Assembly (NCBI GenBank): GCA_000092065.1
Contig: CP000584.1
Strand: one strand, 5' to 3'
DNA: 64,000 bases
Source of the DNA: Ostreococcus lucimarinus
Lineage: Eukaryota
Numbering within the stretch: the first letter of the stretch is position 1; each line of letters opens with the position of its first letter. Positions 1 to 64,000 of this stretch are shown piece by piece. Both the position numbers and the translations under genes were made by a program. Under the pieces are notes generated by a model. It saw only the letters and a program-made list of their open reading frames with translations. It was not told where the DNA came from and searched no databases.

Positions 1-520
1 CCGGCACGGTGACGACGGCTTGCGACACGCCGTGTCCCAAGTACGCCTCCGCCGTTTCCTTCATCTTTTGCAACACGAAGGCGCCCACCTGGGAGGGAGA
101 ATATTGCTTCCCACCGGCGGCAACCCAGGCGTCGCCGTTCGACGCCTTGACAATTTCATACGGCACGAGCTTGGCTTCCTTTTGCGTGTGCTCGTCCTCG
201 AACGTGCGCCCAATGAGACGCTTCGTCGCGTACAAGGTATTCGTCGGGTTCGTCACCGCCTGCCGCTTCGCCGGCTGCCCGACCAAACGCTCCCCCTTAT
301 CCGTGAACGCCACCATCGACGGCGTCGTTCGCGCGCCCTCGGCGTTCTCGATCACGCGCGCATTCTTTCCCTCCATCACCGCCACACACGAGTTCGTCGT
401 TCCGAGATCGATCCCGATGACGTCGCCGCCCTTCGCGTACCCGCGCGTAAACGCCGCCGACGCCGCTCTCGCGTTCAACCATCCACCCTCGGGCGCGATC
501 GCGTCTCGCGCCGCATATCT
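1..520 (-). CDS. Mitochondrial-type HSP70 (DnaK family), N-terminal ATPase part; the gene continues past the window start towards its C-terminus
   Basis: Minus-strand translation reads ...[96 protein letters not shown]...[29 protein letters not shown]. These are hallmark mtHsp70/DnaK motifs ([29 protein letters not shown]). The listed + ORF 9..530 is the antisense shadow of this gene. There is no in-frame ATG between GIDLG and an upstream TGA. A T-rich tract plus CAG (about 521-541) looks like a 3' splice acceptor, so the Met and presequence are probably in an upstream exon. Confidence 0.85.
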
Positions 521-947
521 CTGTCGATAAAGAAAAATCACGCGATCGCGCGTCGTTCATCGTCAGTCCCGCGTCCATCGCCGCGTCTCTCGTCCCGCGT
601 CGCCGTCGTCCCGAACCTCTCCCGCGCGCGTCCCGACCGCGCGCGTCGAGACCCCCCCCCCGCCGTCCTCCCCGCGCCCGTTCGCCCGTTCGCGTCGCGT
701 CGATTCGCGCGTCGCGCGCGCCGACGCACGTGCACCGCGCTTCTCGTCGCCCGCGCCGCGCTCTCGCGCAAAAACCGCCGCATCGTTCGTCGTCCCGCCG
801 TCGATCGAAGCAATCTTCGTCAACCTCCGATGCGTCGTCGTCGCGCTGTGCGTCTCGCTCGCGTCGCGCGCGTCTCGGCCTGTCGTCGCTCGAGCGCGCC
901 GTCTGTCGATCTTCGTCGCGTCGCGCGCTCGGCCGTCGCGTCGTCGT

Positions 948-3900
948 GTGCGCGCGCGCGGCGTCGCGCCGCGCGTGACGTCGGCGCGATTTCGGCGCGC
1001 GAGTCCCCAGCGCTCGAGTCACGACTCGTCGATGGGTCTTTCACGCGCGCGTCGACGCCGTCGCGCGGCACACCGCGTCGCCGCGATGACGGACGCGCCG
1101 CCGGCGCGCGGCGAGATCCTCGCGCACTTCTGGTCGCTGAGCGCCGACGACGCGTCGACGCGGAAGCGCGCGTGCGAGGCGCTGATGCGCGATCTTCGAG
1201 CCGCCGCCGCCGCCGACGGCGCGCGCGCGCGGCGTGGCGACGACGACGGCGACGAAGGCGCGGACGCGCGGGCGTACGCGCTGCGAAGACTCACGCGAGG
1301 GCTGAGCTCGGGACGGGCGGGCGCGAGGCAGGGGTTCGCGCTGGCGCTGAGCGAACTGGCGACGCACGCGGCGACGCCGGCGGAGGCGCTGGACGCGCTG
1401 GACGCGAACGTCGCGCCGATCACGAAGGCGACGAAGGGACAGGAGGCGAGAGACATACTGTTGGGAAGACTGTTCGGGGCGGCGGCGATCGGATTAGCGC
1501 TGGGAGGGCGAGAAGACGTGCGCGAGGAGGAGCGGAGACGGTGCGGGGCGGAGGTGGCGAGACGCGCGGAGACGCTGTCGAGGGAGAAGACGTACTTGGC
1601 GGAGCCCGCGGCGGCGTGCGTGATCGAGCTCAGGGCTTCGTTGGGGGACGAGACGTTCGCGGGGGTGGTCGAAGACGCGGGAGAAGGGTTGGAGCGGTGG
1701 TTGAGCGGGGATTGCGGCGGCGACGCCGGGGCGGATACGCTTTGGCTGGCGTGCGAGACGTTTGAGGCGTTGCCGCGCGAGACGCGCGATAGAGTTCAGT
1801 GCGTGCGGGCGACGAAGAAGGGCAAGAAGGTTGATTGGGCCGAGATGTTTACTCGAACGCATTTGAGTAAGATTTCAAAGGCGCTTTTGGACACCGCGCA
1901 CACGCACCCGCGCATGCACAGCGCGTGGGAGATGATGCTTCGCGAAGCCCCGGGAGCCCGAGGCGTCGTACCGCTGTGGGAGATTGTGTGCGAAGACGGC
2001 TTATTCGTCTCCGGCTCGCATCAGCGTCGGTTTCTCGGATTCCGCGTGTTCGACACCTTACTCTCTTCCGCGGAAGCTCACGAAATCCCCGCACTGTTTT
2101 CTAGCAACTTTATCAAGTGCTTGTTGAACAACCTGAGCGCGCCGGACAACTACCTCCACGAATGCGCGGTGGACTGTTTGGCGAGAATCGTTGCGTTCGC
2201 GTCGGATAAGAAGACGAGCTCGGAGAAGAAGATTGCCGTCATAGCCGCGCTTCAGCGTCAAGGTCCGACACGTTTCGATAACGTGACGAAGACAAACGCG
2301 GTGCAGGACTTGGTGAAGAGTCTGGACAGCGACGATGCGTTGCACTACTTGCAGAGCATGTACGCCGTCGTGACTAAGGCGCCCGTACAAGATTCCGACG
2401 TCGTCGGCACAGAAGAAGAACTCGCGAGCGCGTTAGCGAACGGTACGGGTCAAAAGCGCCGCCTGTGGGCGCTCGAACAAATGGCTGGATTGGCGCCGAT
2501 GCTCCCGAGCGATAAAGTCGTGGAATTGATGCAGTTTATGCTTTTCCACGCATATTACAAAGCCACGGATGGTAAGGCGGGGAAGAAGGGCAAGTCCAAC
2601 ATTCCAGCGAGCATCCTGAAGTCACCGCTCGAAGAACCCACCGGGTCCGTGCGCTCGGCGTGCTCGACGCGCTTCTTAGCGATGATCAATTCTAACGTTC
2701 GCGCGCAACGCGCGGCGGCAAGTAAGGAGTCGGATGACAAGCAAGACGTCGTCGATTTATTGAGCGAAGCCACTTCGTTTTGCCGCGCTCTCGAGGGCGA
2801 GACAGCGGTGGACATGATCGACAGTATTCCGGACGAGTGCAGAGAAGTGCGCGCTGAGCTGTTCAAAGCCCTCGACGCGTGTGTCGGTAGCGGCGACGAG
2901 TTGGCGGCGAAGGTCGCACCACTCATTCGCGTCTTGTCCGTGCTCCAAGTCGGTGACTGGCGCGAATTCACGCCGGCATTGCAGGACCTTCCGCGTTGCG
3001 TCGGAGAACTCGTGAATCCTAAGAAAAAGTCAAAAAAGTCGAAAAAGTCGAAGAAAGACGGAGAGGACGAGCCTGAAGCGATCGATGTGCTCACTGATAT
3101 TCTTCTCAGCTTGCTTGCTCAACCGAGCGCGTTGCTTCGGGATGTCGTCGAGCACACCTTCAAAGCCGTCTCTGGACAAGTTTCCAAAGAAGGTATTCAG
3201 GACATGCTGCGAATCATCGCCGGGCCAGAAGTCGGTGAAGATGCTGGCGAGGGTGAGGGCGACGGTGAAGACGAAGACGTGCTCATGGAAGATGATGATA
3301 GCGACGTCGATGACGACGATGACGACGACGAAGAGAGCGACGACGACGACGATGACGAAGAGAGCGATGACGAGGAAGACTACGGTGAAGCTAACGATGC
3401 GGAAATCGCGGCTATGCGCGCTGCGGCGAGTAAAATCGTCGGGACTGCGGCGGAAGATTCGGATGATTCTGACTCAGAGTCTGAAGGTATGGATGACGCC
3501 GCGATGTTCCGAATCGACAAACTTCTCGCCGAGGCGTTCAAGAGTCGACAGCAAGATTTGATGCGTAAGAAGAATCTGAAGCGCGCAACGCGCGACTTCA
3601 AATTCCGAGTCATCTCTTTGTTCCAGTTGTACGCGAAAGCGCAGCCGGGAAGTGCATATCTACCTAACGCGGTCGTAACACTCTTGGAAGCTATGCGCGA
3701 CTCGCTCGGCAAGCAAGATCCACAAAGCGCGCAACTCGCTGAGCGCATCGCGGCGCTAATCAGCAAGCACATCGCGCACGCGCGCGATTTGCCCGAGCTC
3801 CTTGGGGACGAGGTGACGTCAAAAACAATCCAGTCCAAGTTGCTGGAAGTCATTGTCGCCGCAAACCGGGGTGCCAGTGACGCGCAGGTGTTCAACAAAG

Positions 3901-4706
3901 CAGCCGGCGCTGCTGCGGCGTATTTGTTGCGCGTTCTCGAAGCCGTCGCTCTTCACGAGAAAGGCGGAAAAGCCGCAAAGGTGGGTGAAGAAGTTGCGAG
4001 CGAAAATGCGATCGATTGTTTCCGCGAAGCATTGAAAATGTTCAAGTCGAAGAAGAGCAAGCTGAAAACGGGCTTCTTTTCGCAAACTTTTGCGAGACAT
4101 CCGGCGCTCGCTTCGGCGCTCTTGCCCGAATTGTTCAGTCTCGTCGCCATCGATGCCGACAAACCCAACGCAAGAGGCGAGTTCCTGCGACTGGAGGCCT
4201 TGAAACTTGTGAACCCAGTGATTCAGTCGGGTAAGAAACGTTATCCGCCGTTGGCGAAGAGCGCGACCAAGTCGATGAAGACGCTTTCGGTATCTTTGGC
4301 GGCAGCCATCGGCGCGCCTTATAAGAACAAGAACACACGCGCAGACGCGTGCCAACAAGCGGCGAACTGCATCGAGTCACTGAATCGATTGATTGGCGAG
4401 ATAGAAATCAAGACTATCATCGACGTCGACGCCATCATCGACGCTGTGGCGAAGCAAATGTCTCGCCCGCCCGCGTTGCCGCAAAAGGCGCAAAAAGCGT
4501 TCCAGCGCATTTGCGCTCTCCTCGATCGCGCTGTGCCGGATGTCGAAATGCAACCCAAGAGCGATGCGAACGACGACGACGGCGACGACGGGAGCGAGTC
4601 TGAAGAAGACGCCCCGAAACAGAAGAAAGATAAAAAGTCGAAGAAGCGGCGCGATTCCTCAGGTGGCGAAAACTCGAGCAAGAAAAAGGTCAAGAAGAAC
4701 CGTTAG
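948..4706 (+). CDS. MYBBP1A: Myb-binding protein 1A / DNA polymerase V (POL5) family nucleolar protein
   Basis: The 1252-aa ORF matches the family by recalled similarity: IDVLTDILLSLLAQPSALLRDVV versus human VEVLVEILLALLAQPSHLMRQV, and DFKFRVISLFQLY versus DFQIRVLDLVEVL. It has a long acidic poly-Asp/Glu tract (about 3290-3370) and a Lys-rich C-terminal NLS (KKKVKKNR). The ORF-table start at 948 is a GTG. The real ATG is probably 1026 (MGLSRA) or 1086 (MTDAPP). Confidence 0.8.
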   Translation: MRARGVAPRVTSARFRRASPQRSSHDSSMGLSRARRRRRAAHRVAAMTDAPPARGEILAHFWSLSADDASTRKRACEALMRDLRAAAAADGARARRGDDDGDEGADARAYALRRLTRGLSSGRAGARQGFALALSELATHAATPAEALDALDANVAPITKATKGQEARDILLGRLFGAAAIGLALGGREDVREEERRRCGAEVARRAETLSREKTYLAEPAAACVIELRASLGDETFAGVVEDAGEGLERWLSGDCGGDAGADTLWLACETFEALPRETRDRVQCVRATKKGKKVDWAEMFTRTHLSKISKALLDTAHTHPRMHSAWEMMLREAPGARGVVPLWEIVCEDGLFVSGSHQRRFLGFRVFDTLLSSAEAHEIPALFSSNFIKCLLNNLSAPDNYLHECAVDCLARIVAFASDKKTSSEKKIAVIAALQRQGPTRFDNVTKTNAVQDLVKSLDSDDALHYLQSMYAVVTKAPVQDSDVVGTEEELASALANGTGQKRRLWALEQMAGLAPMLPSDKVVELMQFMLFHAYYKATDGKAGKKGKSNIPASILKSPLEEPTGSVRSACSTRFLAMINSNVRAQRAAASKESDDKQDVVDLLSEATSFCRALEGETAVDMIDSIPDECREVRAELFKALDACVGSGDELAAKVAPLIRVLSVLQVGDWREFTPALQDLPRCVGELVNPKKKSKKSKKSKKDGEDEPEAIDVLTDILLSLLAQPSALLRDVVEHTFKAVSGQVSKEGIQDMLRIIAGPEVGEDAGEGEGDGEDEDVLMEDDDSDVDDDDDDDEESDDDDDDEESDDEEDYGEANDAEIAAMRAAASKIVGTAAEDSDDSDSESEGMDDAAMFRIDKLLAEAFKSRQQDLMRKKNLKRATRDFKFRVISLFQLYAKAQPGSAYLPNAVVTLLEAMRDSLGKQDPQSAQLAERIAALISKHIAHARDLPELLGDEVTSKTIQSKLLEVIVAANRGASDAQVFNKAAGAAAAYLLRVLEAVALHEKGGKAAKVGEEVASENAIDCFREALKMFKSKKSKLKTGFFSQTFARHPALASALLPELFSLVAIDADKPNARGEFLRLEALKLVNPVIQSGKKRYPPLAKSATKSMKTLSVSLAAAIGAPYKNKNTRADACQQAANCIESLNRLIGEIEIKTIIDVDAIIDAVAKQMSRPPALPQKAQKAFQRICALLDRAVPDVEMQPKSDANDDDGDDGSESEEDAPKQKKDKKSKKRRDSSGGENSSKKKVKKNR

Positions 4707-4772
4707 ACGACGCACACTCGCACTAGTAGCAGTACACTCCGAGTTATAATACACCATCTCTATCTTAGTCTG

Positions 4773-5006
4773 TCACGCCTCTCCCGATATCTCCACGCGC
4801 TGTCGCTTCAACGAGGCCAAAATTTCGCGTCCTCGAGCCGCGTCCCGGTTCTGACGATGTCGTTTCGACGCCACGTGCGTCTCATAGTTGTTCCGCGACC
4901 CACACTTACACGCGCACACGTCGCAAAAGTAATCGTTCTCGCTTCCCGCGACGTGTGCGTCGTCCGATTTCGCCTCCACGACGTCGCCTTCCACCGCGCG
5001 CGCGTC

Positions 5007-5095
<89 letters not shown>

Positions 5096-5396
5096 CCGCC
5101 TCTCGCGCGCGCTTCCTCCCCACCGTCCGCGCCGCCTTCGCCGCCTTCCCCGCCTCGCCCGCCAGGAACCGCGCGCGCAATCGCTGTCGCGCCGCGACCG
5201 AGCGCGCCGAGCCGCCCTCGCCCAGCCGCACGCCCGCGAGTCCGCGATTCGTCGTCGCGACGCCGCCCTGGCCGCCGCCCTTGAACCCGTTCGACTTGAC
5301 GCTGACGTTTTTAATCTCGCGCGTCAGCCCGCGCCGACCGCCGAGATCGCGACTGGCCTTGGACGCGTGCCCGTCCTTCGGGCCGGGCGCGGGCAT
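4773..5396 (-). CDS. Small C2H2 (matrin/U1-type) zinc-finger protein with an internal poly-Thr/Ala tract
   Basis: The 207-aa ORF has a C-terminal YFCDVCACKCGSRNNYETHVASKRHRQN, a U1-like C2H2 finger. The middle is TTTTTTTTTAATATTTTTTTTTAAAA, encoded by a (GNC)n trinucleotide microsatellite at about 4990-5100. Confidence 0.6.
4990..5100. repeat. Coding trinucleotide microsatellite (CCG/TCG/GTC)n
   Basis: Runs of ccgccgccg and tcgtcgtcg in frame within the zinc-finger gene. They encode poly-Thr/Ala on the minus strand. Confidence 0.8.
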
Positions 5397-5474
5397 GACG
5401 GCGCGACCGAGAGTGACGACCGACGACGAAGAATGGCTCGTCGAAACGCGCCGACGAGGGAGAACGGAGTGGCA

Positions 5475-6167
5475 TCACAACGCGCGTAATTTATCCATGA
5501 TGGTCGGCTCGGGCGCGGGTAATAAATCGCGCGCCTCGTACAGACGCGATAAAATCCTGTCGCGCACCTCCGCGCTCATCTCCGCCGTGGCGCCGTTCTT
5601 CTTGTAAAACGCGCTCAACTCGCGCAGCGCCTCGGCGATGTCGGCGTACGACGCGCTCGAGGACGCCGACGCGCTCCCTCCGCCGCCATCGTACGATATG
5701 TACGCCTTCACCGCCTCCTTGGCCGGTTTCGCGAATTTATACCGCTCTCCCGGGGATTTATTCGCGTTTCGCGCCTCGTGCTCGAGCGACGTCGACAGCG
5801 CGTCGACGAGCTCGCGCGCGACTCTCGCGTAGTCCCTCGGGACGTCCTCCAGCGCGTTCGCCGCGTCCGTCGCCGTCGAGCACGCCCCCGCCGCGAGCGC
5901 GATCGCGTTCGTCGCGAAGAACGTTCGACGTCGCACGTCGCGCGCGTCCGCGCCGCCCGCGCCGTCGTCGTCGCGCGCCGTCGTCGACGTCGCGTCGTCG
6001 CCGCGCACCAGCCCGAGCGCCTCGCAGCGGAAGATTTCCCCGACGCACGGCGTCACGCGCACGAGATTCGCCCTCGAGCGCGGGTCGCACGCGCGCGCGG
6101 ACGCATCGCGTCGCGTCGCGCGCGTCGGCGTCGTCGCGCGCGTCGGCGTCGTCGCGCGCGTCGGCAT
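5475..6167 (-). CDS. Thylakoid-lumen protein, Psb27-like (PSII assembly/repair factor) with a bipartite transit peptide
   Basis: The C-terminal half looks like a real protein: YKFAKPAKEAVKAYISYDGG...SYADIAEALRELSAFYKKNGATAEMSAEVRDRILSRLYEARDLL. This resembles Psb27 (..NDYISRYR...SFTTMQTALNSLAGHYKSYPNRPVPEKLRERL) by memory. The N-terminus has an RR-TFFATNAIALAAGA twin-arginine motif, a hydrophobic stretch and AxA. Start is trimmed to the Met MPTRATT at about 6167. The ORF-table extension to 6479 is an R/A-rich read-through. A 21-bp tandem repeat (6110-6175) encodes TRATTPTRATTPTRAT. Confidence 0.5.
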   Translation of the reverse strand: MPTRATTPTRATTPTRATRRDASARACDPRSRANLVRVTPCVGEIFRCEALGLVRGDDATSTTARDDDGAGGADARDVRRRTFFATNAIALAAGACSTATDAANALEDVPRDYARVARELVDALSTSLEHEARNANKSPGERYKFAKPAKEAVKAYISYDGGGGSASASSSASYADIAEALRELSAFYKKNGATAEMSAEVRDRILSRLYEARDLLPAPEPTIMDKLRAL

Positions 6168-6180
6168 CGCGCGTCGGCGT

Positions 6181-6891
6181 GTGCCGACCAACGGTCTCGT
6201 CGCGCGGCGCGCGCGCGGCCCGCACACGACGACGCGCGTCGCGTCGAGCCGCGTCGAGTCGCGCCGACGGATGGCGACGCCGCGGACGCCGGCGCGCGCG
6301 CGCGCGACGGCGCGCGCGCGCGTCGACGCGCGCCGAGCGACGCGCGCGCGCGCGCGCGGGGAGAGTGCGCGCGCGGCGACGTCGGAAAACGCCGGCGCGC
6401 GCGTCGCGCTCGTCGCCGGCGCGCTCGCGGTGTCGCTGGCGCGCGACGTCGACGTCGCGAGGGCGTTCGTCGGCGACATCGCGCTCGACGACGTGCGGTA
6501 CGAGGCGATGGAGAGGTGTCCGGAGAATCAGTACGTGCCAAACAAACAGAAGACGACGTGCCTGCGGTTCACCGCGCGAGCGACGAATGCGGTGAAAGGA
6601 CGGACGATCGAGAGCGCGAACGTGTTTGGGTTCGTGGAAGACGCGCAAGGGAACAGCGCGGCGACGGTGAACGCGGATGGGAATTCGAGGACGGTGTTGG
6701 CGAGCATCGACGCGCCGATACCGAAGGGCGAGTCCGACGTGCACTTCGTCGTCACGGTGTTCAAGGACTCGTTGGAGAATAATGGGCCGTTGAGATTGAA
6801 AGCGTTCAAGGCGGTGGGATCGGTGGCGGATATCGATAAGCGGTTCACGCCGTTCGACGCGTGCGAGGTCGATCCGGACTCGTGTCTTTGA
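6181..6891 (+). CDS. Hypothetical protein with an R/A/S-rich N-terminus followed by a hydrophobic segment (organelle-targeted?)
   Basis: The ORF ends in an AT-rich 3' region. The mature-looking part is CPENQYVPNKQKTTCLRFTARATNAVKGRTIESANVFGFVEDAQGNS...VHFVVTVFKDSLENNGPLRLKAFKAVGSVADIDKRFTPFDACEVDPDSCL. The N-terminal MATPRTPARARATARA...ARVALVAGALAVSLA looks like a transit peptide plus a signal segment. The real start may be 6271 (MATPRT). It lies head-to-head with the Psb27-like gene. Confidence 0.4.
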   Translation: MPTNGLVARRARGPHTTTRVASSRVESRRRMATPRTPARARATARARVDARRATRARARGESARAATSENAGARVALVAGALAVSLARDVDVARAFVGDIALDDVRYEAMERCPENQYVPNKQKTTCLRFTARATNAVKGRTIESANVFGFVEDAQGNSAATVNADGNSRTVLASIDAPIPKGESDVHFVVTVFKDSLENNGPLRLKAFKAVGSVADIDKRFTPFDACEVDPDSCL

Positions 6892-6986
6892 TTTAGGCGG
6901 TTAATTTAATTACAAGGCGTGTGACGTGTTAAAATGCACATAAATGTTTAAGTCAAACATGCGTCCTCTTAAGACTTCTCTCTGCG

Positions 6987-8768
6987 CTAGTAAAGACCGA
7001 TGAACTTCCACCACGACATACCGACGGTGCCATAGATGAAAAAGTTTACCACGGACATGTACAAGCCCTGTTTCCAAAGCTTGTTCAAACTGATTTCACC
7101 CGCGCCAAAGTATACAGCAGCTTGTCCACTGGCGTAGTGCGTCAAACCACCCATGTTGTTCGTGTTGAATGCCAACGAAAGCGCCGCGAGCGGCGGTGGC
7201 ACGCCCGCCGCCAAGAGGAGCGTCAGGAACGCCGGATACAACGCGCCGACGTGCGCCGACTGAGACGCGAAGAAGTAGTGCAAGAAGAAGTAAAACACAT
7301 GGAGCGCTGTGAACATACCCCACACGCCCAAGTTCAGGCTCAAGAGGTACGTAGACACGAATCCACTCAACCAGGAGACGACGCCCATCGCGTTGAGCTG
7401 GCCGCTGAAACCGACCAAAACGGCGAACCAAATCAGCGTATCCCATGAGCCTTTTTGCCCGAGCGCTTCGTCCCAAGACAGCACGCCGAACATGAGCATG
7501 AAGCACATGCCAATCATGGCCGCAACTACGGCGCTGATACCGAGCTGGACGCCGAACACCCACAAAAACACAGTCAAACTGAGCGACCCGACCATCTTCT
7601 TCTCGATGCTACTCAAAGGGCCGAGTTGTTTGAGACGTTCTGCTGCCGCCATGGGCGCCTCCGGGGTCTCGTTCAGCTCCGGTGGATCGAGCATAAACAC
7701 TACGAACGGAGTAGCGAGAAGTGACACGAGCGCGGGCACGCTCGCCGCGACGAACCAAGTATTGAACGGGTTCGAGAATGGAATTCCGCTCTGCAGTGCG
7801 ATTTGCATCGCCAAAAAGTTTTGAGCGGCACCAGATAACAAAAATGTCGACGTCGCGCTCGTGCCTTGGATTTGTTGTCCGATGAGATACTCTCGCGTGC
7901 GCTTATCGAGCGACTTGATGACCGGTACGAAGACACCAGCCGCTCGCGCGGTGGTGGACGGCATCGCCGGCGAAAGCAACGCCTCGGCGATTTGAAAACC
8001 GTACGCGAGTGAAAGCGTCGTCCCACCCGCGATGGACACGAAAAGCAACGCCAATCTATCACCAAAGCCAGTTTTTATGAACGCCCTGGCAAAAAACCCC
8101 GTGACGACGATGAGCCACACGACCTCGTTCGTTATCGCGCTCATACCCTGCGTAAACGTAAGCGTCTTCGTCGCCAGCGCCACCGTCAACGCCCCGAACG
8201 CCCACGCCCCGATCGGCATCGGTTTCAGCACTAAACCCGTCACCGTACTCACAAATATACTCAACAAGTCCCACGCCGGTGGATCCAGCGCCGCTGGACA
8301 ACCGATCCCGAACCGCAAAAACGCCCCGACCCCGACGGCGACGAGCGCGTTCGTCACGTTCAACTCGTCCGCCTCCTCCACCACCGCTCTCGTCGTCGAC
8401 GCGCCTCCCGCCGCGCTCACCGTCACATCCACCGTCTCCTTCTCGCCGTCTCCATCACCGTTCGACGACCGCATCGCGACCCGTCTCGCGCGTCTCGTCG
8501 TCCCTCGCGCGTCTCCCAGACACCCGATCGCGCGTTCGCCTCCCCCGTCGCCTCCGACCGCGTCCCGTCGCGCGCGCGCGCCGACGCGAACGAACCCATC
8601 GTACACGCTTCGCGCCTTGGCCTCGCACGTCTCTCCTCGCGCGCGGCGTCGCGCGCCGACGTGCGCGAAACGCGTCGCTTTTTGATTCCGGCGGCTCGAC
8701 GCGCGCGCGCGCGCGCCGTCGCACCGCGATCGCTCGACGCCCAGCGCGGGCGCGGCGACGACGCGCAT
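6987..8768 (-). CDS. Plastidic dicarboxylate (2-oxoglutarate/malate) translocator, DiT-type, DASS/SLC13 family
   Basis: The 593-aa ORF has an ATG at 8768, an R/A/S-rich transit-peptide-like N-terminus, then about 12 TM segments with DASS-family character (PIGAWAFGALTVALATKTLTF..., C-terminal ...GTVGMSWWKFIGLY). Confidence 0.65.
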   Translation of the reverse strand: MRVVAAPALGVERSRCDGARARASSRRNQKATRFAHVGARRRARGETCEAKARSVYDGFVRVGARARRDAVGGDGGGERAIGCLGDARGTTRRARRVAMRSSNGDGDGEKETVDVTVSAAGGASTTRAVVEEADELNVTNALVAVGVGAFLRFGIGCPAALDPPAWDLLSIFVSTVTGLVLKPMPIGAWAFGALTVALATKTLTFTQGMSAITNEVVWLIVVTGFFARAFIKTGFGDRLALLFVSIAGGTTLSLAYGFQIAEALLSPAMPSTTARAAGVFVPVIKSLDKRTREYLIGQQIQGTSATSTFLLSGAAQNFLAMQIALQSGIPFSNPFNTWFVAASVPALVSLLATPFVVFMLDPPELNETPEAPMAAAERLKQLGPLSSIEKKMVGSLSLTVFLWVFGVQLGISAVVAAMIGMCFMLMFGVLSWDEALGQKGSWDTLIWFAVLVGFSGQLNAMGVVSWLSGFVSTYLLSLNLGVWGMFTALHVFYFFLHYFFASQSAHVGALYPAFLTLLLAAGVPPPLAALSLAFNTNNMGGLTHYASGQAAVYFGAGEISLNKLWKQGLYMSVVNFFIYGTVGMSWWKFIGLY

Positions 8769-9174
8769 CGTCCGTTCGCTGCGCGGCTCGCACGCGCGGG
8801 CGCTCGCGCGTGCGCGTGTGAAGAGCGCGCCGCGCGCGAATCACTTTTTGGAAATGGTCACGCGGCGACGGTCGGCCGGTCGACGGCGCCGCGGGACGAC
8901 GAGCGAAACGCGAGAGCGAAGCGCGCGACGAAGCGCGCGAAATGGATGCATGGCCGCTGTGAATACACGCGAACTAATGATGATGCGCGAGAAAATCCGA
9001 GACGCACGCGCGGGAGACGGAATATCGACGCGAGCGGGGCGCGCCGAAGCGCGCGTGACCGCTCGCGCGTCACGGAGCGGAGAGGCTCGACGTCGTCTCC
9101 GCGGACGTTTGAAACGCGGATATATCGCGCGCGGCGTCGTCGATGGATGACGACGACGACGCGAAATAATGTGG

Positions 9175-9912
9175 TTAAATACCGACGGCTTTTAAGACGT
9201 CGGCGATCTCGGGATGCGCACCCGGGAGCGCGTCGGCCCAAGCGTATTCGACGTCGTCGCCGGCTAAAACGAACGTGCCGCCGAGACGCAACACACCCTC
9301 TGGAACGCCCTTTTGACCCTTCTTGATCGGCGCCAACTTCCCCGCGTTCCCGAGATACGCCAACCAATCCTTGAACGAAAAGTTCGTCGGCTTCAAATCC
9401 ACCTTCTCCGGCTTGGCGTCGGTAAATTTCCCGAATCCGCACGCGTCGTACAGCGCGAAATCGTCGCTATCGTCGACGAACGCGATGTCGCTCGGAATCT
9501 CCGGATTCAACTCCAAAAACGTCCTCAACTGCTCCGCCGTCCCGAGACTCACGAGCGTCACGCTCCCGCCCGCCGCCTCGATCCGTCCTCGACTGTCCGC
9601 CACGCTCCGCGCGTAGCTCCAACAAAACAGTCACGCGAGGTGACGAAGCACGACGACGACGTTCGGCGCGCCCGACGTCGCGCGTCCGAGCGGCGCGCGC
9701 GTCCCGTCGGCGCCGACGATCTCGCACGCGCGCAGCGCGGCCGCGGAGACGCTCGCGCCGTTGATGGTCGCCGTTCGCGCGCCGACGTCGTCGTCGACCG
9801 CGCACGCGATCTCGCCGCAGTCGAGCGCGCGCGGCGCGACGCGGCGCGCGGCGCGCGCGCGACGCGCGGCGACCGGCGCGGGCGCGACGGTCGGCGCGCG
9901 CGCGGCGCGCAT
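9175..9912 (-). CDS. SELU: Selenoprotein U (SelU / PRXL2-FAM213 thioredoxin-like family) with an in-frame UGA (Sec) codon at 9631-9633
   Basis: ORFs 9631..9912 and 9175..9603 are in the same minus frame, separated only by TGA (plus 9631-9633, tca) and 9 sense codons. The read-through gives ...GAPNVVVVLRHLA-U-LFCWSYARSVADSRGRIEAAGG...VLRLGGTFVLAGDD... This matches the PRXL2A redox motif (VRRPGCFLCREEA, CxxC becoming UxxC) and the downstream GGVFVVGSG region. ATG at 9910-9912 and TAA at 9175-9177. Confidence 0.75.
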
Positions 9913-9995
9913 GGCGTCGCTCGAGCGTCGCGATGTGACTCGCGCGCGGTGCGCGGTCGCGCGTCAGACGCGCGCGCGGCGCGACGGCGGCGACG

Positions 9996-10868
9996 ATGCC
10001 GGCGCGCGCGCGCGGGGCGACGCTCGCGTACGACGTCCCGAGGCTTCGCCTGGACGCCGCGACGCGCGCGGAGGTGGACGCGCTCCTGCGACGACGCGCG
10101 CCGTTGATTTTGGTGGATGACGACGCGCGCGCGCGCGTGCCGCGGTGGACGACGGAGACGCTCGCGCGCGCGGCGAGTCGCGACGCCGTCCCGCTCGAGC
10201 GCACGGGCGCGAACGAACGCGCGTGCGTCTTGACGGAGTATCTCAAGTTTGAAGACGAAGAGACGCGCGGGATGTACATGCGAAACTTGCACCTGTCGCG
10301 GTACTTTCCGAAGCTCGCCGAGGAGATTCGGTTGCCGGAGGATTTGTTCGGCGAGAACGCGCTGGCGGACGAGACGAAAACGCCGAACGCGCCCGCCGTC
10401 TGGCGGAATTGGTTCGAGCTGTTCGTGTGTCACGCGAAGCACTGCGCCGGGTTTCCTTTTTTACATCGCGATTCGTGCTGCGTGCACGCGGCGTCGTATC
10501 AAATTCTCGGTCGCAAGCGCTTCACGCTGTTCGCGCCGAGCGAAGGTCCGCGACTGTACCAATCCGGCGGCACTGGGAATCGTTCGATGATCGAAGACAT
10601 CGACGCCCCGGACGTCTTCGAGCGATATCCAGAGTTTCGACGCGCCCGCCGCTTAACGGTGGACGTCTCGGAGGGGGAAATATTAGTCGTGCCGTCGATG
10701 TGGTGGCACACCGCTTCGCCGCTCCCGTGCGAAGCCTCGGACGACGTCTGCGTCAGCGTCGCCGCGTCCTTCGTCGATGATTCCGTGTACGAAAACTTCT
10801 TAGACGCGCACGCGGAGTTTCAGGCGATGCAAAGCCTCGTCGCCGCCGGCGCGGCGAAGATGTTGTAG
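9996..10868 (+). CDS. JmjC/cupin-fold Fe(II)/2-oxoglutarate oxygenase (JMJD/FIH-like)
   Basis: The 290-aa ORF contains WFELFVCHAKHCAGFPFLHRDSCCVHAASYQILGRKRFTLFAP...GEILVVPSMWWH, a typical JmjC double-stranded beta-helix core with an HxD...H metal triad. Confidence 0.65.
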   Translation: MPARARGATLAYDVPRLRLDAATRAEVDALLRRRAPLILVDDDARARVPRWTTETLARAASRDAVPLERTGANERACVLTEYLKFEDEETRGMYMRNLHLSRYFPKLAEEIRLPEDLFGENALADETKTPNAPAVWRNWFELFVCHAKHCAGFPFLHRDSCCVHAASYQILGRKRFTLFAPSEGPRLYQSGGTGNRSMIEDIDAPDVFERYPEFRRARRLTVDVSEGEILVVPSMWWHTASPLPCEASDDVCVSVAASFVDDSVYENFLDAHAEFQAMQSLVAAGAAKML

Positions 10869-10906
10869 TCGTAACGTACGAAAAGTTCTCAGACTGCGAC
10901 GCCGCG

Positions 10907-12946
10907 ATGCGAAGCGCGTCCGGCGCCGCCGCCTCGACGGCGTCGTCACCGCGCGCGCGCGATCCTCGCGCGCGCCGCGCCGCGCCGCGCGTCGCCGTCA
11001 CCGCGCGCGCGGTGACGCGAGCGGACGCACCGCGCGCGCCGTCGCCCGCGCCCGAGAACGCGGACCAGAACACGCTGCTCGCGACCGCCGCGGTCGTCGG
11101 CGTCGCGAGCGGACTCGCGGTGTCCGCGTTCGCGGCGACGGAGAAGGCGATCAACGTGGTGGCGAGCGCGAGCTGCGCGAGCGTCGGGTGCGACGGCGCG
11201 GCGGCGTTCGGCGCGCTGGATCCGGGAGGAGAACTGGGGAACGCGCTGGGCACGGTCGCGGTGCCAGCGCTCGGAGGATTGTGCGTGAGTGCGCTTCGAG
11301 CGCTCGCGGGGGGGTTCGCGGGAGAACCGGAGCGAGGATGGATGTTTGGGAAGGCGAGCGCGAACGCGGGGAGCGCGAGCACGGACGATTACGCGGGGAT
11401 CGATTTGAATGAGTTCGATGAGAACGAGGACGTCAGGGTCGGCGTTAAGGTGCTCGCGAAGACCGCGGCGGCGGCGATCACACTCGGGACGGGATGTTCG
11501 CTCGGGCCAGAAGGGCCAAGCGTGGAGATTGGCGCGGCGGTGGCGGATCGAGTGGGCGCGGCGTTTCCATCCGTGGCGCCGAATAGATTGGGATTATTAG
11601 CCGCGGGGGCCGCCGCGGGGTTTAGCGCGGGTTTCGGCGCGCCGATTTCCGGGTTGTTCTTCGGGTTTGAGTCAATTCTCGTGCCCGGGTCGAAAGCTGG
11701 TGGTGATGGCGACACCAAAGCTGGCGCGGTGACGACGGAGATGGTCATCTTGGCGAGTGTCTTGGCGACAGTGGCGAGTAAAGCCGTCCTCGGCGCGCTG
11801 CCTTCCGTGGACGTGCCGCCGTTTGAAATTTCGGACTTTGTCGAGCTTCCTTTGTACCTGCCGCTCGGGTTCGCGTGTGGAGTCACCGCCGCTGCTCTGA
11901 GAAAGATGAATGTCGTTTTTGACGATTTCGCGGAGAATTTCGTCGCCGTAGAACGCGAAAAAGGCGGGTTGGGCATTTCTAGAATATGGCACGCCCCGAT
12001 AGGGGGATTTCTGCTCGGCTGCCTGGCGTTGAAGTTTCCTCAGGTGACGTACCAAGGTTTCGATAACGTCAACGCGCTGCTTGTGCAAAACGATGCCGGC
12101 GCTGGTTGGGCCGCGGCGACGTATACTCCATTGGTTCTCGGCGAGTTCGTGCTCGCGAAACTGCTCGCGACGGCGATTTGTCGAGGTTCAGGGTTGGTCG
12201 GTGGCGTATATGCACCTTCTCTATTTTTAGGCGCCGCTTTGGGTACGGCTTTCGGTGGCGCACTGGAATCGACGTATTTCCCACCTATGTTTGTCGCGCC
12301 GCCGCAAGCATACGCGCTCGTCGCCATGGCCGGCGTTCTCGGGGGCGTTTGTCGCGTCCCTCTCACAGCCATATTGCTTTTGTTCGAGCTCACAGGTGAT
12401 TATAGAATAATTTTGCCGCTGATGGGTACCGTCACGGTCGCAACCTCCATCGTGAATTCAGTGGAGACGAGCGCGGTGCCTTTCAGCACGAGCGACATCG
12501 AGACGCGCGGCGTGGCGGCTCTCGCTAGCTCGCTCGTGGCCCGTCCGCGTGATCTCATGAGGAGCGATATCGTCATCATCGATGAGGAGACTACGATTGA
12601 AGCGGCTTCGATGACTCTTTTGAGGGTATCTGATTCCGAAAATCCGCCGCCGTGCGCGTTCGTCGTCGCCGACGGCGTGTTCGTCGGCGTCGTCACTCCG
12701 AGTAGCATCGCGGATGCCATTGTGCAGCGCGGATTTGATACGCGTGCGCGCGTCGCTGAAGCATTGATCGACGTGAAGGTCATAGAGCCCGACGTCAAGT
12801 TACGAGACGTCGACTTCGCCGATGACGGCGCATTCGCCGTCGTTGTCGACTCGTCCAATCAGCCCTTGGGCGTGGTCGAGACTAGCGCGGCGTTGAAGCA
12901 AATGAGTCGCGAGCGTCTTCGTTCTGCCTTGTCTGGCGAATTGTAA
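10907..12946 (+). CDS. ClC-type chloride channel/transporter with C-terminal CBS domains
   Basis: The 679-aa ORF carries the ClC signature motifs GSGLVGGVYAPSLFLGAALG, GPEGP and GFGAPISGLFFGFE. It has many TM helices and a C-terminal CBS pair. Confidence 0.85.
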   Translation: MRSASGAAASTASSPRARDPRARRAAPRVAVTARAVTRADAPRAPSPAPENADQNTLLATAAVVGVASGLAVSAFAATEKAINVVASASCASVGCDGAAAFGALDPGGELGNALGTVAVPALGGLCVSALRALAGGFAGEPERGWMFGKASANAGSASTDDYAGIDLNEFDENEDVRVGVKVLAKTAAAAITLGTGCSLGPEGPSVEIGAAVADRVGAAFPSVAPNRLGLLAAGAAAGFSAGFGAPISGLFFGFESILVPGSKAGGDGDTKAGAVTTEMVILASVLATVASKAVLGALPSVDVPPFEISDFVELPLYLPLGFACGVTAAALRKMNVVFDDFAENFVAVEREKGGLGISRIWHAPIGGFLLGCLALKFPQVTYQGFDNVNALLVQNDAGAGWAAATYTPLVLGEFVLAKLLATAICRGSGLVGGVYAPSLFLGAALGTAFGGALESTYFPPMFVAPPQAYALVAMAGVLGGVCRVPLTAILLLFELTGDYRIILPLMGTVTVATSIVNSVETSAVPFSTSDIETRGVAALASSLVARPRDLMRSDIVIIDEETTIEAASMTLLRVSDSENPPPCAFVVADGVFVGVVTPSSIADAIVQRGFDTRARVAEALIDVKVIEPDVKLRDVDFADDGAFAVVVDSSNQPLGVVETSAALKQMSRERLRSALSGEL

Positions 12947-12957
12947 TTACATTATTT

Positions 12958-15642
12958 CTAGTCAACTCGCGAAATTGTCGCCATTTCGTTCATTACCTGG
13001 CCGTTCTCGACCCATGATAACTTCAGACGGAGCGCTATCGGCTTGCCTTCGTGTCCCGCCGCCGCCGAGACGAGCATGTTTTGCGTCACCGGCGCGCTCG
13101 ATGATATCGTCGACCCACTCGCCGCTTGCATGCTAAGAGTCATGGTTTTAGGAACCGCTGCGTGTAGAGAAAAGTTTTCGATATCAGCTGGACCCGCGTT
13201 AACGTAGCGAGCGCTCACGAGCGTCTTGCTTTGGTCGAGCTGATTCGGCTTTGACGCCGACAAGAAGATTGACAAAGAACCTTTCGCGTACGCCGGTTGC
13301 GGTGCTGTCGGAGGCGTGGGGGCCGTAGGCGCACCCAGCGCATCGATCAAGGATCCGGTAGAGGACGAAGAAACCACCGGGACATCGTCTGACATTAGAT
13401 CCATCAAGCCCGCGACGGCAGCCGGATGTGCCGCGTCCATGTTAGCAAACGGATCCGTCGTGGGCACTGGCGAAGACGACGACATCAGATCGCCGAGAAC
13501 ATCAACACGTGCCGAAGTAATAGTATGTGACACCGATGCCGAGCTCATATCGGTGCTACCGAAAAGATCAGCCAACGCGTCCGGCGCCGACGCCTTCGGT
13601 GGCGCGCTCGCCGGTATCGCTACGTCGGCTAGCATGTCACCGAGTAAATCCATCGCCTGACTTTGTTTCGCAGGCGTCACCGGCGCCGACGTCGGCGCAT
13701 CTGCCGAACTAGGGCTGAGTAAATCGTTCAACAAGTCGGCGCCGCTAGTTTGCGCCTGCGACGAGTCACCTTCATCGAAATTCAACAAGTCGCCAAAGCT
13801 TCTCGCCGGTCGAGCCGCGTCCGCAGCCTTTTTCTGAGCTAGAGTTTCCATGGTATCCGCAGCGACGAATTTCGGTGCCTCGGGAGGTGGCATGTGCTCG
13901 AAGAGCATATCCCGGAGATCTGGCATCTTTTCAAACATCGATTTGTACTCGTGCGCGCGCTTTTGCGTTTCGAGCTCGAGTGTTGTCTCATACTTGGCCA
14001 AGACGGGTATGATGACGGCTTGTTCGCTCGGTTCGCGCACCGCAATCTTGGCAAGCGCCGTCATGACTAACGGTCTCAACATCAGGTACTTTTCCTCGCT
14101 CAGAATCGCGATCATAAGCTTCGTGACATCGTTATGCTTCACCTTGGTCAATACTTCGTCCTCGACGGACGGCGCGTGCACCATCGCGTCTGAGTATTCC
14201 CCGCACACCCACACCGCGACTGCGCACAAACGCACGGGAGCATAATCGTCGCACGCCGCGCGATACAATGAACGCGCAGCGTAGCCGTGAAGCTGAGGCG
14301 TCCGCGCGACGAGCCCCATGAAATCGTTGCACTCGAGCTCGTCAATGTACTGCCCAGCGCGAATGAGGAGGGCGATGAACGTGTCAATGTACCACTGCTT
14401 ACTCGGCGAAAACTTCAATGCCAAGGAGGATATTTTCTTTGCCAACTCACACTTGAACTCCTCATCGCACACCTCCAAGTACTCGAGCAACTCATGTGAC
14501 AGCGTGGTGACGTTCTTGGCGTTCACCAAGCCGTACACTAATTGCAGCGCGCTTCGCCGAATGGTGATGTCCGCGTCTTTCACGCAATTCACGATGATAG
14601 CGCGGTGACGTTGGATGGCTTGCATGTCCACCTCGACAACTTTCGCGAGCGTATTCAGCGCGACGTAACGTATGTTGTTATCCTTGTTCTGTAAAAACCT
14701 GCCCAGAATGTTCACCGCCAGCACGCGCAAACCACCCACGGCCTCGATGGCGATGATGGTCTCGACAGCCTCGTACAGAATAGCGTTCCCGGCATTCTTC
14801 GCGCCATCCGTGTTCGACGCGATCTGCGCCAATATGTCGCTCATCGCATCGCTCGCGTCCGCGTCGCCTCGACCGAGCACGCGAAGCAATCGTAAAATCG
14901 CCACTTGCAAAAACGGATCCGCGTGACCGGCGATGTCGTGCTCAACACTCTTCCCCGCGTAAATCAACGACTTCAAAACCTTGCACAACTGCGGCACCTG
15001 CGCTCGCATTCTCTGCCGCACGTCGTCATCGTCTTCACACATCTCCGTCGCCAGCGTACACGCCGCCAGCAGCACCCCGTGATGCCTATCGCTCAACAAC
15101 TTTTCCGCCGCCGGCACGAACCCCTCCGTCAACTCTGGCACTTTTTTAATCACCCTCGTCGCCGTCAGCGCCGCCTTCTTCCTCACGTACGAATTCCCGT
15201 GTCCCATCAACTGCTCAACCTCCCCCGCCACGTCCCTCGCCATCTCCGCGCTGCATATGCTCCCCAACATGCACAACCCGAGTCCCACCACGTAGTGATT
15301 CTTATGACTCAAGTCGTTCTTCACGCTATTCGTCACCAGCATCGTCACCTCCTGGTCCTCGTCCAGCAGCAGCATCAGCCCCAGGTACCCGATCCGTTTC
15401 TCCGGGAACCCGTTCCTCGCCGTCAATCGCACGCACTCCATCTGCCCGAAGTGCGTCGCGTGTCCGAGCATGTGCACGAACATCAGCTTCGCGACGTTTC
15501 TCGGGACGAATCGCGCCTCGTCGGGGTTCCTGAACGACTCCCGAATCGCGCTCGACTCGCGCGCGATCACCGCGCGCTCCTCCGCCGCGGTCTTGCACTC
15601 GCGCACCTTGCGGATGAGGTCCCGCAGGCGCAGCGTCGACAT
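12958..15642 (-). CDS. AP1G: AP-1 adaptor complex gamma-adaptin large subunit
   Basis: The 894-aa N-terminus MSTLRLRDLIRKVRECKTAAEERAVIARESSAIRESF...NVAKLMFVHMLGHATHFGQMECVRL...FPEKRIGYLGLMLLLDE is near-colinear with gamma-adaptin. A C-terminal gamma-ear domain is present. Confidence 0.9.
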   Translation of the reverse strand: MSTLRLRDLIRKVRECKTAAEERAVIARESSAIRESFRNPDEARFVPRNVAKLMFVHMLGHATHFGQMECVRLTARNGFPEKRIGYLGLMLLLDEDQEVTMLVTNSVKNDLSHKNHYVVGLGLCMLGSICSAEMARDVAGEVEQLMGHGNSYVRKKAALTATRVIKKVPELTEGFVPAAEKLLSDRHHGVLLAACTLATEMCEDDDDVRQRMRAQVPQLCKVLKSLIYAGKSVEHDIAGHADPFLQVAILRLLRVLGRGDADASDAMSDILAQIASNTDGAKNAGNAILYEAVETIIAIEAVGGLRVLAVNILGRFLQNKDNNIRYVALNTLAKVVEVDMQAIQRHRAIIVNCVKDADITIRRSALQLVYGLVNAKNVTTLSHELLEYLEVCDEEFKCELAKKISSLALKFSPSKQWYIDTFIALLIRAGQYIDELECNDFMGLVARTPQLHGYAARSLYRAACDDYAPVRLCAVAVWVCGEYSDAMVHAPSVEDEVLTKVKHNDVTKLMIAILSEEKYLMLRPLVMTALAKIAVREPSEQAVIIPVLAKYETTLELETQKRAHEYKSMFEKMPDLRDMLFEHMPPPEAPKFVAADTMETLAQKKAADAARPARSFGDLLNFDEGDSSQAQTSGADLLNDLLSPSSADAPTSAPVTPAKQSQAMDLLGDMLADVAIPASAPPKASAPDALADLFGSTDMSSASVSHTITSARVDVLGDLMSSSSPVPTTDPFANMDAAHPAAVAGLMDLMSDDVPVVSSSSTGSLIDALGAPTAPTPPTAPQPAYAKGSLSIFLSASKPNQLDQSKTLVSARYVNAGPADIENFSLHAAVPKTMTLSMQAASGSTISSSAPVTQNMLVSAAAGHEGKPIALRLKLSWVENGQVMNEMATISRVD

Positions 15643-15707
15643 GATTCGCGCGCCGAGCGGACCCGGGCGTCACACTCTGCCGCGCCGCGTCGCGATTCGC
15701 GCGAGCG

Positions 15708-16967
15708 ATGCGCGCGCACGGCGTCGTGCTCGCGCTCGAGCGCGACGCGCCGTTCGGAGACGCGCTCCTGCGCGACGGCGACGCGTCGAGATACGACCTG
15801 GAGTGCGGCATGGCGCCGCTCGCGCACCACGCGCTGCGCGCGATCGCGTCGATGCGGCGACATCGCTGCGAGAAAATCACCGTCGTGTGCGCGGGAGACG
15901 CGCACGCGAGCGTCGCGCGCGAGCGAATCGAGCGATGGCGGGGAGAACCGTCGAGCGCGCTGCGAGAGGCGCCGACGATCGACGTGGTGGCGGCGGACGA
16001 GGGGACGGACACGGCGCGCGCGCTGGCGGCGTGCGAACGGTTCGCGGACGAGACGACGACGACGCTGCTGGTCGTGCAGGGAGACGTCGTGACGGATGTC
16101 GCGCTGGATGATGTGCTGAGCACACATTTGGTGAACGCGGCGACGGCGACGTGCGCGCTGGCGAAGAAACGGGCGTGGGCGGAGGTTGAGACGAAGGCGG
16201 GGCGAGCGCCGAAGGGGATGCGATACGTCGGGTTGAACGCGGATGAGACGCGCGTGGTTTTTCTCGCGGGAGGCGAACACGACGAGGCGAAGAAACGGTT
16301 GAAGTTGCAGCGGTCGGCGCTGAACGCGACGGCGGAGATGGTGATCAGGACGGATGTGATCGACGTGGGGATTTACGCTTTGGAGGCGCGAGAGACGTTC
16401 GCGGCGCTGCGAGAGAAGACGCATTTGAAGAGCTTACGGTTCGACTTGGTGCCGCACTTCGCCGCCGAGCAGTTTCGCGGCACCACCGCGGGCGGGGTGG
16501 CGGCGTACATGGTGAAGCCGGACAAGTATTGCGTCGCCGTGGATACGGCGAAGCCGGCGCTTCTCGAGGCGTCGCGAGAAATCGCCGCCGAGTTCCATCA
16601 CTTGCTCGAACGACCTCTGAGCAAGTACGACAACGTCGTCGACCCATCAACGGTGATCGGGGCCAAGAGTACGATCGGACCGGGATGTGCGGTGGCTGGT
16701 CAGTGCACGTTCAAGGACAAATGTTCGGTGAAGAAATCCGTCGTCGCCGCGGATTGCGTGTTTGGGTCGGGCGTTAAAATTTCCAACTCTCTCATTCTTA
16801 GAGGCGCCGTCGTGCACGATGGCGCACAGATTCAAGGCTGTATCGTCGGTCCCGGCGCCGTCATCGGCGCGCGTGTCACGGCAAAGGATAGCATCATCGG
16901 CGCCGCGTACGAAGTCGAAGAAGACGCCGACTTGGACGCCGAGACCGTGGTGGTCCAGAACAAGTAG
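15708..16967 (+). CDS. EIF2B3: Translation initiation factor eIF2B gamma subunit (nucleotidyltransferase plus left-handed beta-helix)
   Basis: LLVVQGDVVTDVALDDVLSTHLVN aligns with human eIF2B-gamma [24 protein letters not shown]. The C-terminal hexapeptide repeats IGPGCAVAGQCTFKDKCSVKKSVVAADCVFGSGVKISNSLILRGAVVHDGAQIQGCIVG match the eIF2B-gamma tail. Confidence 0.75.
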   Translation: MRAHGVVLALERDAPFGDALLRDGDASRYDLECGMAPLAHHALRAIASMRRHRCEKITVVCAGDAHASVARERIERWRGEPSSALREAPTIDVVAADEGTDTARALAACERFADETTTTLLVVQGDVVTDVALDDVLSTHLVNAATATCALAKKRAWAEVETKAGRAPKGMRYVGLNADETRVVFLAGGEHDEAKKRLKLQRSALNATAEMVIRTDVIDVGIYALEARETFAALREKTHLKSLRFDLVPHFAAEQFRGTTAGGVAAYMVKPDKYCVAVDTAKPALLEASREIAAEFHHLLERPLSKYDNVVDPSTVIGAKSTIGPGCAVAGQCTFKDKCSVKKSVVAADCVFGSGVKISNSLILRGAVVHDGAQIQGCIVGPGAVIGARVTAKDSIIGAAYEVEEDADLDAETVVVQNK

Positions 16968-17094
16968 CTAGCGTGCAATTAATATGGTACAACACGATTA
17001 TTTCAAGACGCGACGCAATTCGTCGATTTTAAACCCTCGACTCCGCCGACGCGCGCCGTGTGACTAGGCTAAAGACTACGCTACGCTAAAACTC

Positions 17095-17592
17095 TCAAGC
17101 CGCGAGCGCCGACAACGTCGGCGACACCGCGACGATTTCGCACGCGCACGCCCGCTCCTGCGACTCGTCCATGTACCCCGTCAAACTCAACGCGCTCCAC
17201 AACTTCCTACGATTCTCGTGCGCCACCTTCACCACGAACGTCCCCGCGAACGCCTCCCCCGCGCCCGCGCGCTCGCCGCCGACGAATTCCACCTCGAACC
17301 CGCCGTCGATCGCCCCGTGCGCCCGTCGCACCGCCGCGCGCACCATCGACTCCAAGCCCGCGCGCGACCACTTCCACGTCGCGTCTCGCGTGATCCTGCG
17401 CGTCGTTCGCGCGCGCGTCGTCGTCGTCAGTCTTCCAGTCTTCGTCCTCCCGCGCGCCTCGCGAGCGCCGACGCGTCCGTTCGCCGTCGCGCGCGCGCCT
17501 CGCCTCGCCTCGCCGACGCACAGTCGTATCCTCACGTACGCCCACCGCGCGCGCGGGAGCTCGAACGTGCGCTGCGCGACGTCGCTATCCAT
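17095..17592 (-). CDS. Hypothetical protein (conserved-looking C-terminal region only)
   Basis: Only the 3' third of ORF 17095..18228 looks protein-like (MDSDVAQRTFELPRARWAYVRIRL...GGFEVEFVGGERAGAGEAFAGTFVVKVAHENRRKLWSALSLTGYMDES). The remainder is R/A-rich read-through overlapping the + gene. Confidence 0.3.
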   Translation of the reverse strand: MDSDVAQRTFELPRARWAYVRIRLCVGEARRGARATANGRVGAREARGRTKTGRLTTTTRARTTRRITRDATWKWSRAGLESMVRAAVRRAHGAIDGGFEVEFVGGERAGAGEAFAGTFVVKVAHENRRKLWSALSLTGYMDESQERACACEIVAVSPTLSALAA

Positions 17593-17620
17593 CGCGCGCG
17601 CTCGCGTGACGCCGCACTCC

Positions 17621-18433
17621 ATGCCGACGCCCGCGCTCGCGCGCCTCGCGCTCGCGCGCCCGCGCGCGGACGTCCGCGCGGCGCGCGCGCGCGCGCGCGC
17701 CAACGTCAACGCCGACCTCGCGGACGTCGAGCGCGACGCGCGGAACGCCGGGCGCGCGCTCGTGCGCGTCTCGCGCGCGTTCGCCGTCGACCTCGGCGAC
17801 GCCGCGCGCGACGGCGCGCGCACCGCGCGCGAGTACGTCGCGCTGCCGGCGACGGAGTACAATCTCATCGACCCGGAGAACGTGTCGCGCGCGAGCGACG
17901 ACGCGAACGGGTTCGTCGTGAGCGCGGGGAGGCAAAAGCTGCTGTTTCTGGACGTCGAGCCGCGCGGGACGGTGCGCGTCGACGCGAGCGAGGAGGGATG
18001 CGTGCAGTCGCTCGTGGACGCGGTGATCGTGAATCGTAACCCGGACGACGCGAAGGCGACGAAAATAATCGACGCGATCAACGCGAGCCTGAAGGACCTG
18101 CGGTTGAGGAACGAGGTGACGGCGACGCGCTGCGAGGACACGGGGCGGGCGAGCATACGATGCCAAATCGACGTGTGGGGGGACTTTCGAGAGGGCGTGT
18201 TCGCGCGCGCGGGAACGCGGTTGAACACGATCTTAGGATGGAGCTTGGGGGCGGTGATGCCGTGGTTTTTGACGCAGCTCGCGGCGGATTACGCGAGATG
18301 GGCGCGCGACGAGCCGCGGACGACGGCGGAGAACGCGTCCCTGGCGAGCGTGGCGGGGAAAATCATCGCGGGGAGTCGAGGGAAGCTTCCCGAGGGCGTG
18401 CGCGAGTGCGAGTGCGTTGAAATAGTGCGATAA
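17621..18433 (+). CDS. Hypothetical protein (possible organellar protein; unknown domain)
   Basis: Protein-like region EYVALPATEYNLIDPENVSR...LLFLDVEPRGTVRVDASEEGCVQSLVDAVIVNRNPDDAKATKIIDAINASLKDLRLRNEVTATRCEDTGRASIRCQIDVWGDFREGVFARAGTRLNTILGWSLGAVMPWFLTQLAADYARW. The upstream part of ORF 17171.. is low-complexity. Start trimmed to MPTPALARLALARP. Confidence 0.4.
   Translation: MPTPALARLALARPRADVRAARARARANVNADLADVERDARNAGRALVRVSRAFAVDLGDAARDGARTAREYVALPATEYNLIDPENVSRASDDANGFVVSAGRQKLLFLDVEPRGTVRVDASEEGCVQSLVDAVIVNRNPDDAKATKIIDAINASLKDLRLRNEVTATRCEDTGRASIRCQIDVWGDFREGVFARAGTRLNTILGWSLGAVMPWFLTQLAADYARWARDEPRTTAENASLASVAGKIIAGSRGKLPEGVRECECVEIVR
17685..17715. repeat. (CG)n alternating microsatellite
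   Basis: gcgcgcgcgcgcgcgcgcgcgcc lies within or near the head-to-head 5' ends around 17592/17621. Confidence 0.7.
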
Positions 18434-18456
18434 ATATTGATTGATTTACATATTAC

Positions 18457-18990
18457 CTACAGCTCGTCGCGCGCGGTTGGACACGACCCGCTCGCCGCGT
18501 CGCACGTCTCCTCCTCCGCGAACGCCGCCGCGGTGTCGAACTCCAATCCATTCAGCACAAACCACGTGTTCGCGTCGTATTCGTCCCCGACCACTATTTT
18601 CCCATCCATCGTCACCGTCAACGAGCGCTCCGCGCCCTTCATCGTCACCTTCCACGGTTCGTCTCGCGTCGGTCGCGCCTCCGCCGGCAGCGGCGTCGCC
18701 AGCGCGTCGCTCCCCGCCTCCGTCGTCGCCGTGTTCGAGAACCATCCCCTGAACCGCGCCCGTCCGCCCGCGTCGACGTAATAACTCGGTCGATCGTACG
18801 ATTTCACCGTCTCGAACGCGTCCTCGTCCAGCGCGAGCTCGCGCCAGCGCGACGCCGCGGCCGATGGCGCCGATGGCTCGACCGACGCCTCCGCCGCGGC
18901 GCGTCCGCGCGTCGCCGCGCCGAGCGCGAGCGTCACCGCGATCGCGACGCGCGTCGACCACCCCGCGCGCGCGCGCGCGCGTCGCGACAT
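18457..18990 (-). CDS. Small secreted/ER-resident protein with a signal peptide and C-terminal RDEL retrieval motif; function unknown
   Basis: MSRRARARAGWSTRVAIAVTLALGAATRGRAAAEA looks like a cleavable signal peptide. The mature region (...FETVKSYDRPSYYVDAGG...WKVTMKGAERSLTVTMDGKIVVGDEYDANTWFVLNGLEFDTAAAF...) ends in ...SGSCPTARDEL, a KDEL-type ER retrieval signal. The upstream extension of ORF 18457..19239 is trimmed away. Confidence 0.5.
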   Translation of the reverse strand: MSRRARARAGWSTRVAIAVTLALGAATRGRAAAEASVEPSAPSAAASRWRELALDEDAFETVKSYDRPSYYVDAGGRARFRGWFSNTATTEAGSDALATPLPAEARPTRDEPWKVTMKGAERSLTVTMDGKIVVGDEYDANTWFVLNGLEFDTAAAFAEEETCDAASGSCPTARDEL

Positions 18991-19697
18991 CGATCTCCGA
19001 GCGCGCGCGTGTGCCGACGCGGCGACGCGCGATGATGATATGATGGCGTTCGCGCGCGTATTATATGAACGACCCCCGTTTCGCTTGAGTCGCGAACCGT
19101 CGCAGCGAATCCGACGGATGGTCGATCCCGCGACGACGCGCGCGACACAACACGACGACGCCATGAACGCGATCACGCAAACCATCGCCAGCTCGGCCGT
19201 CCGCGTCAACGCGACGTCCGCGAACGCCAAGCGCGTCAACCGGTGCGTCGGCGACGCGAACGCGACGACGAACGCGCGATGACGCGCGCGACGCGACGAC
19301 GCGAGCGATCGCGCGATCGCGCGCGCGCGCGCGGAGATGGACGCGCGCGCGCGAGTTCTGGGCGTGGAAACGCGCGCGCGCGTGGATGAATTTGCGTCGC
19401 GTCGAACGACGCGCGCGAAGGCGAGGGAGACGGGATCGGAGACGGCGCGGGCGTCGAACGTCGATGGGGGCGCGGTGAAGCCCTATCCACTGGATAAACC
19501 GACGCGCGCGGCGGTTCGCGCGGCGAACGGGGCGTTCGTGGACGAAGGTTCGGGCGAGGATGGGTGATTCATCGCGGGCGAGGGATAGCGCGCGAGCGAG
19601 CGCGGACGTGGGATGAGGACTGACGTGATGACGCGGGTGATTTTCGAAACGCAGCGCGACGCGACTCTCCGCGACGCGCGCCGTCGCCGGCGTCCCG

Positions 19698-20015
19698 GTG
19701 AAGAGGTGCGCGGAGGCGATTTTCGCGAACGCGCGCGGTGTCGTCGTCTTTCGTGTGCGAAGTGGGATAACGCCTGAACGCAGACTGACGTTTGATTATT
19801 TTTTCGTACGACGCAGCGCCCGTGTCGCGCCGCGCAAGTCCGTCCGCGGCGGCGCCGCCGTGACCAAGGCTTCCATGGTTGAGGTTGCGCAAATCGCCAA
19901 CCAGGGTGCGGAGATTGCGTCTATCGCCACGACGTGCTTCATCATCACCCTCATCGGTCTCGCCTTCGGTTTTGTGCTCCTTCGCGTCGAGGACTCCGTC
20001 GTGAACGGCGAATAA
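19698..20015 (+). CDS. PETM: Cytochrome b6-f complex subunit VII (PetM), nuclear-encoded; last exon plus an in-frame upstream extension
   Basis: The C-terminus MVEVAQIANQGAEIASIATTCFIITLIGLAFGFVLLRVEDSVVNGE matches PetM (spinach ..[34 protein letters not shown]). The in-frame extension back to 19698 (RSARVAPRKSVRGGAAVTKAS) resembles a transit-peptide tail but has no ATG. A candidate 62-nt GTGCGA...CAG intron with a T-rich tract lies at about 19755-19816. Exon 1 with the ATG is unresolved. Confidence 0.55.
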   Translation: MKRCAEAIFANARGVVVFRVRSGITPERRLTFDYFFVRRSARVAPRKSVRGGAAVTKASMVEVAQIANQGAEIASIATTCFIITLIGLAFGFVLLRVEDSVVNGE

Positions 20016-20273
20016 ACGCTCGTCGATCGGTTTTGACCACGGCGGCGTTCGGAGGGCGATTTGTTTGATTTTTGCTCAGCGAGTAGCGACGTCGCGCGCC
20101 ACGCGTGCGGCGACACATAGAAGCGATAAATATTACATCACACGATGTGCGTAACCACCGCGTTTTCCACGCACCAGCGCCCGCGTCCGTCGCCGAGCCG
20201 TTCGCCGACTCTCGCGCGTCTCGTCTCGCGCGAGGCGCGAGGCACACGCCGCGTCCGCACTTCAGAGCGTGAG

Positions 20274-20833
20274 ATGGAGTCCGTGTGGTGCCACGACTGC
20301 GCTCGGCGCGTGCACGTCGCCGCCGCGGCGCTGGATCAGGGCTCGCGAGACGCCAAGTGCCCGTCCTGCGACGGCATCTTTCTCGAGCGCGCCGAGTCGT
20401 CGTCCGCTGCCGCGCCCGCGCGCGGTCAAAGGACGGGCATCTCCGTCGTCTTCGGTCCCGCGTTCGTCGCGCACGGCGACGGCGCGTTCGGCGACTTTGA
20501 CTTCACGCAGTTGGACACGCGAAACTTCGACGCGCCGTGCGACGCGCGCGCGGTGGAGGCGCTTCCGGAGCGCGCGTGGGACGGCGGCGACGAGAAGACG
20601 TGCTCGGTGTGCCTCAGCGAGTTCGCGCGCGGCGATCGCGTGAAAACGATACCGAAGTGCTCGCATGAGTTTCATTTGAATTGTTTGACGGAGTGGTTGA
20701 AACTGGTGCGTGCGCGACGACGCGCGAGGATGAACGGATGGCGCGGACTGACGACGAATATAGCGCGATACGTGTCCGGTGTGCAGATGCAAGGTGTGCG
20801 ACGATGGCGTGGCGACGACGACGACGGCGTGAG
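20274..20833 (+). CDS. RING-H2 E3 ubiquitin ligase with N-terminal zinc ribbon (RNF126/BCA2-like); 2 exons
   Basis: The N-terminus MESVWCHDCARRVHV...CPSCDGIFLE is a zinc ribbon. The RING-H2 core is CSVCLSEFARGDRVKTIPKCSHEFHLNCLTEWLKL. A 59-nt intron (about 20706-20764) starts GTGCGT and ends ATATAG. Exon 2 supplies RDTCPVCRCKVCDDGVATTTTA-stop and completes the RING. The unspliced ORF 20145..20915 lacks the final CxxC. The table start 20145 was trimmed to the Met MESVW. Confidence 0.75.
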
Positions 20834-21048
20834 CGCGCGCGGGAGTACAAACAAACATAGCGATATAGATAGTCACCGCTTCGTGACTTTGCGAGCGAAA
20901 TGCAATGCGATTTAGACGAGCGCCGCGCGATATGATTTCGACGACTCCGTTCGATTACAACCGCTTCTCAAACGACGGTATCGCCGCCTGAGAAGCCAAT
21001 ATATCCACTAAGTAGAACTCGCTAAGATTGATCATTCACGCCCTGCGC

Positions 21049-21738
21049 TTACTTGCCTTCCTTGGCGGCTTGGAGCTTGAGCACTTTCTGTTTCGAGGAA
21101 AATCGCGTTCGTCGCGTGGGTTAGTCGCCGCGCTCGTCGTCGTCGCTTCACATCGCCTTTACACGCGCACAAACCGCTCGCAATGCGACGCACCTTGACA
21201 ATCTTTTGCTCCTCGACGAGGAACGCGCGCACGATGCGCTCACGAACCGCGCCAGCGGACAAGACGCCGCCGTACGCGCGCGTCACGCTCTTCTTGTTCT
21301 TGGACATGTGCTTGCGGCTATACTTTTGCGTCGCCACGCGCGGAACCTATCGATCGCGGACCATCAACGCGCGTCAACGTCAGTCAAAATGCTCTTCACC
21401 GCACGCGTCCTCCCTCGCGCGCGTTTGCGTCGCGCGCGCGTCGCGTCGACGACATCGATCGCGACGAAAGCCCTAGCGCGTCGACACCGATCGACATCGC
21501 CGCGCCCTCGCGCGCCTCTTCGCGCGCTCCCGCGCCCGCGCCCGCGAATCGACGACGAGTAATTATCCACACGCACCCCGTGAATGCGACCGGCATCACC
21601 AGCCGGCGTTTGCGCGCCCTTGGTCGTCTTCTTGACGTAGGCGATGCCCAAAGACCCGCCGGGCAATCGCTTCTTGACGATCTTGTTCGAGCGCGTGTTG
21701 TACGCGTGGCGTCGCTTGTACGTGATACGGGGCGCCAT
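21049..21738 (-). CDS. RPL34: 60S ribosomal protein L34e (eL34); 3 exons
   Basis: Exon 1 (about 21577-21738) is [54 protein letters not shown]. Exon 2 (about 21194-21346) is [51 protein letters not shown]. Exon 3 (about 21049-21087) is [12 protein letters not shown]-stop. Introns of about 230 and 106 nt both start GTGCGT and end with pyrimidine-rich ...AG. The spliced product is colinear with eL34. The unspliced ORFs 21364..21855 and 21032..21337 carry junk tails. Confidence 0.85.
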
Positions 21739-21952
21739 GTTTGTTTTCGTGCGTTTGGTGTCGCGCGGGAGCGAGCGAGGCGCAAAGAGACGGATTGTGC
21801 GCGCGATTGCTTCGTTTTGGTACCCGCGATCGAGTACAGGGTTGTGGGAACACATGTGCGCGCCGCGGCGCTTGATAAGTTAATACACGAGCTAGCGCGC
21901 GCGCGAGGACTAAACAACGCGCGCTTACGCGCGGGAAAATCACACAATCAAA

Positions 21953-23440
21953 TCACGGAAACCCTAAATCGCTCTCTTCATGGTCGTCGTCGTGGACGTA
22001 ACGCGATGGATGCGACGGGCGGCGCCAGAGCTTGATTTCGTTGAGCGTCGCGGTGAGCGCGGCTTCGGCGGTGAAACGCACGGCGGTGACGGGCGAGGTG
22101 TGGAGCTTGTGGGTCATGATAGGGACGAGACGTTCAACCTCGTCGCGATGGGCGGACTGAACGATGTTAGCGTCGGGGCCGACGAAAGAGGGCGCGCGAC
22201 GAGACGCGCGCGCGGCGCCGACGGAGAGTCGCGAGGCTTGGTCCGCGAGCGTGGCGGTGTTCGAGTCGCGCGCCGCGGTTTCGCCGAAGTCGTCGTCTTC
22301 GGGGAAATGCCAGTCCCAGAACGCCACTCGACAGTCCTCGCCCACGGAGGCGATTCGAAGGAAGCGATGACCTTCGCCGGCGGCGCGCTCGTCCACGGCG
22401 ACGTCGGTGATCCAGCTGCGATGGCCGCCGCACCCCCACGCGACGACTTCTCGCTCGTACAACCCCCATATTTCGAGCATATCGCTCTCACCACCAGCTA
22501 TGACGTACCGACCGCACGGGCTCCAAGTCACGGCGTTGAAACCGGCGTAGTAGGACTTGAAGCCGGCGACGATGTTCGGCCTGTCGAGCTCGACGTCCAA
22601 CACGCGACACATCCCCGCCCCATTCACGACGACTAAATAACGACAATCGGGAGAAAATGCCGCGGCATTCAGCGTATGTCGTCCGAAATGCCATCGCGCG
22701 CTCGGATTCGACCCGGGAACTTGCGACGCGGCGACGCTCAGCGCCGACGCGTCCGCCAACGCCTCAAACTTTGCCGCGACGACATCCTTCGACGAATCGT
22801 ACGTGTACATGCTCCCATCGGCGTGCAACGACACGAAATCGAACCCCGTCGCGAGGTTCTCCTTATCGTCCCCTCTCGTTCGCCACCGCACGCACGTCGT
22901 CCTCGACGCGTTCACCCCGTCGCCGTCCGCGTTCCATCGCGTCGTCGTCGCCGTCGCCCGCTTCGCCTTCTCCCCCAACCATCTCCCCAAATCCACCCCA
23001 CACACCTCCCCGTTCGCCAATCCGACGAGCAAATCGCATCGTTCGCCCTCCTCTTTCGCCCTCCACGCCAGCGACGTCACGCACGCGCCTCCGAACGTCA
23101 CGCTCGCCGCCGTCTTCGCGTCGTTCGCCTCGTCCAACGCCATCGCGCGCACCCCCTCTCCCGCGTTCACCAGCGCGTACCGCCGCCCCTCCACCGTCGC
23201 CACCTCCACGCGCTGTCGATTTCTCGCGTCGTACGCCTCGCGCGCGCCCGCGCCTCGCGCGCGCGCCCCCGCGCGTCGCAGCGACACCGCGCGCTCCAGG
23301 TTGTACCGCCCCTCGGGCGTCTTGAAGCAATCGCGCGCGTCGCCGCGCTCGCGCGCGCGGTCGAGCGACGTCGACGCGCGCGTCGCGTCGTCGAGCGACG
23401 CGCGCGCGCGCGACGGCGCGTCGAGCGACGCGCGCGGCAT
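21953..23440 (-). CDS. WD40-repeat protein (WDR20-like?)
   Basis: The C-terminal 500 aa of ORF 21953..24610 show WD repeats (...VTWSPCGRYVIAGGESDMLEIWGLYEREVVAWGCGGHRSWITDVAVDE...FLRIASVGEDCRVAFWDW...). An ATG lies at about 23438-23440 (MPRASLDAPS...). The 5' end of the CDS contains an ASLD-type tandem repeat (23340-23440). The further N-terminal extension to 24610 is a spurious R/A/S-rich read-through overlapping the + strand GDT1 gene. Confidence 0.65.
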   Translation of the reverse strand: MPRASLDAPSRARASLDDATRASTSLDRARERGDARDCFKTPEGRYNLERAVSLRRAGARARGAGAREAYDARNRQRVEVATVEGRRYALVNAGEGVRAMALDEANDAKTAASVTFGGACVTSLAWRAKEEGERCDLLVGLANGEVCGVDLGRWLGEKAKRATATTTRWNADGDGVNASRTTCVRWRTRGDDKENLATGFDFVSLHADGSMYTYDSSKDVVAAKFEALADASALSVAASQVPGSNPSARWHFGRHTLNAAAFSPDCRYLVVVNGAGMCRVLDVELDRPNIVAGFKSYYAGFNAVTWSPCGRYVIAGGESDMLEIWGLYEREVVAWGCGGHRSWITDVAVDERAAGEGHRFLRIASVGEDCRVAFWDWHFPEDDDFGETAARDSNTATLADQASRLSVGAARASRRAPSFVGPDANIVQSAHRDEVERLVPIMTHKLHTSPVTAVRFTAEAALTATLNEIKLWRRPSHPSRYVHDDDHEESDLGFP

Positions 23441-23625
23441 CGCGCGGCGGAGTGTCGCCGTCGCGTCTCGCCCCGCAGACGGCGACGCGATGGCGACCGC
23501 GGACGCGCGCGTCGACGCGTCGAGCGACGCCGACGCCGACGCCGACGCCGATGCGTCGTCGCCGACGCCGACGGCGCGCCGCCGCGACGGCGCGCCGCCG
23601 ACGCGACGCGCGCGGCGCGACGCGA

Positions 23626-23942
23626 TGGCGACGGACGCATCGAACGCGGACGACGCGCGCGGCGCGCGACGACCGAGCGACGACGCGCTGGCGCGCGCGT
23701 ACGAACTCCTGGACGCGCGCGGACGCGGATATTTCACCGCGCGCGACGTGCGGCGCGTGGCGGACGCGAACGGGTTCGCGGACTGGTCGGACGAGCGCGT
23801 GCGCGCGATGGTGTCGGCGTTCAAGCCCGAGGTCGAGCGGCGCGTCACGCGCGACGGCGCGGACGAGAGTTTGTTTAGAATGAGTAGAGTAGAGTTTGAG
23901 CGCGCGGTCGCGCGCGCGGGGGCGCGCGCGCCGCGCGCGTGA
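23626..23942 (+). CDS. Possible small EF-hand-like protein (weak)
   Basis: The tail of ORF 22803..23942 reads MATDASNADD...AYELLDARGRGYFTARDVRRVADANGFADWSDERVRAMVSAFKPEVERRVTRDGADESLFRMSRVEFERAV. This is EF-hand-like in spacing with non-canonical loops. It sits between the WD40 start and the GDT1 start. Confidence 0.25.
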
Positions 23943-24020
23943 TTGAAACGTACGACGGAGGCGCGCGCGCGCTCGAACGACTTCGGCGACGACGACGCGC
24001 GACACTCGACGACGCCGCCG

Positions 24021-24878
24021 ATGATGGCGCCGCGCGAGCGCGCGAGGACGATGTCTCGCGCGAGCGCGCGATCCCGCGCCGCGGTCGTCGCGGTGGTTTT
24101 CGCGGCGTGCGCGCTGTGCGGCGTCGTCGACGCCGCGCGCTTATCCGCCGCGGATCGCGCGGGCGACGACCTCACCGCGCTCGGCGCGGACGCCGTGCCC
24201 GAGGGCGACGGCGGATTCAACGACGGGTTCGTGTCTTCGCTCGGCATGGTGCTCGTGAGCGAACTCGGGGACGAGACGTTCATCATCGCCGCCATCATGG
24301 CGATGCGAAACTCGCGAGGCGTCGTCCTCGCGGGCGGGCTGTGCGCGCTCACCATCATGACCGTGCTGTCCGTCATGCTCGGGTTGGTGGTGCCGCAGTT
24401 GATTAGTAAAGAGACGGTGAGTAAGGCGGCGTTCGTTTTGTACACGTTCTTTGGATGTCGGTTGATGTACTTGGCGTACAAATCGGACGGCGCGGCGTCG
24501 ATGACGGGGGAAATCGAAGAGGTTGAAGAAAAGTTGGAAAAGGGAACGTCCGTGAGCACGCGCACGCGCGTGGCGCGTGTTTTGGCCAAGATTTCGTCCC
24601 CAGTGTTCATCGAAGCCTTTGTGCTGATCTTTTTGGCCGAGTGGGGTGACAGAAGTCAGATCACGACCATCGCGTTGGCGACGCATAAAAACCCGTACGG
24701 CGTCGCCATCGGCGGTATCCTGGGCCACACGTTCTGCACCTCCTTGGCGGTTGCTGGAGGCAGAATCGTCGCCATGAAGATTTCCCCTCGAACGGTGTCG
24801 TTCGTCGGTGGTATTCTCTTCTTCGGTTTCGCGTTGCACGCGCTTTATTTCGGCGCGCCCGGAACTGAGCACATGTGA
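24021..24878 (+). CDS. GDT1/TMEM165/UPF0016 family cation (Ca2+/Mn2+) transporter (PAM71-like)
   Basis: The two signature E-x-G-D-(K/R)-(T/S) motifs are present (ELGDETF and EWGDRSQ) in two homologous 3-TM halves, with a signal/transit N-terminus. The first ATG is at about 24021 (MMAPRER). The ORF-table start 23943 is a TTG. Confidence 0.85.
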   Translation: MMAPRERARTMSRASARSRAAVVAVVFAACALCGVVDAARLSAADRAGDDLTALGADAVPEGDGGFNDGFVSSLGMVLVSELGDETFIIAAIMAMRNSRGVVLAGGLCALTIMTVLSVMLGLVVPQLISKETVSKAAFVLYTFFGCRLMYLAYKSDGAASMTGEIEEVEEKLEKGTSVSTRTRVARVLAKISSPVFIEAFVLIFLAEWGDRSQITTIALATHKNPYGVAIGGILGHTFCTSLAVAGGRIVAMKISPRTVSFVGGILFFGFALHALYFGAPGTEHM

Positions 24879-25012
24879 GCGAAGCGCTCCGGCTTGACAA
24901 TAGCGATCACCGTAGTTTTTTAGAAGCGCGCCACACGGTGCGATGATTGAAAGCAATTCATATGGTTAATAAATCAAGCGATAACTACCAGTACTAGACA
25001 TCGATGGCGACT

Positions 25013-25708
25013 CTAAGAGCGATCTCTCTCGTCTTTGTTCTTTTGCATTTCGTCGATGAAGCGGTCGATGGCTGTCACCATCTCTAAGTTCACCTCATAC
25101 TCCGCCTTGAGCTCCTCCGTCGCGTCCGGCGACTCGTACATGTCTTGCAAGAACGAAACCATGTATTCGTACTCCTCCTTCGTGAATAACAGCGCGGCTT
25201 CCGCGACAGCGGACGTCGCCAACAAGCTCTGCCGCTTCAACTGCGGCGGCAAATCGTGAAACTTCTTGTAGCAGTTCCCGATTCGTTCCCAGTCCCCGTC
25301 GATCATGCTCTCGCACAAGATGCGCAAGTGCACATCAATGATCGTGCTGCACGTCGTGAGATCGCCTTCGTACACTTGCGTGTACACTTCCACCACGCTC
25401 AGTTCGTTCACCGCGTCGTACGTCGTCGTCGCCCCCAGCAGCGCCGCCGCCTGGAACCTCGCGTTCACGCTCGAGTCCCCGACGTTCGTCGCGCACGCGG
25501 CGATGAGCTTCGACTCGAGCTGCGCCCACCCGAGGACGTCGTCGTGCTCGATGATCTTCGCGGGCGCGTCCGGGAACTGCCGAAGCGCCGCGTTCGCGGG
25601 CGCCTCCGCCGTCGCGGCGAACGGTTTGGCGACGCGCGCGCGGTGCGCGCGCGATGCGCGCGCGATTCGCGCGGTCGGAGTGAAAACGGACGCACGCGCG
25701 GTGCTCAT
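25013..25708 (-). CDS. Hypothetical protein with an N-terminal transit-peptide-like region (possibly plastid)
   Basis: MSTARASVFTPTARIARASRAHRARVAKPFAATAEA is followed by a well-behaved domain: ...KIIEHDDVLGWAQLESKLIAACATNVGDSS...DGDWERIGNCYKKFHDLPPQLKRQSLLATSAVAEAALLFTKEEYEYMVSFLQDMYESPDATEELKAEY.. I recognise no family. Confidence 0.5.
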   Translation of the reverse strand: MSTARASVFTPTARIARASRAHRARVAKPFAATAEAPANAALRQFPDAPAKIIEHDDVLGWAQLESKLIAACATNVGDSSVNARFQAAALLGATTTYDAVNELSVVEVYTQVYEGDLTTCSTIIDVHLRILCESMIDGDWERIGNCYKKFHDLPPQLKRQSLLATSAVAEAALLFTKEEYEYMVSFLQDMYESPDATEELKAEYEVNLEMVTAIDRFIDEMQKNKDERDRS

Positions 25709-25975
25709 CGTTCGTCTCGAGGCGCGCGAGGGCGCGGACGGGCGCGAGCACGGCGCGATGTGCGGATAAGATGCGAGTCGCTCTGACGTCATTTCCAGTG
25801 TGCCAGACGCCGTGAGAGCGGACGCGCCGATCGTGTCGCGAAACGATGGATTGCGGGACGAAAGCGAAGCGAAACGGGTGATGTGAAACTTGCGAGCGTT
25901 GCAAATATGTTGGTCTAGCGTACAACCCGTCGCGCGCGACGGGGAAAGAATCGCTCGCCTCGGCGAGGCGAATCG

Positions 25976-27043
25976 TCATCCATACTTCGGCTTCCAAACC
26001 TTTTCGAACCAATCTCTGGTTTTCGCCCACGCCTCGTCGGGGGTGTAGATCGGCTCGTACCCGAGATCGTTTTTCGCGGCCTCGATGTTGAACCATCTGT
26101 TGATGAGCAACATGCGCACGGAGAACGGAGTAAGTTTGAACTTTTTGCCGCACAGGTAGCCGACGGCGTCGCACGCGTACGCGAGCGGCATCATGAAAGT
26201 CCAACCGGGAAGCTTGAACTTGTTCTTCAACGACGGATAGCCGAGTTCGACGAATGCGCGATCCAAGAAGTCCCACAGCTTGACCGGCTCACCGTCGGTG
26301 CAAATGTAAAACTTCTTCAACGCCGGCGAATTTGGATACAACGCTCGCTCGCCCAAAATCAACCCGTGGCAATAATTATCCACGTAACACACGCTGATCA
26401 AGTTTTCCCCGTTCCCGAAAATCCTCAACCTCTTGGCGTTGATCAGGAAGTTGTGCATGAACAGCATATCCCTCGGTCCGTACACCTGATGCGGCGCCAC
26501 GGCGACGCTAAAAAACGTCTTCCCGTCGCACGCGTCCATCATCGCCTGCTCACCCATCGCCTTACTCTCCGCGTACTCCTGCAAGAACACCTTCGGGAAA
26601 CCCAATTCGCTCTCTCGCTTTCCATTGATATCGTTCCCATCGAACCGCGTCGAGGGCGACGACGACATCACGCACTTCGTAATCCCGTGCTTTTTGCACG
26701 CCGCGATCACGTTCAGCGTCCCCACGCGATTCACCGCGTCGTACAGCTCGCGCTTATGATACGGCCCGACCAGCGCCGCGATGTGCCACACGCACTCCGC
26801 GCCCTCGAACGCTCGATCGACGTCATCGGGCTTCGTGAGATCGCCCTGAAACCACACGATGCGGTCGTCGTCCTCGGCGTCGCTCGGCCTCGGCGCGACG
26901 TCGAACGCCACCACGCGCTCGGCGCCGCGCTCGACGAGCATCTCGACCAGGCGACGGCCGACGAAGCCCATGCCGCCGGTGACGACGCATCGCTTGGGGA
27001 CGGGCGGGAAGGCGGCGGGGACGGATTTCTTCGACCTCGCCAT
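25976..27043 (-). CDS. NSDHL: 3-beta-hydroxysteroid dehydrogenase/decarboxylase (NSDHL-like, NAD-dependent epimerase/dehydratase fold)
   Basis: The 355-aa ORF has the Rossmann motif CVVTGGMGFVGRRLVEMLVERG and the catalytic YAESK. Overall it is colinear with sterol-4-alpha-carboxylate 3-dehydrogenases. Confidence 0.75.
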   Translation of the reverse strand: MARSKKSVPAAFPPVPKRCVVTGGMGFVGRRLVEMLVERGAERVVAFDVAPRPSDAEDDDRIVWFQGDLTKPDDVDRAFEGAECVWHIAALVGPYHKRELYDAVNRVGTLNVIAACKKHGITKCVMSSSPSTRFDGNDINGKRESELGFPKVFLQEYAESKAMGEQAMMDACDGKTFFSVAVAPHQVYGPRDMLFMHNFLINAKRLRIFGNGENLISVCYVDNYCHGLILGERALYPNSPALKKFYICTDGEPVKLWDFLDRAFVELGYPSLKNKFKLPGWTFMMPLAYACDAVGYLCGKKFKLTPFSVRMLLINRWFNIEAAKNDLGYEPIYTPDEAWAKTRDWFEKVWKPKYG

Positions 27044-27211
27044 CGCGCGAGGCGAACAGTGCGGCGAAGAGCGAGCGCGCGCGAGCGACGTCGACGAGCG
27101 CGCGTTCGGCTAAGAAGAGTTCGTGATGATGATCAACGCTACCTAGGATTGTGATCTCTCCGGATGAGTGGCTAATTCTATCGCGCGCGCGGCCGGCGCT
27201 CGTCTCTGCGC

Positions 27212-27702
27212 TCACGGCGCGCTCGGCGCCGTCGCGGAGTCGATGGCCGACTTCGCCGCTTTCAAACGCTCCTTCAACTCCAACGCGAACACGCTCTTTA
27301 AATCTTGATCGCGCGTGCGCAAGATGTACTCGTCCAACCCGCCGGCTTTGTCCATGCAGCGGAGCGCGTGCGCGGTGACGCGCATCGGGATCATCTCCTC
27401 CAGGAGTTCGCTGTACACTCGCTTCTTTTGCGCGTTCGGAAGCCATCGACGGCGAGTTCTGCGCGCGCGAAAATGCGACACGAATCGTTAGTCGATGACC
27501 GGCGGCGCGGCGGCGCGCCGAGACCGTGCGTCGGGGCGGTGAGATCGCTCGAACGCGACGCGAACACGCACTTGTTGCCCCCGTCCTCGCTCACGTTGTT
27601 GCCGAATTTGATGTGTTTACCCGCGAACAGACCGCGGCGCGCCTTGCCTTGCACCACGCGCGCGAGGGCGCGTCGCACGGCGGGCGCGAGCTCGGTGGAC
27701 AT
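27212..27702 (-). CDS. MRPL28: Mitochondrial ribosomal protein bL28m; 2 exons
   Basis: Exon 1 (about 27572-27702) is MSTELAPAVRRALARVVQGKARRGLFAGKHIKFGNNVSEDGGNK. Exon 2 (about 27212-27459) is TRRRWLPNAQKKRVYSELLEEMIPMRVTAHALRCMDKAGGLDEYILRT... The 112-nt intron starts GTGCGT and ends ...CGCGCAG. The spliced junction GGNK-TRRRW matches the bL28 consensus (GNxxSxxxxKTRRxWxPN). Confidence 0.75.
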
Positions 27703-27873
27703 CGAGGCGCGGCGCGGACGTGTGCGGTGAGGTATCGTTTTCGTGGGTGATATCGTACAGCGCGAGCTAGGTATGAGTGAATGAATGTTTCGTTTGTGCG
27801 CGCGACGCGCCGTGCGGTTTCGGTGGCGACCTCGGCGAGTGTTTCACGTTCGAGCGCGACGACTTGCGTCTCC

Positions 27874-29991
27874 TTAGCCGTCGTAGCTATCGCACGGCGA
27901 GTCGGGGACGCGACCGTGTCTGAACTTGCACGCGTCGCCGTTCCAGCAGTTGCCACGATCGAAGTGTTTGCAATACACCGGCCCTCGGCGCGGCGGATCG
28001 GGTTTCCTCGCGAAGAGCTCAATGCGCTTCCGCTTTAAACTCTGCTGCTGATGCTGTACGTTTTGTAAACGCTGTTGAATTTGCCGTCCGACGACGTCAC
28101 CGTATCTCGCGCCGTTGTTCATCGCCCCGACGTGTGTCTCTGTCGATGAACGACTCACGACTTCGCCCTCTTCGCCGGGCACCCAAAGCTTTTCTAACGG
28201 ATGCGACACACCGGCGTTTTTGTACTGGAACCCGAGCGCGCGTGCGCACCCTTCTGGTGGTGGCGGTGGAACTTCCGTGGCTTGTGTAATTTGCGCTTTC
28301 ATGATTCGGACATCTCCTTGATTCTCACCCTTAGCCATGGACGTCGGAGGCGGAGGAACGTCGACCATCTGCGCATACGCACGCTCTACGGGGGCCAACG
28401 AAGCGAGAGGATGAGGTGCTTGCTGCGGCGTATTCTTCGCATCTTTCTTCGCCTGCACCGCTGCTTTGTGCATCTTCGAAGTCTGATGCTGCGCCCAGAC
28501 GTTCGCCAAGGACGTAGGCGTAGGCGCATGGACGGTGTGATCGCAAATCTTGCACCGCTTTGAATGTTTGAAATCCTTGGTAGTTTCAGCTTTCAGCTGA
28601 GTTTTCGTCTTCTTCACTTGCACTTTTTCTCCGAGTCTTTCGAAAACAGAAGACGCCGGTGGAACTGGAAGTGACGGTATTGGCGACGACGACAACGATT
28701 GCAAGAGCGCGTGACTCTGCGGTGCGTTGTCTTCTTCCCACTTAATGTGTTGCTCCGCACCCTCGAGTGCAGCGTTCGCTTCTTGCCTCGTGATGCTGGC
28801 GTGAAACGGAATTCCGGCCCGATTTAATCGCGCTATTTGCTCTGTAGTGGCGCGCTGGACAAAAAGAACATCGTTCGCGCTTGGAGCGAGCGCGTGACCG
28901 TGGATCTTCATGAACTGGATGCTCGTCGGCAGCGCGACTTCGACTGGATTTGAGAGCACTTCGCGAATCTTTGTCACCTTATCTGACGACATCGAACCGT
29001 AGGCCGCGATGACGAGCGCTGGAAATAACTTGACTCGCTTCACCAAAGTATCCAAAGCGCAGTCCTTGGACGTTCGATTTTTGAAGAAGTCGCGCGCCTC
29101 CTTTTGTAGTGACGACGGAATCGCCTTGGCTATGAAAGAATCGACCGAATGTTGCTCAAAGAGCGCCTGCGAAAACGCGCGCAACACGCGCCACAAATAT
29201 TGCGCGTCTGTCGTCTTTTCGTCATGCGACATTTCCGTGAGCTGGTCGCTCGCAAAAGCGTCCAGTGCGTGCATCGGACCGCCCAAGTACTGCGAGTGCA
29301 TCGTCACCTTGGTGTCCGCTTCGGTGACGTTGAGCAAAGCCTGCGCCACGTCCTTGCAGCGCGTCGCCTTGTCATCCCACGCACTACCCGCTTTGCTCGA
29401 CGCCGCGCCTCGGGTGCGATCCAACGTGAGCTTCAAAGCGTTCAAAGATGTGATCGCATTGCGACCGTCGCTCTTATTCATCGCCTCGGGCACGCTCTCG
29501 GCGAGCGCGTTCGCCGCGTCTTCGATCGCGCGCACCGTCGACTCCGGCAAGTTCTTCGACATGTCATCGCGAACACCAACGCGCTGCGTCAGATGTCGCG
29601 TATATCGCATCAGTTTTTCGTACGGCGACTCCGCCGGAATGCGCATCTCCGACGGCAATCGATCGTGCGCGTCTCGCACGAGCTCCACCGCGTTCGCGAC
29701 CTCCGCGTCTCGCGTCCGCCCAGATCTCTTACACGCCCGAAACGCATTCGCCACCGCGTGCAGCGCGTCTTGAAATCTCTGTTGTCCCTCCCTGTCCGCC
29801 ACGCGCGTCGTCACGCGCGCGTCGTGCCCGCTCTGCAAACCTCGCGAGAGCGTGTTCGCGAACGCCGCGTCCTCGTCATCCTCCTCCGCCGCCGCCGCCG
29901 CCGCCGCGCGTCGCTTCTTCGCCGTCGGCGTCGCGCGCGCGCCGTCCGCGCGCGCGTCGTCCTCGTCGTCCGAGCTCTCCGCCGCGGGCAT
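27874..29991 (-). CDS. CCCH-type (plus a C2H2 U1-like) zinc-finger protein, probably RNA-binding
   Basis: The 705-aa ORF has an acidic N-terminus. An internal C2H2 is KRCKICDHTVHAPTPTSLANVWAQHQTSKMHK. The C-terminal C-x7-C-x5-C-x3-H finger is VYCKHFDRGNCWNGDACKFRHG. The central region (IHGHALAPSANDVLFVQRATTEQIARLNRAGIPF) may be a NYN/PIN-like nuclease fold, with low certainty. Confidence 0.6.
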   Translation of the reverse strand: MPAAESSDDEDDARADGARATPTAKKRRAAAAAAAEEDDEDAAFANTLSRGLQSGHDARVTTRVADREGQQRFQDALHAVANAFRACKRSGRTRDAEVANAVELVRDAHDRLPSEMRIPAESPYEKLMRYTRHLTQRVGVRDDMSKNLPESTVRAIEDAANALAESVPEAMNKSDGRNAITSLNALKLTLDRTRGAASSKAGSAWDDKATRCKDVAQALLNVTEADTKVTMHSQYLGGPMHALDAFASDQLTEMSHDEKTTDAQYLWRVLRAFSQALFEQHSVDSFIAKAIPSSLQKEARDFFKNRTSKDCALDTLVKRVKLFPALVIAAYGSMSSDKVTKIREVLSNPVEVALPTSIQFMKIHGHALAPSANDVLFVQRATTEQIARLNRAGIPFHASITRQEANAALEGAEQHIKWEEDNAPQSHALLQSLSSSPIPSLPVPPASSVFERLGEKVQVKKTKTQLKAETTKDFKHSKRCKICDHTVHAPTPTSLANVWAQHQTSKMHKAAVQAKKDAKNTPQQAPHPLASLAPVERAYAQMVDVPPPPTSMAKGENQGDVRIMKAQITQATEVPPPPPEGCARALGFQYKNAGVSHPLEKLWVPGEEGEVVSRSSTETHVGAMNNGARYGDVVGRQIQQRLQNVQHQQQSLKRKRIELFARKPDPPRRGPVYCKHFDRGNCWNGDACKFRHGRVPDSPCDSYDG

Positions 29992-30329
29992 GCCCGCGCG
30001 CCTCGCGTTGACCGACGCCGCCGCGCCGCCGCGCGTCGGCGCCTCGCCCGCGCCTCCACCGCCGCCGTCAGCGACCTCGACGTCGCATCCGCGCGCCGAC
30101 GCGTCGCGCGATGCCGACGCGCGACGCGACGCCGCGCGTCGTCGATGTCGCGTCCGTCGCGTCGGATCTCGGTCGCCCCGTCGATGGGTCGCGACTCGAC
30201 GAGAGTCTCACACTACGCGCCTCGTCCCATCATCCACGCGCGCGATCGCGGCGCGGCGATCGCGCGCGTCGGCGAATCGAAACGCGCGATCTCGACGTCG
30301 TCAGCCAATCGAAACGCGCCGTGGGTCTC

Positions 30330-30415
30330 CGGTGATCGCGCGAAAGATCGCGCGAAAAAGCGCTCGCCGCGAAAAAGCGCGCGCGCGACGCGCTTTTTCG
30401 CGCGACGCGTCGCGC
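30330..30415. promoter_or_regulatory. Palindromic cluster of E2F-like TTT(C/G)CGCG sites upstream of the CCCH zinc-finger gene
   Basis: cgcgcgaaagatcgcgcgaaaaagcgctcgccgcgaaaaagcgcgcgcgcgacgcgctttttcgcgcgacgcg contains at least 3 copies of GCGCGAAA / TTTCGCGC arranged as an inverted repeat. The position is about 350-420 bp upstream of the minus-strand start at 29991. Confidence 0.35.
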
Positions 30416-31489
30416 GCGCGAGACGGCGACGCGCGACGACACGCGAAGCGCGCGGGCGCGATCGAAGGGAACGGGCGTTTAGGGAACGCGCGCGAACGGA
30501 CGGACGGACGCGCGGACGGACGGCGGACGGCGGACATGCTGACGCGGGACGACAGCGCGAAGGCGCGACGCGGCGACGATTTCGGAAAGGGCGCGACGCC
30601 GCGGTGCGTGACGGGGTTCGGCGCGAGCGATGGATCGACGACGACGTCGGCGCGATCGACGCCGTCGACGAGCCCGCCGTCGGTGACCGTGGGGGCGTCG
30701 ACGAGCCCGCGACGGGCGCTGCTCGCCGAGGCGCTGCGATCGCGGGCGCGCGATGGCGCGGACGGGGGAACGACGCGCGACGCGCGCGCGCGACGGTCGC
30801 CGAGCGAGGACAGCGAGTATTCGTGCGATGAGAATTTCGTTTTAAAGAGTGCGGGCGGTGGTGTGGATGTCGGCGCGCGCGCGCGCGTTGGGAGCGGGCG
30901 AGACGTCGATGCCGACGTGGCGGTGCGCGAGGCGAGGGACTCGGACGAGGGGGGCTTCGCGTGCGAGTCGCGCGCGGCGTCGACGCCGATCGACATCCCG
31001 CGCGGGAGCGATGGAATGTTACACTGGAAAACATGCGTTCAAACGCGCGAGCGAGCGACGCGGGCCGATGCGCGACGCGCGCGAGGCGACGCGCGAGCGA
31101 GCCCGCCCGTTTTCGGGTGTTCTGACCTAACGACTGACGATCTGGTGTGATTCGACCGAATCCAGGCGCCGAAGACGACCGCTCGAACAGCCGCACGTGG
31201 CTTGACGAAGCGCGAACGAAGCGCGATCAAAGAAACTGATGATGACGACGACGTGTACTTTTTTATGATTCTTCGAATGATGCGCCCGAGACGTCGCGGG
31301 CGGTTTTGCACGCAATAAGGCTTCGAGTCCGCTCCTTCGCGTAATACGCGAAGGAACGATGGAACGCGACGCCTCGTGATTATTTTTTGCCGGTTTAGCT
31401 GGCCCAAGCCATATGTATATTCTGCGCCTCAATATCACTCCTTTCGCGCCGAGCAGTGCTGGCACTTGTGTCGATGTAAACTAACATGT

Positions 31490-34400
31490 TCAATTTTCAA
31501 ATTCTAAGACTTGCGCTTCGTTCGCGTCGCACTGTACCGCCATCGCGAGGAGAGGACCAATTTGAACGGTGAATAAATCGCAGAGAGCGTTCGATAGCTC
31601 GCTTGGTTTATCCTCACGCCGAATGAGGGCGGTAAGGAGCGGGTAGATATCGGAGAGGTGCGTTTTGAAACTCGCCGCGTCGAGCGAGCGAACGGCGTCG
31701 AGCGCGTCGACGCACACCTGCGAGTACACGCGCGAGTACTCGCGCAAGTCGACGTCCGATGTCACGGTCTGTAAGCATTCGTAGTTCTTGAATGCGACCG
31801 ACGCGGTGCGCGCGAGCTGATTCGATCGCGCTTCAGATCCATTCGCCGTTACTTGCAAACCGGCGAGCGTACGGAGCGCCAGAGACGCGGCGCTCGCTTC
31901 GACGCCGAGGACGTGTGGACGGGCTTCGTGAATGATGGCTGACACGCGCGGTATCGTTTCGTGCTCGCTGAAACATATGAGCGAAAGTGATGCCTTTGAT
32001 GCGGTGGCGTACACACCTTCAAGAACATCGAGTAACACGAAGAGTGTGTCGACGTTGAAAGACGCGCGCGACGACGCCTCGGCAGACAAGTCGTACGCGG
32101 CGGACACCAGGAGCGCTTGAGTCTTAACGCGCACGATCGCCGCATTGACGTTCACCTCCCATGCGGCATCATCGTGACCTCGAATGAAAACGTCGAAGTC
32201 AGGCGTTGTTTCACCGAAAGCCTTCTTCAGCGCCTCCATGCACTGGTGCCACTCTCGCTCCTTGATTGACGAAGCGCCATTGATGAGCAAGCGCTTGAAA
32301 GCCACGACGCCGCACGCGGCGAGCTGCTCGTGCGAACGCGACGCGAGACCGCACAATAGCTCGAGCAAATCTGGCATAACTCCGGCCTCGACGATTGGTT
32401 CGTGAAACTGCACCGCCAAATCGACGACGAGTTCAAGACAACGCGTACACGTGCCGTACAACCAATCATCGATGTCCTCCGCCGCTACTTCGTACTCGAC
32501 ATCGCCGCCAATCGTTCTCGTGCTCGGCATGATATCCGCACGGACGTGATCAAATATAGGGAAAAGAATGCGTCCGTACACGCGTGACCAAAACCCAGGA
32601 GCGAACGAGCCGCCGTGGAACTTGAGCGTGTCGAACAACACCTCGAGCGCTGAGGTGCGAATTTCTGCGCGAGGGTCAAACGTGAGCTCAGAAAGTCCAG
32701 CCAAAAGAGGGAACCAAAAGTATGTGTGCGCATCGGCGTCTGTGAAACACGTCGTGGTGACTGTTGACTTCATCTGTGTCACTTCCACGACACCATCCGT
32801 CGCGAGCTGCTTCTCCGTCGCGGCGGTTTCTTCCAAGTCTCCGAGCGCGCCTTCGGCGAGCTTGAGAGCGCAAAAGCGCAGAAACGCGAGGGCGTTCAAG
32901 CAAACTTCCGAACCCGCCTCAGAGTTTGTGAACGCAACGAGACAATTGACGCAGTCGGTAAACGCCACTGTATCGGTTTCGATGATGTAGTGAAAATGCT
33001 CGCGAATAATTCGCTCGATGGTCTGGAACGCCAGCGCCACGATTTGGCTACTTTCGTCCGCCGCCGCCGTGGTGAACACCATGAACATCGACTTCCAACC
33101 AGACTTGATATGCGCCACGCGAGCCTGCACCATCTGCGAAACACACCGAATGATGAGCTCTCTGATTTCGACAGCCGGAGACTGACGCATGACGATGACA
33201 AATGGTCGCAAAAATTCGTTTTGGAACGAGTAGTTGGCCAATTCGGTACGACTTAAGAATTTCATGGCGAGCTGTCGAAGAGAGTCGACTACTTGCATGG
33301 ATATTTGCAAGTTTGGCGAGCATCCCACCTTGACAAAGAAGTCGCTCAACACTTGCCATACTCTGGCCCAGATAAAACGAATACGATCCATGTTGAATGA
33401 AGCAACCTCGACAATCTTTCCGAGCGCGTACGCTCTCGGATGATTTGAAGACGTTTCTTCAATAGCAAGTTCACACAAGCTTCGAACGAAACCCACGATA
33501 GCATCACCGCTGAGATTGACGCTGGCGTGGAACAAATGATCAAGTTCATCGGGATGAAGTTGTTCGAGCACAGCTCGATCAGGTGGGTTCAAACCATCCA
33601 AGCCAAGTAAATCAAACTTTTGTTCGACCTCGACAGTGCTCGACGAATCGTCTCGCACGTTAACGTTGCTTGACTGCGGTGCGAGTGGAGACTTCAGTGC
33701 TCGGTCTGATGATATCGAACGCCGGAAGAGCCTAGGCCGGGCTTGTTTTTGTGCGTCGTCATCTCTACTGTATCCGGACTCCGAAAACAACGAACTATCG
33801 TTGAAACCGCTCGCGAGCGCATACAGATGCTCGTATCTACTCACACAAGCCAGAATTGTAGTCCACATGTCCCCGAGATCGTTTCCATTTTCGATCGCAA
33901 CGCGCACTAAAGTCTTCACCGCGATGACATTCTTCGTACGCATTGAGTGTGCATGATGCAAAGAAGTCAACTTTGTAAGGGACGCGATAAATGTGTCTCG
34001 AGTCTCTTGCATGCCGAGCGTCGAAGTGACGCTGATGACTCTTCGGAAACACTCCAAACAGTTCGATATCACGGACACACTTTCACTGTCTTCAAATGCA
34101 GTACCAAGCAGCGACAGTATGGGATTCCAGATCAATTCAAGCATCGGTTTCGCGCACCCGGCCTCCACGACGGTCAGAAAGCCTTTCGTCGTTGCGGCCC
34201 GCGCGCGAACTTGACTTATCAAATCGGCGGTGTCGATTTGTATTGTTTCTTCTTCTCGCTTACCAGACATGAGCGAAAAGAGGACATCCATACCTAATCT
34301 AGCGGAAAAGTTGTTCTTATCTTTCTTTTCCGCGGCGCTCAGAGCCACCTCTGCTGGCTCCTTCAATTTGATCTCGTTATTCACGATGCGGTCGTACAAA

Positions 34401-36775
34401 TCCTCGAGCACCTCGCTCGGCAAGTCTTGTCCGTCGTCGATCCCTCTGTTATTCCGAACAAACCCTTCCTTGGTCATTTTATTCTTAACCTGTGGGTTAT
34501 GCGCGTCCGTATTAAGCATGATGACAGAAAACGCCAAGACGTAAGCGGTGTCGGCACTCTTGTACACTTCCGGATTCAACTTATGGTAGCGCTCGGCAAA
34601 CTTCTCCATGAGCCTATCGATTTTTTGAGACTCACCTGGGAGGCGAAAGCCTTCTAAAAACTTGCGAATCGCGTCGTCAAGAGTTAGAGATGTGAAATCT
34701 AGCGCGTCAACGTATGCGTGCATGACCTGTAGCATCGGATCGTCGCGTTCACCCAAGTAATCGCCGACTACAGTCTTGTCCAGCCCAGGCGTCGTGCGTA
34801 AGAACTCGGCTATTTCATTGTGAGACGTCCCAAGGCGCCCAATCGATTGCAGATAAGCCAGACCTTTCTTCGCTTTCTTGTTGAAGAGAGTGATTCCCTC
34901 TTGGAACTCTTGCTTATCAGCCTTGAGCTTCGCTATGCTATCACCCAGATCCGCCGGGCTGCTCGTCTTCAAAGGTGTCGAAAATCCAGACTCAGATTCT
35001 TCCACGACGTCGTGCTGACTATCGCTCGTGCTCGCGTCGCCACCACTTTGTACCCTCACCCAATCGTCAAGTGATGCGACGAGGGTCGTCAAACATTCAA
35101 GCGCTTCGAGCTTGAGCACGGACTCGCGGGCCGCCTCTGGGCCGCTCGCCTGACTGACATCGACACCCTGCGCGATGCGAACCAAGGACAGAACACAGCG
35201 CTCGAACACGTTTTGGCTGTCTAAATCGCAGTCATAGTTCACGAAGAGATCAACCATGAGCTGCGAGTCGGCGCAGATGATTTGAAATCCCTTGACGAGC
35301 GTCGCGCGTTGATTGTATGCGCTCAACGGCGCGCCCTCCACGAGCTCGAGCGGCTTGAGCAACAACATAGGGAAAAAGAAACCAATTTCAGCCTTGAGGT
35401 AGGCCCGGTATCGAGTAAGCAGAGTCAAAAAGATTGAGCACGCTAGCTGATACGCTTCTGGAACATTAGGTGTCGCGTTGCTGACGATTGCGTCGCACAG
35501 ATATTCACGCATGGCGTCGGCAAAACGTGAGCTCGAAGAAAATGCATCCCCGGCGTTTTCGATGATAATCTTGAGCAACTGCAGCGACAACACTTTGCTT
35601 CGAACGAGCGCAACACCATTGACGTCGGAGCCTGGTTTTTTCGAGAGCTTGCACAGCGACCTAAAAACTAAAAAGGCATCTGTTTCGAGCTCAGAAGCTT
35701 GTTCTGTGCCCGAGGTGCGAGCGGGCGTCATAGCTCCCGGCGAAAACGCGTCCAACGACTGCGTCACCGCGTTCGGAGTCATAGGGGCGGTATCATTATC
35801 GAATTCGCTCTCCGTAATCTCGTGCTCGATTGCGTCCGATTTCACCACCGCGTCTGGGTCTGAAAAGTAATTGAACGATCCCACCGAATTCATATCCGTC
35901 GTGACTTTATTTACGAACGACTGTACCGCTGCCGACATGGCCGTAACGCCGTCAACTTCGGCTTCGGAACCAATCGGTCGAAGCAGGTCCGCAACGACAA
36001 TAGTCGGCGCTGAAGCGTGCGGGTCATCCGCCTCCAAACGATGAAAAACAGTCGTCAACATTTGCGTTAGCGTCGCCTTGGCTGTGTTTTGATTCACCTC
36101 TGACTTGCTCGAAAGGTAAATGTTGTAGCACGTCCGCACGACGCGCAAGAGCGCTCTATCGTGCACCTCGAACGTACGACTGCTCACTGCGGTGAGTATG
36201 CCCTTCAACACTTGTAACTCGACCGCCTCGTCTCGCACCTCCGCGGCGCCGCAGATCGCGTCCACGATTTCACCCGCGTGATTTCGCGCACCCGACGGCT
36301 CCGATTCGTCCCGCTCGCGCGACGCCGCGACCGTATCGCTCGCAACGTCGCCGTCATCCCGCGCGTCGACATCAGCCACGGCCTCCGCTCGTCCAGCCGC
36401 GTCGCTCGTCGACTCGAACCGCTCCAGCGTCCCGCCCGCGAGCGTCGCCCGTCCCTCCACCAAACCTCTCGAGATGAGCACCTGCACCGCTCCCAGCGCG
36501 GCCGCGATCACGCTCGCCGACCCGCTGTCCATCGCCGCGCGCAGTGGTGGCAGCACGACATCCATCTGCGCCTCTCGCAGCGCGTCCCCGCGTCCGCTCG
36601 TCGTCGTCGTCGTCGTCGTCGACGCCTTCGTCCCCAACGATTCAAACGTCCCATCCCGCGTCATCGCTCGCACCGCATCGATCGCATCGATGATAGCCGC
36701 GTGTTTCTTCGTCCCGCACGCGCGCTGGACGCGCTCGAGCGCGCCCTCGACGACGTCCACCGCGCCAGATGGCAT
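31490..36775 (-). CDS. Sec7-domain ARF guanine-nucleotide exchange factor, BIG/GBF (brefeldin-A-inhibited GEF) type
   Basis: The 1761-aa ORF has a central canonical Sec7 domain (FNKKAKKGLAYLQSIGRL...LGERDDPMLQVMHAYVDALDF...FRLPGESQKIDRLMEKFAERY...AYVLAFSVIMLNTDAHNPQVKNKMTKEGF) flanked by DCB/HUS and HDS-type helical regions. Confidence 0.95.
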   Translation of the reverse strand: MPSGAVDVVEGALERVQRACGTKKHAAIIDAIDAVRAMTRDGTFESLGTKASTTTTTTTSGRGDALREAQMDVVLPPLRAAMDSGSASVIAAALGAVQVLISRGLVEGRATLAGGTLERFESTSDAAGRAEAVADVDARDDGDVASDTVAASRERDESEPSGARNHAGEIVDAICGAAEVRDEAVELQVLKGILTAVSSRTFEVHDRALLRVVRTCYNIYLSSKSEVNQNTAKATLTQMLTTVFHRLEADDPHASAPTIVVADLLRPIGSEAEVDGVTAMSAAVQSFVNKVTTDMNSVGSFNYFSDPDAVVKSDAIEHEITESEFDNDTAPMTPNAVTQSLDAFSPGAMTPARTSGTEQASELETDAFLVFRSLCKLSKKPGSDVNGVALVRSKVLSLQLLKIIIENAGDAFSSSSRFADAMREYLCDAIVSNATPNVPEAYQLACSIFLTLLTRYRAYLKAEIGFFFPMLLLKPLELVEGAPLSAYNQRATLVKGFQIICADSQLMVDLFVNYDCDLDSQNVFERCVLSLVRIAQGVDVSQASGPEAARESVLKLEALECLTTLVASLDDWVRVQSGGDASTSDSQHDVVEESESGFSTPLKTSSPADLGDSIAKLKADKQEFQEGITLFNKKAKKGLAYLQSIGRLGTSHNEIAEFLRTTPGLDKTVVGDYLGERDDPMLQVMHAYVDALDFTSLTLDDAIRKFLEGFRLPGESQKIDRLMEKFAERYHKLNPEVYKSADTAYVLAFSVIMLNTDAHNPQVKNKMTKEGFVRNNRGIDDGQDLPSEVLEDLYDRIVNNEIKLKEPAEVALSAAEKKDKNNFSARLGMDVLFSLMSGKREEETIQIDTADLISQVRARAATTKGFLTVVEAGCAKPMLELIWNPILSLLGTAFEDSESVSVISNCLECFRRVISVTSTLGMQETRDTFIASLTKLTSLHHAHSMRTKNVIAVKTLVRVAIENGNDLGDMWTTILACVSRYEHLYALASGFNDSSLFSESGYSRDDDAQKQARPRLFRRSISSDRALKSPLAPQSSNVNVRDDSSSTVEVEQKFDLLGLDGLNPPDRAVLEQLHPDELDHLFHASVNLSGDAIVGFVRSLCELAIEETSSNHPRAYALGKIVEVASFNMDRIRFIWARVWQVLSDFFVKVGCSPNLQISMQVVDSLRQLAMKFLSRTELANYSFQNEFLRPFVIVMRQSPAVEIRELIIRCVSQMVQARVAHIKSGWKSMFMVFTTAAADESSQIVALAFQTIERIIREHFHYIIETDTVAFTDCVNCLVAFTNSEAGSEVCLNALAFLRFCALKLAEGALGDLEETAATEKQLATDGVVEVTQMKSTVTTTCFTDADAHTYFWFPLLAGLSELTFDPRAEIRTSALEVLFDTLKFHGGSFAPGFWSRVYGRILFPIFDHVRADIMPSTRTIGGDVEYEVAAEDIDDWLYGTCTRCLELVVDLAVQFHEPIVEAGVMPDLLELLCGLASRSHEQLAACGVVAFKRLLINGASSIKEREWHQCMEALKKAFGETTPDFDVFIRGHDDAAWEVNVNAAIVRVKTQALLVSAAYDLSAEASSRASFNVDTLFVLLDVLEGVYATASKASLSLICFSEHETIPRVSAIIHEARPHVLGVEASAASLALRTLAGLQVTANGSEARSNQLARTASVAFKNYECLQTVTSDVDLREYSRVYSQVCVDALDAVRSLDAASFKTHLSDIYPLLTALIRREDKPSELSNALCDLFTVQIGPLLAMAVQCDANEAQVLEFEN

Positions 36776-36810
36776 CTTTCGATTCGCTCGAGAATCGCCG
36801 CCTCACGTCA

Positions 36811-36870
36811 CCGTCTCGCGCGTTCGCGACGCGTTCGCGATCGACGCGCGTTCGCGATCTCGCGCGTTCG
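36811..36870. promoter_or_regulatory. Tandemly reiterated GCGTTCGCGA motif in the shared divergent promoter of the Sec7-GEF and TRAPPC2 genes
   Basis: ccgtctcgcgcgttcgcgacgcgttcgcgatcgacgcgcgttcgcgatctcgcgcgttcgcgcg. The core cgcgttcgcga occurs at least 4 times within about 60 bp, between the start codons at 36775 (-) and 36985 (+). Confidence 0.45.
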
Positions 36871-36984
36871 CGCGCGCGCGCCGGGCGCGGTCGCGGCGTC
36901 GCGCGTCGCGGTGTCGCGGTCGCGGAGTCGGCGACCGCGATGTCGTGGCGCGAGTAATCCGCATTCGGCGCCTCTCGACGCGCG

Positions 36985-37533
36985 ATGTCGTACTTCGCGC
37001 TCACGGTGGTGAGCGCGAACGACGTCCCGATATACACGCGCGACTTCACCGCGCGCGAAGACGACGGCGCGCGCGCGGAGGTGCGTCTGAGGGCGAATGT
37101 TTGTTCGAACGCGCGAAGGATGCGAGACCGCGCTCGGAAGACTGACGACGACGACGACGACGACGACGCGCAGACGAGCGCGCCGCTGGACGCGCCGATG
37201 CGCGAACTCGTCGTGCGCGCGGCGCTCGATTTCGTGGACGAACGGTCGTGGGAGACGAACGCGACGTACCTGCGCGTGGTGGATCGATTCAACGACGTCG
37301 ACGCGCACGCGCACTGCGCGCCGACGCGCGCGCGCATGGTGTTGCTCACGAACGGCGCGAGGACGAGCGGAGGCGAGGAAGCGGTGCGAGGGTTTTTCGG
37401 GGAAGTGCACGAGGCGCTGGCGATCGCGACGATGAATCCGATGCTCGGCGAGGACGAGGCGTTGGGGAGCGCGTTCGACGAGCGAGCGCGGTCGGCGGCG
37501 GCGCGGCGGTTGGGCGCGCGCGCGCCCGAGTGA
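36985..37533 (+). CDS. TRAPPC2: TRAPP complex subunit 2 (sedlin)
   Basis: MSYFALTVVSANDVPIY...ELVVRAALDFVDERSWETNATYLRVVDRFNDV...GFFGEVHEALAIATMNPM...SAFDER aligns with human sedlin ([31 protein letters not shown]...NFFTDVYDLYIKFSMNPF...SAFDRK). An inserted poly-Asp loop is present. Confidence 0.8.
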   Translation: MSYFALTVVSANDVPIYTRDFTAREDDGARAEVRLRANVCSNARRMRDRARKTDDDDDDDDAQTSAPLDAPMRELVVRAALDFVDERSWETNATYLRVVDRFNDVDAHAHCAPTRARMVLLTNGARTSGGEEAVRGFFGEVHEALAIATMNPMLGEDEALGSAFDERARSAAARRLGARAPE

Positions 37534-37742
37534 AGAGCGCGGAGAGCGATGGTGTGTAGATGATGTATTTTATATAGTCATAGTCGTGGTCATAGTCGTC
37601 GTAGCGCCGCGTGCGGTGCGCGTTAGGAATCAACCGTCGGTTCCGGTTCGCGACGAAACGACGCGACGCGTCGCGGCGACGCTCGCGACGGCGCTCGACG
37701 CCACACCGCGACGCGCGCGAACCGCCGTCGACGCGCGAAGCG

Positions 37743-38633
37743 ATGCACGCGTCCACGTCGACCGCATCGATCGCGTCCGCGCGCGCGCGCGGCGCCACCG
37801 CGTCGTTTCGCGCGCGAGTTCTCGCGCCGCGTCACCGCGCGCGCACGACGATGACGCGCGCGGAAGCCGCGGGATCTGTGCGTCGAGAGGTGCTGAAGAA
37901 GTCCGATCGCGCGAAGCTCGATCCGAGCTCGGACGCCGCGTTCTACGCCCAGCCGCGCTTCGTGACGCACGTCGACGACGATTTCATCAGCAAAGTGACC
38001 GAGTTGTACAGAAGACGAGTCCCGCGAGGAGCCGCGGTGCTCGACCTGTGCTCGAGCTGGGTGTCGCATCTACCGCGCGAGGTGGAATACGAAAAGGTGT
38101 GGGGCCACGGGATGAACGCGACGGAGCTCGGGAGGAACGAGAGGTTGGATGGGTTCTTCGTGCGGGACTTTAACGAGACGCCGAAAATCGACGCGAAGGA
38201 TTGCAGCTTCGACGCGGTGACGATGTGCGTGAGCGTGCAGTACTTGCAACGACCCGAGGAGGTGTTCGCGGAGATCTTTCGGGTGTTAAAACCGGGCGGT
38301 GTGTGCATCATCACGTTTTCGAATCGATTGTTTTATAGCAAAGCCGTGCAAGCGTGGAGAGACGCGAGCGGTTACTCGCGAACGCAGCTCGTGAAGCAAT
38401 ACTTTTCATCCGTCGCCGGATTCACGGCGCCGGAAGTGATCACCGATTTAGACGACATCGTCGACGACTCTCTGTTCTCCAAGTTTCGTCGGTTCTTTCA
38501 ACGCTCGCAGAGCGACCCATTTTACGCCGTCGTGGCGTATCGCAACTTCAAACCCGTCTACGAAGACGACTGCGTTCGCATGACGGACGAGGGCGAGTGC
38601 CTCACGGACAAGTCTTTCGATTCTATCGATTAA
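37743..38633 (+). CDS. Class I SAM-dependent methyltransferase (Methyltransf_11-like), with a transit-peptide-like N-terminus
   Basis: VLDLCSSWVSHLP (motif I-like) ... CSFDAVTMCVSVQYLQRPEEVFAEIFRVLKPGGVCIITFSN is a typical SAM-MTase core. Start is chosen at the ATG MHASTS. The ORF-table start 37611 is non-ATG. Confidence 0.55.
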   Translation: MHASTSTASIASARARGATASFRARVLAPRHRARTTMTRAEAAGSVRREVLKKSDRAKLDPSSDAAFYAQPRFVTHVDDDFISKVTELYRRRVPRGAAVLDLCSSWVSHLPREVEYEKVWGHGMNATELGRNERLDGFFVRDFNETPKIDAKDCSFDAVTMCVSVQYLQRPEEVFAEIFRVLKPGGVCIITFSNRLFYSKAVQAWRDASGYSRTQLVKQYFSSVAGFTAPEVITDLDDIVDDSLFSKFRRFFQRSQSDPFYAVVAYRNFKPVYEDDCVRMTDEGECLTDKSFDSID

Positions 38634-38771
38634 CGGCGTTCGATTCATTTTACCATCACTCACGATTCCACGGCTTTTGTAATTTCATCGCTCTCGCAGG
38701 CTTTCGCGTCGTCCCGGTGGTCTCGCGCAATCCAATCTCGATTCCCCGGGCGTCACAACCGCGCGCTCGAC

Positions 38772-40583
38772 ATGCGCGTCGCGCGTCGCGCGTCGTCCGC
38801 GCTCGTCGCGCTCGTCGCGCTCGTCGCGCTCGTCGCGTGCGCGCCCGCTCGCGCGCTTCGCGACGGCGCGCCCGCGGTCGACCCGCGCGAGTACACCTCG
38901 TGCCGCCCGCTCGAAGCGCCCGCGCTCGAACGCTGCGCGTACGTCACGCAGAACCCGCTGTGCGCGCGCGACGAAGCGCTGGTGCCGTATTTACGCCTGC
39001 ACTACTGCTCGCTCGCGGGCGATGGGTTCGCGAGCGGGATCGCGAGCGGGGCGCTCGCGCTGACGCTCTTCGCGGCGCTCGCGAGCGTGGCGGAACGCTT
39101 CTTCGTCCCGGCGCTGCGAAACATCGCGCGAGGACTGGCGCTGCGGGATGACGTCGCGGGAGCGACGCTGTTGAGCTTTGGAAACGGGGCGCCGGATATA
39201 TTCGCGCAGATCGCGGCGTTGAGTCACGAGGATGTGGCGGAGAGCGCGGCGTTGGCGGTTGGCGCGGTGACGGGCGCGGGCGCGTTCATCGCGAGTTTCG
39301 TGTTTCCGTGCGTGGTGTTGATCGCGACGAGAGCGGCGAGCGGGCGGGGGTTGGTTTTGGATAAGTGGAACTTCGGGAGAGACGTGGGGTTTTACGCCGT
39401 GGCGTCGGCGATGGCGCTCGGATTTTTTTTGGACGGGCGCGTGGAGGCGTACGAGGCGGCGGCGTTGTTTTCGCTGTACGCGGCGTATTTGTTTGTCTTG
39501 CTTTCGGGGCGAAGGCTGAAGCGGTTCGCGCGCGCCGTCGTCGCGCTCGTTCGCTACGGCGGCGATGATAGCGATAGTGATAGTGATTCATCCGTCGCTT
39601 GGTCGGATGACGAAGCGGCGGGCGAGCTTGTGCGAGACGCCGACGTTCGCGCGCCGATGCTGGAGACGGGCGATGACGGGGACGGCGACGAGGAAGCGCC
39701 AGTCGAAGGTGACGACGACGGCGACGACGACGACGATGACGACGACACGCGTTCGACGTCGTCTGATTCACACAGACCGATCCTGTTGATGATTGGGCAG
39801 AACGTGGCGCACGCGTTCAAGAAGATGGAGATTCCACTCGTCGCCACGCTTCGTTTGACAATGCCAGAGCTCGGCGACGAAACCGTCTCGATGCGGCACG
39901 CGGTGGCGTTGCCGATCGGTGCGCCGCTGTTTTTGTTATTCGCCACGGGTATGATGCCGGATCATATACGCTGGGTTGGCTTGAGTTATGGTATCGGCGT
40001 CTCTCTCGTGTGCGCGTTCATCATCGTTCAGTCGTGGTCGCACATTGGCGATGTAGCATCGATTCGCGCGTTGCTCGTCGCAGTTGCGTTTTTTCAGTCC
40101 ATACTGTGGATGAACACGGCGGCGAGCGAGCTCGTTTCTTTGCTCAGCGCGATCGGCAAGGTGACTGGCGTGAGTGAAGCCTTACTCGGCGCGACAGTCC
40201 TCGCGTGGGGGAACTCAGTCGGTGACTTTGTCTCCAACACCGTCGTCGCTCGCGCGGGCAACCCGAACATGGCAATCGCCGCGTGTTTTGCAGGGCCACT
40301 GATGAATCTTCTCGTCGGCACCTCGTTCGGACTTTTGCTTCACGTCGCCAAATACGGCCCTGTCACCGGCTACGTCATGCCTAACGAGCTGATCTTGCTC
40401 GGTGGTGCGCTGATGTTCGCATTGTTTTACGCGCTCTTCGTCATACCCTTCGTGCACAAGTGGCGCGTGGGGAAGAACGCGGCGTACGGCATGATTGGCT
40501 TTTACTTTTCATTCTCCATAGTGTACGCGTTGACGAGCACGCATTGCATCTTCCGAAAACCTTGGCTTGGGCCACCGCAGTAG
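38772..40583 (+). CDS. Cation/Ca2+ exchanger of the CaCA superfamily (CCX/NCKX-like)
   Basis: The 603-aa ORF has a signal peptide and two alpha-repeat regions (GNGAPDIFAQIAAL and AWGNSVGDFVSNTVVARAG). A large central acidic loop contains a poly-Asp run, and there are about 11 TM segments. Confidence 0.8.
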   Translation: MRVARRASSALVALVALVALVACAPARALRDGAPAVDPREYTSCRPLEAPALERCAYVTQNPLCARDEALVPYLRLHYCSLAGDGFASGIASGALALTLFAALASVAERFFVPALRNIARGLALRDDVAGATLLSFGNGAPDIFAQIAALSHEDVAESAALAVGAVTGAGAFIASFVFPCVVLIATRAASGRGLVLDKWNFGRDVGFYAVASAMALGFFLDGRVEAYEAAALFSLYAAYLFVLLSGRRLKRFARAVVALVRYGGDDSDSDSDSSVAWSDDEAAGELVRDADVRAPMLETGDDGDGDEEAPVEGDDDGDDDDDDDDTRSTSSDSHRPILLMIGQNVAHAFKKMEIPLVATLRLTMPELGDETVSMRHAVALPIGAPLFLLFATGMMPDHIRWVGLSYGIGVSLVCAFIIVQSWSHIGDVASIRALLVAVAFFQSILWMNTAASELVSLLSAIGKVTGVSEALLGATVLAWGNSVGDFVSNTVVARAGNPNMAIAACFAGPLMNLLVGTSFGLLLHVAKYGPVTGYVMPNELILLGGALMFALFYALFVIPFVHKWRVGKNAAYGMIGFYFSFSIVYALTSTHCIFRKPWLGPPQ

Positions 40584-40605
40584 ACATTTGTTGTTGTATT
40601 GTACA

Positions 40606-41646
40606 TTACAAGGATCTCGCGTACTCTTTCGCGCGTTCCAAACTACCGTCGAACGCCTCCGCGAGCGCTCGCGCTGCGTCTTCCGCATTTCGTGGCTGTC
40701 CCCCTCGCTCGAATAATTTAATCCAGTGGCGCTTTCGAAAGTTAATGAACCAGTTATTGACCTGCGTCGCGTCGAGTTTTGTTTGCGCGATGAGTTCGCG
40801 CTTATCATCTTCAGTCGGGTACGGCCACACGATGTTTTCGGACCACCAGTTCTTTAGCACCTCTGTGGATTGGTCTGGAAGCTTGCCTTTCTTTCGTTTT
40901 CGCATGAACTCCGACTTGAGCGTCATAATACTGCTCGCGTACTTACGTTTAAGGGCTTCTCTGAGTCGTTCCTCGTGGTCGCGACGCTGTTGCGAGTTAG
41001 ACAGTATCTGATCAAAGTCGCCGCTCGCCGCGGCGTGCTCCGCCGCCGTAGCCGGCGCTCGGCGTTTGCTCTCTGCGGCTTCACCTCGAATATCGGCGCT
41101 TTTCACCACATCCGAACGCACTTTCCGCGCGCGCGTCTCGAGTTCTCGACAGCACGACTTCGCGTCTTCGTATAGCGCGTGTAGCTCCTTGACGTACGAT
41201 TCAAGTTCGTGCGTGCACTCTCGCATGAACCGGTCCAAATCTCGTTGCGGTACGTCATGCGCGCCGCCCGAGCTCGACGCGTCTTCATTCATCACCTGAA
41301 CCGAGTACAACATCGCATCGCGCTCTCGATCGAGCGCTTCCAACACATCACCCTCAGCGCCAATTTGCCGGCACTCGTAATACGCTTCCACAAGCCGCGG
41401 ATACATGGGATGAGCGCGCACCGCGAGCGTCATCTCCTCTGAATCCGTCGCGCTCTCGCTCGAGCCCGTCTCTCTAACCTTTGTCCCGATGAACGCCTCG
41501 ATTTCATCGGCAAAACCGGGCAACGCGTCGACGTCGTCGCAATCAAATCCGCGCGCGCCGTCGTGAAAACAATCGTGCGTCGCGCACGCGAGCACATCCC
41601 ACTGCGCCGACTCCACGCTCGCGTCAAAGTCCATCGAGTCGAACAT
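40606..41646 (-). CDS. KNOX-class TALE homeodomain transcription factor
   Basis: The C-terminal TALE homeodomain with its three-residue loop reads KKGKLPDQSTEVLKNWWSENIVWPYPTEDDKRELIAQTKLDATQVNNWFINFRKRHW (WFxNxRxR). It is preceded by an ELK-like segment (LKSEFMRKRKKGKLP) and KNOX1/2-like helices. Confidence 0.8.
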   Translation of the reverse strand: MFDSMDFDASVESAQWDVLACATHDCFHDGARGFDCDDVDALPGFADEIEAFIGTKVRETGSSESATDSEEMTLAVRAHPMYPRLVEAYYECRQIGAEGDVLEALDRERDAMLYSVQVMNEDASSSGGAHDVPQRDLDRFMRECTHELESYVKELHALYEDAKSCCRELETRARKVRSDVVKSADIRGEAAESKRRAPATAAEHAAASGDFDQILSNSQQRRDHEERLREALKRKYASSIMTLKSEFMRKRKKGKLPDQSTEVLKNWWSENIVWPYPTEDDKRELIAQTKLDATQVNNWFINFRKRHWIKLFERGGQPRNAEDAARALAEAFDGSLERAKEYARSL

Positions 41647-41913
41647 GTCGCGCGCGCGCCGGTCTCAATTCAGTCCCACGCCGCGTCTTCCCGCGCCCCG
41701 CTCGAACGGCACCGCACTGTCAACCACCACAAATCGCGCGTCCGGCGCCGCGGAGCGCTCGCCGCGCGCGCGACCGTGACGCCTCGCGTCGCTCGCCGCG
41801 CGACGAAAATAGTTCGCCGCGCGCCGCAGAGTTAACAATCCAATGCTCACGCCTCCAGACCGCGCCGTCTCGAAACCCGAGACGCGTCCGGGACGCCGCG
41901 CGTCGACGCAGGC

Positions 41914-42519
41914 ATGCGCGATGTGCTCCGCGCCGTCGCGCGCGCTGCGTCGACGTCGCGCGCGCGCGCGGCGACGCTCGACCGCGGCGCGGCGTCGAAG
42001 CGTCACGGCGCATTCGACCGCGCTTTCCGACGTTTTTCTTCCTCGGAAGACGACGTCGCGGCGAGAGTGCGCTCGAAAGTGCGCGCCGGGGAGCAGCCAG
42101 ACTTCATGGACGTCGCGGGGCACGTGTTCGCGAGGCGCGAGGGCGCGAGCGCGCGGACGGGTGGTGGTCGCACGCGCGGCGAGCGAGGCTGGGACTGGCA
42201 CGCGTGGCAACTGCTCGTCGCGTGCGTGCCCGCGGCGATGTCGTACGCGTGCGTGATGTATATCGATAAGAACTACGTGCCGGTGTACGTGAATGAGATG
42301 GAGGCGCGCGAACGGGCGAGGGAGGCGAAGATTATGGAGACCACGGCGCCGGCGGACGCGAGGCGCGACGAAGAGGCGACGAGGCTGCGCGCGCGATTGG
42401 CAGAGTTAGAGGCGAGCGTGCGCGAGGTAGGGGCGCGCATGGCGAGTTTAGAGCAACCGAAACCTAGCGAAGACGCGCAAACGGCGAGTGAAGGCGAGAA
42501 ATCTCGAACGACGGCGTGA
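41914..42519 (+). CDS. Hypothetical single-TM coiled-coil protein
   Basis: The 201-aa ORF has a hydrophobic segment WQLLVACVPAAMSYACVMYI followed by a charged coiled-coil tail (EMEARERAREAKIMETT...RLRARLAELEASVREVGARM). The N-terminus is R/A-rich (presequence?). I recognise no family. Confidence 0.35.
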   Translation: MRDVLRAVARAASTSRARAATLDRGAASKRHGAFDRAFRRFSSSEDDVAARVRSKVRAGEQPDFMDVAGHVFARREGASARTGGGRTRGERGWDWHAWQLLVACVPAAMSYACVMYIDKNYVPVYVNEMEARERAREAKIMETTAPADARRDEEATRLRARLAELEASVREVGARMASLEQPKPSEDAQTASEGEKSRTTA

Positions 42520-42622
42520 GGCGAGCGCGTTCAATCTTCTCGACGGAGTCGCGACGCAGCACACTAGTCCATAGATCCCACGTAGCGCTTGAACACATCA
42601 ATAGTTAGTTTACATTCCATCA

Positions 42623-43213
42623 TCACACGCGTCCGCGAAGCTTAGACTTCTTCGGCGCTCGAAAATCGACGCGGGTCGTCCCCGCCGACGCCGCCTCCTC
42701 GCGCCAGTAGTGATACGACTCCGTCATCTTCATCAACGTCCCAGACGAGTGCTGCATCGCGTTCCTCTTCCTATCCATCACCATCGCGCTCAAATCATCT
42801 CCGTGCGCTTTCACCAGCGCCTCCACCACGCGCGTTTGTTTCGGCGTCAACCGCTTCGGCGCCGAGAACCCGCTCGTTTTCGTCTCTCCCAGCAGCGCGC
42901 GCGTCTCGTCCCCGTTCGACGTCGCCAGCGTCGCCACCGCCTCTCGCACCGACGCCCCCGGGTCGTCCATCGCGTTTCGTCCGCCGCGTCCCGCGACGTT
43001 CGCGTCGCTCGCGAGTCCGCTCGCCGCGTAGTTTCGCGTCAGCGTCGCGTCCACGTTCCAGGGCTCGGTCGCGCGCGGCGCGCCGGGCAGGCTCACGACG
43101 GCGTGATCGACGCGCGCGCGACCGGTTTGGAAGTTTGTCGTGACGCCGACTTTTTGCGTCTTCTTCCCGGCCGCCGCCTTGGCGCGCTTCTTGCGACGGA
43201 GCGAACCAGCCAT
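42623..43213 (-). CDS. NOP16: Nucleolar protein 16 (NOP16)
   Basis: It has a basic N-terminus. KRLTPKQTRVVEALVKAHGDDLSAMVMDRKRNAMQHSSGTLMKMTESYHYW aligns with human NOP16 NTLSRDLIDYVRYMVENHGEDYKAMARDEKNYYQDTPKQIRSKINVYKRF. Confidence 0.65.
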   Translation of the reverse strand: MAGSLRRKKRAKAAAGKKTQKVGVTTNFQTGRARVDHAVVSLPGAPRATEPWNVDATLTRNYAASGLASDANVAGRGGRNAMDDPGASVREAVATLATSNGDETRALLGETKTSGFSAPKRLTPKQTRVVEALVKAHGDDLSAMVMDRKRNAMQHSSGTLMKMTESYHYWREEAASAGTTRVDFRAPKKSKLRGRV

Positions 43214-43343
43214 GGCGACGGCGGCGGTTCGCGTCTTGCACTGCGGCCGGGCTCGGCGCGCTCGGCGCGCGCGCGTCGGTCGTTCGGTCGGCGCTTCTAC
43301 GGTTACAATCGCGCGCGTCGCGTCGCGCCCGAGCTACGGCTAC

Positions 43344-43955
43344 TCACATCGGATCGTCCTCGAAACTCTTCATCATCATGTTCCCCAACAGCACGTCGTC
43401 CACCGTCGTCGTCTTCGCGCACCGCAGCACGCTCGCGAGCTTCGCCGCGAGCTGGTGCTTGCACGCCAACGCCTCGCCTCGATTGACGCACTCCCAAAAA
43501 AACGATCGACACGAGCAAAAGTGCGCGGGAAAGCACAAATACGGCGCCCTTTCGTGCGCGCCGCTGCCGTGCACGGCGTACATCGACCGTCCGCTCCTCT
43601 CGGCGACGACGCGCCGCACGCGTCCCGCCTGCATCACCTCGAGCGCCTTTTGCAGGTGTTTCGCCCCGTACAGCCACGCCAGCGCTTCCAGCGCGTCGTC
43701 CGGGACGTCGATCGCGCGGTTCGCATCGCGCGCGACGCGCGCGCGCCTCGCGAGCGCGTCGAACGCCGCCTCGGCGATCGCCGCGCCGCGATGTCGCGCG
43801 TCGTTCGACGCGTCGCGCCAGCGCTTCGGATTCGAATCATCCTCCGCCTCCGACGTCGACGTCGCGCGTCGTCGCGCGGGCGCCGCGCCCATGAACGCGG
43901 GCACCGACGACGCGTTCGCGTCCGCGGCGTCCCGGTCGACGTCGCGCGGCATGGC
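43344..43955 (-). CDS. ZSWIM7: SWIM-domain protein, ZSWIM7/SWS1 homolog (Shu-complex homologous-recombination factor)
   Basis: The C-terminus ...RRVVAERSGRSMYAVHGSGAHERAPYLCFPAHFCSCRSFFWECVNRGEALACKHQLAAKLASVL carries the SWIM CxCxnCxH signature in the arrangement typical of SWS1. Start is trimmed to MPRDVDRD at about 43952. The upstream part of ORF 43344..44882 is low-complexity read-through. Confidence 0.6.
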   Translation of the reverse strand, partial: AMPRDVDRDAADANASSVPAFMGAAPARRRATSTSEAEDDSNPKRWRDASNDARHRGAAIAEAAFDALARRARVARDANRAIDVPDDALEALAWLYGAKHLQKALEVMQAGRVRRVVAERSGRSMYAVHGSGAHERAPYLCFPAHFCSCRSFFWECVNRGEALACKHQLAAKLASVLRCAKTTTVDDVLLGNMMMKSFEDDPM

Positions 43956-44741
43956 GCGTCGGCGTCGCGCGATGGCGGCGCGAACGGGCGCGCGCGCGTC
44001 GTCGTCGGCACATCGCGACGGCATGCCCGCGGTCGTGCGTCGAGGCGAAGAGTCGAGCTCGGACGACGACGACGACGACGACGACGTCGACGCCGTCGCG
44101 TGCTCGCCCGAGCGCGCGCGCGCGGCGTCGCCGACGACGCGAAGCGCGCGCGCGCGCGCGACGAACGACGGCGACGCGCGCGACGACGCGCGGTCGAACG
44201 CGGCGCGCGTCGTCGAGCGGCGACGCGCGGTGGTGGCGCGCGACGCGAGCGACGACGACGGAGGCGGCGCGCGCGCGCGCGCGGGCGCGGACGGACGGGG
44301 GGAGGGCGCGCCCAACACTAAATTCGTCGCGGCGTGCGTCGCGCCGCTGCGAGACGGACCGATCGCGCGCGCGGCGGTCGCGGCGAAGGCGCGCGATCGA
44401 GATTTGGGGATATTATCGCAGACGTCGGCGTCGATGACGAGGGTGAACGCGCACGCGAGGGAGGCGGCGTTGGCGGCGAGGGAGGCGGCGGATACGACGC
44501 GGCGGTTGACGCGACGGCACGGACGAGACGACGACGACGACGACGAGGCGTAGGCGTGGGCGGCGCACGTTTCGGGGCACACGGAGAGGTGGTATTTCTT
44601 AGACGACGTGTAATAGAGCTTAGCGATGCACCACGAGGGCGACGTCGTCGCCGCGCGCGCCGCGGCGCGCGCGCTCGCCGGCTCGAACGAACCGCCTCGC
44701 CGCACACGCGCGCGCATCGATCGCTCGCCCGCGCGCGCGCC

Positions 44742-47234
44742 ATGTCCGCGCGCGTCGACGACGATGCGCTCGCGGTGTGCGTCAGAGCCGCCGAGCGCGG
44801 GCGCATCGCGCGCGTGCGCGACGACCAAACCGTGTTCAAAGATGAGTGCGCGTTCTCGTTCGACTCTCCGTTGAGCGCGCACGGCGTGTACGTCAACGCG
44901 GAGACGCTGTTCGGGTACTCGCGAAAGTATGTGGCGCTAGACGCCGCGCGCACGGGGTGCGAGGTGTACGTTCGGGTGAAGACGACGCGGACGTTGAAAC
45001 CGACGAGCGAGGGCGAAGCGAAGGACGAGACGCCGACGACGCTCGGATTCGGTGTCGACGGTGGATTCGCGAGTGAGAGCGATAAATACGACGTGGATAC
45101 GACGTATGCGTTAGTGATCGCTCCCGATTTCGACGATGTCTCGCGCGCGCTGCCTTTGGAAGGATTACCGGAGACGCTTCGCGAAGCGTGCGAGAAAATC
45201 GCGCAAAAGCAAGGCTTCCACGACACCGAGGAGACGAAATCTTGGCAAGAGATTCGCGAGGTGTCCAGGTACGCGCTGGAGCTCGCGCAGGAGGACAACG
45301 GAAAGAAGATTCCGAGCGATCCCTCGAAGTGGCGTTGCGAGGAGACCGGAGAGAGTGGAAACTTGTGGGTCAACTTGAGCGACGGTCACATCGGGAGCGG
45401 GCGCAGACATTTTGATGGGTCGGGTGGTAACGGGAGCGCGCTGCGGCACTACGAAGCGATGAAGGCGCAAGGAAAGCACTATCCGCTGGTGGTGAAGCTC
45501 GGTACGATCAGTGCGAACGGCGCGGATGTGTATTCGTACTCCCCAGACGAAGACGACATGGTGGAGGATCCGTACTTGGCCGTGCACCTGCGACACTGGG
45601 GAATCAACATGCTGTCAATGGAGAAGACGGAAAAGAGCATGGCTGAGTTGCAAATTGAGCTCAATAAAGGTTTTGAGTTTGACAAAATCACCGAGGCCGG
45701 GTCGCAGTTGGAGTCGGCGTACGGGCCGCGACTCGTCGGCTTGAAAAACATGGGCAACACGTGCTACTTGAACTCGGTCATGCAGGTGCTTAAGCAAGTG
45801 CCTGCGGTGTGCGATCGGTACTTTGACAAATATGAAATCTTTCAGAGCGCGCCGGAAGATCCCGTGACTGATTTCCCGACGCAAATGTCAAAACTCGTGA
45901 ATGCTCTCGTCTCTGATGAGTACGCGAGTCCAGAGGCTGAGAACGCGGCGGTGGCGGTGTGCCCGCGCATGTTTAAACAGCTCGTCGGCAAAGGACATCC
46001 AGAGTTTAGTACTGGTCGTCAACAAGACGCGGTAGAGTATTTCCAGCACTTGTTAGACGTGATGACTCGCGCTGAACGAGCTGCGAGCTCGCGAGTATCA
46101 GCTGGTCCACCGACTGCGGCGCAGTTTACGTTTGAGATCGAGGACAAGCTCACGTGCGTGGAAAGTGGGAACGTGCGCTACTCGACGCGAAAGGACAACA
46201 TCCTGTCGCTCGGTATTCCTTTAGACAAGGCAACGAACAAGGCATCGGTTGCCGCTTTCAAAGAACGCGAGCTCAAGCGCCAGAAAAAGGAGGAGGAGGA
46301 CGTGGAAGAAATCGTGCGACCCGAGGTGCCGTTTTCTGCGTGCCTTGAAGTCTTCGGCTCGACTGAGACCGTTGAAGACTTCTACAGCACTGCGCTCAAA
46401 CGCAAATCGATCGCGTCAAAAGTGGCGCGCATGAAGACGATGCCCAACTTTCTCGCGGTGCAGCTCAGGCGTTATTACGTTGGTGACGATTGGACGCCGA
46501 AAAAGCTCGACGTCCTCGTCGACGTCCCGAAGACGATTTCGCTCGAGCATCTTCGCGCGCGGGGGCTACAGCCTGGGGAAGTCGAACTTCCCGAAGACCA
46601 AGATGGTGCCGCCATGGAAACCTCATCCACGCCAGCGCCAGCGCGCGTTGAACCCGACATGGCGATCGTAAGCGCGCTCATGTCGATGGGTTTTAGCGAA
46701 AACGGAAGCAAGCGCGCCGCGCTCGCGACGAACAACGCGTCTACTGAGGTGTCGATGGAATGGGTGTTCGCGCACATGGAAGACGCGGACTTCAACGAGC
46801 CGCTTCCCGATCCATCTGAGTTACCATCTGTGAGTGCTCCATCCGCGGTGAATCCAGAATCGGTCATGATGCTCACGTCCATGGGCTTCGGCGAAGACGC
46901 CGCGGAGGCCGCGCTCAAGGCGTGCGCGGGGAATCTGGAGCGCGCGGCGGACTGGTTGTTTTCGCACGCAGATGATCTCCAATCGGCGATCGCTCAAGTG
47001 AACGGTGCCACAAACGATGTGGGTACGGACGTCGACAGCACCACGCTGGACGGCGCCGGCGAATACGAGCTCTTTGGTATCATCAGCCACATGGGCGGGA
47101 ACACGAACTGCGGGCATTACGTCGCCCACGTGGAAATCGACGGCAAGTGGTACATCTTTAACGATCGCAAGGTGGCGCTTTCGAGACAGCCGCCTACCGA
47201 CCTCGGTTACTTGTACGTTTTTAGAAGACGATGA
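44742..47234 (+). CDS. USP5: Ubiquitin carboxyl-terminal hydrolase 5/13 (isopeptidase T; plant UBP14-like)
   Basis: The N-terminus MSARVDDDALAVCVRA...VFKDECAFSFDSP matches USP5 (VHKDECAFSFDTP). It is followed by a ZnF-UBP, the Cys box GLKNMGNTCYLNSVMQVL, two UBA domains (IVSALMSMGFSENGSKRA.. and VMMLTSMGFGEDAAEAAL..) and the His box GHYVAHVEIDGKWYIFNDRKV. ATG at 44742. Confidence 0.9.
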   Translation: MSARVDDDALAVCVRAAERGRIARVRDDQTVFKDECAFSFDSPLSAHGVYVNAETLFGYSRKYVALDAARTGCEVYVRVKTTRTLKPTSEGEAKDETPTTLGFGVDGGFASESDKYDVDTTYALVIAPDFDDVSRALPLEGLPETLREACEKIAQKQGFHDTEETKSWQEIREVSRYALELAQEDNGKKIPSDPSKWRCEETGESGNLWVNLSDGHIGSGRRHFDGSGGNGSALRHYEAMKAQGKHYPLVVKLGTISANGADVYSYSPDEDDMVEDPYLAVHLRHWGINMLSMEKTEKSMAELQIELNKGFEFDKITEAGSQLESAYGPRLVGLKNMGNTCYLNSVMQVLKQVPAVCDRYFDKYEIFQSAPEDPVTDFPTQMSKLVNALVSDEYASPEAENAAVAVCPRMFKQLVGKGHPEFSTGRQQDAVEYFQHLLDVMTRAERAASSRVSAGPPTAAQFTFEIEDKLTCVESGNVRYSTRKDNILSLGIPLDKATNKASVAAFKERELKRQKKEEEDVEEIVRPEVPFSACLEVFGSTETVEDFYSTALKRKSIASKVARMKTMPNFLAVQLRRYYVGDDWTPKKLDVLVDVPKTISLEHLRARGLQPGEVELPEDQDGAAMETSSTPAPARVEPDMAIVSALMSMGFSENGSKRAALATNNASTEVSMEWVFAHMEDADFNEPLPDPSELPSVSAPSAVNPESVMMLTSMGFGEDAAEAALKACAGNLERAADWLFSHADDLQSAIAQVNGATNDVGTDVDSTTLDGAGEYELFGIISHMGGNTNCGHYVAHVEIDGKWYIFNDRKVALSRQPPTDLGYLYVFRRR

Positions 47235-47369
47235 ATTCCATCGCAAACTCGGAAACTTGCTTCGCCACAACTACTGGGCTGTTGCGTCACCGCTGTCGAC
47301 TGTGCTCGGCATGGATCCGATTCGATTCCACGTCGCGCATCCAAAGCTCTGAGGACTCTCGAAAACTGT

Positions 47370-48419
47370 TTAGCTTCGATTATCGATTGATATTCTACGT
47401 GAATCTTCCTCGTTTTCTCTATGTTTTTCCGCGAGCGATTTATCGTGCGCCACCGTGGTCAACGCGACGCCTAAAATCGTAACAATGGCGCCGACGATTT
47501 CACGCACGGTCAAGATTGGCGTACCTACGAGGGCGTGTGAAAACAATGTTTGAACGATTGGCAACAGCGTCAACGACACGCTCGCGACGAGAAGTGGCAG
47601 GTTTTGAACCGCAACGGTAATCGCCAAGTGTCCCACAGCGATGAGTACACCAACGGCGATGATGAATCGAACATCGTCGCAGTGCGGCCAAGCGAACACG
47701 CCGTAAGGCGGAGTGAGTGACCAGTCAGCTTGATCTGGCACGATCGCAAGAATTAGAAACGAGCACATCATCATGATGATAGTTGCAAATCCTTGAACGA
47801 TGAAGACGCTTGCATTTGTAATCCTGGGTTGTAATCCTGGGTACATCGCATTCTGGGTGCGCCGCATGGATGCGATGTACCCAGCGTACGAGATGGCCGA
47901 ACAAAGTGCAACGAGATCACCAGTGATCGTAGACGGGCGTTGCTGATCACGACGGTTGGAATACGTCGTTGTGATGATTGCCCCAGATATGGTTACGCCC
48001 ACGCCGAACCACTCCGTCCGACTTGGAAACGTCACCAACTCGGACTGGGCATGTCTACTCACGAAAGCAGCACACGCGGCGCCGAGCAAAATGAAAACGG
48101 GATGAACCTGCGCGAAGAGCGCGGTCCGAGGAAACGTCGTCATCTCTAGAGCGATATTCCACGTCGCGTACGACAGTTCTAGGCACACACCGACGACGAA
48201 AAGGGTGAGAATGACCGTTTTCGTCCATCGGATGCTATCGTCAGTAAAACAAGACCAACAGAGCGAAGGAAACAAAAACATCGCCGAAATCTGACTCCTC
48301 CACGAATTGCGCACAATAGGAGGAACCTCGACTAGGTCAAACATCGGGCCGCCAATTCCACAGGCGCACATCACGACGAAAAGCGCGAAAATCCCCGTCC
48401 AACGCGAACGCGGTGCCAT
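47370..48419 (-). CDS. Drug/metabolite transporter superfamily (EamA-like) membrane protein, about 10 TM
   Basis: It is polytopic and hydrophobic throughout, with two EamA-like halves (...LVALCSAISYAGYIASMRR... / ...LIAVGHLAITVAVQNLPLLVASVSLTLLPIVQTLFSHALVGTPI...). Start is probably MAPRSRW at about 48419. Confidence 0.6.
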   Translation of the reverse strand: MAPRSRWTGIFALFVVMCACGIGGPMFDLVEVPPIVRNSWRSQISAMFLFPSLCWSCFTDDSIRWTKTVILTLFVVGVCLELSYATWNIALEMTTFPRTALFAQVHPVFILLGAACAAFVSRHAQSELVTFPSRTEWFGVGVTISGAIITTTYSNRRDQQRPSTITGDLVALCSAISYAGYIASMRRTQNAMYPGLQPRITNASVFIVQGFATIIMMMCSFLILAIVPDQADWSLTPPYGVFAWPHCDDVRFIIAVGVLIAVGHLAITVAVQNLPLLVASVSLTLLPIVQTLFSHALVGTPILTVREIVGAIVTILGVALTTVAHDKSLAEKHRENEEDSRRISIDNRS

Positions 48420-48437
48420 GTTGTGAGGACGCACGTG

Positions 48438-48540
48438 CGACATTAAGCATCTAATACAGCATCTAATACACCACAACCGGTGATCACTAACGCGCGACTA
48501 AGCATCTAATACACCACAACTGGTGATCACTAACGCGCGC
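48438..48540. repeat. About 50-bp AT-rich direct repeat (2 copies)
   Basis: agcatctaatacaccacaaccggtgatcactaacgcgcga... is followed by ...agcatctaatacaccacaactggtgatcactaacgcgcgc. A partial third copy (catctaatacagcatctaatac) lies just upstream. The repeat sits between the DMT start and the cyclophilin stop. Confidence 0.8.
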
Positions 48541-49463
48541 GTCGGTTTGATCCACGCCGCCTTGGCCTTTCCCGCCCGCGAATCGCCTACGAGGTTGGCC
48601 AACGCGTTATACGCTCGCGCCGTCTCGCTCGGCTTGAATGTTTTTTCATTCGAAAGCCGCTGCACGACGTCCAAACCTTGTTCGACGCGACCAAAAACGA
48701 TGTTTTTGTTGTCGAGCGACGGTACCGGCGCTGGACCAGTCGTAATGAGAAATTGAGCCGTCGTTCCGTATTCGCCATCCTTCGCCGCTGACTCGAGCGC
48801 CAGACTCACCGTGCCCGGCCTAAAGTGCCGTCCCTCGAACGCGGACGCGCGCGTGACGTCGCCGTTACTAAACCTCTCCCCGCTCAGCGCCGAAACCTGC
48901 CCCAGTCTCGGACTCCCGCTCTTACCTCCGACGACGTACCCGTTGCCTTTGTCGATTTTATGAAACACCGTCCCCGCCAGCGTCGGCGTCGACGCCGCGT
49001 TCGAGCACAGCGCGAGAAAATTCCGCACCGTATCCGGCGCGGCGTCGCCGTACAATCCGACGACGATCCTCCCGAACGGTTCCGGCGTCGCGCACAGCGC
49101 GCCGCCGTCGTCGCCGAGCGCGCGCGCCGCGTTCGCCGCGCCCTCGCACGCGCCCACGTCCAGGTACACCCTCGCCGTGACGTTCGCCGTCGCGTCCATC
49201 GCGCGCGCGCGCGGCGTCATCACCGCCGCCGCGCACGCGCCGACGAGCGTCGCGCGCCGTCCCGTCGTCGCGTCGTCGTCGTCGTCGTCGTCGTCGTTCG
49301 TTTTCCCGTTTTCCAGCCGCGCGCGCCGCGCCGCCGCGCGCGCCGTCCCTCGCGCCGCGCGCGCGTCGCGTCCGACCGCGCGCGCGCTTCCCGCGTCGCG
49401 TCCGACCGCGCGCGCGCTTCCCGCGTCGCGCGCCGTCGCCGCCGCGACGCCGCGCGACGCCAT
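48498..49463 (-). CDS. Divergent cyclophilin-type peptidyl-prolyl isomerase with a twin-arginine lumenal targeting signal (thylakoid-lumen cyclophilin)
   Basis: The cyclophilin-like domain is GRIVVGLYGDAAPDTVRNFLALCSN...GTVFHKIDKGNGYVVGG...FGRVEQGLDVVQRL. The N-terminus is MASRGVAAATARDAGSARAVGRDAGSARAVGRDA... (tandem repeat), followed by an acidic run and then TTGRRATLVGACAAAVMTPRARA (RR, hydrophobic stretch, AxA). The upstream part of ORF 48498..50009 is trimmed. Confidence 0.7.
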   Translation of the reverse strand: MASRGVAAATARDAGSARAVGRDAGSARAVGRDARAARGTARAAARRARLENGKTNDDDDDDDDATTGRRATLVGACAAAVMTPRARAMDATANVTARVYLDVGACEGAANAARALGDDGGALCATPEPFGRIVVGLYGDAAPDTVRNFLALCSNAASTPTLAGTVFHKIDKGNGYVVGGKSGSPRLGQVSALSGERFSNGDVTRASAFEGRHFRPGTVSLALESAAKDGEYGTTAQFLITTGPAPVPSLDNKNIVFGRVEQGLDVVQRLSNEKTFKPSETARAYNALANLVGDSRAGKAKAAWIKPTRALVITSCGVLDA

Positions 49464-49487
49464 CGCGCGCGACACTGCGGCGCGCGC

Positions 49488-50459
49488 ATGCGCTGCATCG
49501 CGTCCGCGTCGCCGTCGGACGCGCGCGTCGTCGGTCGCGTGAAGCGCATCCACGCCTACGCGCTCAAGGGCGCGCGCTCGACGACGCTCGACGCCGCGGT
49601 CGTGCGTCCCGGCGGCGGCGTCCCCGACGACCGCGCGTTCGCGCTGCTGCGCGCGGAGCACGCCGAGCGCTGGCGACGCGACGGCGCGCGCGACGTCCTG
49701 CGCGCGGGCGAGGGCAAAGACCCGGGACATCACTCGAACAAGCACCTGTTTCACCAGCTCATCACGGACGGCGAGCTGGCGCGCGTGCGGGGACGCGCGT
49801 TCGGCGCGCGCGGCTTGGCGGTGGAGTGCGCGGCGAGCGGGAGGACGCTGGCGACGTGCGCGGACGCGGCGATAGAGAGCGAGCGAGCGAAGATCGAAGC
49901 GTTTTTCGGGACGCTGCTGAAGGGCGCGCGCGGGGCGCCGACGCTGACGCGGGCGGATGGGTGCTCGTTCGCGAACGTCGGCGGACGGCCGGGCGAACAC
50001 ACGCTGCACGTGAACACGACGGCGTCGGTGAGAGAGGCGTACGAGCGAACGTCGTCGTGGGAGCGAACGGGAGAGACGATGGAGGATTTCGCGCGTCGAT
50101 TTCGACCGAATCTCGTCGTCGAGGACGCGGGCGACGGCGCGTTGAAACCTTTCGACGAGTTCGCGTGGTGCGGTCGAGACGTTCGCTTCGGCGAAGTCGT
50201 CGTTCGCGTCGACGAACCGACGATTCGATGTCCGAGCACGCGCGTCCGATACGACGAATCCGGCGACGCCGGCGCGAATATCGACGCCGGCGCCCGTCCC
50301 GACGTCGACATTCGCGCCGCGTTTCCCGCGCTCGAGGCGTCCATATTCGGACGCGACCCCGTCGCGCTCGCCGACCGAGGCTCGTATTTCGGCGTGTACG
50401 CGCGAGTCGTCGTCGGCGGCGTCATTCGCGTCGGCGACGACGTCGCGTTGTTGCCGTGA
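49488..50459 (+). CDS. MOSC-domain protein (mARC/Mo-cofactor sulfurase C-terminal domain family)
   Basis: RVKRIHAYALKGARSTTLDAAVVRPGGGVPDDRAFALL is the MOSC N-terminal beta-barrel. ...TLLKGARGAPTLTRADGCSFANVGGRPGEHTLHVNTTASV...DFRFRPNLVVEDAG...YFGVYARVVVGGVIRVGDDVALLP is the MOSC domain with its conserved Cys. ATG at about 49488. The ORF-table start 48825 is read-through across the cyclophilin gene. Confidence 0.7.
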   Translation: MRCIASASPSDARVVGRVKRIHAYALKGARSTTLDAAVVRPGGGVPDDRAFALLRAEHAERWRRDGARDVLRAGEGKDPGHHSNKHLFHQLITDGELARVRGRAFGARGLAVECAASGRTLATCADAAIESERAKIEAFFGTLLKGARGAPTLTRADGCSFANVGGRPGEHTLHVNTTASVREAYERTSSWERTGETMEDFARRFRPNLVVEDAGDGALKPFDEFAWCGRDVRFGEVVVRVDEPTIRCPSTRVRYDESGDAGANIDAGARPDVDIRAAFPALEASIFGRDPVALADRGSYFGVYARVVVGGVIRVGDDVALLP

Positions 50460-50628
50460 CGTTCATCGCGTCGAGTCTCCTGGAAGTCTCGCCCGTCGAG
50501 TCTCGCCCGTCCGGCGAACCGGGAGTCGCGGCGTCGACCGCTCGGGAGCGCCCGGCGGGAGTGCCCAGTGACGACGCGCGATTCGGTGTCGATCTGAATC
50601 GGCGTCACAAACCCGCGCGGCGACGCTC

Positions 50629-51915
50629 GTGACCATGCTGAGCCACGCCATCGCGTTCAGTAACAACAAAGGAGGGTCCGGGAAGACGTTCATGGCGTTT
50701 CAGATCGCGTGCGAGGCCGCGAGGGCGCGGCCGGAGTCGAAAGTGTGCGTCATCGATTTCTCGCTGTACAGCGACATTAGCGCTTTGATGCTCGGCGGAA
50801 GCGCGCGCGAGGGGATCGGTGCGCCCATGCGCGGTCTGCAGACGTGCGTGGACATCACGGAGGCGGATAATCGCGCGGAAGGGCTGGTGCGCGCGCTGGA
50901 GGTGGCGGCGCAGGCGAGAGGGGAAGGGGACGAAGCGAGACGCGGCGAAAACGGCGGACGCGCGGGGCAGAGGAGCGTGTTCGGAACGTGGTTCTCGCGC
51001 GCGGGGAGCTCGGCGCAGTTGAAACACGAACCGCGAACGGATGTGGATTTGACGGATTTCATGATTCGTCCGCACGACGTGAACGAGGAAGTGCCGAAGA
51101 ACTTGTATCTGGTCGCCGGCGCCGGCACGGTGAGTTGGAATAGCGAGACGACGGCGATGGCGACGGATGATGAGATGGAGATTCCTTTGTGGGCGCGCAC
51201 GGGAGATGAGTGGGTTGGCGCTGGAGAAGTGTTTCGCGACGCCGTGCAGGCGTTGCCCGAGGCCTTTGACGCTATTTTTGTCGACACCGATCACTTGGCC
51301 GCGTGCGTGTTGACCAAGCTCGCGTTCGCCGCGATGGATTCCATCGTGATTCCTCTGAGTTACAACGACATGGATTTCAACCGCCTGTTCGCTGATATCA
51401 CCGGTAATGGATTGTTCACCGATGTTTTGCGGACGATGGACGAGCAAGGGCAGCTCCGAGCGCGCGTGAAGAAGTTTATGTTTACGCGCGTCGGGAGCAC
51501 GGCGAACGCTCCGCACAAGTCTCCGGGCGGCATCGCCTCGCCGTTCACTCCGACGAAAACGTCGACGGCTCAGATGGACGATATGGCGAGACAAATCTGG
51601 AGCGCGTGCGACCAGCCGCTGTACAAGGCGTTATTTGCAAACTTGGACGCTCTCGAAGCCGAGGGCGGGAACGTCGTGCAGTCCTTCATGACTGAATACT
51701 TTGGTATGTTCAAGCTCGTTCCAGAACTCGCCTCCCTGATCTCGACCATGAACGGTATCCCAGTGTGCGGCATGACCTCCAAGTCCTACACCGCCGCTAA
51801 TGGTCTGACTGGCTCCACCGGCTCGGCGGTTTTGAACAGCTTGAAGGCTGAGCTCGCGGCGAGCACGCAAACCATCTTGGACGCGCGATACAACGCCGCG
51901 ATTTCCTCCTCGTAA
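50629..51915 (+). CDS. ParA/MinD-class (SIMIBI) P-loop ATPase with deviant Walker A, atypical for a eukaryotic nuclear gene
   Basis: MTMLSHAIAFSNNKGGSGKTFMAFQIACEAA is the deviant Walker A KGGxGKT at the extreme N-terminus. ...KVCVIDFSLYSD is Walker A'-like. ...AFDAIFVDTDHLAAC is Walker B (hhhhD). ...DSIVIPLSYNDMDFNRL is followed by a 150-aa C-terminal extension with no recognisable domain. Confidence 0.6.
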   Translation: MTMLSHAIAFSNNKGGSGKTFMAFQIACEAARARPESKVCVIDFSLYSDISALMLGGSAREGIGAPMRGLQTCVDITEADNRAEGLVRALEVAAQARGEGDEARRGENGGRAGQRSVFGTWFSRAGSSAQLKHEPRTDVDLTDFMIRPHDVNEEVPKNLYLVAGAGTVSWNSETTAMATDDEMEIPLWARTGDEWVGAGEVFRDAVQALPEAFDAIFVDTDHLAACVLTKLAFAAMDSIVIPLSYNDMDFNRLFADITGNGLFTDVLRTMDEQGQLRARVKKFMFTRVGSTANAPHKSPGGIASPFTPTKTSTAQMDDMARQIWSACDQPLYKALFANLDALEAEGGNVVQSFMTEYFGMFKLVPELASLISTMNGIPVCGMTSKSYTAANGLTGSTGSAVLNSLKAELAASTQTILDARYNAAISSS

Positions 51916-52092
51916 TCCGAGCGGACGACGCAACCGTGAAGAATAAACACGCATAAACGAAAGTAGCCCGCGCGCCGCCGTACAGTCGGCGCGACTAGCG
52001 AACCATTGTAATCCACCAATTCCTGCATCGACCAGCCGCCGCGTCGTCGAGACGCGCCGCCCGCACACTTCGCCTGGCGCGCCGGTTCTTTC

Positions 52093-52824
52093 ATGCGAGT
52101 CAAGCGCGCGCGCAAGGTGCGAAAGTACCTGCGCTACTACCGCTCCGCGCACGGTTTTCGCGAGCCGTACAAGGTGATTTGCGACGGAAACTTCATCGCC
52201 GCCTGCGAAAAGCTCAACCTCGGCGACGCCAAAGACGTCGTCGCCAAGTACTTGGGCTCCAACGCGAAGGACGTCAAGGTGTTCACGACGCGATGCGTGC
52301 AAGAGGAGCTGCGAAACATGGGCCCGGAGTACAAGGGGGCGTCGATGCAGACGAAGAAGTTGCACCTGGTGGGCGGCGGACCGGCGCCGGGAGAGGCGAC
52401 GGCGGCGGCGTCCATCGTCGACGCGTGCGGGGCGAAGAACGAGGAACGATTCGTGGTGTGCACGCAAGACGATACATTGAAGGAGAAGTTGCGCGAGTGC
52501 GCGGGGGCGGTGCCGATTGTGTTCGCGCACACGAGTGGGTTGCAGATGGAGCCGCCGCCTGACGCGACGGCTGGGGGATTGACGTCGCAGCAGGAAGAGG
52601 TGCTGGGATTGAGCGCGGAGGAGCTGCGCGCGCTCGGGGTGGATGAACGCGAAGTGCGCGATGTGTACAAGGTTCGTACGAACGTCAAGTTCAAGAAGAA
52701 GTCGGGTGGGAAGAATCCGTTGAGTTGTTTGAAGAAGAAGCAAAAGGCGGCGCCGACGCCGACGCCGACGCAGGGTGGGGAGAAAAAGAAACGAGCTCGA
52801 CGCAAGAAAAAGAATAGCGAATGA
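52093..52824 (+). CDS. UTP23: rRNA-processing protein UTP23 (PIN-domain, Fcf1/Utp23 family)
   Basis: MRVKRARKVRKYLRYYRSAHGFREPYKVICDGNFIAAC... aligns with human UTP23 MKQKRAKSYRKQLLVYSHTFKFREPYQVLVDNQLVLEC. There is a PIN-like core and a Lys-rich C-terminal tail. Confidence 0.85.
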   Translation: MRVKRARKVRKYLRYYRSAHGFREPYKVICDGNFIAACEKLNLGDAKDVVAKYLGSNAKDVKVFTTRCVQEELRNMGPEYKGASMQTKKLHLVGGGPAPGEATAAASIVDACGAKNEERFVVCTQDDTLKEKLRECAGAVPIVFAHTSGLQMEPPPDATAGGLTSQQEEVLGLSAEELRALGVDEREVRDVYKVRTNVKFKKKSGGKNPLSCLKKKQKAAPTPTPTQGGEKKKRARRKKKNSE

Positions 52825-52923
52825 TTCTCGCGAGTAGCAATCGCGTGGGATGAATGGGTAGTGTGTATATTACGAGAACTAAAACATGTTTGATCCTCCA
52901 CGAACGCGAAAATCATTTCGCTA

Positions 52924-53970
52924 TTAATCCGCATCCATGTCGGCCGGACCCTTGCCACTTTCGATCGTTGCTTTCGATTCCGTGATCGCCGCGCGCAGTT
53001 CTTCAAACATCTCCAACGCCGCTTCGTCGCCCCCGCGTTGACGCACTATCTCTTCGCCCTGTTCCAAGTGTTCCAACGCGACGTCAAACTCGAGCGCGCC
53101 GTGATGCGCGTACGCGAGCATGTACCAAACGTCAACGTTGTCGTCACGCTCGCGAAGAAGTTCACAGAGAATGTCGATAGCAATCTCGGTCGTGGTGTCC
53201 AGTTCAAGTAACAGCTTGGCGGTCTCGAACCTAAACTCAAAAGATACGTTGAACTCGTGTTGAAACTCTTCGGCGCCGTTTTCTTCGTCCTCGTCCCGAT
53301 GCATCGCCCCTTGACGCCACATCTGTATGGATTCCTTCAAAATCTTCAGCGCTTCGTCGGTTTTTCCTTGTTCGTTTCTCAAGCTCGCTAACAGCTGCAA
53401 AGGCTCCGCCGAGACCGGATCGCTCGCTTTCGCGCGATTTATCAACTCCTCCACCTGAGCGCTCGTCTCCGCGTCCATCTCATCAGCCGTCCCGAGAATT
53501 TGCTCCGCCAGCGCACAACACGCCGAAGCGTGCGCACCTTGCGCGTCTTCATCACCCTTGTGCGCCTGTGCCTCTAATATCGCCAACCCTTGTCTCGTAC
53601 ACTTCGTCGCCGCCTCGCCGTCGTCCAGCAACTGCCCCAGATACATAAACTTTTCGTACCCTTCCGTCGGCGACAGCATCGCCGCTCGTTTCAGCGCCGC
53701 GATCGCCTCTTCTTGCGTTCCAAACTCCGCGAGCGTCATCGCCAGCGTCTCCGCCAGCGACGCATCATTCGGATGTTTCTTCGCCTCGGCGCGCAGCGTC
53801 GCGAGGCCCTCGTCGACGCGACCGTCCTCGATCGCCGCGTACGCCCCCTCGATCGCGCCCTCGATCGCGACGACGCGCGACGTCGTCGCCCCCCTCGGCG
53901 GTCCCGATTTCGCCTGTTTCGCCACTCCCGGCTTCGCCGCGCGCCGTCTCCCGCCTTGGCGCGCGCCCAT
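52924..53970 (-). CDS. Acidic TPR-like helical-repeat protein (possible ribosomal-protein chaperone, Acl4-like)
   Basis: About 348 aa from the ATG at about 53968-53970 (MGARQGGRRR...). TPR-like Ala/Leu-rich repeats are present (AYAAIEDGRVDEGLATLRAE..., KFMYLGQLLDDGEAATKCTRQGLAIL...) plus a very acidic C-terminal third. The upstream part of the ORF is trimmed. Confidence 0.4.
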   Translation of the reverse strand: MGARQGGRRRAAKPGVAKQAKSGPPRGATTSRVVAIEGAIEGAYAAIEDGRVDEGLATLRAEAKKHPNDASLAETLAMTLAEFGTQEEAIAALKRAAMLSPTEGYEKFMYLGQLLDDGEAATKCTRQGLAILEAQAHKGDEDAQGAHASACCALAEQILGTADEMDAETSAQVEELINRAKASDPVSAEPLQLLASLRNEQGKTDEALKILKESIQMWRQGAMHRDEDEENGAEEFQHEFNVSFEFRFETAKLLLELDTTTEIAIDILCELLRERDDNVDVWYMLAYAHHGALEFDVALEHLEQGEEIVRQRGGDEAALEMFEELRAAITESKATIESGKGPADMDAD

Positions 53971-54649
53971 GGTCGCGGTCGGAGCAATGGAACTCCGAAT
54001 TCGATTTCGACTTCGCGTCGCCTCGCGCGCGTTCGACGGCGCCCCGCGCGCCGCCGCTCGACCCGCGCGCGACGCGCGCGCGCGCTCGACGCTCGCTCGC
54101 GCGCGACCGCGCGCGTGCGTGCGAGACGCGGTGCGACGCGCAATGCCGCCGACGCCGAGTGGCGGCGGCAGAATGACGCTCGCCGGCGTCGCGACCGCGC
54201 CGCGCGCGCTCGCGGACACGCGACGGGCGACGATGGCGAAGACGATCGTCGGCGCGCTCGCGCCGCTCGTCGCGGCGCGCGCGCGCGCGAGCGACGGCGT
54301 CGTGATCGTGGAAGAAACCGTCGGTCGCGGCGTCGAGGTGCTCGCCGGCGTCGACGTCGTCAAGGTGAATTACACCGTCGCGCTCGCGTCGAGCAAGGCG
54401 AGGGTCGACTCGGCAAAGTTTTTCGTCTTCGGCGTCGGCGCCGGAGAGGTGGTCGAAGGATTCGACGCGATCGTGGGCGGGGACGGGGCGACGCCGCCGA
54501 TGCGCGTCGGCGGCGCGCGAAGAGCGGTGGTGCCGGCGGCGCTGGCGTACGGCGATCGCGGCGCGGGGTGCGATAAGACGGGAAATGCGTGTTCGATTCC
54601 GCCAGGGGAAGATTTAGAGTTCACCGTGGAGCTTTTAGAGGTCAAGTGA
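53969..54649 (+). CDS. FKBP-type peptidyl-prolyl isomerase with a bipartite transit peptide (thylakoid-lumen FKBP13-like)
   Basis: The FKBP domain is GVDVVKVNYTVALASSKARVDSAKFFVFGVGAGEVVEGFDAIVGGDGATPPMRVGGARRAVVPAALAYGDRGAG...IPPGEDLEFTVELLEV. It is preceded by an R/A/S-rich stretch and DTRRATMAKTIVGALAPLVAARARA (RR Tat motif, hydrophobic stretch, AxA). The start is either 53969 (MVAVGAMELRI...) or 54143 (MPPTPSGGG). Confidence 0.75.
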   Translation: MVAVGAMELRIRFRLRVASRAFDGAPRAAARPARDARARSTLARARPRACVRDAVRRAMPPTPSGGGRMTLAGVATAPRALADTRRATMAKTIVGALAPLVAARARASDGVVIVEETVGRGVEVLAGVDVVKVNYTVALASSKARVDSAKFFVFGVGAGEVVEGFDAIVGGDGATPPMRVGGARRAVVPAALAYGDRGAGCDKTGNACSIPPGEDLEFTVELLEVK

Positions 54650-54682
54650 CGCGGCGCGCGTTGCTTTGTAAATTACAGCGAC

Positions 54683-55945
54683 TCAACGCGCGGAGAGACT
54701 GGCGCACGCTTTTTGCGCGGCGTCGTCGAGGTCTTCGGCGGTGACGATGGTCATCCCGGACGACTTGAGAATCTTGTTCCCAGCCTCGACGTTCGTTCCC
54801 TCTAATCGCACGATGAGCGGGACTTTGAGATCGACTTGCTTGGCCGCGGCGACGATGCCGGCGGCGATGACGTCGCACTTCATGATGCCGCCGAAAATGT
54901 TCACCAAGATGGCTTGAACTTTCGGGTCGGCGGTCAAAATCTTGAAAGCTTCGACGACTTGCTCTTCGCTCGCGTTCCCGCCGACGTCGAGGAAATTCGC
55001 GGGCGAACCTCCGTAGAGTTGGATGATGTCCATGGTCGCCATGGCCAAACCCGCTCCGTTCACCATGCATCCGATGTTGCCGTCCAATCCGATGTAGTTC
55101 AAGTCGAATTTGCTCGCCTGCACCTCGCGCGGATCTTCCTGCGATGTATCGCGAAGGGAGAACAACTCGCTCTGTCGATATTCGGCGTTGTCGTCGAAGT
55201 TTAACTTGGCGTCCGCGGCGACGACGCGTCCGTCTTGATCCTCCGCGAGCGGATTCACCTCGATCATCGTGCAGTCGGTCTTGGAGAACGTTTCGTACAA
55301 CCCCATGAGTTGTTTCGCCGCCTCATCGACGTGTTTCAAAATTCCGAGTCGTTTCACCAGCTCGTCCGCCTGCGTCTTCGTCATCCCGCGCTCGATGTCC
55401 AACCGCATCTTAATAATCTTCTCCGGATGACTCTGCGCCAAGTCCTCGATCGACGTGCCGCCCTCCGCGCTCGCGATCACCAACGGTCCCGCGCTCGCCC
55501 TATCGAGCGTGATCGCGAAGTACATCTCCCGCGTCAGCGTCATTTTCTCCGCCACGTACACCACGTTCACCGGTTTCCCCGCCGGTCCGCTCTGTTTCGT
55601 CACCAACGTCCCCCCCAGCATCTTCGCCGCCGTCTCTCGCGCGCGCGTCTTCGCCACCGCGTGCACCCCTCCCTCGAACCCGCTCGCGAACGTCCCGAGT
55701 CCGCGCCCACCGGCGAGGATCTGCGACTTCACCACCACCTCGTCTCCGCGCATCGCGCGCGCGGCGTCGTCGACCTCGTCCAGCGTCCCGCACGCCGCGC
55801 CGATCGGCACGCGCACGCCAAACTTCTTCATGATTTCCGCGCCTTGGTACTCGTGCACGTGCAGCGCGCGCCGCGCGACGCGCGTCCACGGCGCGCGTTC
55901 GCGCGTCGCGCGTCGCGCGATCGCGATCGCGATCGCGCGCGACAT
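54683..55945 (-). CDS. Succinyl-CoA ligase (succinate-CoA synthetase) beta subunit, mitochondrial
   Basis: The 420-aa ORF begins with an ATP-grasp N-terminus ([22 protein letters not shown]...[14 protein letters not shown]) and is full-length colinear with SCS-beta, including the ..[31 protein letters not shown].. CoA-ligase motifs. A mitochondrial presequence is present. Confidence 0.95.
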
Positions 55946-56037
55946 CGTCGGCGCGCGAGGGAGTGACGCGCGATCGCGATCGCGCGGGCGTAACGACTTT
56001 GCACCGCGCGGGCGTCACTCGTCGACGCGCGCGCGCG

Positions 56038-56370
56038 ATGGCGACGTCGGCGCGCGACGTCGGCGCGAGGGACGACTCGCGAGACGCGGTGACGGCGTTC
56101 GCGAGCGCGGGGGCGGCGTCGCTCGCGAGCGCGGTGTATTTCTGGAGGAAACGCGCGACGATGCCTTTTAAAATCAGCGCCGCGGCGACGTGGTTGACCG
56201 CGGGACCGGCGGCGGTGCTGTGGTACGCCCCGTCGCGGGCGTCGCTGGAGCGGGAGTTGGCGGAGAAGGCGGCGGCGCGAGGGGCGAGCGCGCGCGAGGA
56301 CGCGATACGGCGCGACGGGGTCGCGGCGGCGAGGACGCTGTTGGAGAAGAGAGCGAGCGAGGAAAGCTAG
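56038..56370 (+). CDS. Possible small membrane protein (2 hydrophobic segments)
   Basis: It lies in the 430-bp gap between the SCS-beta start and the SET stop. MATSARDVGARDDSRDAVTAFASAGAASLASAVYFWRKRATMPFKISAAATWLTAGPAAVLWYAPSRASLERELAEKAAARG... I recognise no family. Confidence 0.25.
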   Translation: MATSARDVGARDDSRDAVTAFASAGAASLASAVYFWRKRATMPFKISAAATWLTAGPAAVLWYAPSRASLERELAEKAAARGASAREDAIRRDGVAAARTLLEKRASEES

Positions 56371-56376
56371 GAGAAA

Positions 56377-57369
56377 CTACGGGTGGGCTAGACTATTCGC
56401 GGCGCGCTGTTCGCCCGCCGCGCAGCGGGAACACGCGCAATCGAAGGCGTAGGAATTCGCGAGACGCGCGCGTCTGGCGTCGCGCGGAGAATCGGCGTCC
56501 ACGTACGTTATCGTGAGCTCTTCGCCCGGAGCGATTTCGCGAAGCGCGCGAATCGTGAGCGACGAATCGCCGTTTTCCCAGTGCGTGTGACAGTTGGGCG
56601 CGCACGAGTGATTGAGTAGGGACACGTACTTGTATACCGCCGAACCCGACGCGGTGCCTTGCGTGATGGCGTCCAATCCGGCGGATAGGACGTCCTTGAA
56701 ATCCGTCGTCGACGCCGCGGCGTCGACTGGAATTTCCACTCGGAACGAGTTTAAATGAAGACGGGACGTGATTCCGGCGTACCACGCGGGTGTGATGATA
56801 TCTTTCCCCGCGTCGCCGAATGCTCGTCGCAACACATCGCACTCTTCGAGCCACTGCGCGGGCGGATTGGTTTCCACGTCGTTCGCCGCGCACAACCATT
56901 CCAGCGTGCTCTTGTTCAACGCTCCGCTGGCGATCATAGACGCCGCTCTGGCGGTGATCAAAGGAAATTTTAAACCACCATTCTTTTCGCAGTACGCTTC
57001 GAGCTCGCTCAAATCCACCCCGTGCGTCTTTTCGAAATCGCCGTACGCCAATCGACGCGCGTCGGCGCACGATTCGCACGTCGCCCCGCCCGCGGACGCC
57101 CGCAAGCACCACTCGCACCTCGATCGCGCGTTGTCCATGGTTCTGTGCCACATCAACGGTCTTTCCCGCGATATGACCGCCTCGTTCGCCGCCAGCGCGC
57201 GCGCGGCGTACGCCCCTCGCCCCGAACGCGCCGTCGCGCCGATGAAGAACGCATCCTCGGCCCCGTACGTGGGCACGCTTTTCGACGCATCCGTGCGATG
57301 CGAGCGCGCGTCCGACCGCCGCGCGCGCGCGCGAGAAGCTCTCGCGCACCGCCGCGCCGCCGCGCGCAT
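56377..57369 (-). CDS. SET-domain protein-lysine methyltransferase (SMYD/LSMT-like with an inserted Cys-rich region)
   Basis: The SET core and post-SET read ...LLNHSCAPNCHTHWENGDSSLTIRALREIAPGEELTITYVD...AFDCACSRCA. A Cys-rich insert is CEWCLRASAGGATCESCA. Start is trimmed to MRAAARRCA at about 57369. Confidence 0.75.
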   Translation of the reverse strand: MRAAARRCARASRARARRSDARSHRTDASKSVPTYGAEDAFFIGATARSGRGAYAARALAANEAVISRERPLMWHRTMDNARSRCEWCLRASAGGATCESCADARRLAYGDFEKTHGVDLSELEAYCEKNGGLKFPLITARAASMIASGALNKSTLEWLCAANDVETNPPAQWLEECDVLRRAFGDAGKDIITPAWYAGITSRLHLNSFRVEIPVDAAASTTDFKDVLSAGLDAITQGTASGSAVYKYVSLLNHSCAPNCHTHWENGDSSLTIRALREIAPGEELTITYVDADSPRDARRARLANSYAFDCACSRCAAGEQRAANSLAHP

Positions 57370-57494
57370 GCGATCGCGCTCGGCGATGCGCTCTGCGGCG
57401 CCGCGCGCGCGAGCGTTGGATGACTGACAATGGATAACGCGGGAAACGAGACGGCACACCTCGACGCCGCGCTCGCGAGCGATCGCGCGCCGCG

Positions 57495-58712
57495 ATGACC
57501 GTCGCGCGAACGATGCAAACCTCGCCCGTCGTCCGCGCGCGCGCGACGACGCTCGCGAAGCGCTCGAACCGACGCGCGGCGACGAAAACGATCGTCACGC
57601 GCGCGAGCGCGGGCGACGCCTGGGGACCGTGCTCGTGCCACGGCGGCGCGCATCTCTCGAGCGAGCGCAAGGCTGAGCTCGAGGCGGTGTGCGCGGCGAT
57701 CGGACAGGCGGGGAAAGGGATCACGGCGTGCGATGAGGGACCGGGGACGATCGGGATGCGGTTCGAGAACGTGGGGGTGACGAATACGGAGGAAAACCGA
57801 CGGGCGTATCGACAAATGTTGTTCGAAACGCCCGGGGCGAACAAGTACCTGAGCGCGGCTATTTTGGACCCGGAAACGTTGTATCAAAAGAGCACGACGA
57901 ACGGGAAGCTGTTCCCGGAGGTGCTGAGCGAACTCGGCATCGTGCCGGGCGTGAAACCGCACTTGAAGGTGTACGCGCTGCCGGGCCAGAGCGGAGCGAC
58001 GGTGATGCAAGGCTTGGACTCGCTCGCGGTGCGATTGCAAGAGTACAAAGACGCCGGGTGCAAATTCGCCAAATGGCGCTCGCCGTTGGAGATTGACTTG
58101 GCCACCGGTCAGCCGAGCGAGCTCACCATCGAGACGAACATGAAGGATTTGGCGCGATACGCGTTGATTTGCCAAGACGTCGGCTTGGTGCCGATCGTGG
58201 AGCCGGATATTTCTCTCAAGGGTGATCACGACCTTGAGACCGCGGTTCGCGTGAACGTCAAGGTGCAGAGCATGCTGTTCAAGTCGATGCTCGACCACGG
58301 CGTGTACATGGAAGGCGCGCTCCTCAAGTCCAACATGGTGAACCCGGGTAAGAAGTGCAAGACCAACTACACCGTGGACGAACTCGCGATTGCGAATCTG
58401 CAAGTCTTCCGTCGATGCTTCCCGACCGCCATGGTGAGCGCCAACTTCTTGTCCGGCGGCCAATCGCTCGAAGACGCCGCTGCTCGCCTCGATGCCATCA
58501 ACAAGCACAAGTCCGCGAAGGATCCTTGGAACTTGTCTTTCTCCTGGTCTGCGGCGCTGCAGATGCCACTTTTCGAGCTTTGCCGAGGTAAGACTGAGCT
58601 TCCGCTCAAGGAGATGGGTGACTTGTACATCGCCGAATTGGAAAAGGCAGGCGCCGCCGCGCTCGGCCAATATTCGCGCAACGGCAAGGAGGGCGACCAC
58701 TCCGCCAAGTAA
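57495..58712 (+). CDS. FBA: Fructose-1,6-bisphosphate aldolase, class I, with a plastid transit peptide
   Basis: Full-length colinear with class I aldolases: ..LSAAILDPETL...IVPGVKPH.., the active-site region LVPIVEPDISLKGDHD (Schiff-base Lys), LSGGQS and a C-terminal Tyr-region. The N-terminal 40 aa are R/A/T-rich. Confidence 0.95.
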   Translation: MTVARTMQTSPVVRARATTLAKRSNRRAATKTIVTRASAGDAWGPCSCHGGAHLSSERKAELEAVCAAIGQAGKGITACDEGPGTIGMRFENVGVTNTEENRRAYRQMLFETPGANKYLSAAILDPETLYQKSTTNGKLFPEVLSELGIVPGVKPHLKVYALPGQSGATVMQGLDSLAVRLQEYKDAGCKFAKWRSPLEIDLATGQPSELTIETNMKDLARYALICQDVGLVPIVEPDISLKGDHDLETAVRVNVKVQSMLFKSMLDHGVYMEGALLKSNMVNPGKKCKTNYTVDELAIANLQVFRRCFPTAMVSANFLSGGQSLEDAAARLDAINKHKSAKDPWNLSFSWSAALQMPLFELCRGKTELPLKEMGDLYIAELEKAGAAALGQYSRNGKEGDHSAK

Positions 58713-58936
58713 GACGGCGTCGTACCACCACCGTCGCGAGTGATATCATATCATATCGAAAATCTCGCGTACGTCGCGCGTATCCCGTATTTTTAATACA
58801 CGCATCCTCTACCTGCCTCTCGCACCGTCGCTCGCTCGACCAAAAAGCGCATCCAGCAGCGACCATCTTTATCCACGTCATTCACGCGCGCGAGCGGTGC
58901 AGGTCTGCGATCCAATCGCCTAACACGCGTGTCGCA

Positions 58937-60184
58937 ATGTTCGCTCCGTCAATTTCGCGCGCGACGCCGTGTGTGGCGCTCGAGCGCGCCACGACAACGC
59001 GACGAACCACCCGCAGACGTCATCACAACACGCGCGCATCGACGCCCGATGACGCGTCCGCGCCGCCTGCGCTCGCGCGTTCGCGGCGCGACTTCGTTCG
59101 CGACGCTGTTTTACTGTCGACGCTCGGCGTTGGGCTCGCGGCGCGCGCGGATGCGGACGTCGACGTCGACGTCGCGCCCGCGGCGGCGACGAAGACGCCG
59201 TGCGTGCTGATAACCGGCGCCAATTCAGGCGTGGGGTACACGGCGGCGAAACAGATCGCCGCGCAGGGCAAGACAGTCGTTATCGCGTGCAGAAGCGTGC
59301 ATAAGGCTGAGCAAGCGGCTCGAGAGTTGAAGGAAGACGTCGGCGCGAACGCGAAGGTGGTGACGCTGCCAGTCGGTTTGGAACTCACGGATTTGGCGAG
59401 CGTGCGCGAGTATGCGCTCGCGTTTTTAGATCGTTCGGATTTGGCACTCGAGGCATTGGTGTGTAACGCCGGGATCATGGCGGCGCCGTTGGAGCGCACC
59501 ACGCAAGGACACGAATTGCACTTCGGTATTAACCATTTGGGACATTTTTTACTCGCCGACGCGCTGACGCCGGCGTTGAGAGAAACCAAAGGGCGCGTCG
59601 TGAGCGTATCGAGTTTGCTCTCGATGATTGGCGATTTCGCGTTGGACTTAGACGACTTAGATTGGAACAGACGCGAGTACGACCCTTGGTACGCGTACGG
59701 TGCGTCGAAGGCGCAAAACGTCTTGTTCGCCGACGAATTCGCTCGCCGCGAAGGCAAGAATGGTATCGTGGCGAACAGTTTGCACCCAGGAATCGTAACG
59801 ACCAATTTAGTCCGTTATTCGGTGCCCGACTTGGTGCAGTCCAAGCGTGATTTGGCGAAAGAGCGCGAGAGCTTCGCGGGGCGACTCGCGGCGAAAGCTG
59901 GCATTCGCAACCCGGACGAAGGCGGCCGGACGTCCGTCTGGCTCGCCACTTCCGATGCCGCGGCGAAAGAAACCGGCAAGTTCTTCATTGATCCTGGTTT
60001 GGTTTACCCGGGTGCCACGCGCGCGCAACTCGTCGAAGCTGGCGACTGGTTCTTGTCGAGTGGTACCGAGTTTTTGGCGCCGCAGCTCGGGATGCCGGAA
60101 AAATTGTTTGAATGGCGCACCGAGGCTAACGCGACCGCGCTCTGGTCAAAGTCGCAAGAGATGGTGAGCAAGTACACAATCTAG
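58937..60184 (+). CDS. Short-chain dehydrogenase/reductase (retinol-dehydrogenase/TIC32-like classical SDR) with an N-terminal twin-arginine-type signal
   Basis: CVLITGANSGVGYTAAKQIA (TGxxxGxG) ... NAG ... YAYGASKAQN (YxxxK) ... HPGIVTTNL. The N-terminus ...ALARSRRDFVRDAVLLSTLGVGLAARADA has an SRRxF motif, a hydrophobic stretch and AxA. Confidence 0.85.
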   Translation: MFAPSISRATPCVALERATTTRRTTRRRHHNTRASTPDDASAPPALARSRRDFVRDAVLLSTLGVGLAARADADVDVDVAPAAATKTPCVLITGANSGVGYTAAKQIAAQGKTVVIACRSVHKAEQAARELKEDVGANAKVVTLPVGLELTDLASVREYALAFLDRSDLALEALVCNAGIMAAPLERTTQGHELHFGINHLGHFLLADALTPALRETKGRVVSVSSLLSMIGDFALDLDDLDWNRREYDPWYAYGASKAQNVLFADEFARREGKNGIVANSLHPGIVTTNLVRYSVPDLVQSKRDLAKERESFAGRLAAKAGIRNPDEGGRTSVWLATSDAAAKETGKFFIDPGLVYPGATRAQLVEAGDWFLSSGTEFLAPQLGMPEKLFEWRTEANATALWSKSQEMVSKYTI

Positions 60185-60231
60185 TCTTCGCAATTAAATA
60201 CAGCACATTGACGCCGCGCGTCTACCAACGT

Positions 60232-61095
60232 TCACGAAGCGTCAACCACCGCTGGTAATTCTTCATCGCTCTCCAACTCAAACGTTTGCACGCTCGTGTC
60301 GTTGAACGCGCCTTGCACGGCAAACGTATCCCCCGGATCAAGCAGTGATGCGCGAGCGATGGACGACGCCGCGATGACGTGCGAGGGTCGCTTCTTCTCG
60401 GGATCCGCGCTCTTCGCTCGCCATCGATCGGCGTACGTCTCAAACGTGTTCCCGACGCACACTAAATCTCTCAACGCGCCCACGCTCCAACGCGCGCGAA
60501 CGACGTCTTCGTACAAGTGTCCCTCACAATGCGGCATGTAAAACACCACCAACTCATCCCTCGTCGACGAAGACGCCGACACGTACTCGTCGCACCTTTC
60601 CCGCGTCAACGTCTCGCATTCGTCGCCGTCGCCCGCGAGCACCTTTTCGTCCACAATCGTAAAGCACGGATCGTACGCCTTCAACCGCACGCGCGTCGCG
60701 TCGTCGTTCGACCGTTCGCGCAACCGCTCGCACGCGCGCGACGCGAACGCGAGCTGACACCTCGCCGCCGCGCTCGCGTCCGGCGACCCCAAACCCAACG
60801 CGAGCACCGTCACCGCCCGCCCGCGCGCGCGCGTCGCCGCCGCGTCGCGCACCGCGTCGACGGCGGCGTCCAGGCGCGACGCCGCGCGCACGTCCGCCGT
60901 CGCGCGTTCGACGCGCGTCGCGCACGCGGCGACGCGCGCGGCGAGTTCTTCCGCCGACAGCGCCGCTTCCTCGGCGCGCGCGTCGACGGCGCGGTTCGTC
61001 GCCGCCGCGCGCGCGGCGAGCGCGGCCTCGGCCCTGGCGCCGATCGCGCGCTTACCCGCGCGCGTCACCGGCGTCCAGGCGTCGTCGGGCGCCAT
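60232..61095 (-). CDS. SRR1-domain protein (SENSITIVITY TO RED LIGHT REDUCED 1 family)
   Basis: ...RAVTVLALGLGSPDASAAARCQLAFA...LKAYDPCFT..DEKVL...ELVVFYMPHCEGHLYEDVVRARWS has SRR1-family spacing and the FYMPHC motif. Start is probably MAPDDAW at about 61095. ORF 60232..61344 extends further upstream. Confidence 0.55.
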   Translation of the reverse strand: MAPDDAWTPVTRAGKRAIGARAEAALAARAAATNRAVDARAEEAALSAEELAARVAACATRVERATADVRAASRLDAAVDAVRDAAATRARGRAVTVLALGLGSPDASAAARCQLAFASRACERLRERSNDDATRVRLKAYDPCFTIVDEKVLAGDGDECETLTRERCDEYVSASSSTRDELVVFYMPHCEGHLYEDVVRARWSVGALRDLVCVGNTFETYADRWRAKSADPEKKRPSHVIAASSIARASLLDPGDTFAVQGAFNDTSVQTFELESDEELPAVVDAS

Positions 61096-61388
61096 CGCGC
61101 CGCCGCGACGTCGCGCGCGCGGTGTGACGTTTCGCGACGGCGCGCGCGCGTCGGCCGCGTCGCGCGACGGCGCGCCCGTAACTTTCGCGAGCTCGCGGCG
61201 CGCGACGCGCGCCGCTTGGCTTACGGGTACACTAAATACGCACTGTACCTGAAAGTGTCCGAACCCTAAATTTTTTTGTTTACGACGCGAACCGACGGTT
61301 TTGACGCGACACTCTCGAGGCGACGCTCGGGCGTTACGACGCACACGACGACGCGCGAGGACGACGACGACGACGACGCGCGAGGACG

Positions 61389-61977
61389 ATGCGGGTGCAC
61401 ATCAAGCCCAGGCTGCAGCAGGAGAAGTGGAGCCTGTACTGGAAGACGTCGATGTCCACGAGAACGTTCGCGCTCGACGAATTCGACTTGGAGGTGAAGC
61501 ACGACGAGACGACGGCGAAGGAGGTGAGGACGCGCGAAAACTTTGAAATGCGGCATTCGATGACGTTTCACGCGCGCAGGTGAAGGCGAGAGTGGCGGAG
61601 TTCATCGGGCTCCCGCCCGTGGAGACGTTGCATCGATTGGAAGAGTTCGTCGAGCCTTGGGAGTTGATGTGCGCGCGAGACGACGCGACGGCGACGGCGA
61701 AGACGCGACTCCGTCGATAGTCTCGCGAAACGTGACTGACTGCGTCGTGAATTGACCTGTGTTTCCGATTTAAAACAGTATGTATAACGGCCGCGAGCTC
61801 GATGACGGCAAAACGCTCGCCGCGTGCGGCGTTCCGGCCGAAGACGGCGTGAGCGTCGTCGTCGTACGCAAGCAGCTCGTCGCCGAAGGTTGGAAGCTAC
61901 GATTTGAAGATAACGAAGACTCGGACACGGAAGACGACGATTTTTAAGCCATCGTAACGACGCGCGCGGATGTAACG
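61389..61977 (+). CDS. ELOB: Elongin B-like ubiquitin-fold protein; multi-exon (at least 2 introns)
   Basis: Exon 1 is MRVHIK...TFALDEFDLEVKHDETTAKE. A 56-nt GTGAGG...CGCAG intron follows. Exon 2 is VKARVAEFIGLPPVETLHRL.. Another intron ends at the acceptor ttccgatttaaaacag. The last exon is (M)YNGRELDDGKTLAACGVPAEDGVSVVVVRK...EDNEDSDTEDDDF-stop. Compare elongin B ..[40 protein letters not shown]. Exact exon 2/3 junctions are unresolved. Confidence 0.6.
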
Positions 61978-62002
61978 TAACGTGATCATGAGAAGCGTGC
62001 GA

Positions 62003-63229
62003 TTACATTGCGGGTTCCTCCGCGTCTTGCGTCTCGGGCGCCGATTTCGTGAACTCGGCCTCGAACGCCATGACTTGTGATTCCGCCGCTTGCACGGCTT
62101 CGCGGTCCATGAGCGCCAAGAATTCGTCCAACTTCCCGATCGCGCTCTTGCTCGCCTTGCTCGAAAACTTGGCGTACTCGGCGGCTTTGCCGCCTCCGAC
62201 GGCGCCCATGTTCTCGAAATACTTCGAGTAGTTGACCTTTTCCATGTACTCCAAGAAATCGAACGCGATCTCGCGCGCCTTTTGCTCTTTACTCCCGCTC
62301 AAGTACGCCGCGGCTTTGAATAGATTATCCTTCACGTTGTTCGGCGGTCCCACGACGCGACTCACCGTCGAGTTCAACTCGTCCCACGCGCCGTCCTCCG
62401 CCAACGTCGCCGCCCTGCGCAGCAACTCCCGACTCCGCACCACGGGCACCAAATAAAAGAACAACGGTTTCACCGGCTCCGGGCTCTCGATCGAGATCTG
62501 ACTCAGCCCCACGAACGCCGCCGTCAGCGCCGCGCCGACGATCGCTCGTCGCCGCACCGTCTTCTCCTCCTCCTCCGTCATCCCAGCCTCACCGACCCCA
62601 CCCGCCTCGCTCGGCTGTTCGCGCACCAAGAACTCCATTCCATCTTTCAACCACGCGTCGCCCTCGCTCCTCGTTCCGAACAGCGTCTCTCGCTTTCCGA
62701 CGCCGTCCACGCGCGCCTTGCCCGTCGTCCCGCGCGGCGTCTCGCGCGCCAGCTCGTCCACCGTCTTCACCGTCGCCGCGCCGCCGCTCTTCGCCTCCAG
62801 CGCCGCGCGCAGGCGCTCGCGATCCTCCTCCGCGCGTTTCAGCCGCTCGACGACGTCCGCGAGCGACGCCTCGCTCAGCGGCGCGTCGTCGCCGTCGTCG
62901 TCGCGCGACGTCGACGCGCGTCGCGATCGCCGCGCGTCGCCTCGTCGCGCGCGTCGCCTCGTCGCCGCGCGGACGCGCGACGACGCGCCGCGCGTCGTCG
63001 TCGTCGTCGCGCGCGCGCGCATGGCGTCGCGTCGCGTCGCGTCGCGGCGTCGCGCGTCGCCGTCTCGCGCGTCGTCACTTCGCGCGTCGATGCGACGCGC
63101 GGCGTCGACGCTTCGCTTCGCGGCGCGACGCGAGGCCTCGAGCGCGAGCGCGCGAAGGGTCGTCTCGGGATCGGCGTCGCGCGCGCGCGTCGGGACGGCG
63201 CGTCGCGCGCGCGCGCGCGCGGCGAGCAT
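62003..63229 (-). CDS. Thylakoid-lumen protein with a Tat signal and a PsbQ-like helical C-terminal domain (assignment tentative)
   Basis: ...EEKTVRRRAIVGAALTAAFVGLSQISIESP has an RR motif and a hydrophobic stretch. It is followed by LFFYLVPVVRSRELLRRAATLAEDGAWDELNSTV..NVKDNLFKAAAYLSGSKEQKAREIAFDFLEYMEKVNYSKYFEN... (a 4-helix PsbQ-like feel). A long R/D-rich, coiled-coil N-terminal region precedes it. The start Met is uncertain (MLAARARARR at about 63226, or internal). Confidence 0.45.
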   Translation of the reverse strand: MLAARARARRAVPTRARDADPETTLRALALEASRRAAKRSVDAARRIDARSDDARDGDARRRDATRRDAMRARATTTTTRGASSRVRAATRRRARRGDARRSRRASTSRDDDGDDAPLSEASLADVVERLKRAEEDRERLRAALEAKSGGAATVKTVDELARETPRGTTGKARVDGVGKRETLFGTRSEGDAWLKDGMEFLVREQPSEAGGVGEAGMTEEEEKTVRRRAIVGAALTAAFVGLSQISIESPEPVKPLFFYLVPVVRSRELLRRAATLAEDGAWDELNSTVSRVVGPPNNVKDNLFKAAAYLSGSKEQKAREIAFDFLEYMEKVNYSKYFENMGAVGGGKAAEYAKFSSKASKSAIGKLDEFLALMDREAVQAAESQVMAFEAEFTKSAPETQDAEEPAM

Positions 63230-64000
63230 GCGCGCGCGCGTCGACGGCGGCGGCGGCGGCGAACGCGTCGCGGACGCGCGCGGCGAGGAGACGCGCGGCG
63301 AGGGCGCGAGCGCGAGCGAGGGCGGTAAAAAGCAAAAGCGCGACCCGGCGGCGTCGCTGGGCGTGACGGGGATGCGGAACTTTACGCTGAAGCACGGCGC
63401 GCTGCTCATGACGGAGGCGAGCGCGTTCGCGGATTTGAACCTGCAGGAGGCGAGTAAAAAGGTGAGAGGGGTGCGCGTGCGTCAGCACGTGAACCCGCTG
63501 ACGAAGAGGTTTCAAACGCAGGCGCCGGCGCCGGCGTGGAGGGAGGTGTATAGGGACGCGGGGAAGCCGTTGACGATCGACGTGGGGTGCGCGGGCGGGC
63601 GGTTCGATTTGTTGTACGCGAAGCGGAATCCGGATAAGAACGTGCTGGGGTTGGACATCCGCGAACCGCTCGTCGAACGAGGGTTATCGTGGGGAGAGGC
63701 GTCGGGGGTGGTGGATAACGTGCACTTCGCGACGTGTAACGCGACGGTGTCCATCGGGGAGTGGATCAAGAGTTATCACGAGACGAGCGGCGCGACGGTG
63801 GACTTGGTGACCATTTTACACCCGGATCCGCACTTTAAGACGAAGCACAAGAAGCGTCGAATCGTGCAGGCGACGATGGTTCGGCAGCTGGCGAGGGAGA
63901 TGCGCCCCGGTGCGCGCGTGTACTTGCAATCGGATGTGGAAGAGCTCACCGAGGACATGCGCGAGAAATTCGAGCGCTTTTCCGACGGGTGCTTCGATTT
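63225..64000 (+). CDS. METTL1: tRNA (guanine46-N7)-methyltransferase (TrmB/Trm8/METTL1), 5' part; continues beyond the window end
   Basis: ...VRVRQHVNPLTKRFQTQAPAPAWREVYRDAGKPLTIDVGCAGGRFDLLYAKRNPDKNVLGLDIREPLVERG...ILHPDPHFKTKHKKRRIVQATMVRQL... has the TrmB signature motifs (HVNPL, IDIGCGxG, FPDPHFK). There is a Lys/Gly-rich N-terminal extension from the ATG at about 63225. No stop occurs before position 64000, so it is absent from the ORF table. Confidence 0.8.

Follow-up and report, generated by a model that had tools for sequence, protein, structure and literature searches.

Within a 64,000-nucleotide stretch of nuclear DNA of Ostreococcus lucimarinus CCE9901 (hereafter the window), two head-to-head gene pairs are truly tight, as their start positions and conservation show: 24 bp separate the start codons of a cyclophilin and a MOSC gene, and 28 bp those of a Pop5 and a DUF1997 gene. 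In two further pairs, TPR/FKBP and PsbQ-like/TrmB, the first-pass annotation had placed both starts within a single palindrome that provides ATG on both strands. Here, the starts turned out to be separate, the frequency of shared-palindrome starts does not exceed chance, and the palindromes themselves are of no significance. Taken as a whole, the observation is very probably ordinary Ostreococcus genome compaction viewed through over-long ORF calls. Of the two alternatives offered by the first-pass annotation, the use of a downstream Met by one partner thus holds for the palindrome pairs and bidirectional compaction for the non-palindromic ones. The orthologue comparison of N-termini which it had proposed divided the pairs likewise: the extensions of the palindrome pairs are not conserved (neither in the sister lineage L022 nor in O. 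tauri), while the starts of the 24-bp and 28-bp pairs hold.

Start codons were assessed in ten natural haplotypes (L006-L015) and by comparison with orthologues from O. tauri (L004), L005, the sister lineage L021/L022 and further Ostreococcus lineages. NCBI models were matched by exact protein look-ups, and Pfam matches were obtained for the cyclophilin, MOSC, TPR, FKBP_C, TrmB (Methyltransf_4), Rpp14/Pop5 and DUF1997 families. All ATGs named in the first-pass annotation are present in the sequence, with its coordinates displaced by 1-2 nt. The features are collected in Table 1.

Table 1. Divergent genes of the window and the spacers between their start codons.
Feature	Position	Strand	Remarks
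Rpp14/Pop5-family gene, spliced product 123 aa	17095..17592	-	start 17592; one 126-nt intron 17396-17521 (GTGCGT...CAG)
Spacer, 28 bp: CGCGCGCGCTCGCGTGACGCCGCACTCC	17593..17620	.	between Pop5 and DUF1997 start codons; read from sequence
DUF1997 gene, 270 aa	17621..18433	+	start inside CCATGC; equals XP_001417332.1
Lumenal-type cyclophilin gene, 321 aa	48498..49463	-	start 49463; Pfam Pro_isomerase
Spacer, 24 bp: CGCGCGCGACACTGCGGCGCGCGC	49464..49487	.	between cyclophilin and MOSC start codons; read from sequence
MOSC/YcbX-like gene, 323 aa	49488..50459	+	start inside GCATGC; Pfam MOSC + MOSC_N from residue 15
TPR protein gene, 348 aa	52924..53970	-	start 53970 inside CCATGG 53967-53972; equals XP_001417592.1
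TPR-FKBP intergenic (promoter) region, 202 bp	53971..54172	.	non-coding; holds the first-pass FKBP extension from 53969
Lumenal FKBP gene, 158 aa	54173..54649	+	Pfam FKBP_C; conserved start 54173
Gene of unknown family ('PsbQ-like'), 339 aa	62003..63022	-	true start 63022 (MRARATTTTTRG...)
Hypervariable indel-rich spacer	63023..63089	.	directly upstream of the 63022 start
TrmB gene (tRNA m7G46 methyltransferase type)	63090..64000	+	Pfam Methyltransf_4; start 63090 slightly favoured; runs past window end

In the TPR/FKBP pair, the palindrome CCATGG supplies a plus-strand ATG at 53969 and a minus-strand ATG at 53970. The latter is the TPR start: the N-terminal MG.RQ is kept in O. tauri, L005 and L022, and no in-frame ATG occurs further upstream. 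The FKBP start at 53969 was rejected, being out of frame in all ten haplotypes and in the sister lineage. An additional CG at 54072 is carried by 10/10 haplotypes, so that the frame ends after 69 codons (the reference sequence keeps it open), and in L022 the extension has acquired +1, -2 and -2 indels and stops after 68 codons. The conserved FKBP start lies 202 bp from the TPR ATG; O. tauri MTPVAARASSTPRAMPRR aligns there to O. lucimarinus MTLAGVATAPRALADTRR. The protein has a Tat-type signal, TRRATMAKTIVGALAPLVAARARA, in which a twin arginine and a hydrophobic stretch are followed by AxA before the mature domain, and which is kept in orthologues. By this signal FKBP is predicted to be a thylakoid-lumen Tat substrate. 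The objection that lumenal proteins need their transit peptides is satisfied by the shorter models, since FKBP retains 16 residues ahead of the twin arginine when read from 54173, as does its O. tauri counterpart. The first-pass annotation had also suggested a start at 54143. This in-frame ATG is used in the NCBI model (XP_001417346.1, 168 aa), but in L022 the corresponding position lies in another frame, and such a start is possible in O. lucimarinus only.

In the PsbQ-like/TrmB pair, GCATGC (63226-63231) gives a plus ATG at 63228 and a minus ATG at 63229. The ORF from the equivalent of 63229 ends after 51 codons in 8/10 haplotypes and in L003, the long frame being still open in the reference haplotype and L011. 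The population alignment shows numerous indels of lengths not divisible by three, all within 63023-63085; the first base of the variable spacer, 63023, directly abuts the PsbQ-like start. The O. tauri orthologue has a single possible ATG (L004:18596) and an N-terminus of the same length. The start at 63229 was therefore rejected on the grounds of the 51-codon stop, with the variable spacer and O. tauri fixing it at 63022. The PsbQ label of this protein is not confirmed: it matched no Pfam family, PsbQ gave no match even at E<=10, and CyanoQ Sll1638 was the best solved-structure match at a sub-threshold E of 0.3-0.42. The palindrome does contain a Met codon of TrmB, whose in-frame ATGs are 63228, 63090 and 63021. 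TrmB starts at 63090 (383 aa) or 63228 (337 aa), the former being slightly favoured, and the spacer accordingly measures 67 or 205 bp. In O. tauri the in-frame TrmB ATGs are at L004:18763 and 18682, and LGVTG(M/L)(R/K)N is conserved 5' of the annotated start; the NCBI model for O. lucimarinus, XP_001417351.1, is shorter (237 aa).

Could both ATGs of each palindrome nevertheless be used, with extensively overlapping transcripts? In the reference sequence each long frame runs uninterrupted into its gene, and the extensions are rich in Arg and Ala, resembling transit peptides. However, GC-rich non-coding DNA itself translates to Arg/Ala-rich sequence, the frames are broken in most or all of the other haplotypes as described above, and the coincidence is expected by chance, which leaves this reading extremely improbable. 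The palindromes reduce to CATG, which always yields ATG on both strands; this context occurs at 24% of plus-strand ATGs in the window (170/697) and at 5/8 verified start codons. The two spacers of about 200 bp have a G+C content of 77-80%, and the chance of a given frame staying open across them is 0.45-0.57. An ATG on the partner strand should therefore be in frame and open by chance in about 15-19% of cases. A mirror coincidence supports the chance origin: the true PsbQ-like start likewise stands in a CATG, and the plus ATG of that CATG, at 63021, shares the TrmB reading frame. The rarity of stop codons (genome about 64% G+C, spacers near 80%) lets frames remain open through intergenic DNA, and C at -1, common at true starts, creates CATG and with it an automatic opposite-strand ATG. 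Choosing the most upstream in-frame ATG then makes a gene seem to begin within its neighbour's start codon, an over-extension that affected FKBP and the PsbQ-like gene. Such N-terminal over-extension, a gene-calling artefact of high-GC genomes, fully accounts for both palindrome cases, but it gives no account of the 24-bp and 28-bp pairs.

For Pop5/DUF1997, the first-pass estimate of about 28 bp across a (CG)n tract was exact; the spacer begins with (CG)4 and both starts passed the orthologue tests. Splicing of Pop5 reproduces XP_001417578.1 exactly, and since both ATGs are used in NCBI models this pair was already annotated. The Pop5 N-terminus, M..(D/A)..QRT.EL, is conserved, several lineages having a single possible ATG, and DUF1997 has 31 residues ahead of the conserved DLxDVERD motif, as compared with 29-35 in orthologues. 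The pairing is maintained in at least 8 Ostreococcus lineages at 14-72 bp, with spacers elsewhere in the genus of 26, 53, 69-72, 56, 64, 31 and 14 bp.

The cyclophilin and MOSC starts, said to lie about 25 bp apart, are separated by 24 bp and both withstood the same tests. The cyclophilin presequence consists of an Arg/Ala-rich part, a 30-nt tandem repeat, poly-Asp and a twin arginine with a hydrophobic stretch and AxA. This Tat-type signal, GRRATLVGACAAAVMTPRARA, is N-terminal to the mature domain and kept in orthologues, which marks the protein as a predicted thylakoid-lumen Tat substrate. The RR and hydrophobic signal is also found in O. tauri (ORF from 6086 in L004), L005 and L022, and from 49730 to the RR motif the frame contains no ATG but 49463. 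Alleles encode 312-332 aa, the length changes being in frame; they arise in a (GTC)n tract and in the 30-nt repeat, both of which would vary in threes anyway. The main support for the 49463 start is therefore the conserved twin-arginine signal, together with the absence of another ATG. MOSC residues 1-20 align with the N-termini of homologues, and no other Met occurs before residue 196. The same layout, with a 38-bp spacer, was seen in one sister lineage only (L021/L022); MOSC is absent from the cyclophilin locus in L004 and L005, and O. tauri and L024 carry it elsewhere.

One may argue that the tight pairs are artefacts as well, with cyclophilin starting at 49199, MOSC dead or unexpressed, or Pop5 or DUF1997 using other starts, so that no pair would be closer than about 100 bp. 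The NCBI cyclophilin model (XP_001417591.1, 233 aa) does begin at 49199, without the signal; however, four lineages share the conserved signal upstream of that position, and the equivalent site in O. tauri lacks a Met. The artefact view is also favoured by the presequence SNPs, all three of which are non-synonymous, and by a 1-nt deletion there in one assembly (L013). No NCBI MOSC model was seen in the MOSC 90% cluster, but the 323-aa ORF is intact across a 41-member cluster, full-length homologues exist and identity with the sister lineage is 81%. Single ATGs in L033, L034, L036 and L041 fix the Pop5 and DUF1997 starts. We consider it unlikely that these pairs are artefacts.

The finding is mostly an ordinary one, as overlapping opposite-strand transcription in Ostreococcus is already known. 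The mean intergenic distance in the genus is below 200 bp. Among the EST clusters of O. lucimarinus, 8.9% were marked as possibly over-clustered owing to overlapping opposite-strand transcription units, with 26 confirmed as paired loci (PMC2367439); in O. tauri, 2288 bidirectional transcript pairs were counted (PMC4035068) and overlapping UTRs defeated RNA-seq assembly (PMC4378021). Our pairs belong to the same genus and phenomenon, with divergent genes tens to about 200 bp apart. The earlier work, however, is genome-wide and, for ESTs, deals with overlapping 3' ends, whereas the present pairs are individual head-to-head cases with 24-28 bp from ATG to ATG, one of which is conserved across the genus. 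Overlapping gene expression has also been described in microsporidia and nucleomorphs (Williams et al. 2005, as cited in PMC2367439). There too the intergenic regions are too short for promoters or terminators and transcripts begin or end inside neighbours, which is predicted here for starts; in contrast, the alga studied here lives freely and has a normal set of genes. In animal and plant bidirectional promoters, a divergent pair likewise shares one short, CpG-rich, nucleosome-depleted region (a state that is presumed here). Typically, their TSSs are some 100-1000 bp apart and outside coding sequence, whereas in the tight pairs even the start codons have only 24-28 bp between them.

A gap of 24-28 bp is too short for two core promoters and two leaders, which would place the initiation signals of each gene in the coding region of its partner, presumably within the first tens of bases. 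What these 5' coding regions encode, presequences or N-terminal extensions, is poorly conserved, and no conserved promoter motif was found in the regions. The mRNAs of a tight pair may have very short leaders or overlap in antisense at their 5' ends, in one shared nucleosome-free, (CG)n-rich region; the 5' ends probably overlap, as they would if each TSS lay upstream of its partner's. Near 12 verified starts (within 100 nt), (CG)n tracts with at least 4 repeats show a 4.6-fold enrichment, and in O. tauri the ATG is where 5mCG reaches its minimum and 6mA its maximum (bioRxiv 10.64898/2026.07.10.737489). This enrichment and the 6mA peak would also suit spacers that are bidirectional elements themselves, for instance if both genes used one TGACGC (bZIP-like) or CACTGCGG site or if a (CG)n tract acted as a switch by forming Z-DNA, with very short-leader or leaderless mRNAs both ways and no signal in the partner's coding region. 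TGACGC or GCGTCA does occur in the Pop5-DUF1997 spacer of most lineages, and CACTGCG upstream of the MOSC ATG is retained in two. However, the lineages sharing the motifs are related by descent, the two motifs are not enriched in the window (82 observed vs 96 expected, and 8 vs 6.4), and the spacers range in length between 14 and 72 bp. Moreover, 24-28 bp is less than the footprint of an RNA polymerase II pre-initiation complex. Self-contained spacer elements are thus rather improbable, if a little less so than the artefacts considered above.

Placement of initiation signals in the partner gene leads to a tentative proposal, about which we are somewhat more doubtful than confident. Some divergent Ostreococcus pairs may have lost their intergenic promoter entirely, the core promoter and TSS of each gene lying in the first 30-100 nt of its partner, where a tolerant presequence is encoded, and their mRNAs would be obligatorily antisense-overlapping at the 5' ends. 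For Pop5/DUF1997, such an arrangement would predate the divergence of the Ostreococcus lineages and have persisted ever since; it would also have arisen anew when MOSC relocated beside the cyclophilin start.

Half of the head-to-head arrangement proposed in the first-pass annotation is coincidence, and two tight pairs are real. That annotation placed the start codons of divergent partners within a few base pairs of each other, twice inside palindromes that supply ATG on both strands. The ATGs it named are all present in the sequence, at positions shifted by 1-2 nt. The pairs separated by 24 bp and 28 bp stand, whereas the palindromic double starts are contradicted by frame breaks and by the N-termini of orthologues. 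The alternative it had offered, namely that one partner uses a downstream Met and the N-terminal call is too long, holds for the FKBP and PsbQ-like genes, as judged from haplotype indels, O. tauri and the sister-lineage locus L022.

Palindromes and verified divergent gene pairs of the window
Feature	Position	ATGs	ATG-ATG spacer	Status
CCATGG	53967-53972	plus 53969, minus 53970		
GCATGC	63226-63231	plus 63228, minus 63229		
Cyclophilin/MOSC		minus 49463, plus 49488	24 bp	divergent, verified
Pop5/DUF1997		minus 17592, plus 17621	28 bp	divergent, verified
PsbQ-like/TrmB		minus 63022, plus 63090 or 63228	67 or 205 bp	divergent, verified
SET/aldolase			125 bp	divergent, verified
TPR/FKBP		minus 53970, plus 54173	202 bp	divergent, verified
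SRR1/small ubiquitin-like gene			294 bp	divergent, verified

The comparison covered ten natural O. lucimarinus haplotypes (L006-L015, identity 99.4-99.8%), a sister lineage (L021 and L022; MOSC identity 81%), O. tauri (L004 and L023) and another Ostreococcus clade (L005); gene order is kept throughout the compared loci. For the Pop5/DUF1997 junction we used L016-L020 and 77 metagenome loci from many lineages. Some public metagenome or long-read Ostreococcus contigs, including L003, L005 and L013, carry frameshifts within conserved genes (FKBP, TPR, SRR1, cyclophilin). Frameshifts in the FKBP extension of L003 (ENA ERZ10646539 contig_20844), a contig from a close relative, were rejected as evidence, since its conserved genes are also frameshifted, which points to an error-prone assembly. 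L003 was dropped from the indel arguments and the Illumina-type contigs L006-L015 and L022 were used in its place; arguments of this kind should be built on short-read assemblies only. A GC3-GC2 coding score, tried for genes and starts, was also excluded, as it failed to tell frames apart where (CG) is abundant. By exact protein look-ups the window is nuclear DNA of strain CCE9901 and belongs to a chromosome of 930,724 bp; it has approximately 63% G+C and abundant CG runs.

Pop5 and DUF1997 form a real, genus-wide and very tight head-to-head pair. Both starts agree with the NCBI models, so that one tight pair is already in the public annotation: the Pop5 frame from 17592, after removal of a GTGCGT...CAG intron (17396-17521), equals XP_001417578.1 exactly, and the 270-aa DUF1997 protein was identified by exact protein look-up as XP_001417332.1, with a presequence of 31 residues against 29-35 in orthologues. 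The distance between the two ATGs in other Ostreococcus lineages is 26, 53, 69-72, 56, 64, 31 or 14 bp, and several lineages have one possible ATG per gene. Across this spacer (17593-17620) and its equivalents in L016, L020, L033, L034, L036 and L041, TGACGC or GCGTCA is present in most lineages. A 95-nt tRNA-Ala(cgc) called by ARAGORN across both starts (17545-17639, minus strand) is likely a false positive in GC-rich sequence; Rfam gave no match there with the threshold relaxed to E<=10, and 11 other lineages lack the call.

Both starts of the cyclophilin/MOSC pair, which the first-pass annotation had put about 25 bp apart, hold in the comparison with orthologues, which upholds the 24-bp spacing. 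A conserved signal of twin arginine, hydrophobic stretch and AxA, shared by O. lucimarinus, the sister lineage, L005 and O. tauri, is missing from the NCBI cyclophilin model (233 aa, start 49199), and O. tauri has no Met where the NCBI start would fall. Short of 49730, 49463 is the only in-frame ATG upstream of this signal, and the N-terminus MA(S)RG.AA is common to O. lucimarinus and the sister lineage. The corrected model thus gains a predicted lumen-targeting signal. In-frame length alleles of 312-332 aa occur in natural populations, but they carry little weight as evidence, because the variation lies in two presequence elements of variable copy number (49260-49420), a tandem repeat of 30 nt and a (GTC)n tract encoding poly-Asp. 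The acidic stretch of the presequence directly precedes the twin-arginine motif. On the other strand, MOSC has its MOSC_N domain from residue 15 and no second Met before residue 196, and the N-termini of homologues fall within a few residues of its start.

The spacing of this pair is 38 bp in the sister lineage. Only in O. lucimarinus and this sister lineage does the MOSC/YcbX-like gene (49488-50459) adjoin the cyclophilin start; it is absent beside cyclophilin in L004 and L005, and in O. tauri RCC4221 (L023) and another lineage (L024/L025) its neighbours are a VHS/GAT gene on one side and an ANAPC3-type TPR gene on the other. Since the locus differs between lineages, MOSC probably moved to the cyclophilin start in the lineage of O. 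lucimarinus, a direction suggested by this distribution. The gene appears to be unannotated: the listed members of its 90% cluster included no NCBI O. lucimarinus model. An exact look-up of the reference protein gave no match; a population allele is present in the collection. CACTGCG is retained directly before the MOSC ATG in two lineages. Across the window, no enrichment was seen for this motif, for CWCTGYGG or for TGACGC/GCGTCA.

At the TPR/FKBP pair, the TPR start is sound. It matches the NCBI model (348 aa, XP_001417592.1 by exact look-up), has no ATG upstream, and its N-terminus MG.RQ is kept in O. tauri, L005 and L022. The FKBP start proposed within CCATGG is not: all ten haplotypes carry an extra CG at 54072, which puts that ATG out of frame, with a stop after 69 codons. 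The other option considered for FKBP, 54143, which is also the NCBI start, fails in L022, where further indels of +1, -2 and -2 put its equivalent out of frame and leave the equivalent of 54173 as the sole start. The O. tauri N-terminus MTPVAARASSTPRAMPRR aligns with MTLAGVATAPRALADTRR of O. lucimarinus, and both species carry a Tat-type lumenal signal whose twin arginine is preceded by 16 residues. FKBP is thus a protein of 158 aa, and because it does not start at 53969 the spacer widens to the length listed in the table; its counterparts measure about 230 bp (L005) and 317-360 bp (O. tauri). Within it, an A+T-richer core, AATGGAACTCCGAATTCGATTTCGACTTCG (53985-54030), is identical in L022 and is a possible promoter core. 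At the same place in O. tauri (L004:9790-9930), GCGCGCCTTTGGAATTTTCATCGACCG occurs three times.

'PsbQ-like' is the sole domain label of the first-pass annotation that Pfam did not confirm (a CyanoQ match was sub-threshold). The start proposed for this gene within GCATGC is untenable, as 8 of 10 haplotypes, and L003 as well, meet a stop after 51 codons in the equivalent frame; it is open only in the reference and L011, and the L009 assembly is gapped at this point. In the population alignment no variation is seen as far as the minus ATG at 63022; beyond it follows a patch (63023-63085) of indels whose lengths are not divisible by three. The sole possible ATG of O. tauri (L004:18596), which has a stop just before it, is at the same distance from the conserved DDD...LSE(A/S)SL motif as 63022. 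The broken frame, the indel patch bordering 63022 and the agreement of the O. tauri ATG together give a protein of 339 aa; the NCBI model has 192 aa. The patch itself, of approximately 65 bp, is hypervariable although the ten haplotypes are 99.5% identical, with many small indels and replaced segments between invariant flanks.

GCATGC is therefore not a double start, whichever TrmB start applies. The candidates are 63228 and 63090 (337 or 383 aa), and we slightly favour 63090, because the variable patch ends just before it, because its equivalent in O. tauri, 18682, is also an in-frame ATG, and because MRRAASTLRFAARRE... would resemble a targeting peptide, in contrast to the acidic MRARVDGGGGGERVAD.... 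In the O. tauri region (L004:18622-18763), in-frame ATGs at 18682 and 18763 match the candidates within 63090-63230; BLASTP with the long TrmB forms of both species did not distinguish 63090 from 63228. The motif LGVTG(M/L)(R/K)N(F/Y) is conserved upstream of the annotated O. tauri start, so coding reaches further upstream, and the NCBI models of both species (237 aa in O. lucimarinus, 275 aa in O. tauri) look N-terminally truncated. Nearby, a small conserved ubiquitin-like gene (MRVHIKPRLQQEKWSLYWK..., 61390-61945, plus strand) appears to have two introns; in O. tauri (L004:17128-17520) it is an uninterrupted 130-aa ORF, and the first exon has 86% DNA identity between the two species.

The palindromes themselves are trivial. 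Any ATG preceded by C forms CATG and is read as ATG on either strand; this context is found at 24% of all window ATGs and at 5 of 8 verified starts. The two spacers of approximately 200 bp have 77-80% G+C, and a given frame is open across them with a probability of 0.45-0.57. Since such spacers leave frames open, about one partner-strand ATG in six will have an open frame that matches the gene. Two further cases occur: a mirror image that the first-pass annotation had not listed, in which the true PsbQ-like start lies in a CATG whose plus ATG, 63021, is in frame with TrmB, and CCATGC, where the minus ATG 17622 shares the frame of Pop5. Choosing the longest ORF in GC-rich DNA is what produced the 'palindromic double starts', which are artefacts. 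Tracts of (CG)n or (GC)n with at least 4 repeats are concentrated within 100 nt of 12 verified starts (30 observed, 6.5 expected by area, 4.6-fold); one of them (54068-54082) holds the 2-bp length polymorphism.

Two RNA polymerase II core promoters and their leaders do not fit in 24-28 bp. With a gap too small for both, the initiation signals of each tight-pair gene would lie inside the 5' coding region of its partner, and the transcripts would have 5' ends that are very short or overlap in antisense. We infer this layout from the start positions and their conservation. The regions that would host these signals are each time a poorly conserved presequence or extension (residues 1-67 of cyclophilin, 1-14 of MOSC, 1-13 of Pop5 and 1-31 of DUF1997). 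No TSS or CAGE map of Ostreococcus turned up in a literature search. The proposed 5' ends fit published statements on overlap, compaction and ATG methylation: in O. tauri, RNA-seq assembly failed because UTRs overlap (PMC4378021); in O. lucimarinus, overlapping transcription units on opposite strands led to 8.9% of EST clusters being flagged for potential over-clustering, 26 were confirmed as paired loci, and intergenic regions average <200 bp (PMC2367439); and at the O. tauri ATG itself 5mCG is lowest and 6mA highest (bioRxiv 10.64898/2026.07.10.737489).

The tight pairs are thus examples of a compaction with overlapping transcripts already described for Ostreococcus, and add little that is new. 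The useful yield is start positions corrected or supported for several O. lucimarinus genes, together with two well-defined loci. In GC-rich genomes ORF length is a poor guide to start codons, which natural haplotype indels from metagenomes can resolve, and the two verified pairs are handy loci for studying how RNA polymerase II promoters function with almost no intergenic DNA.
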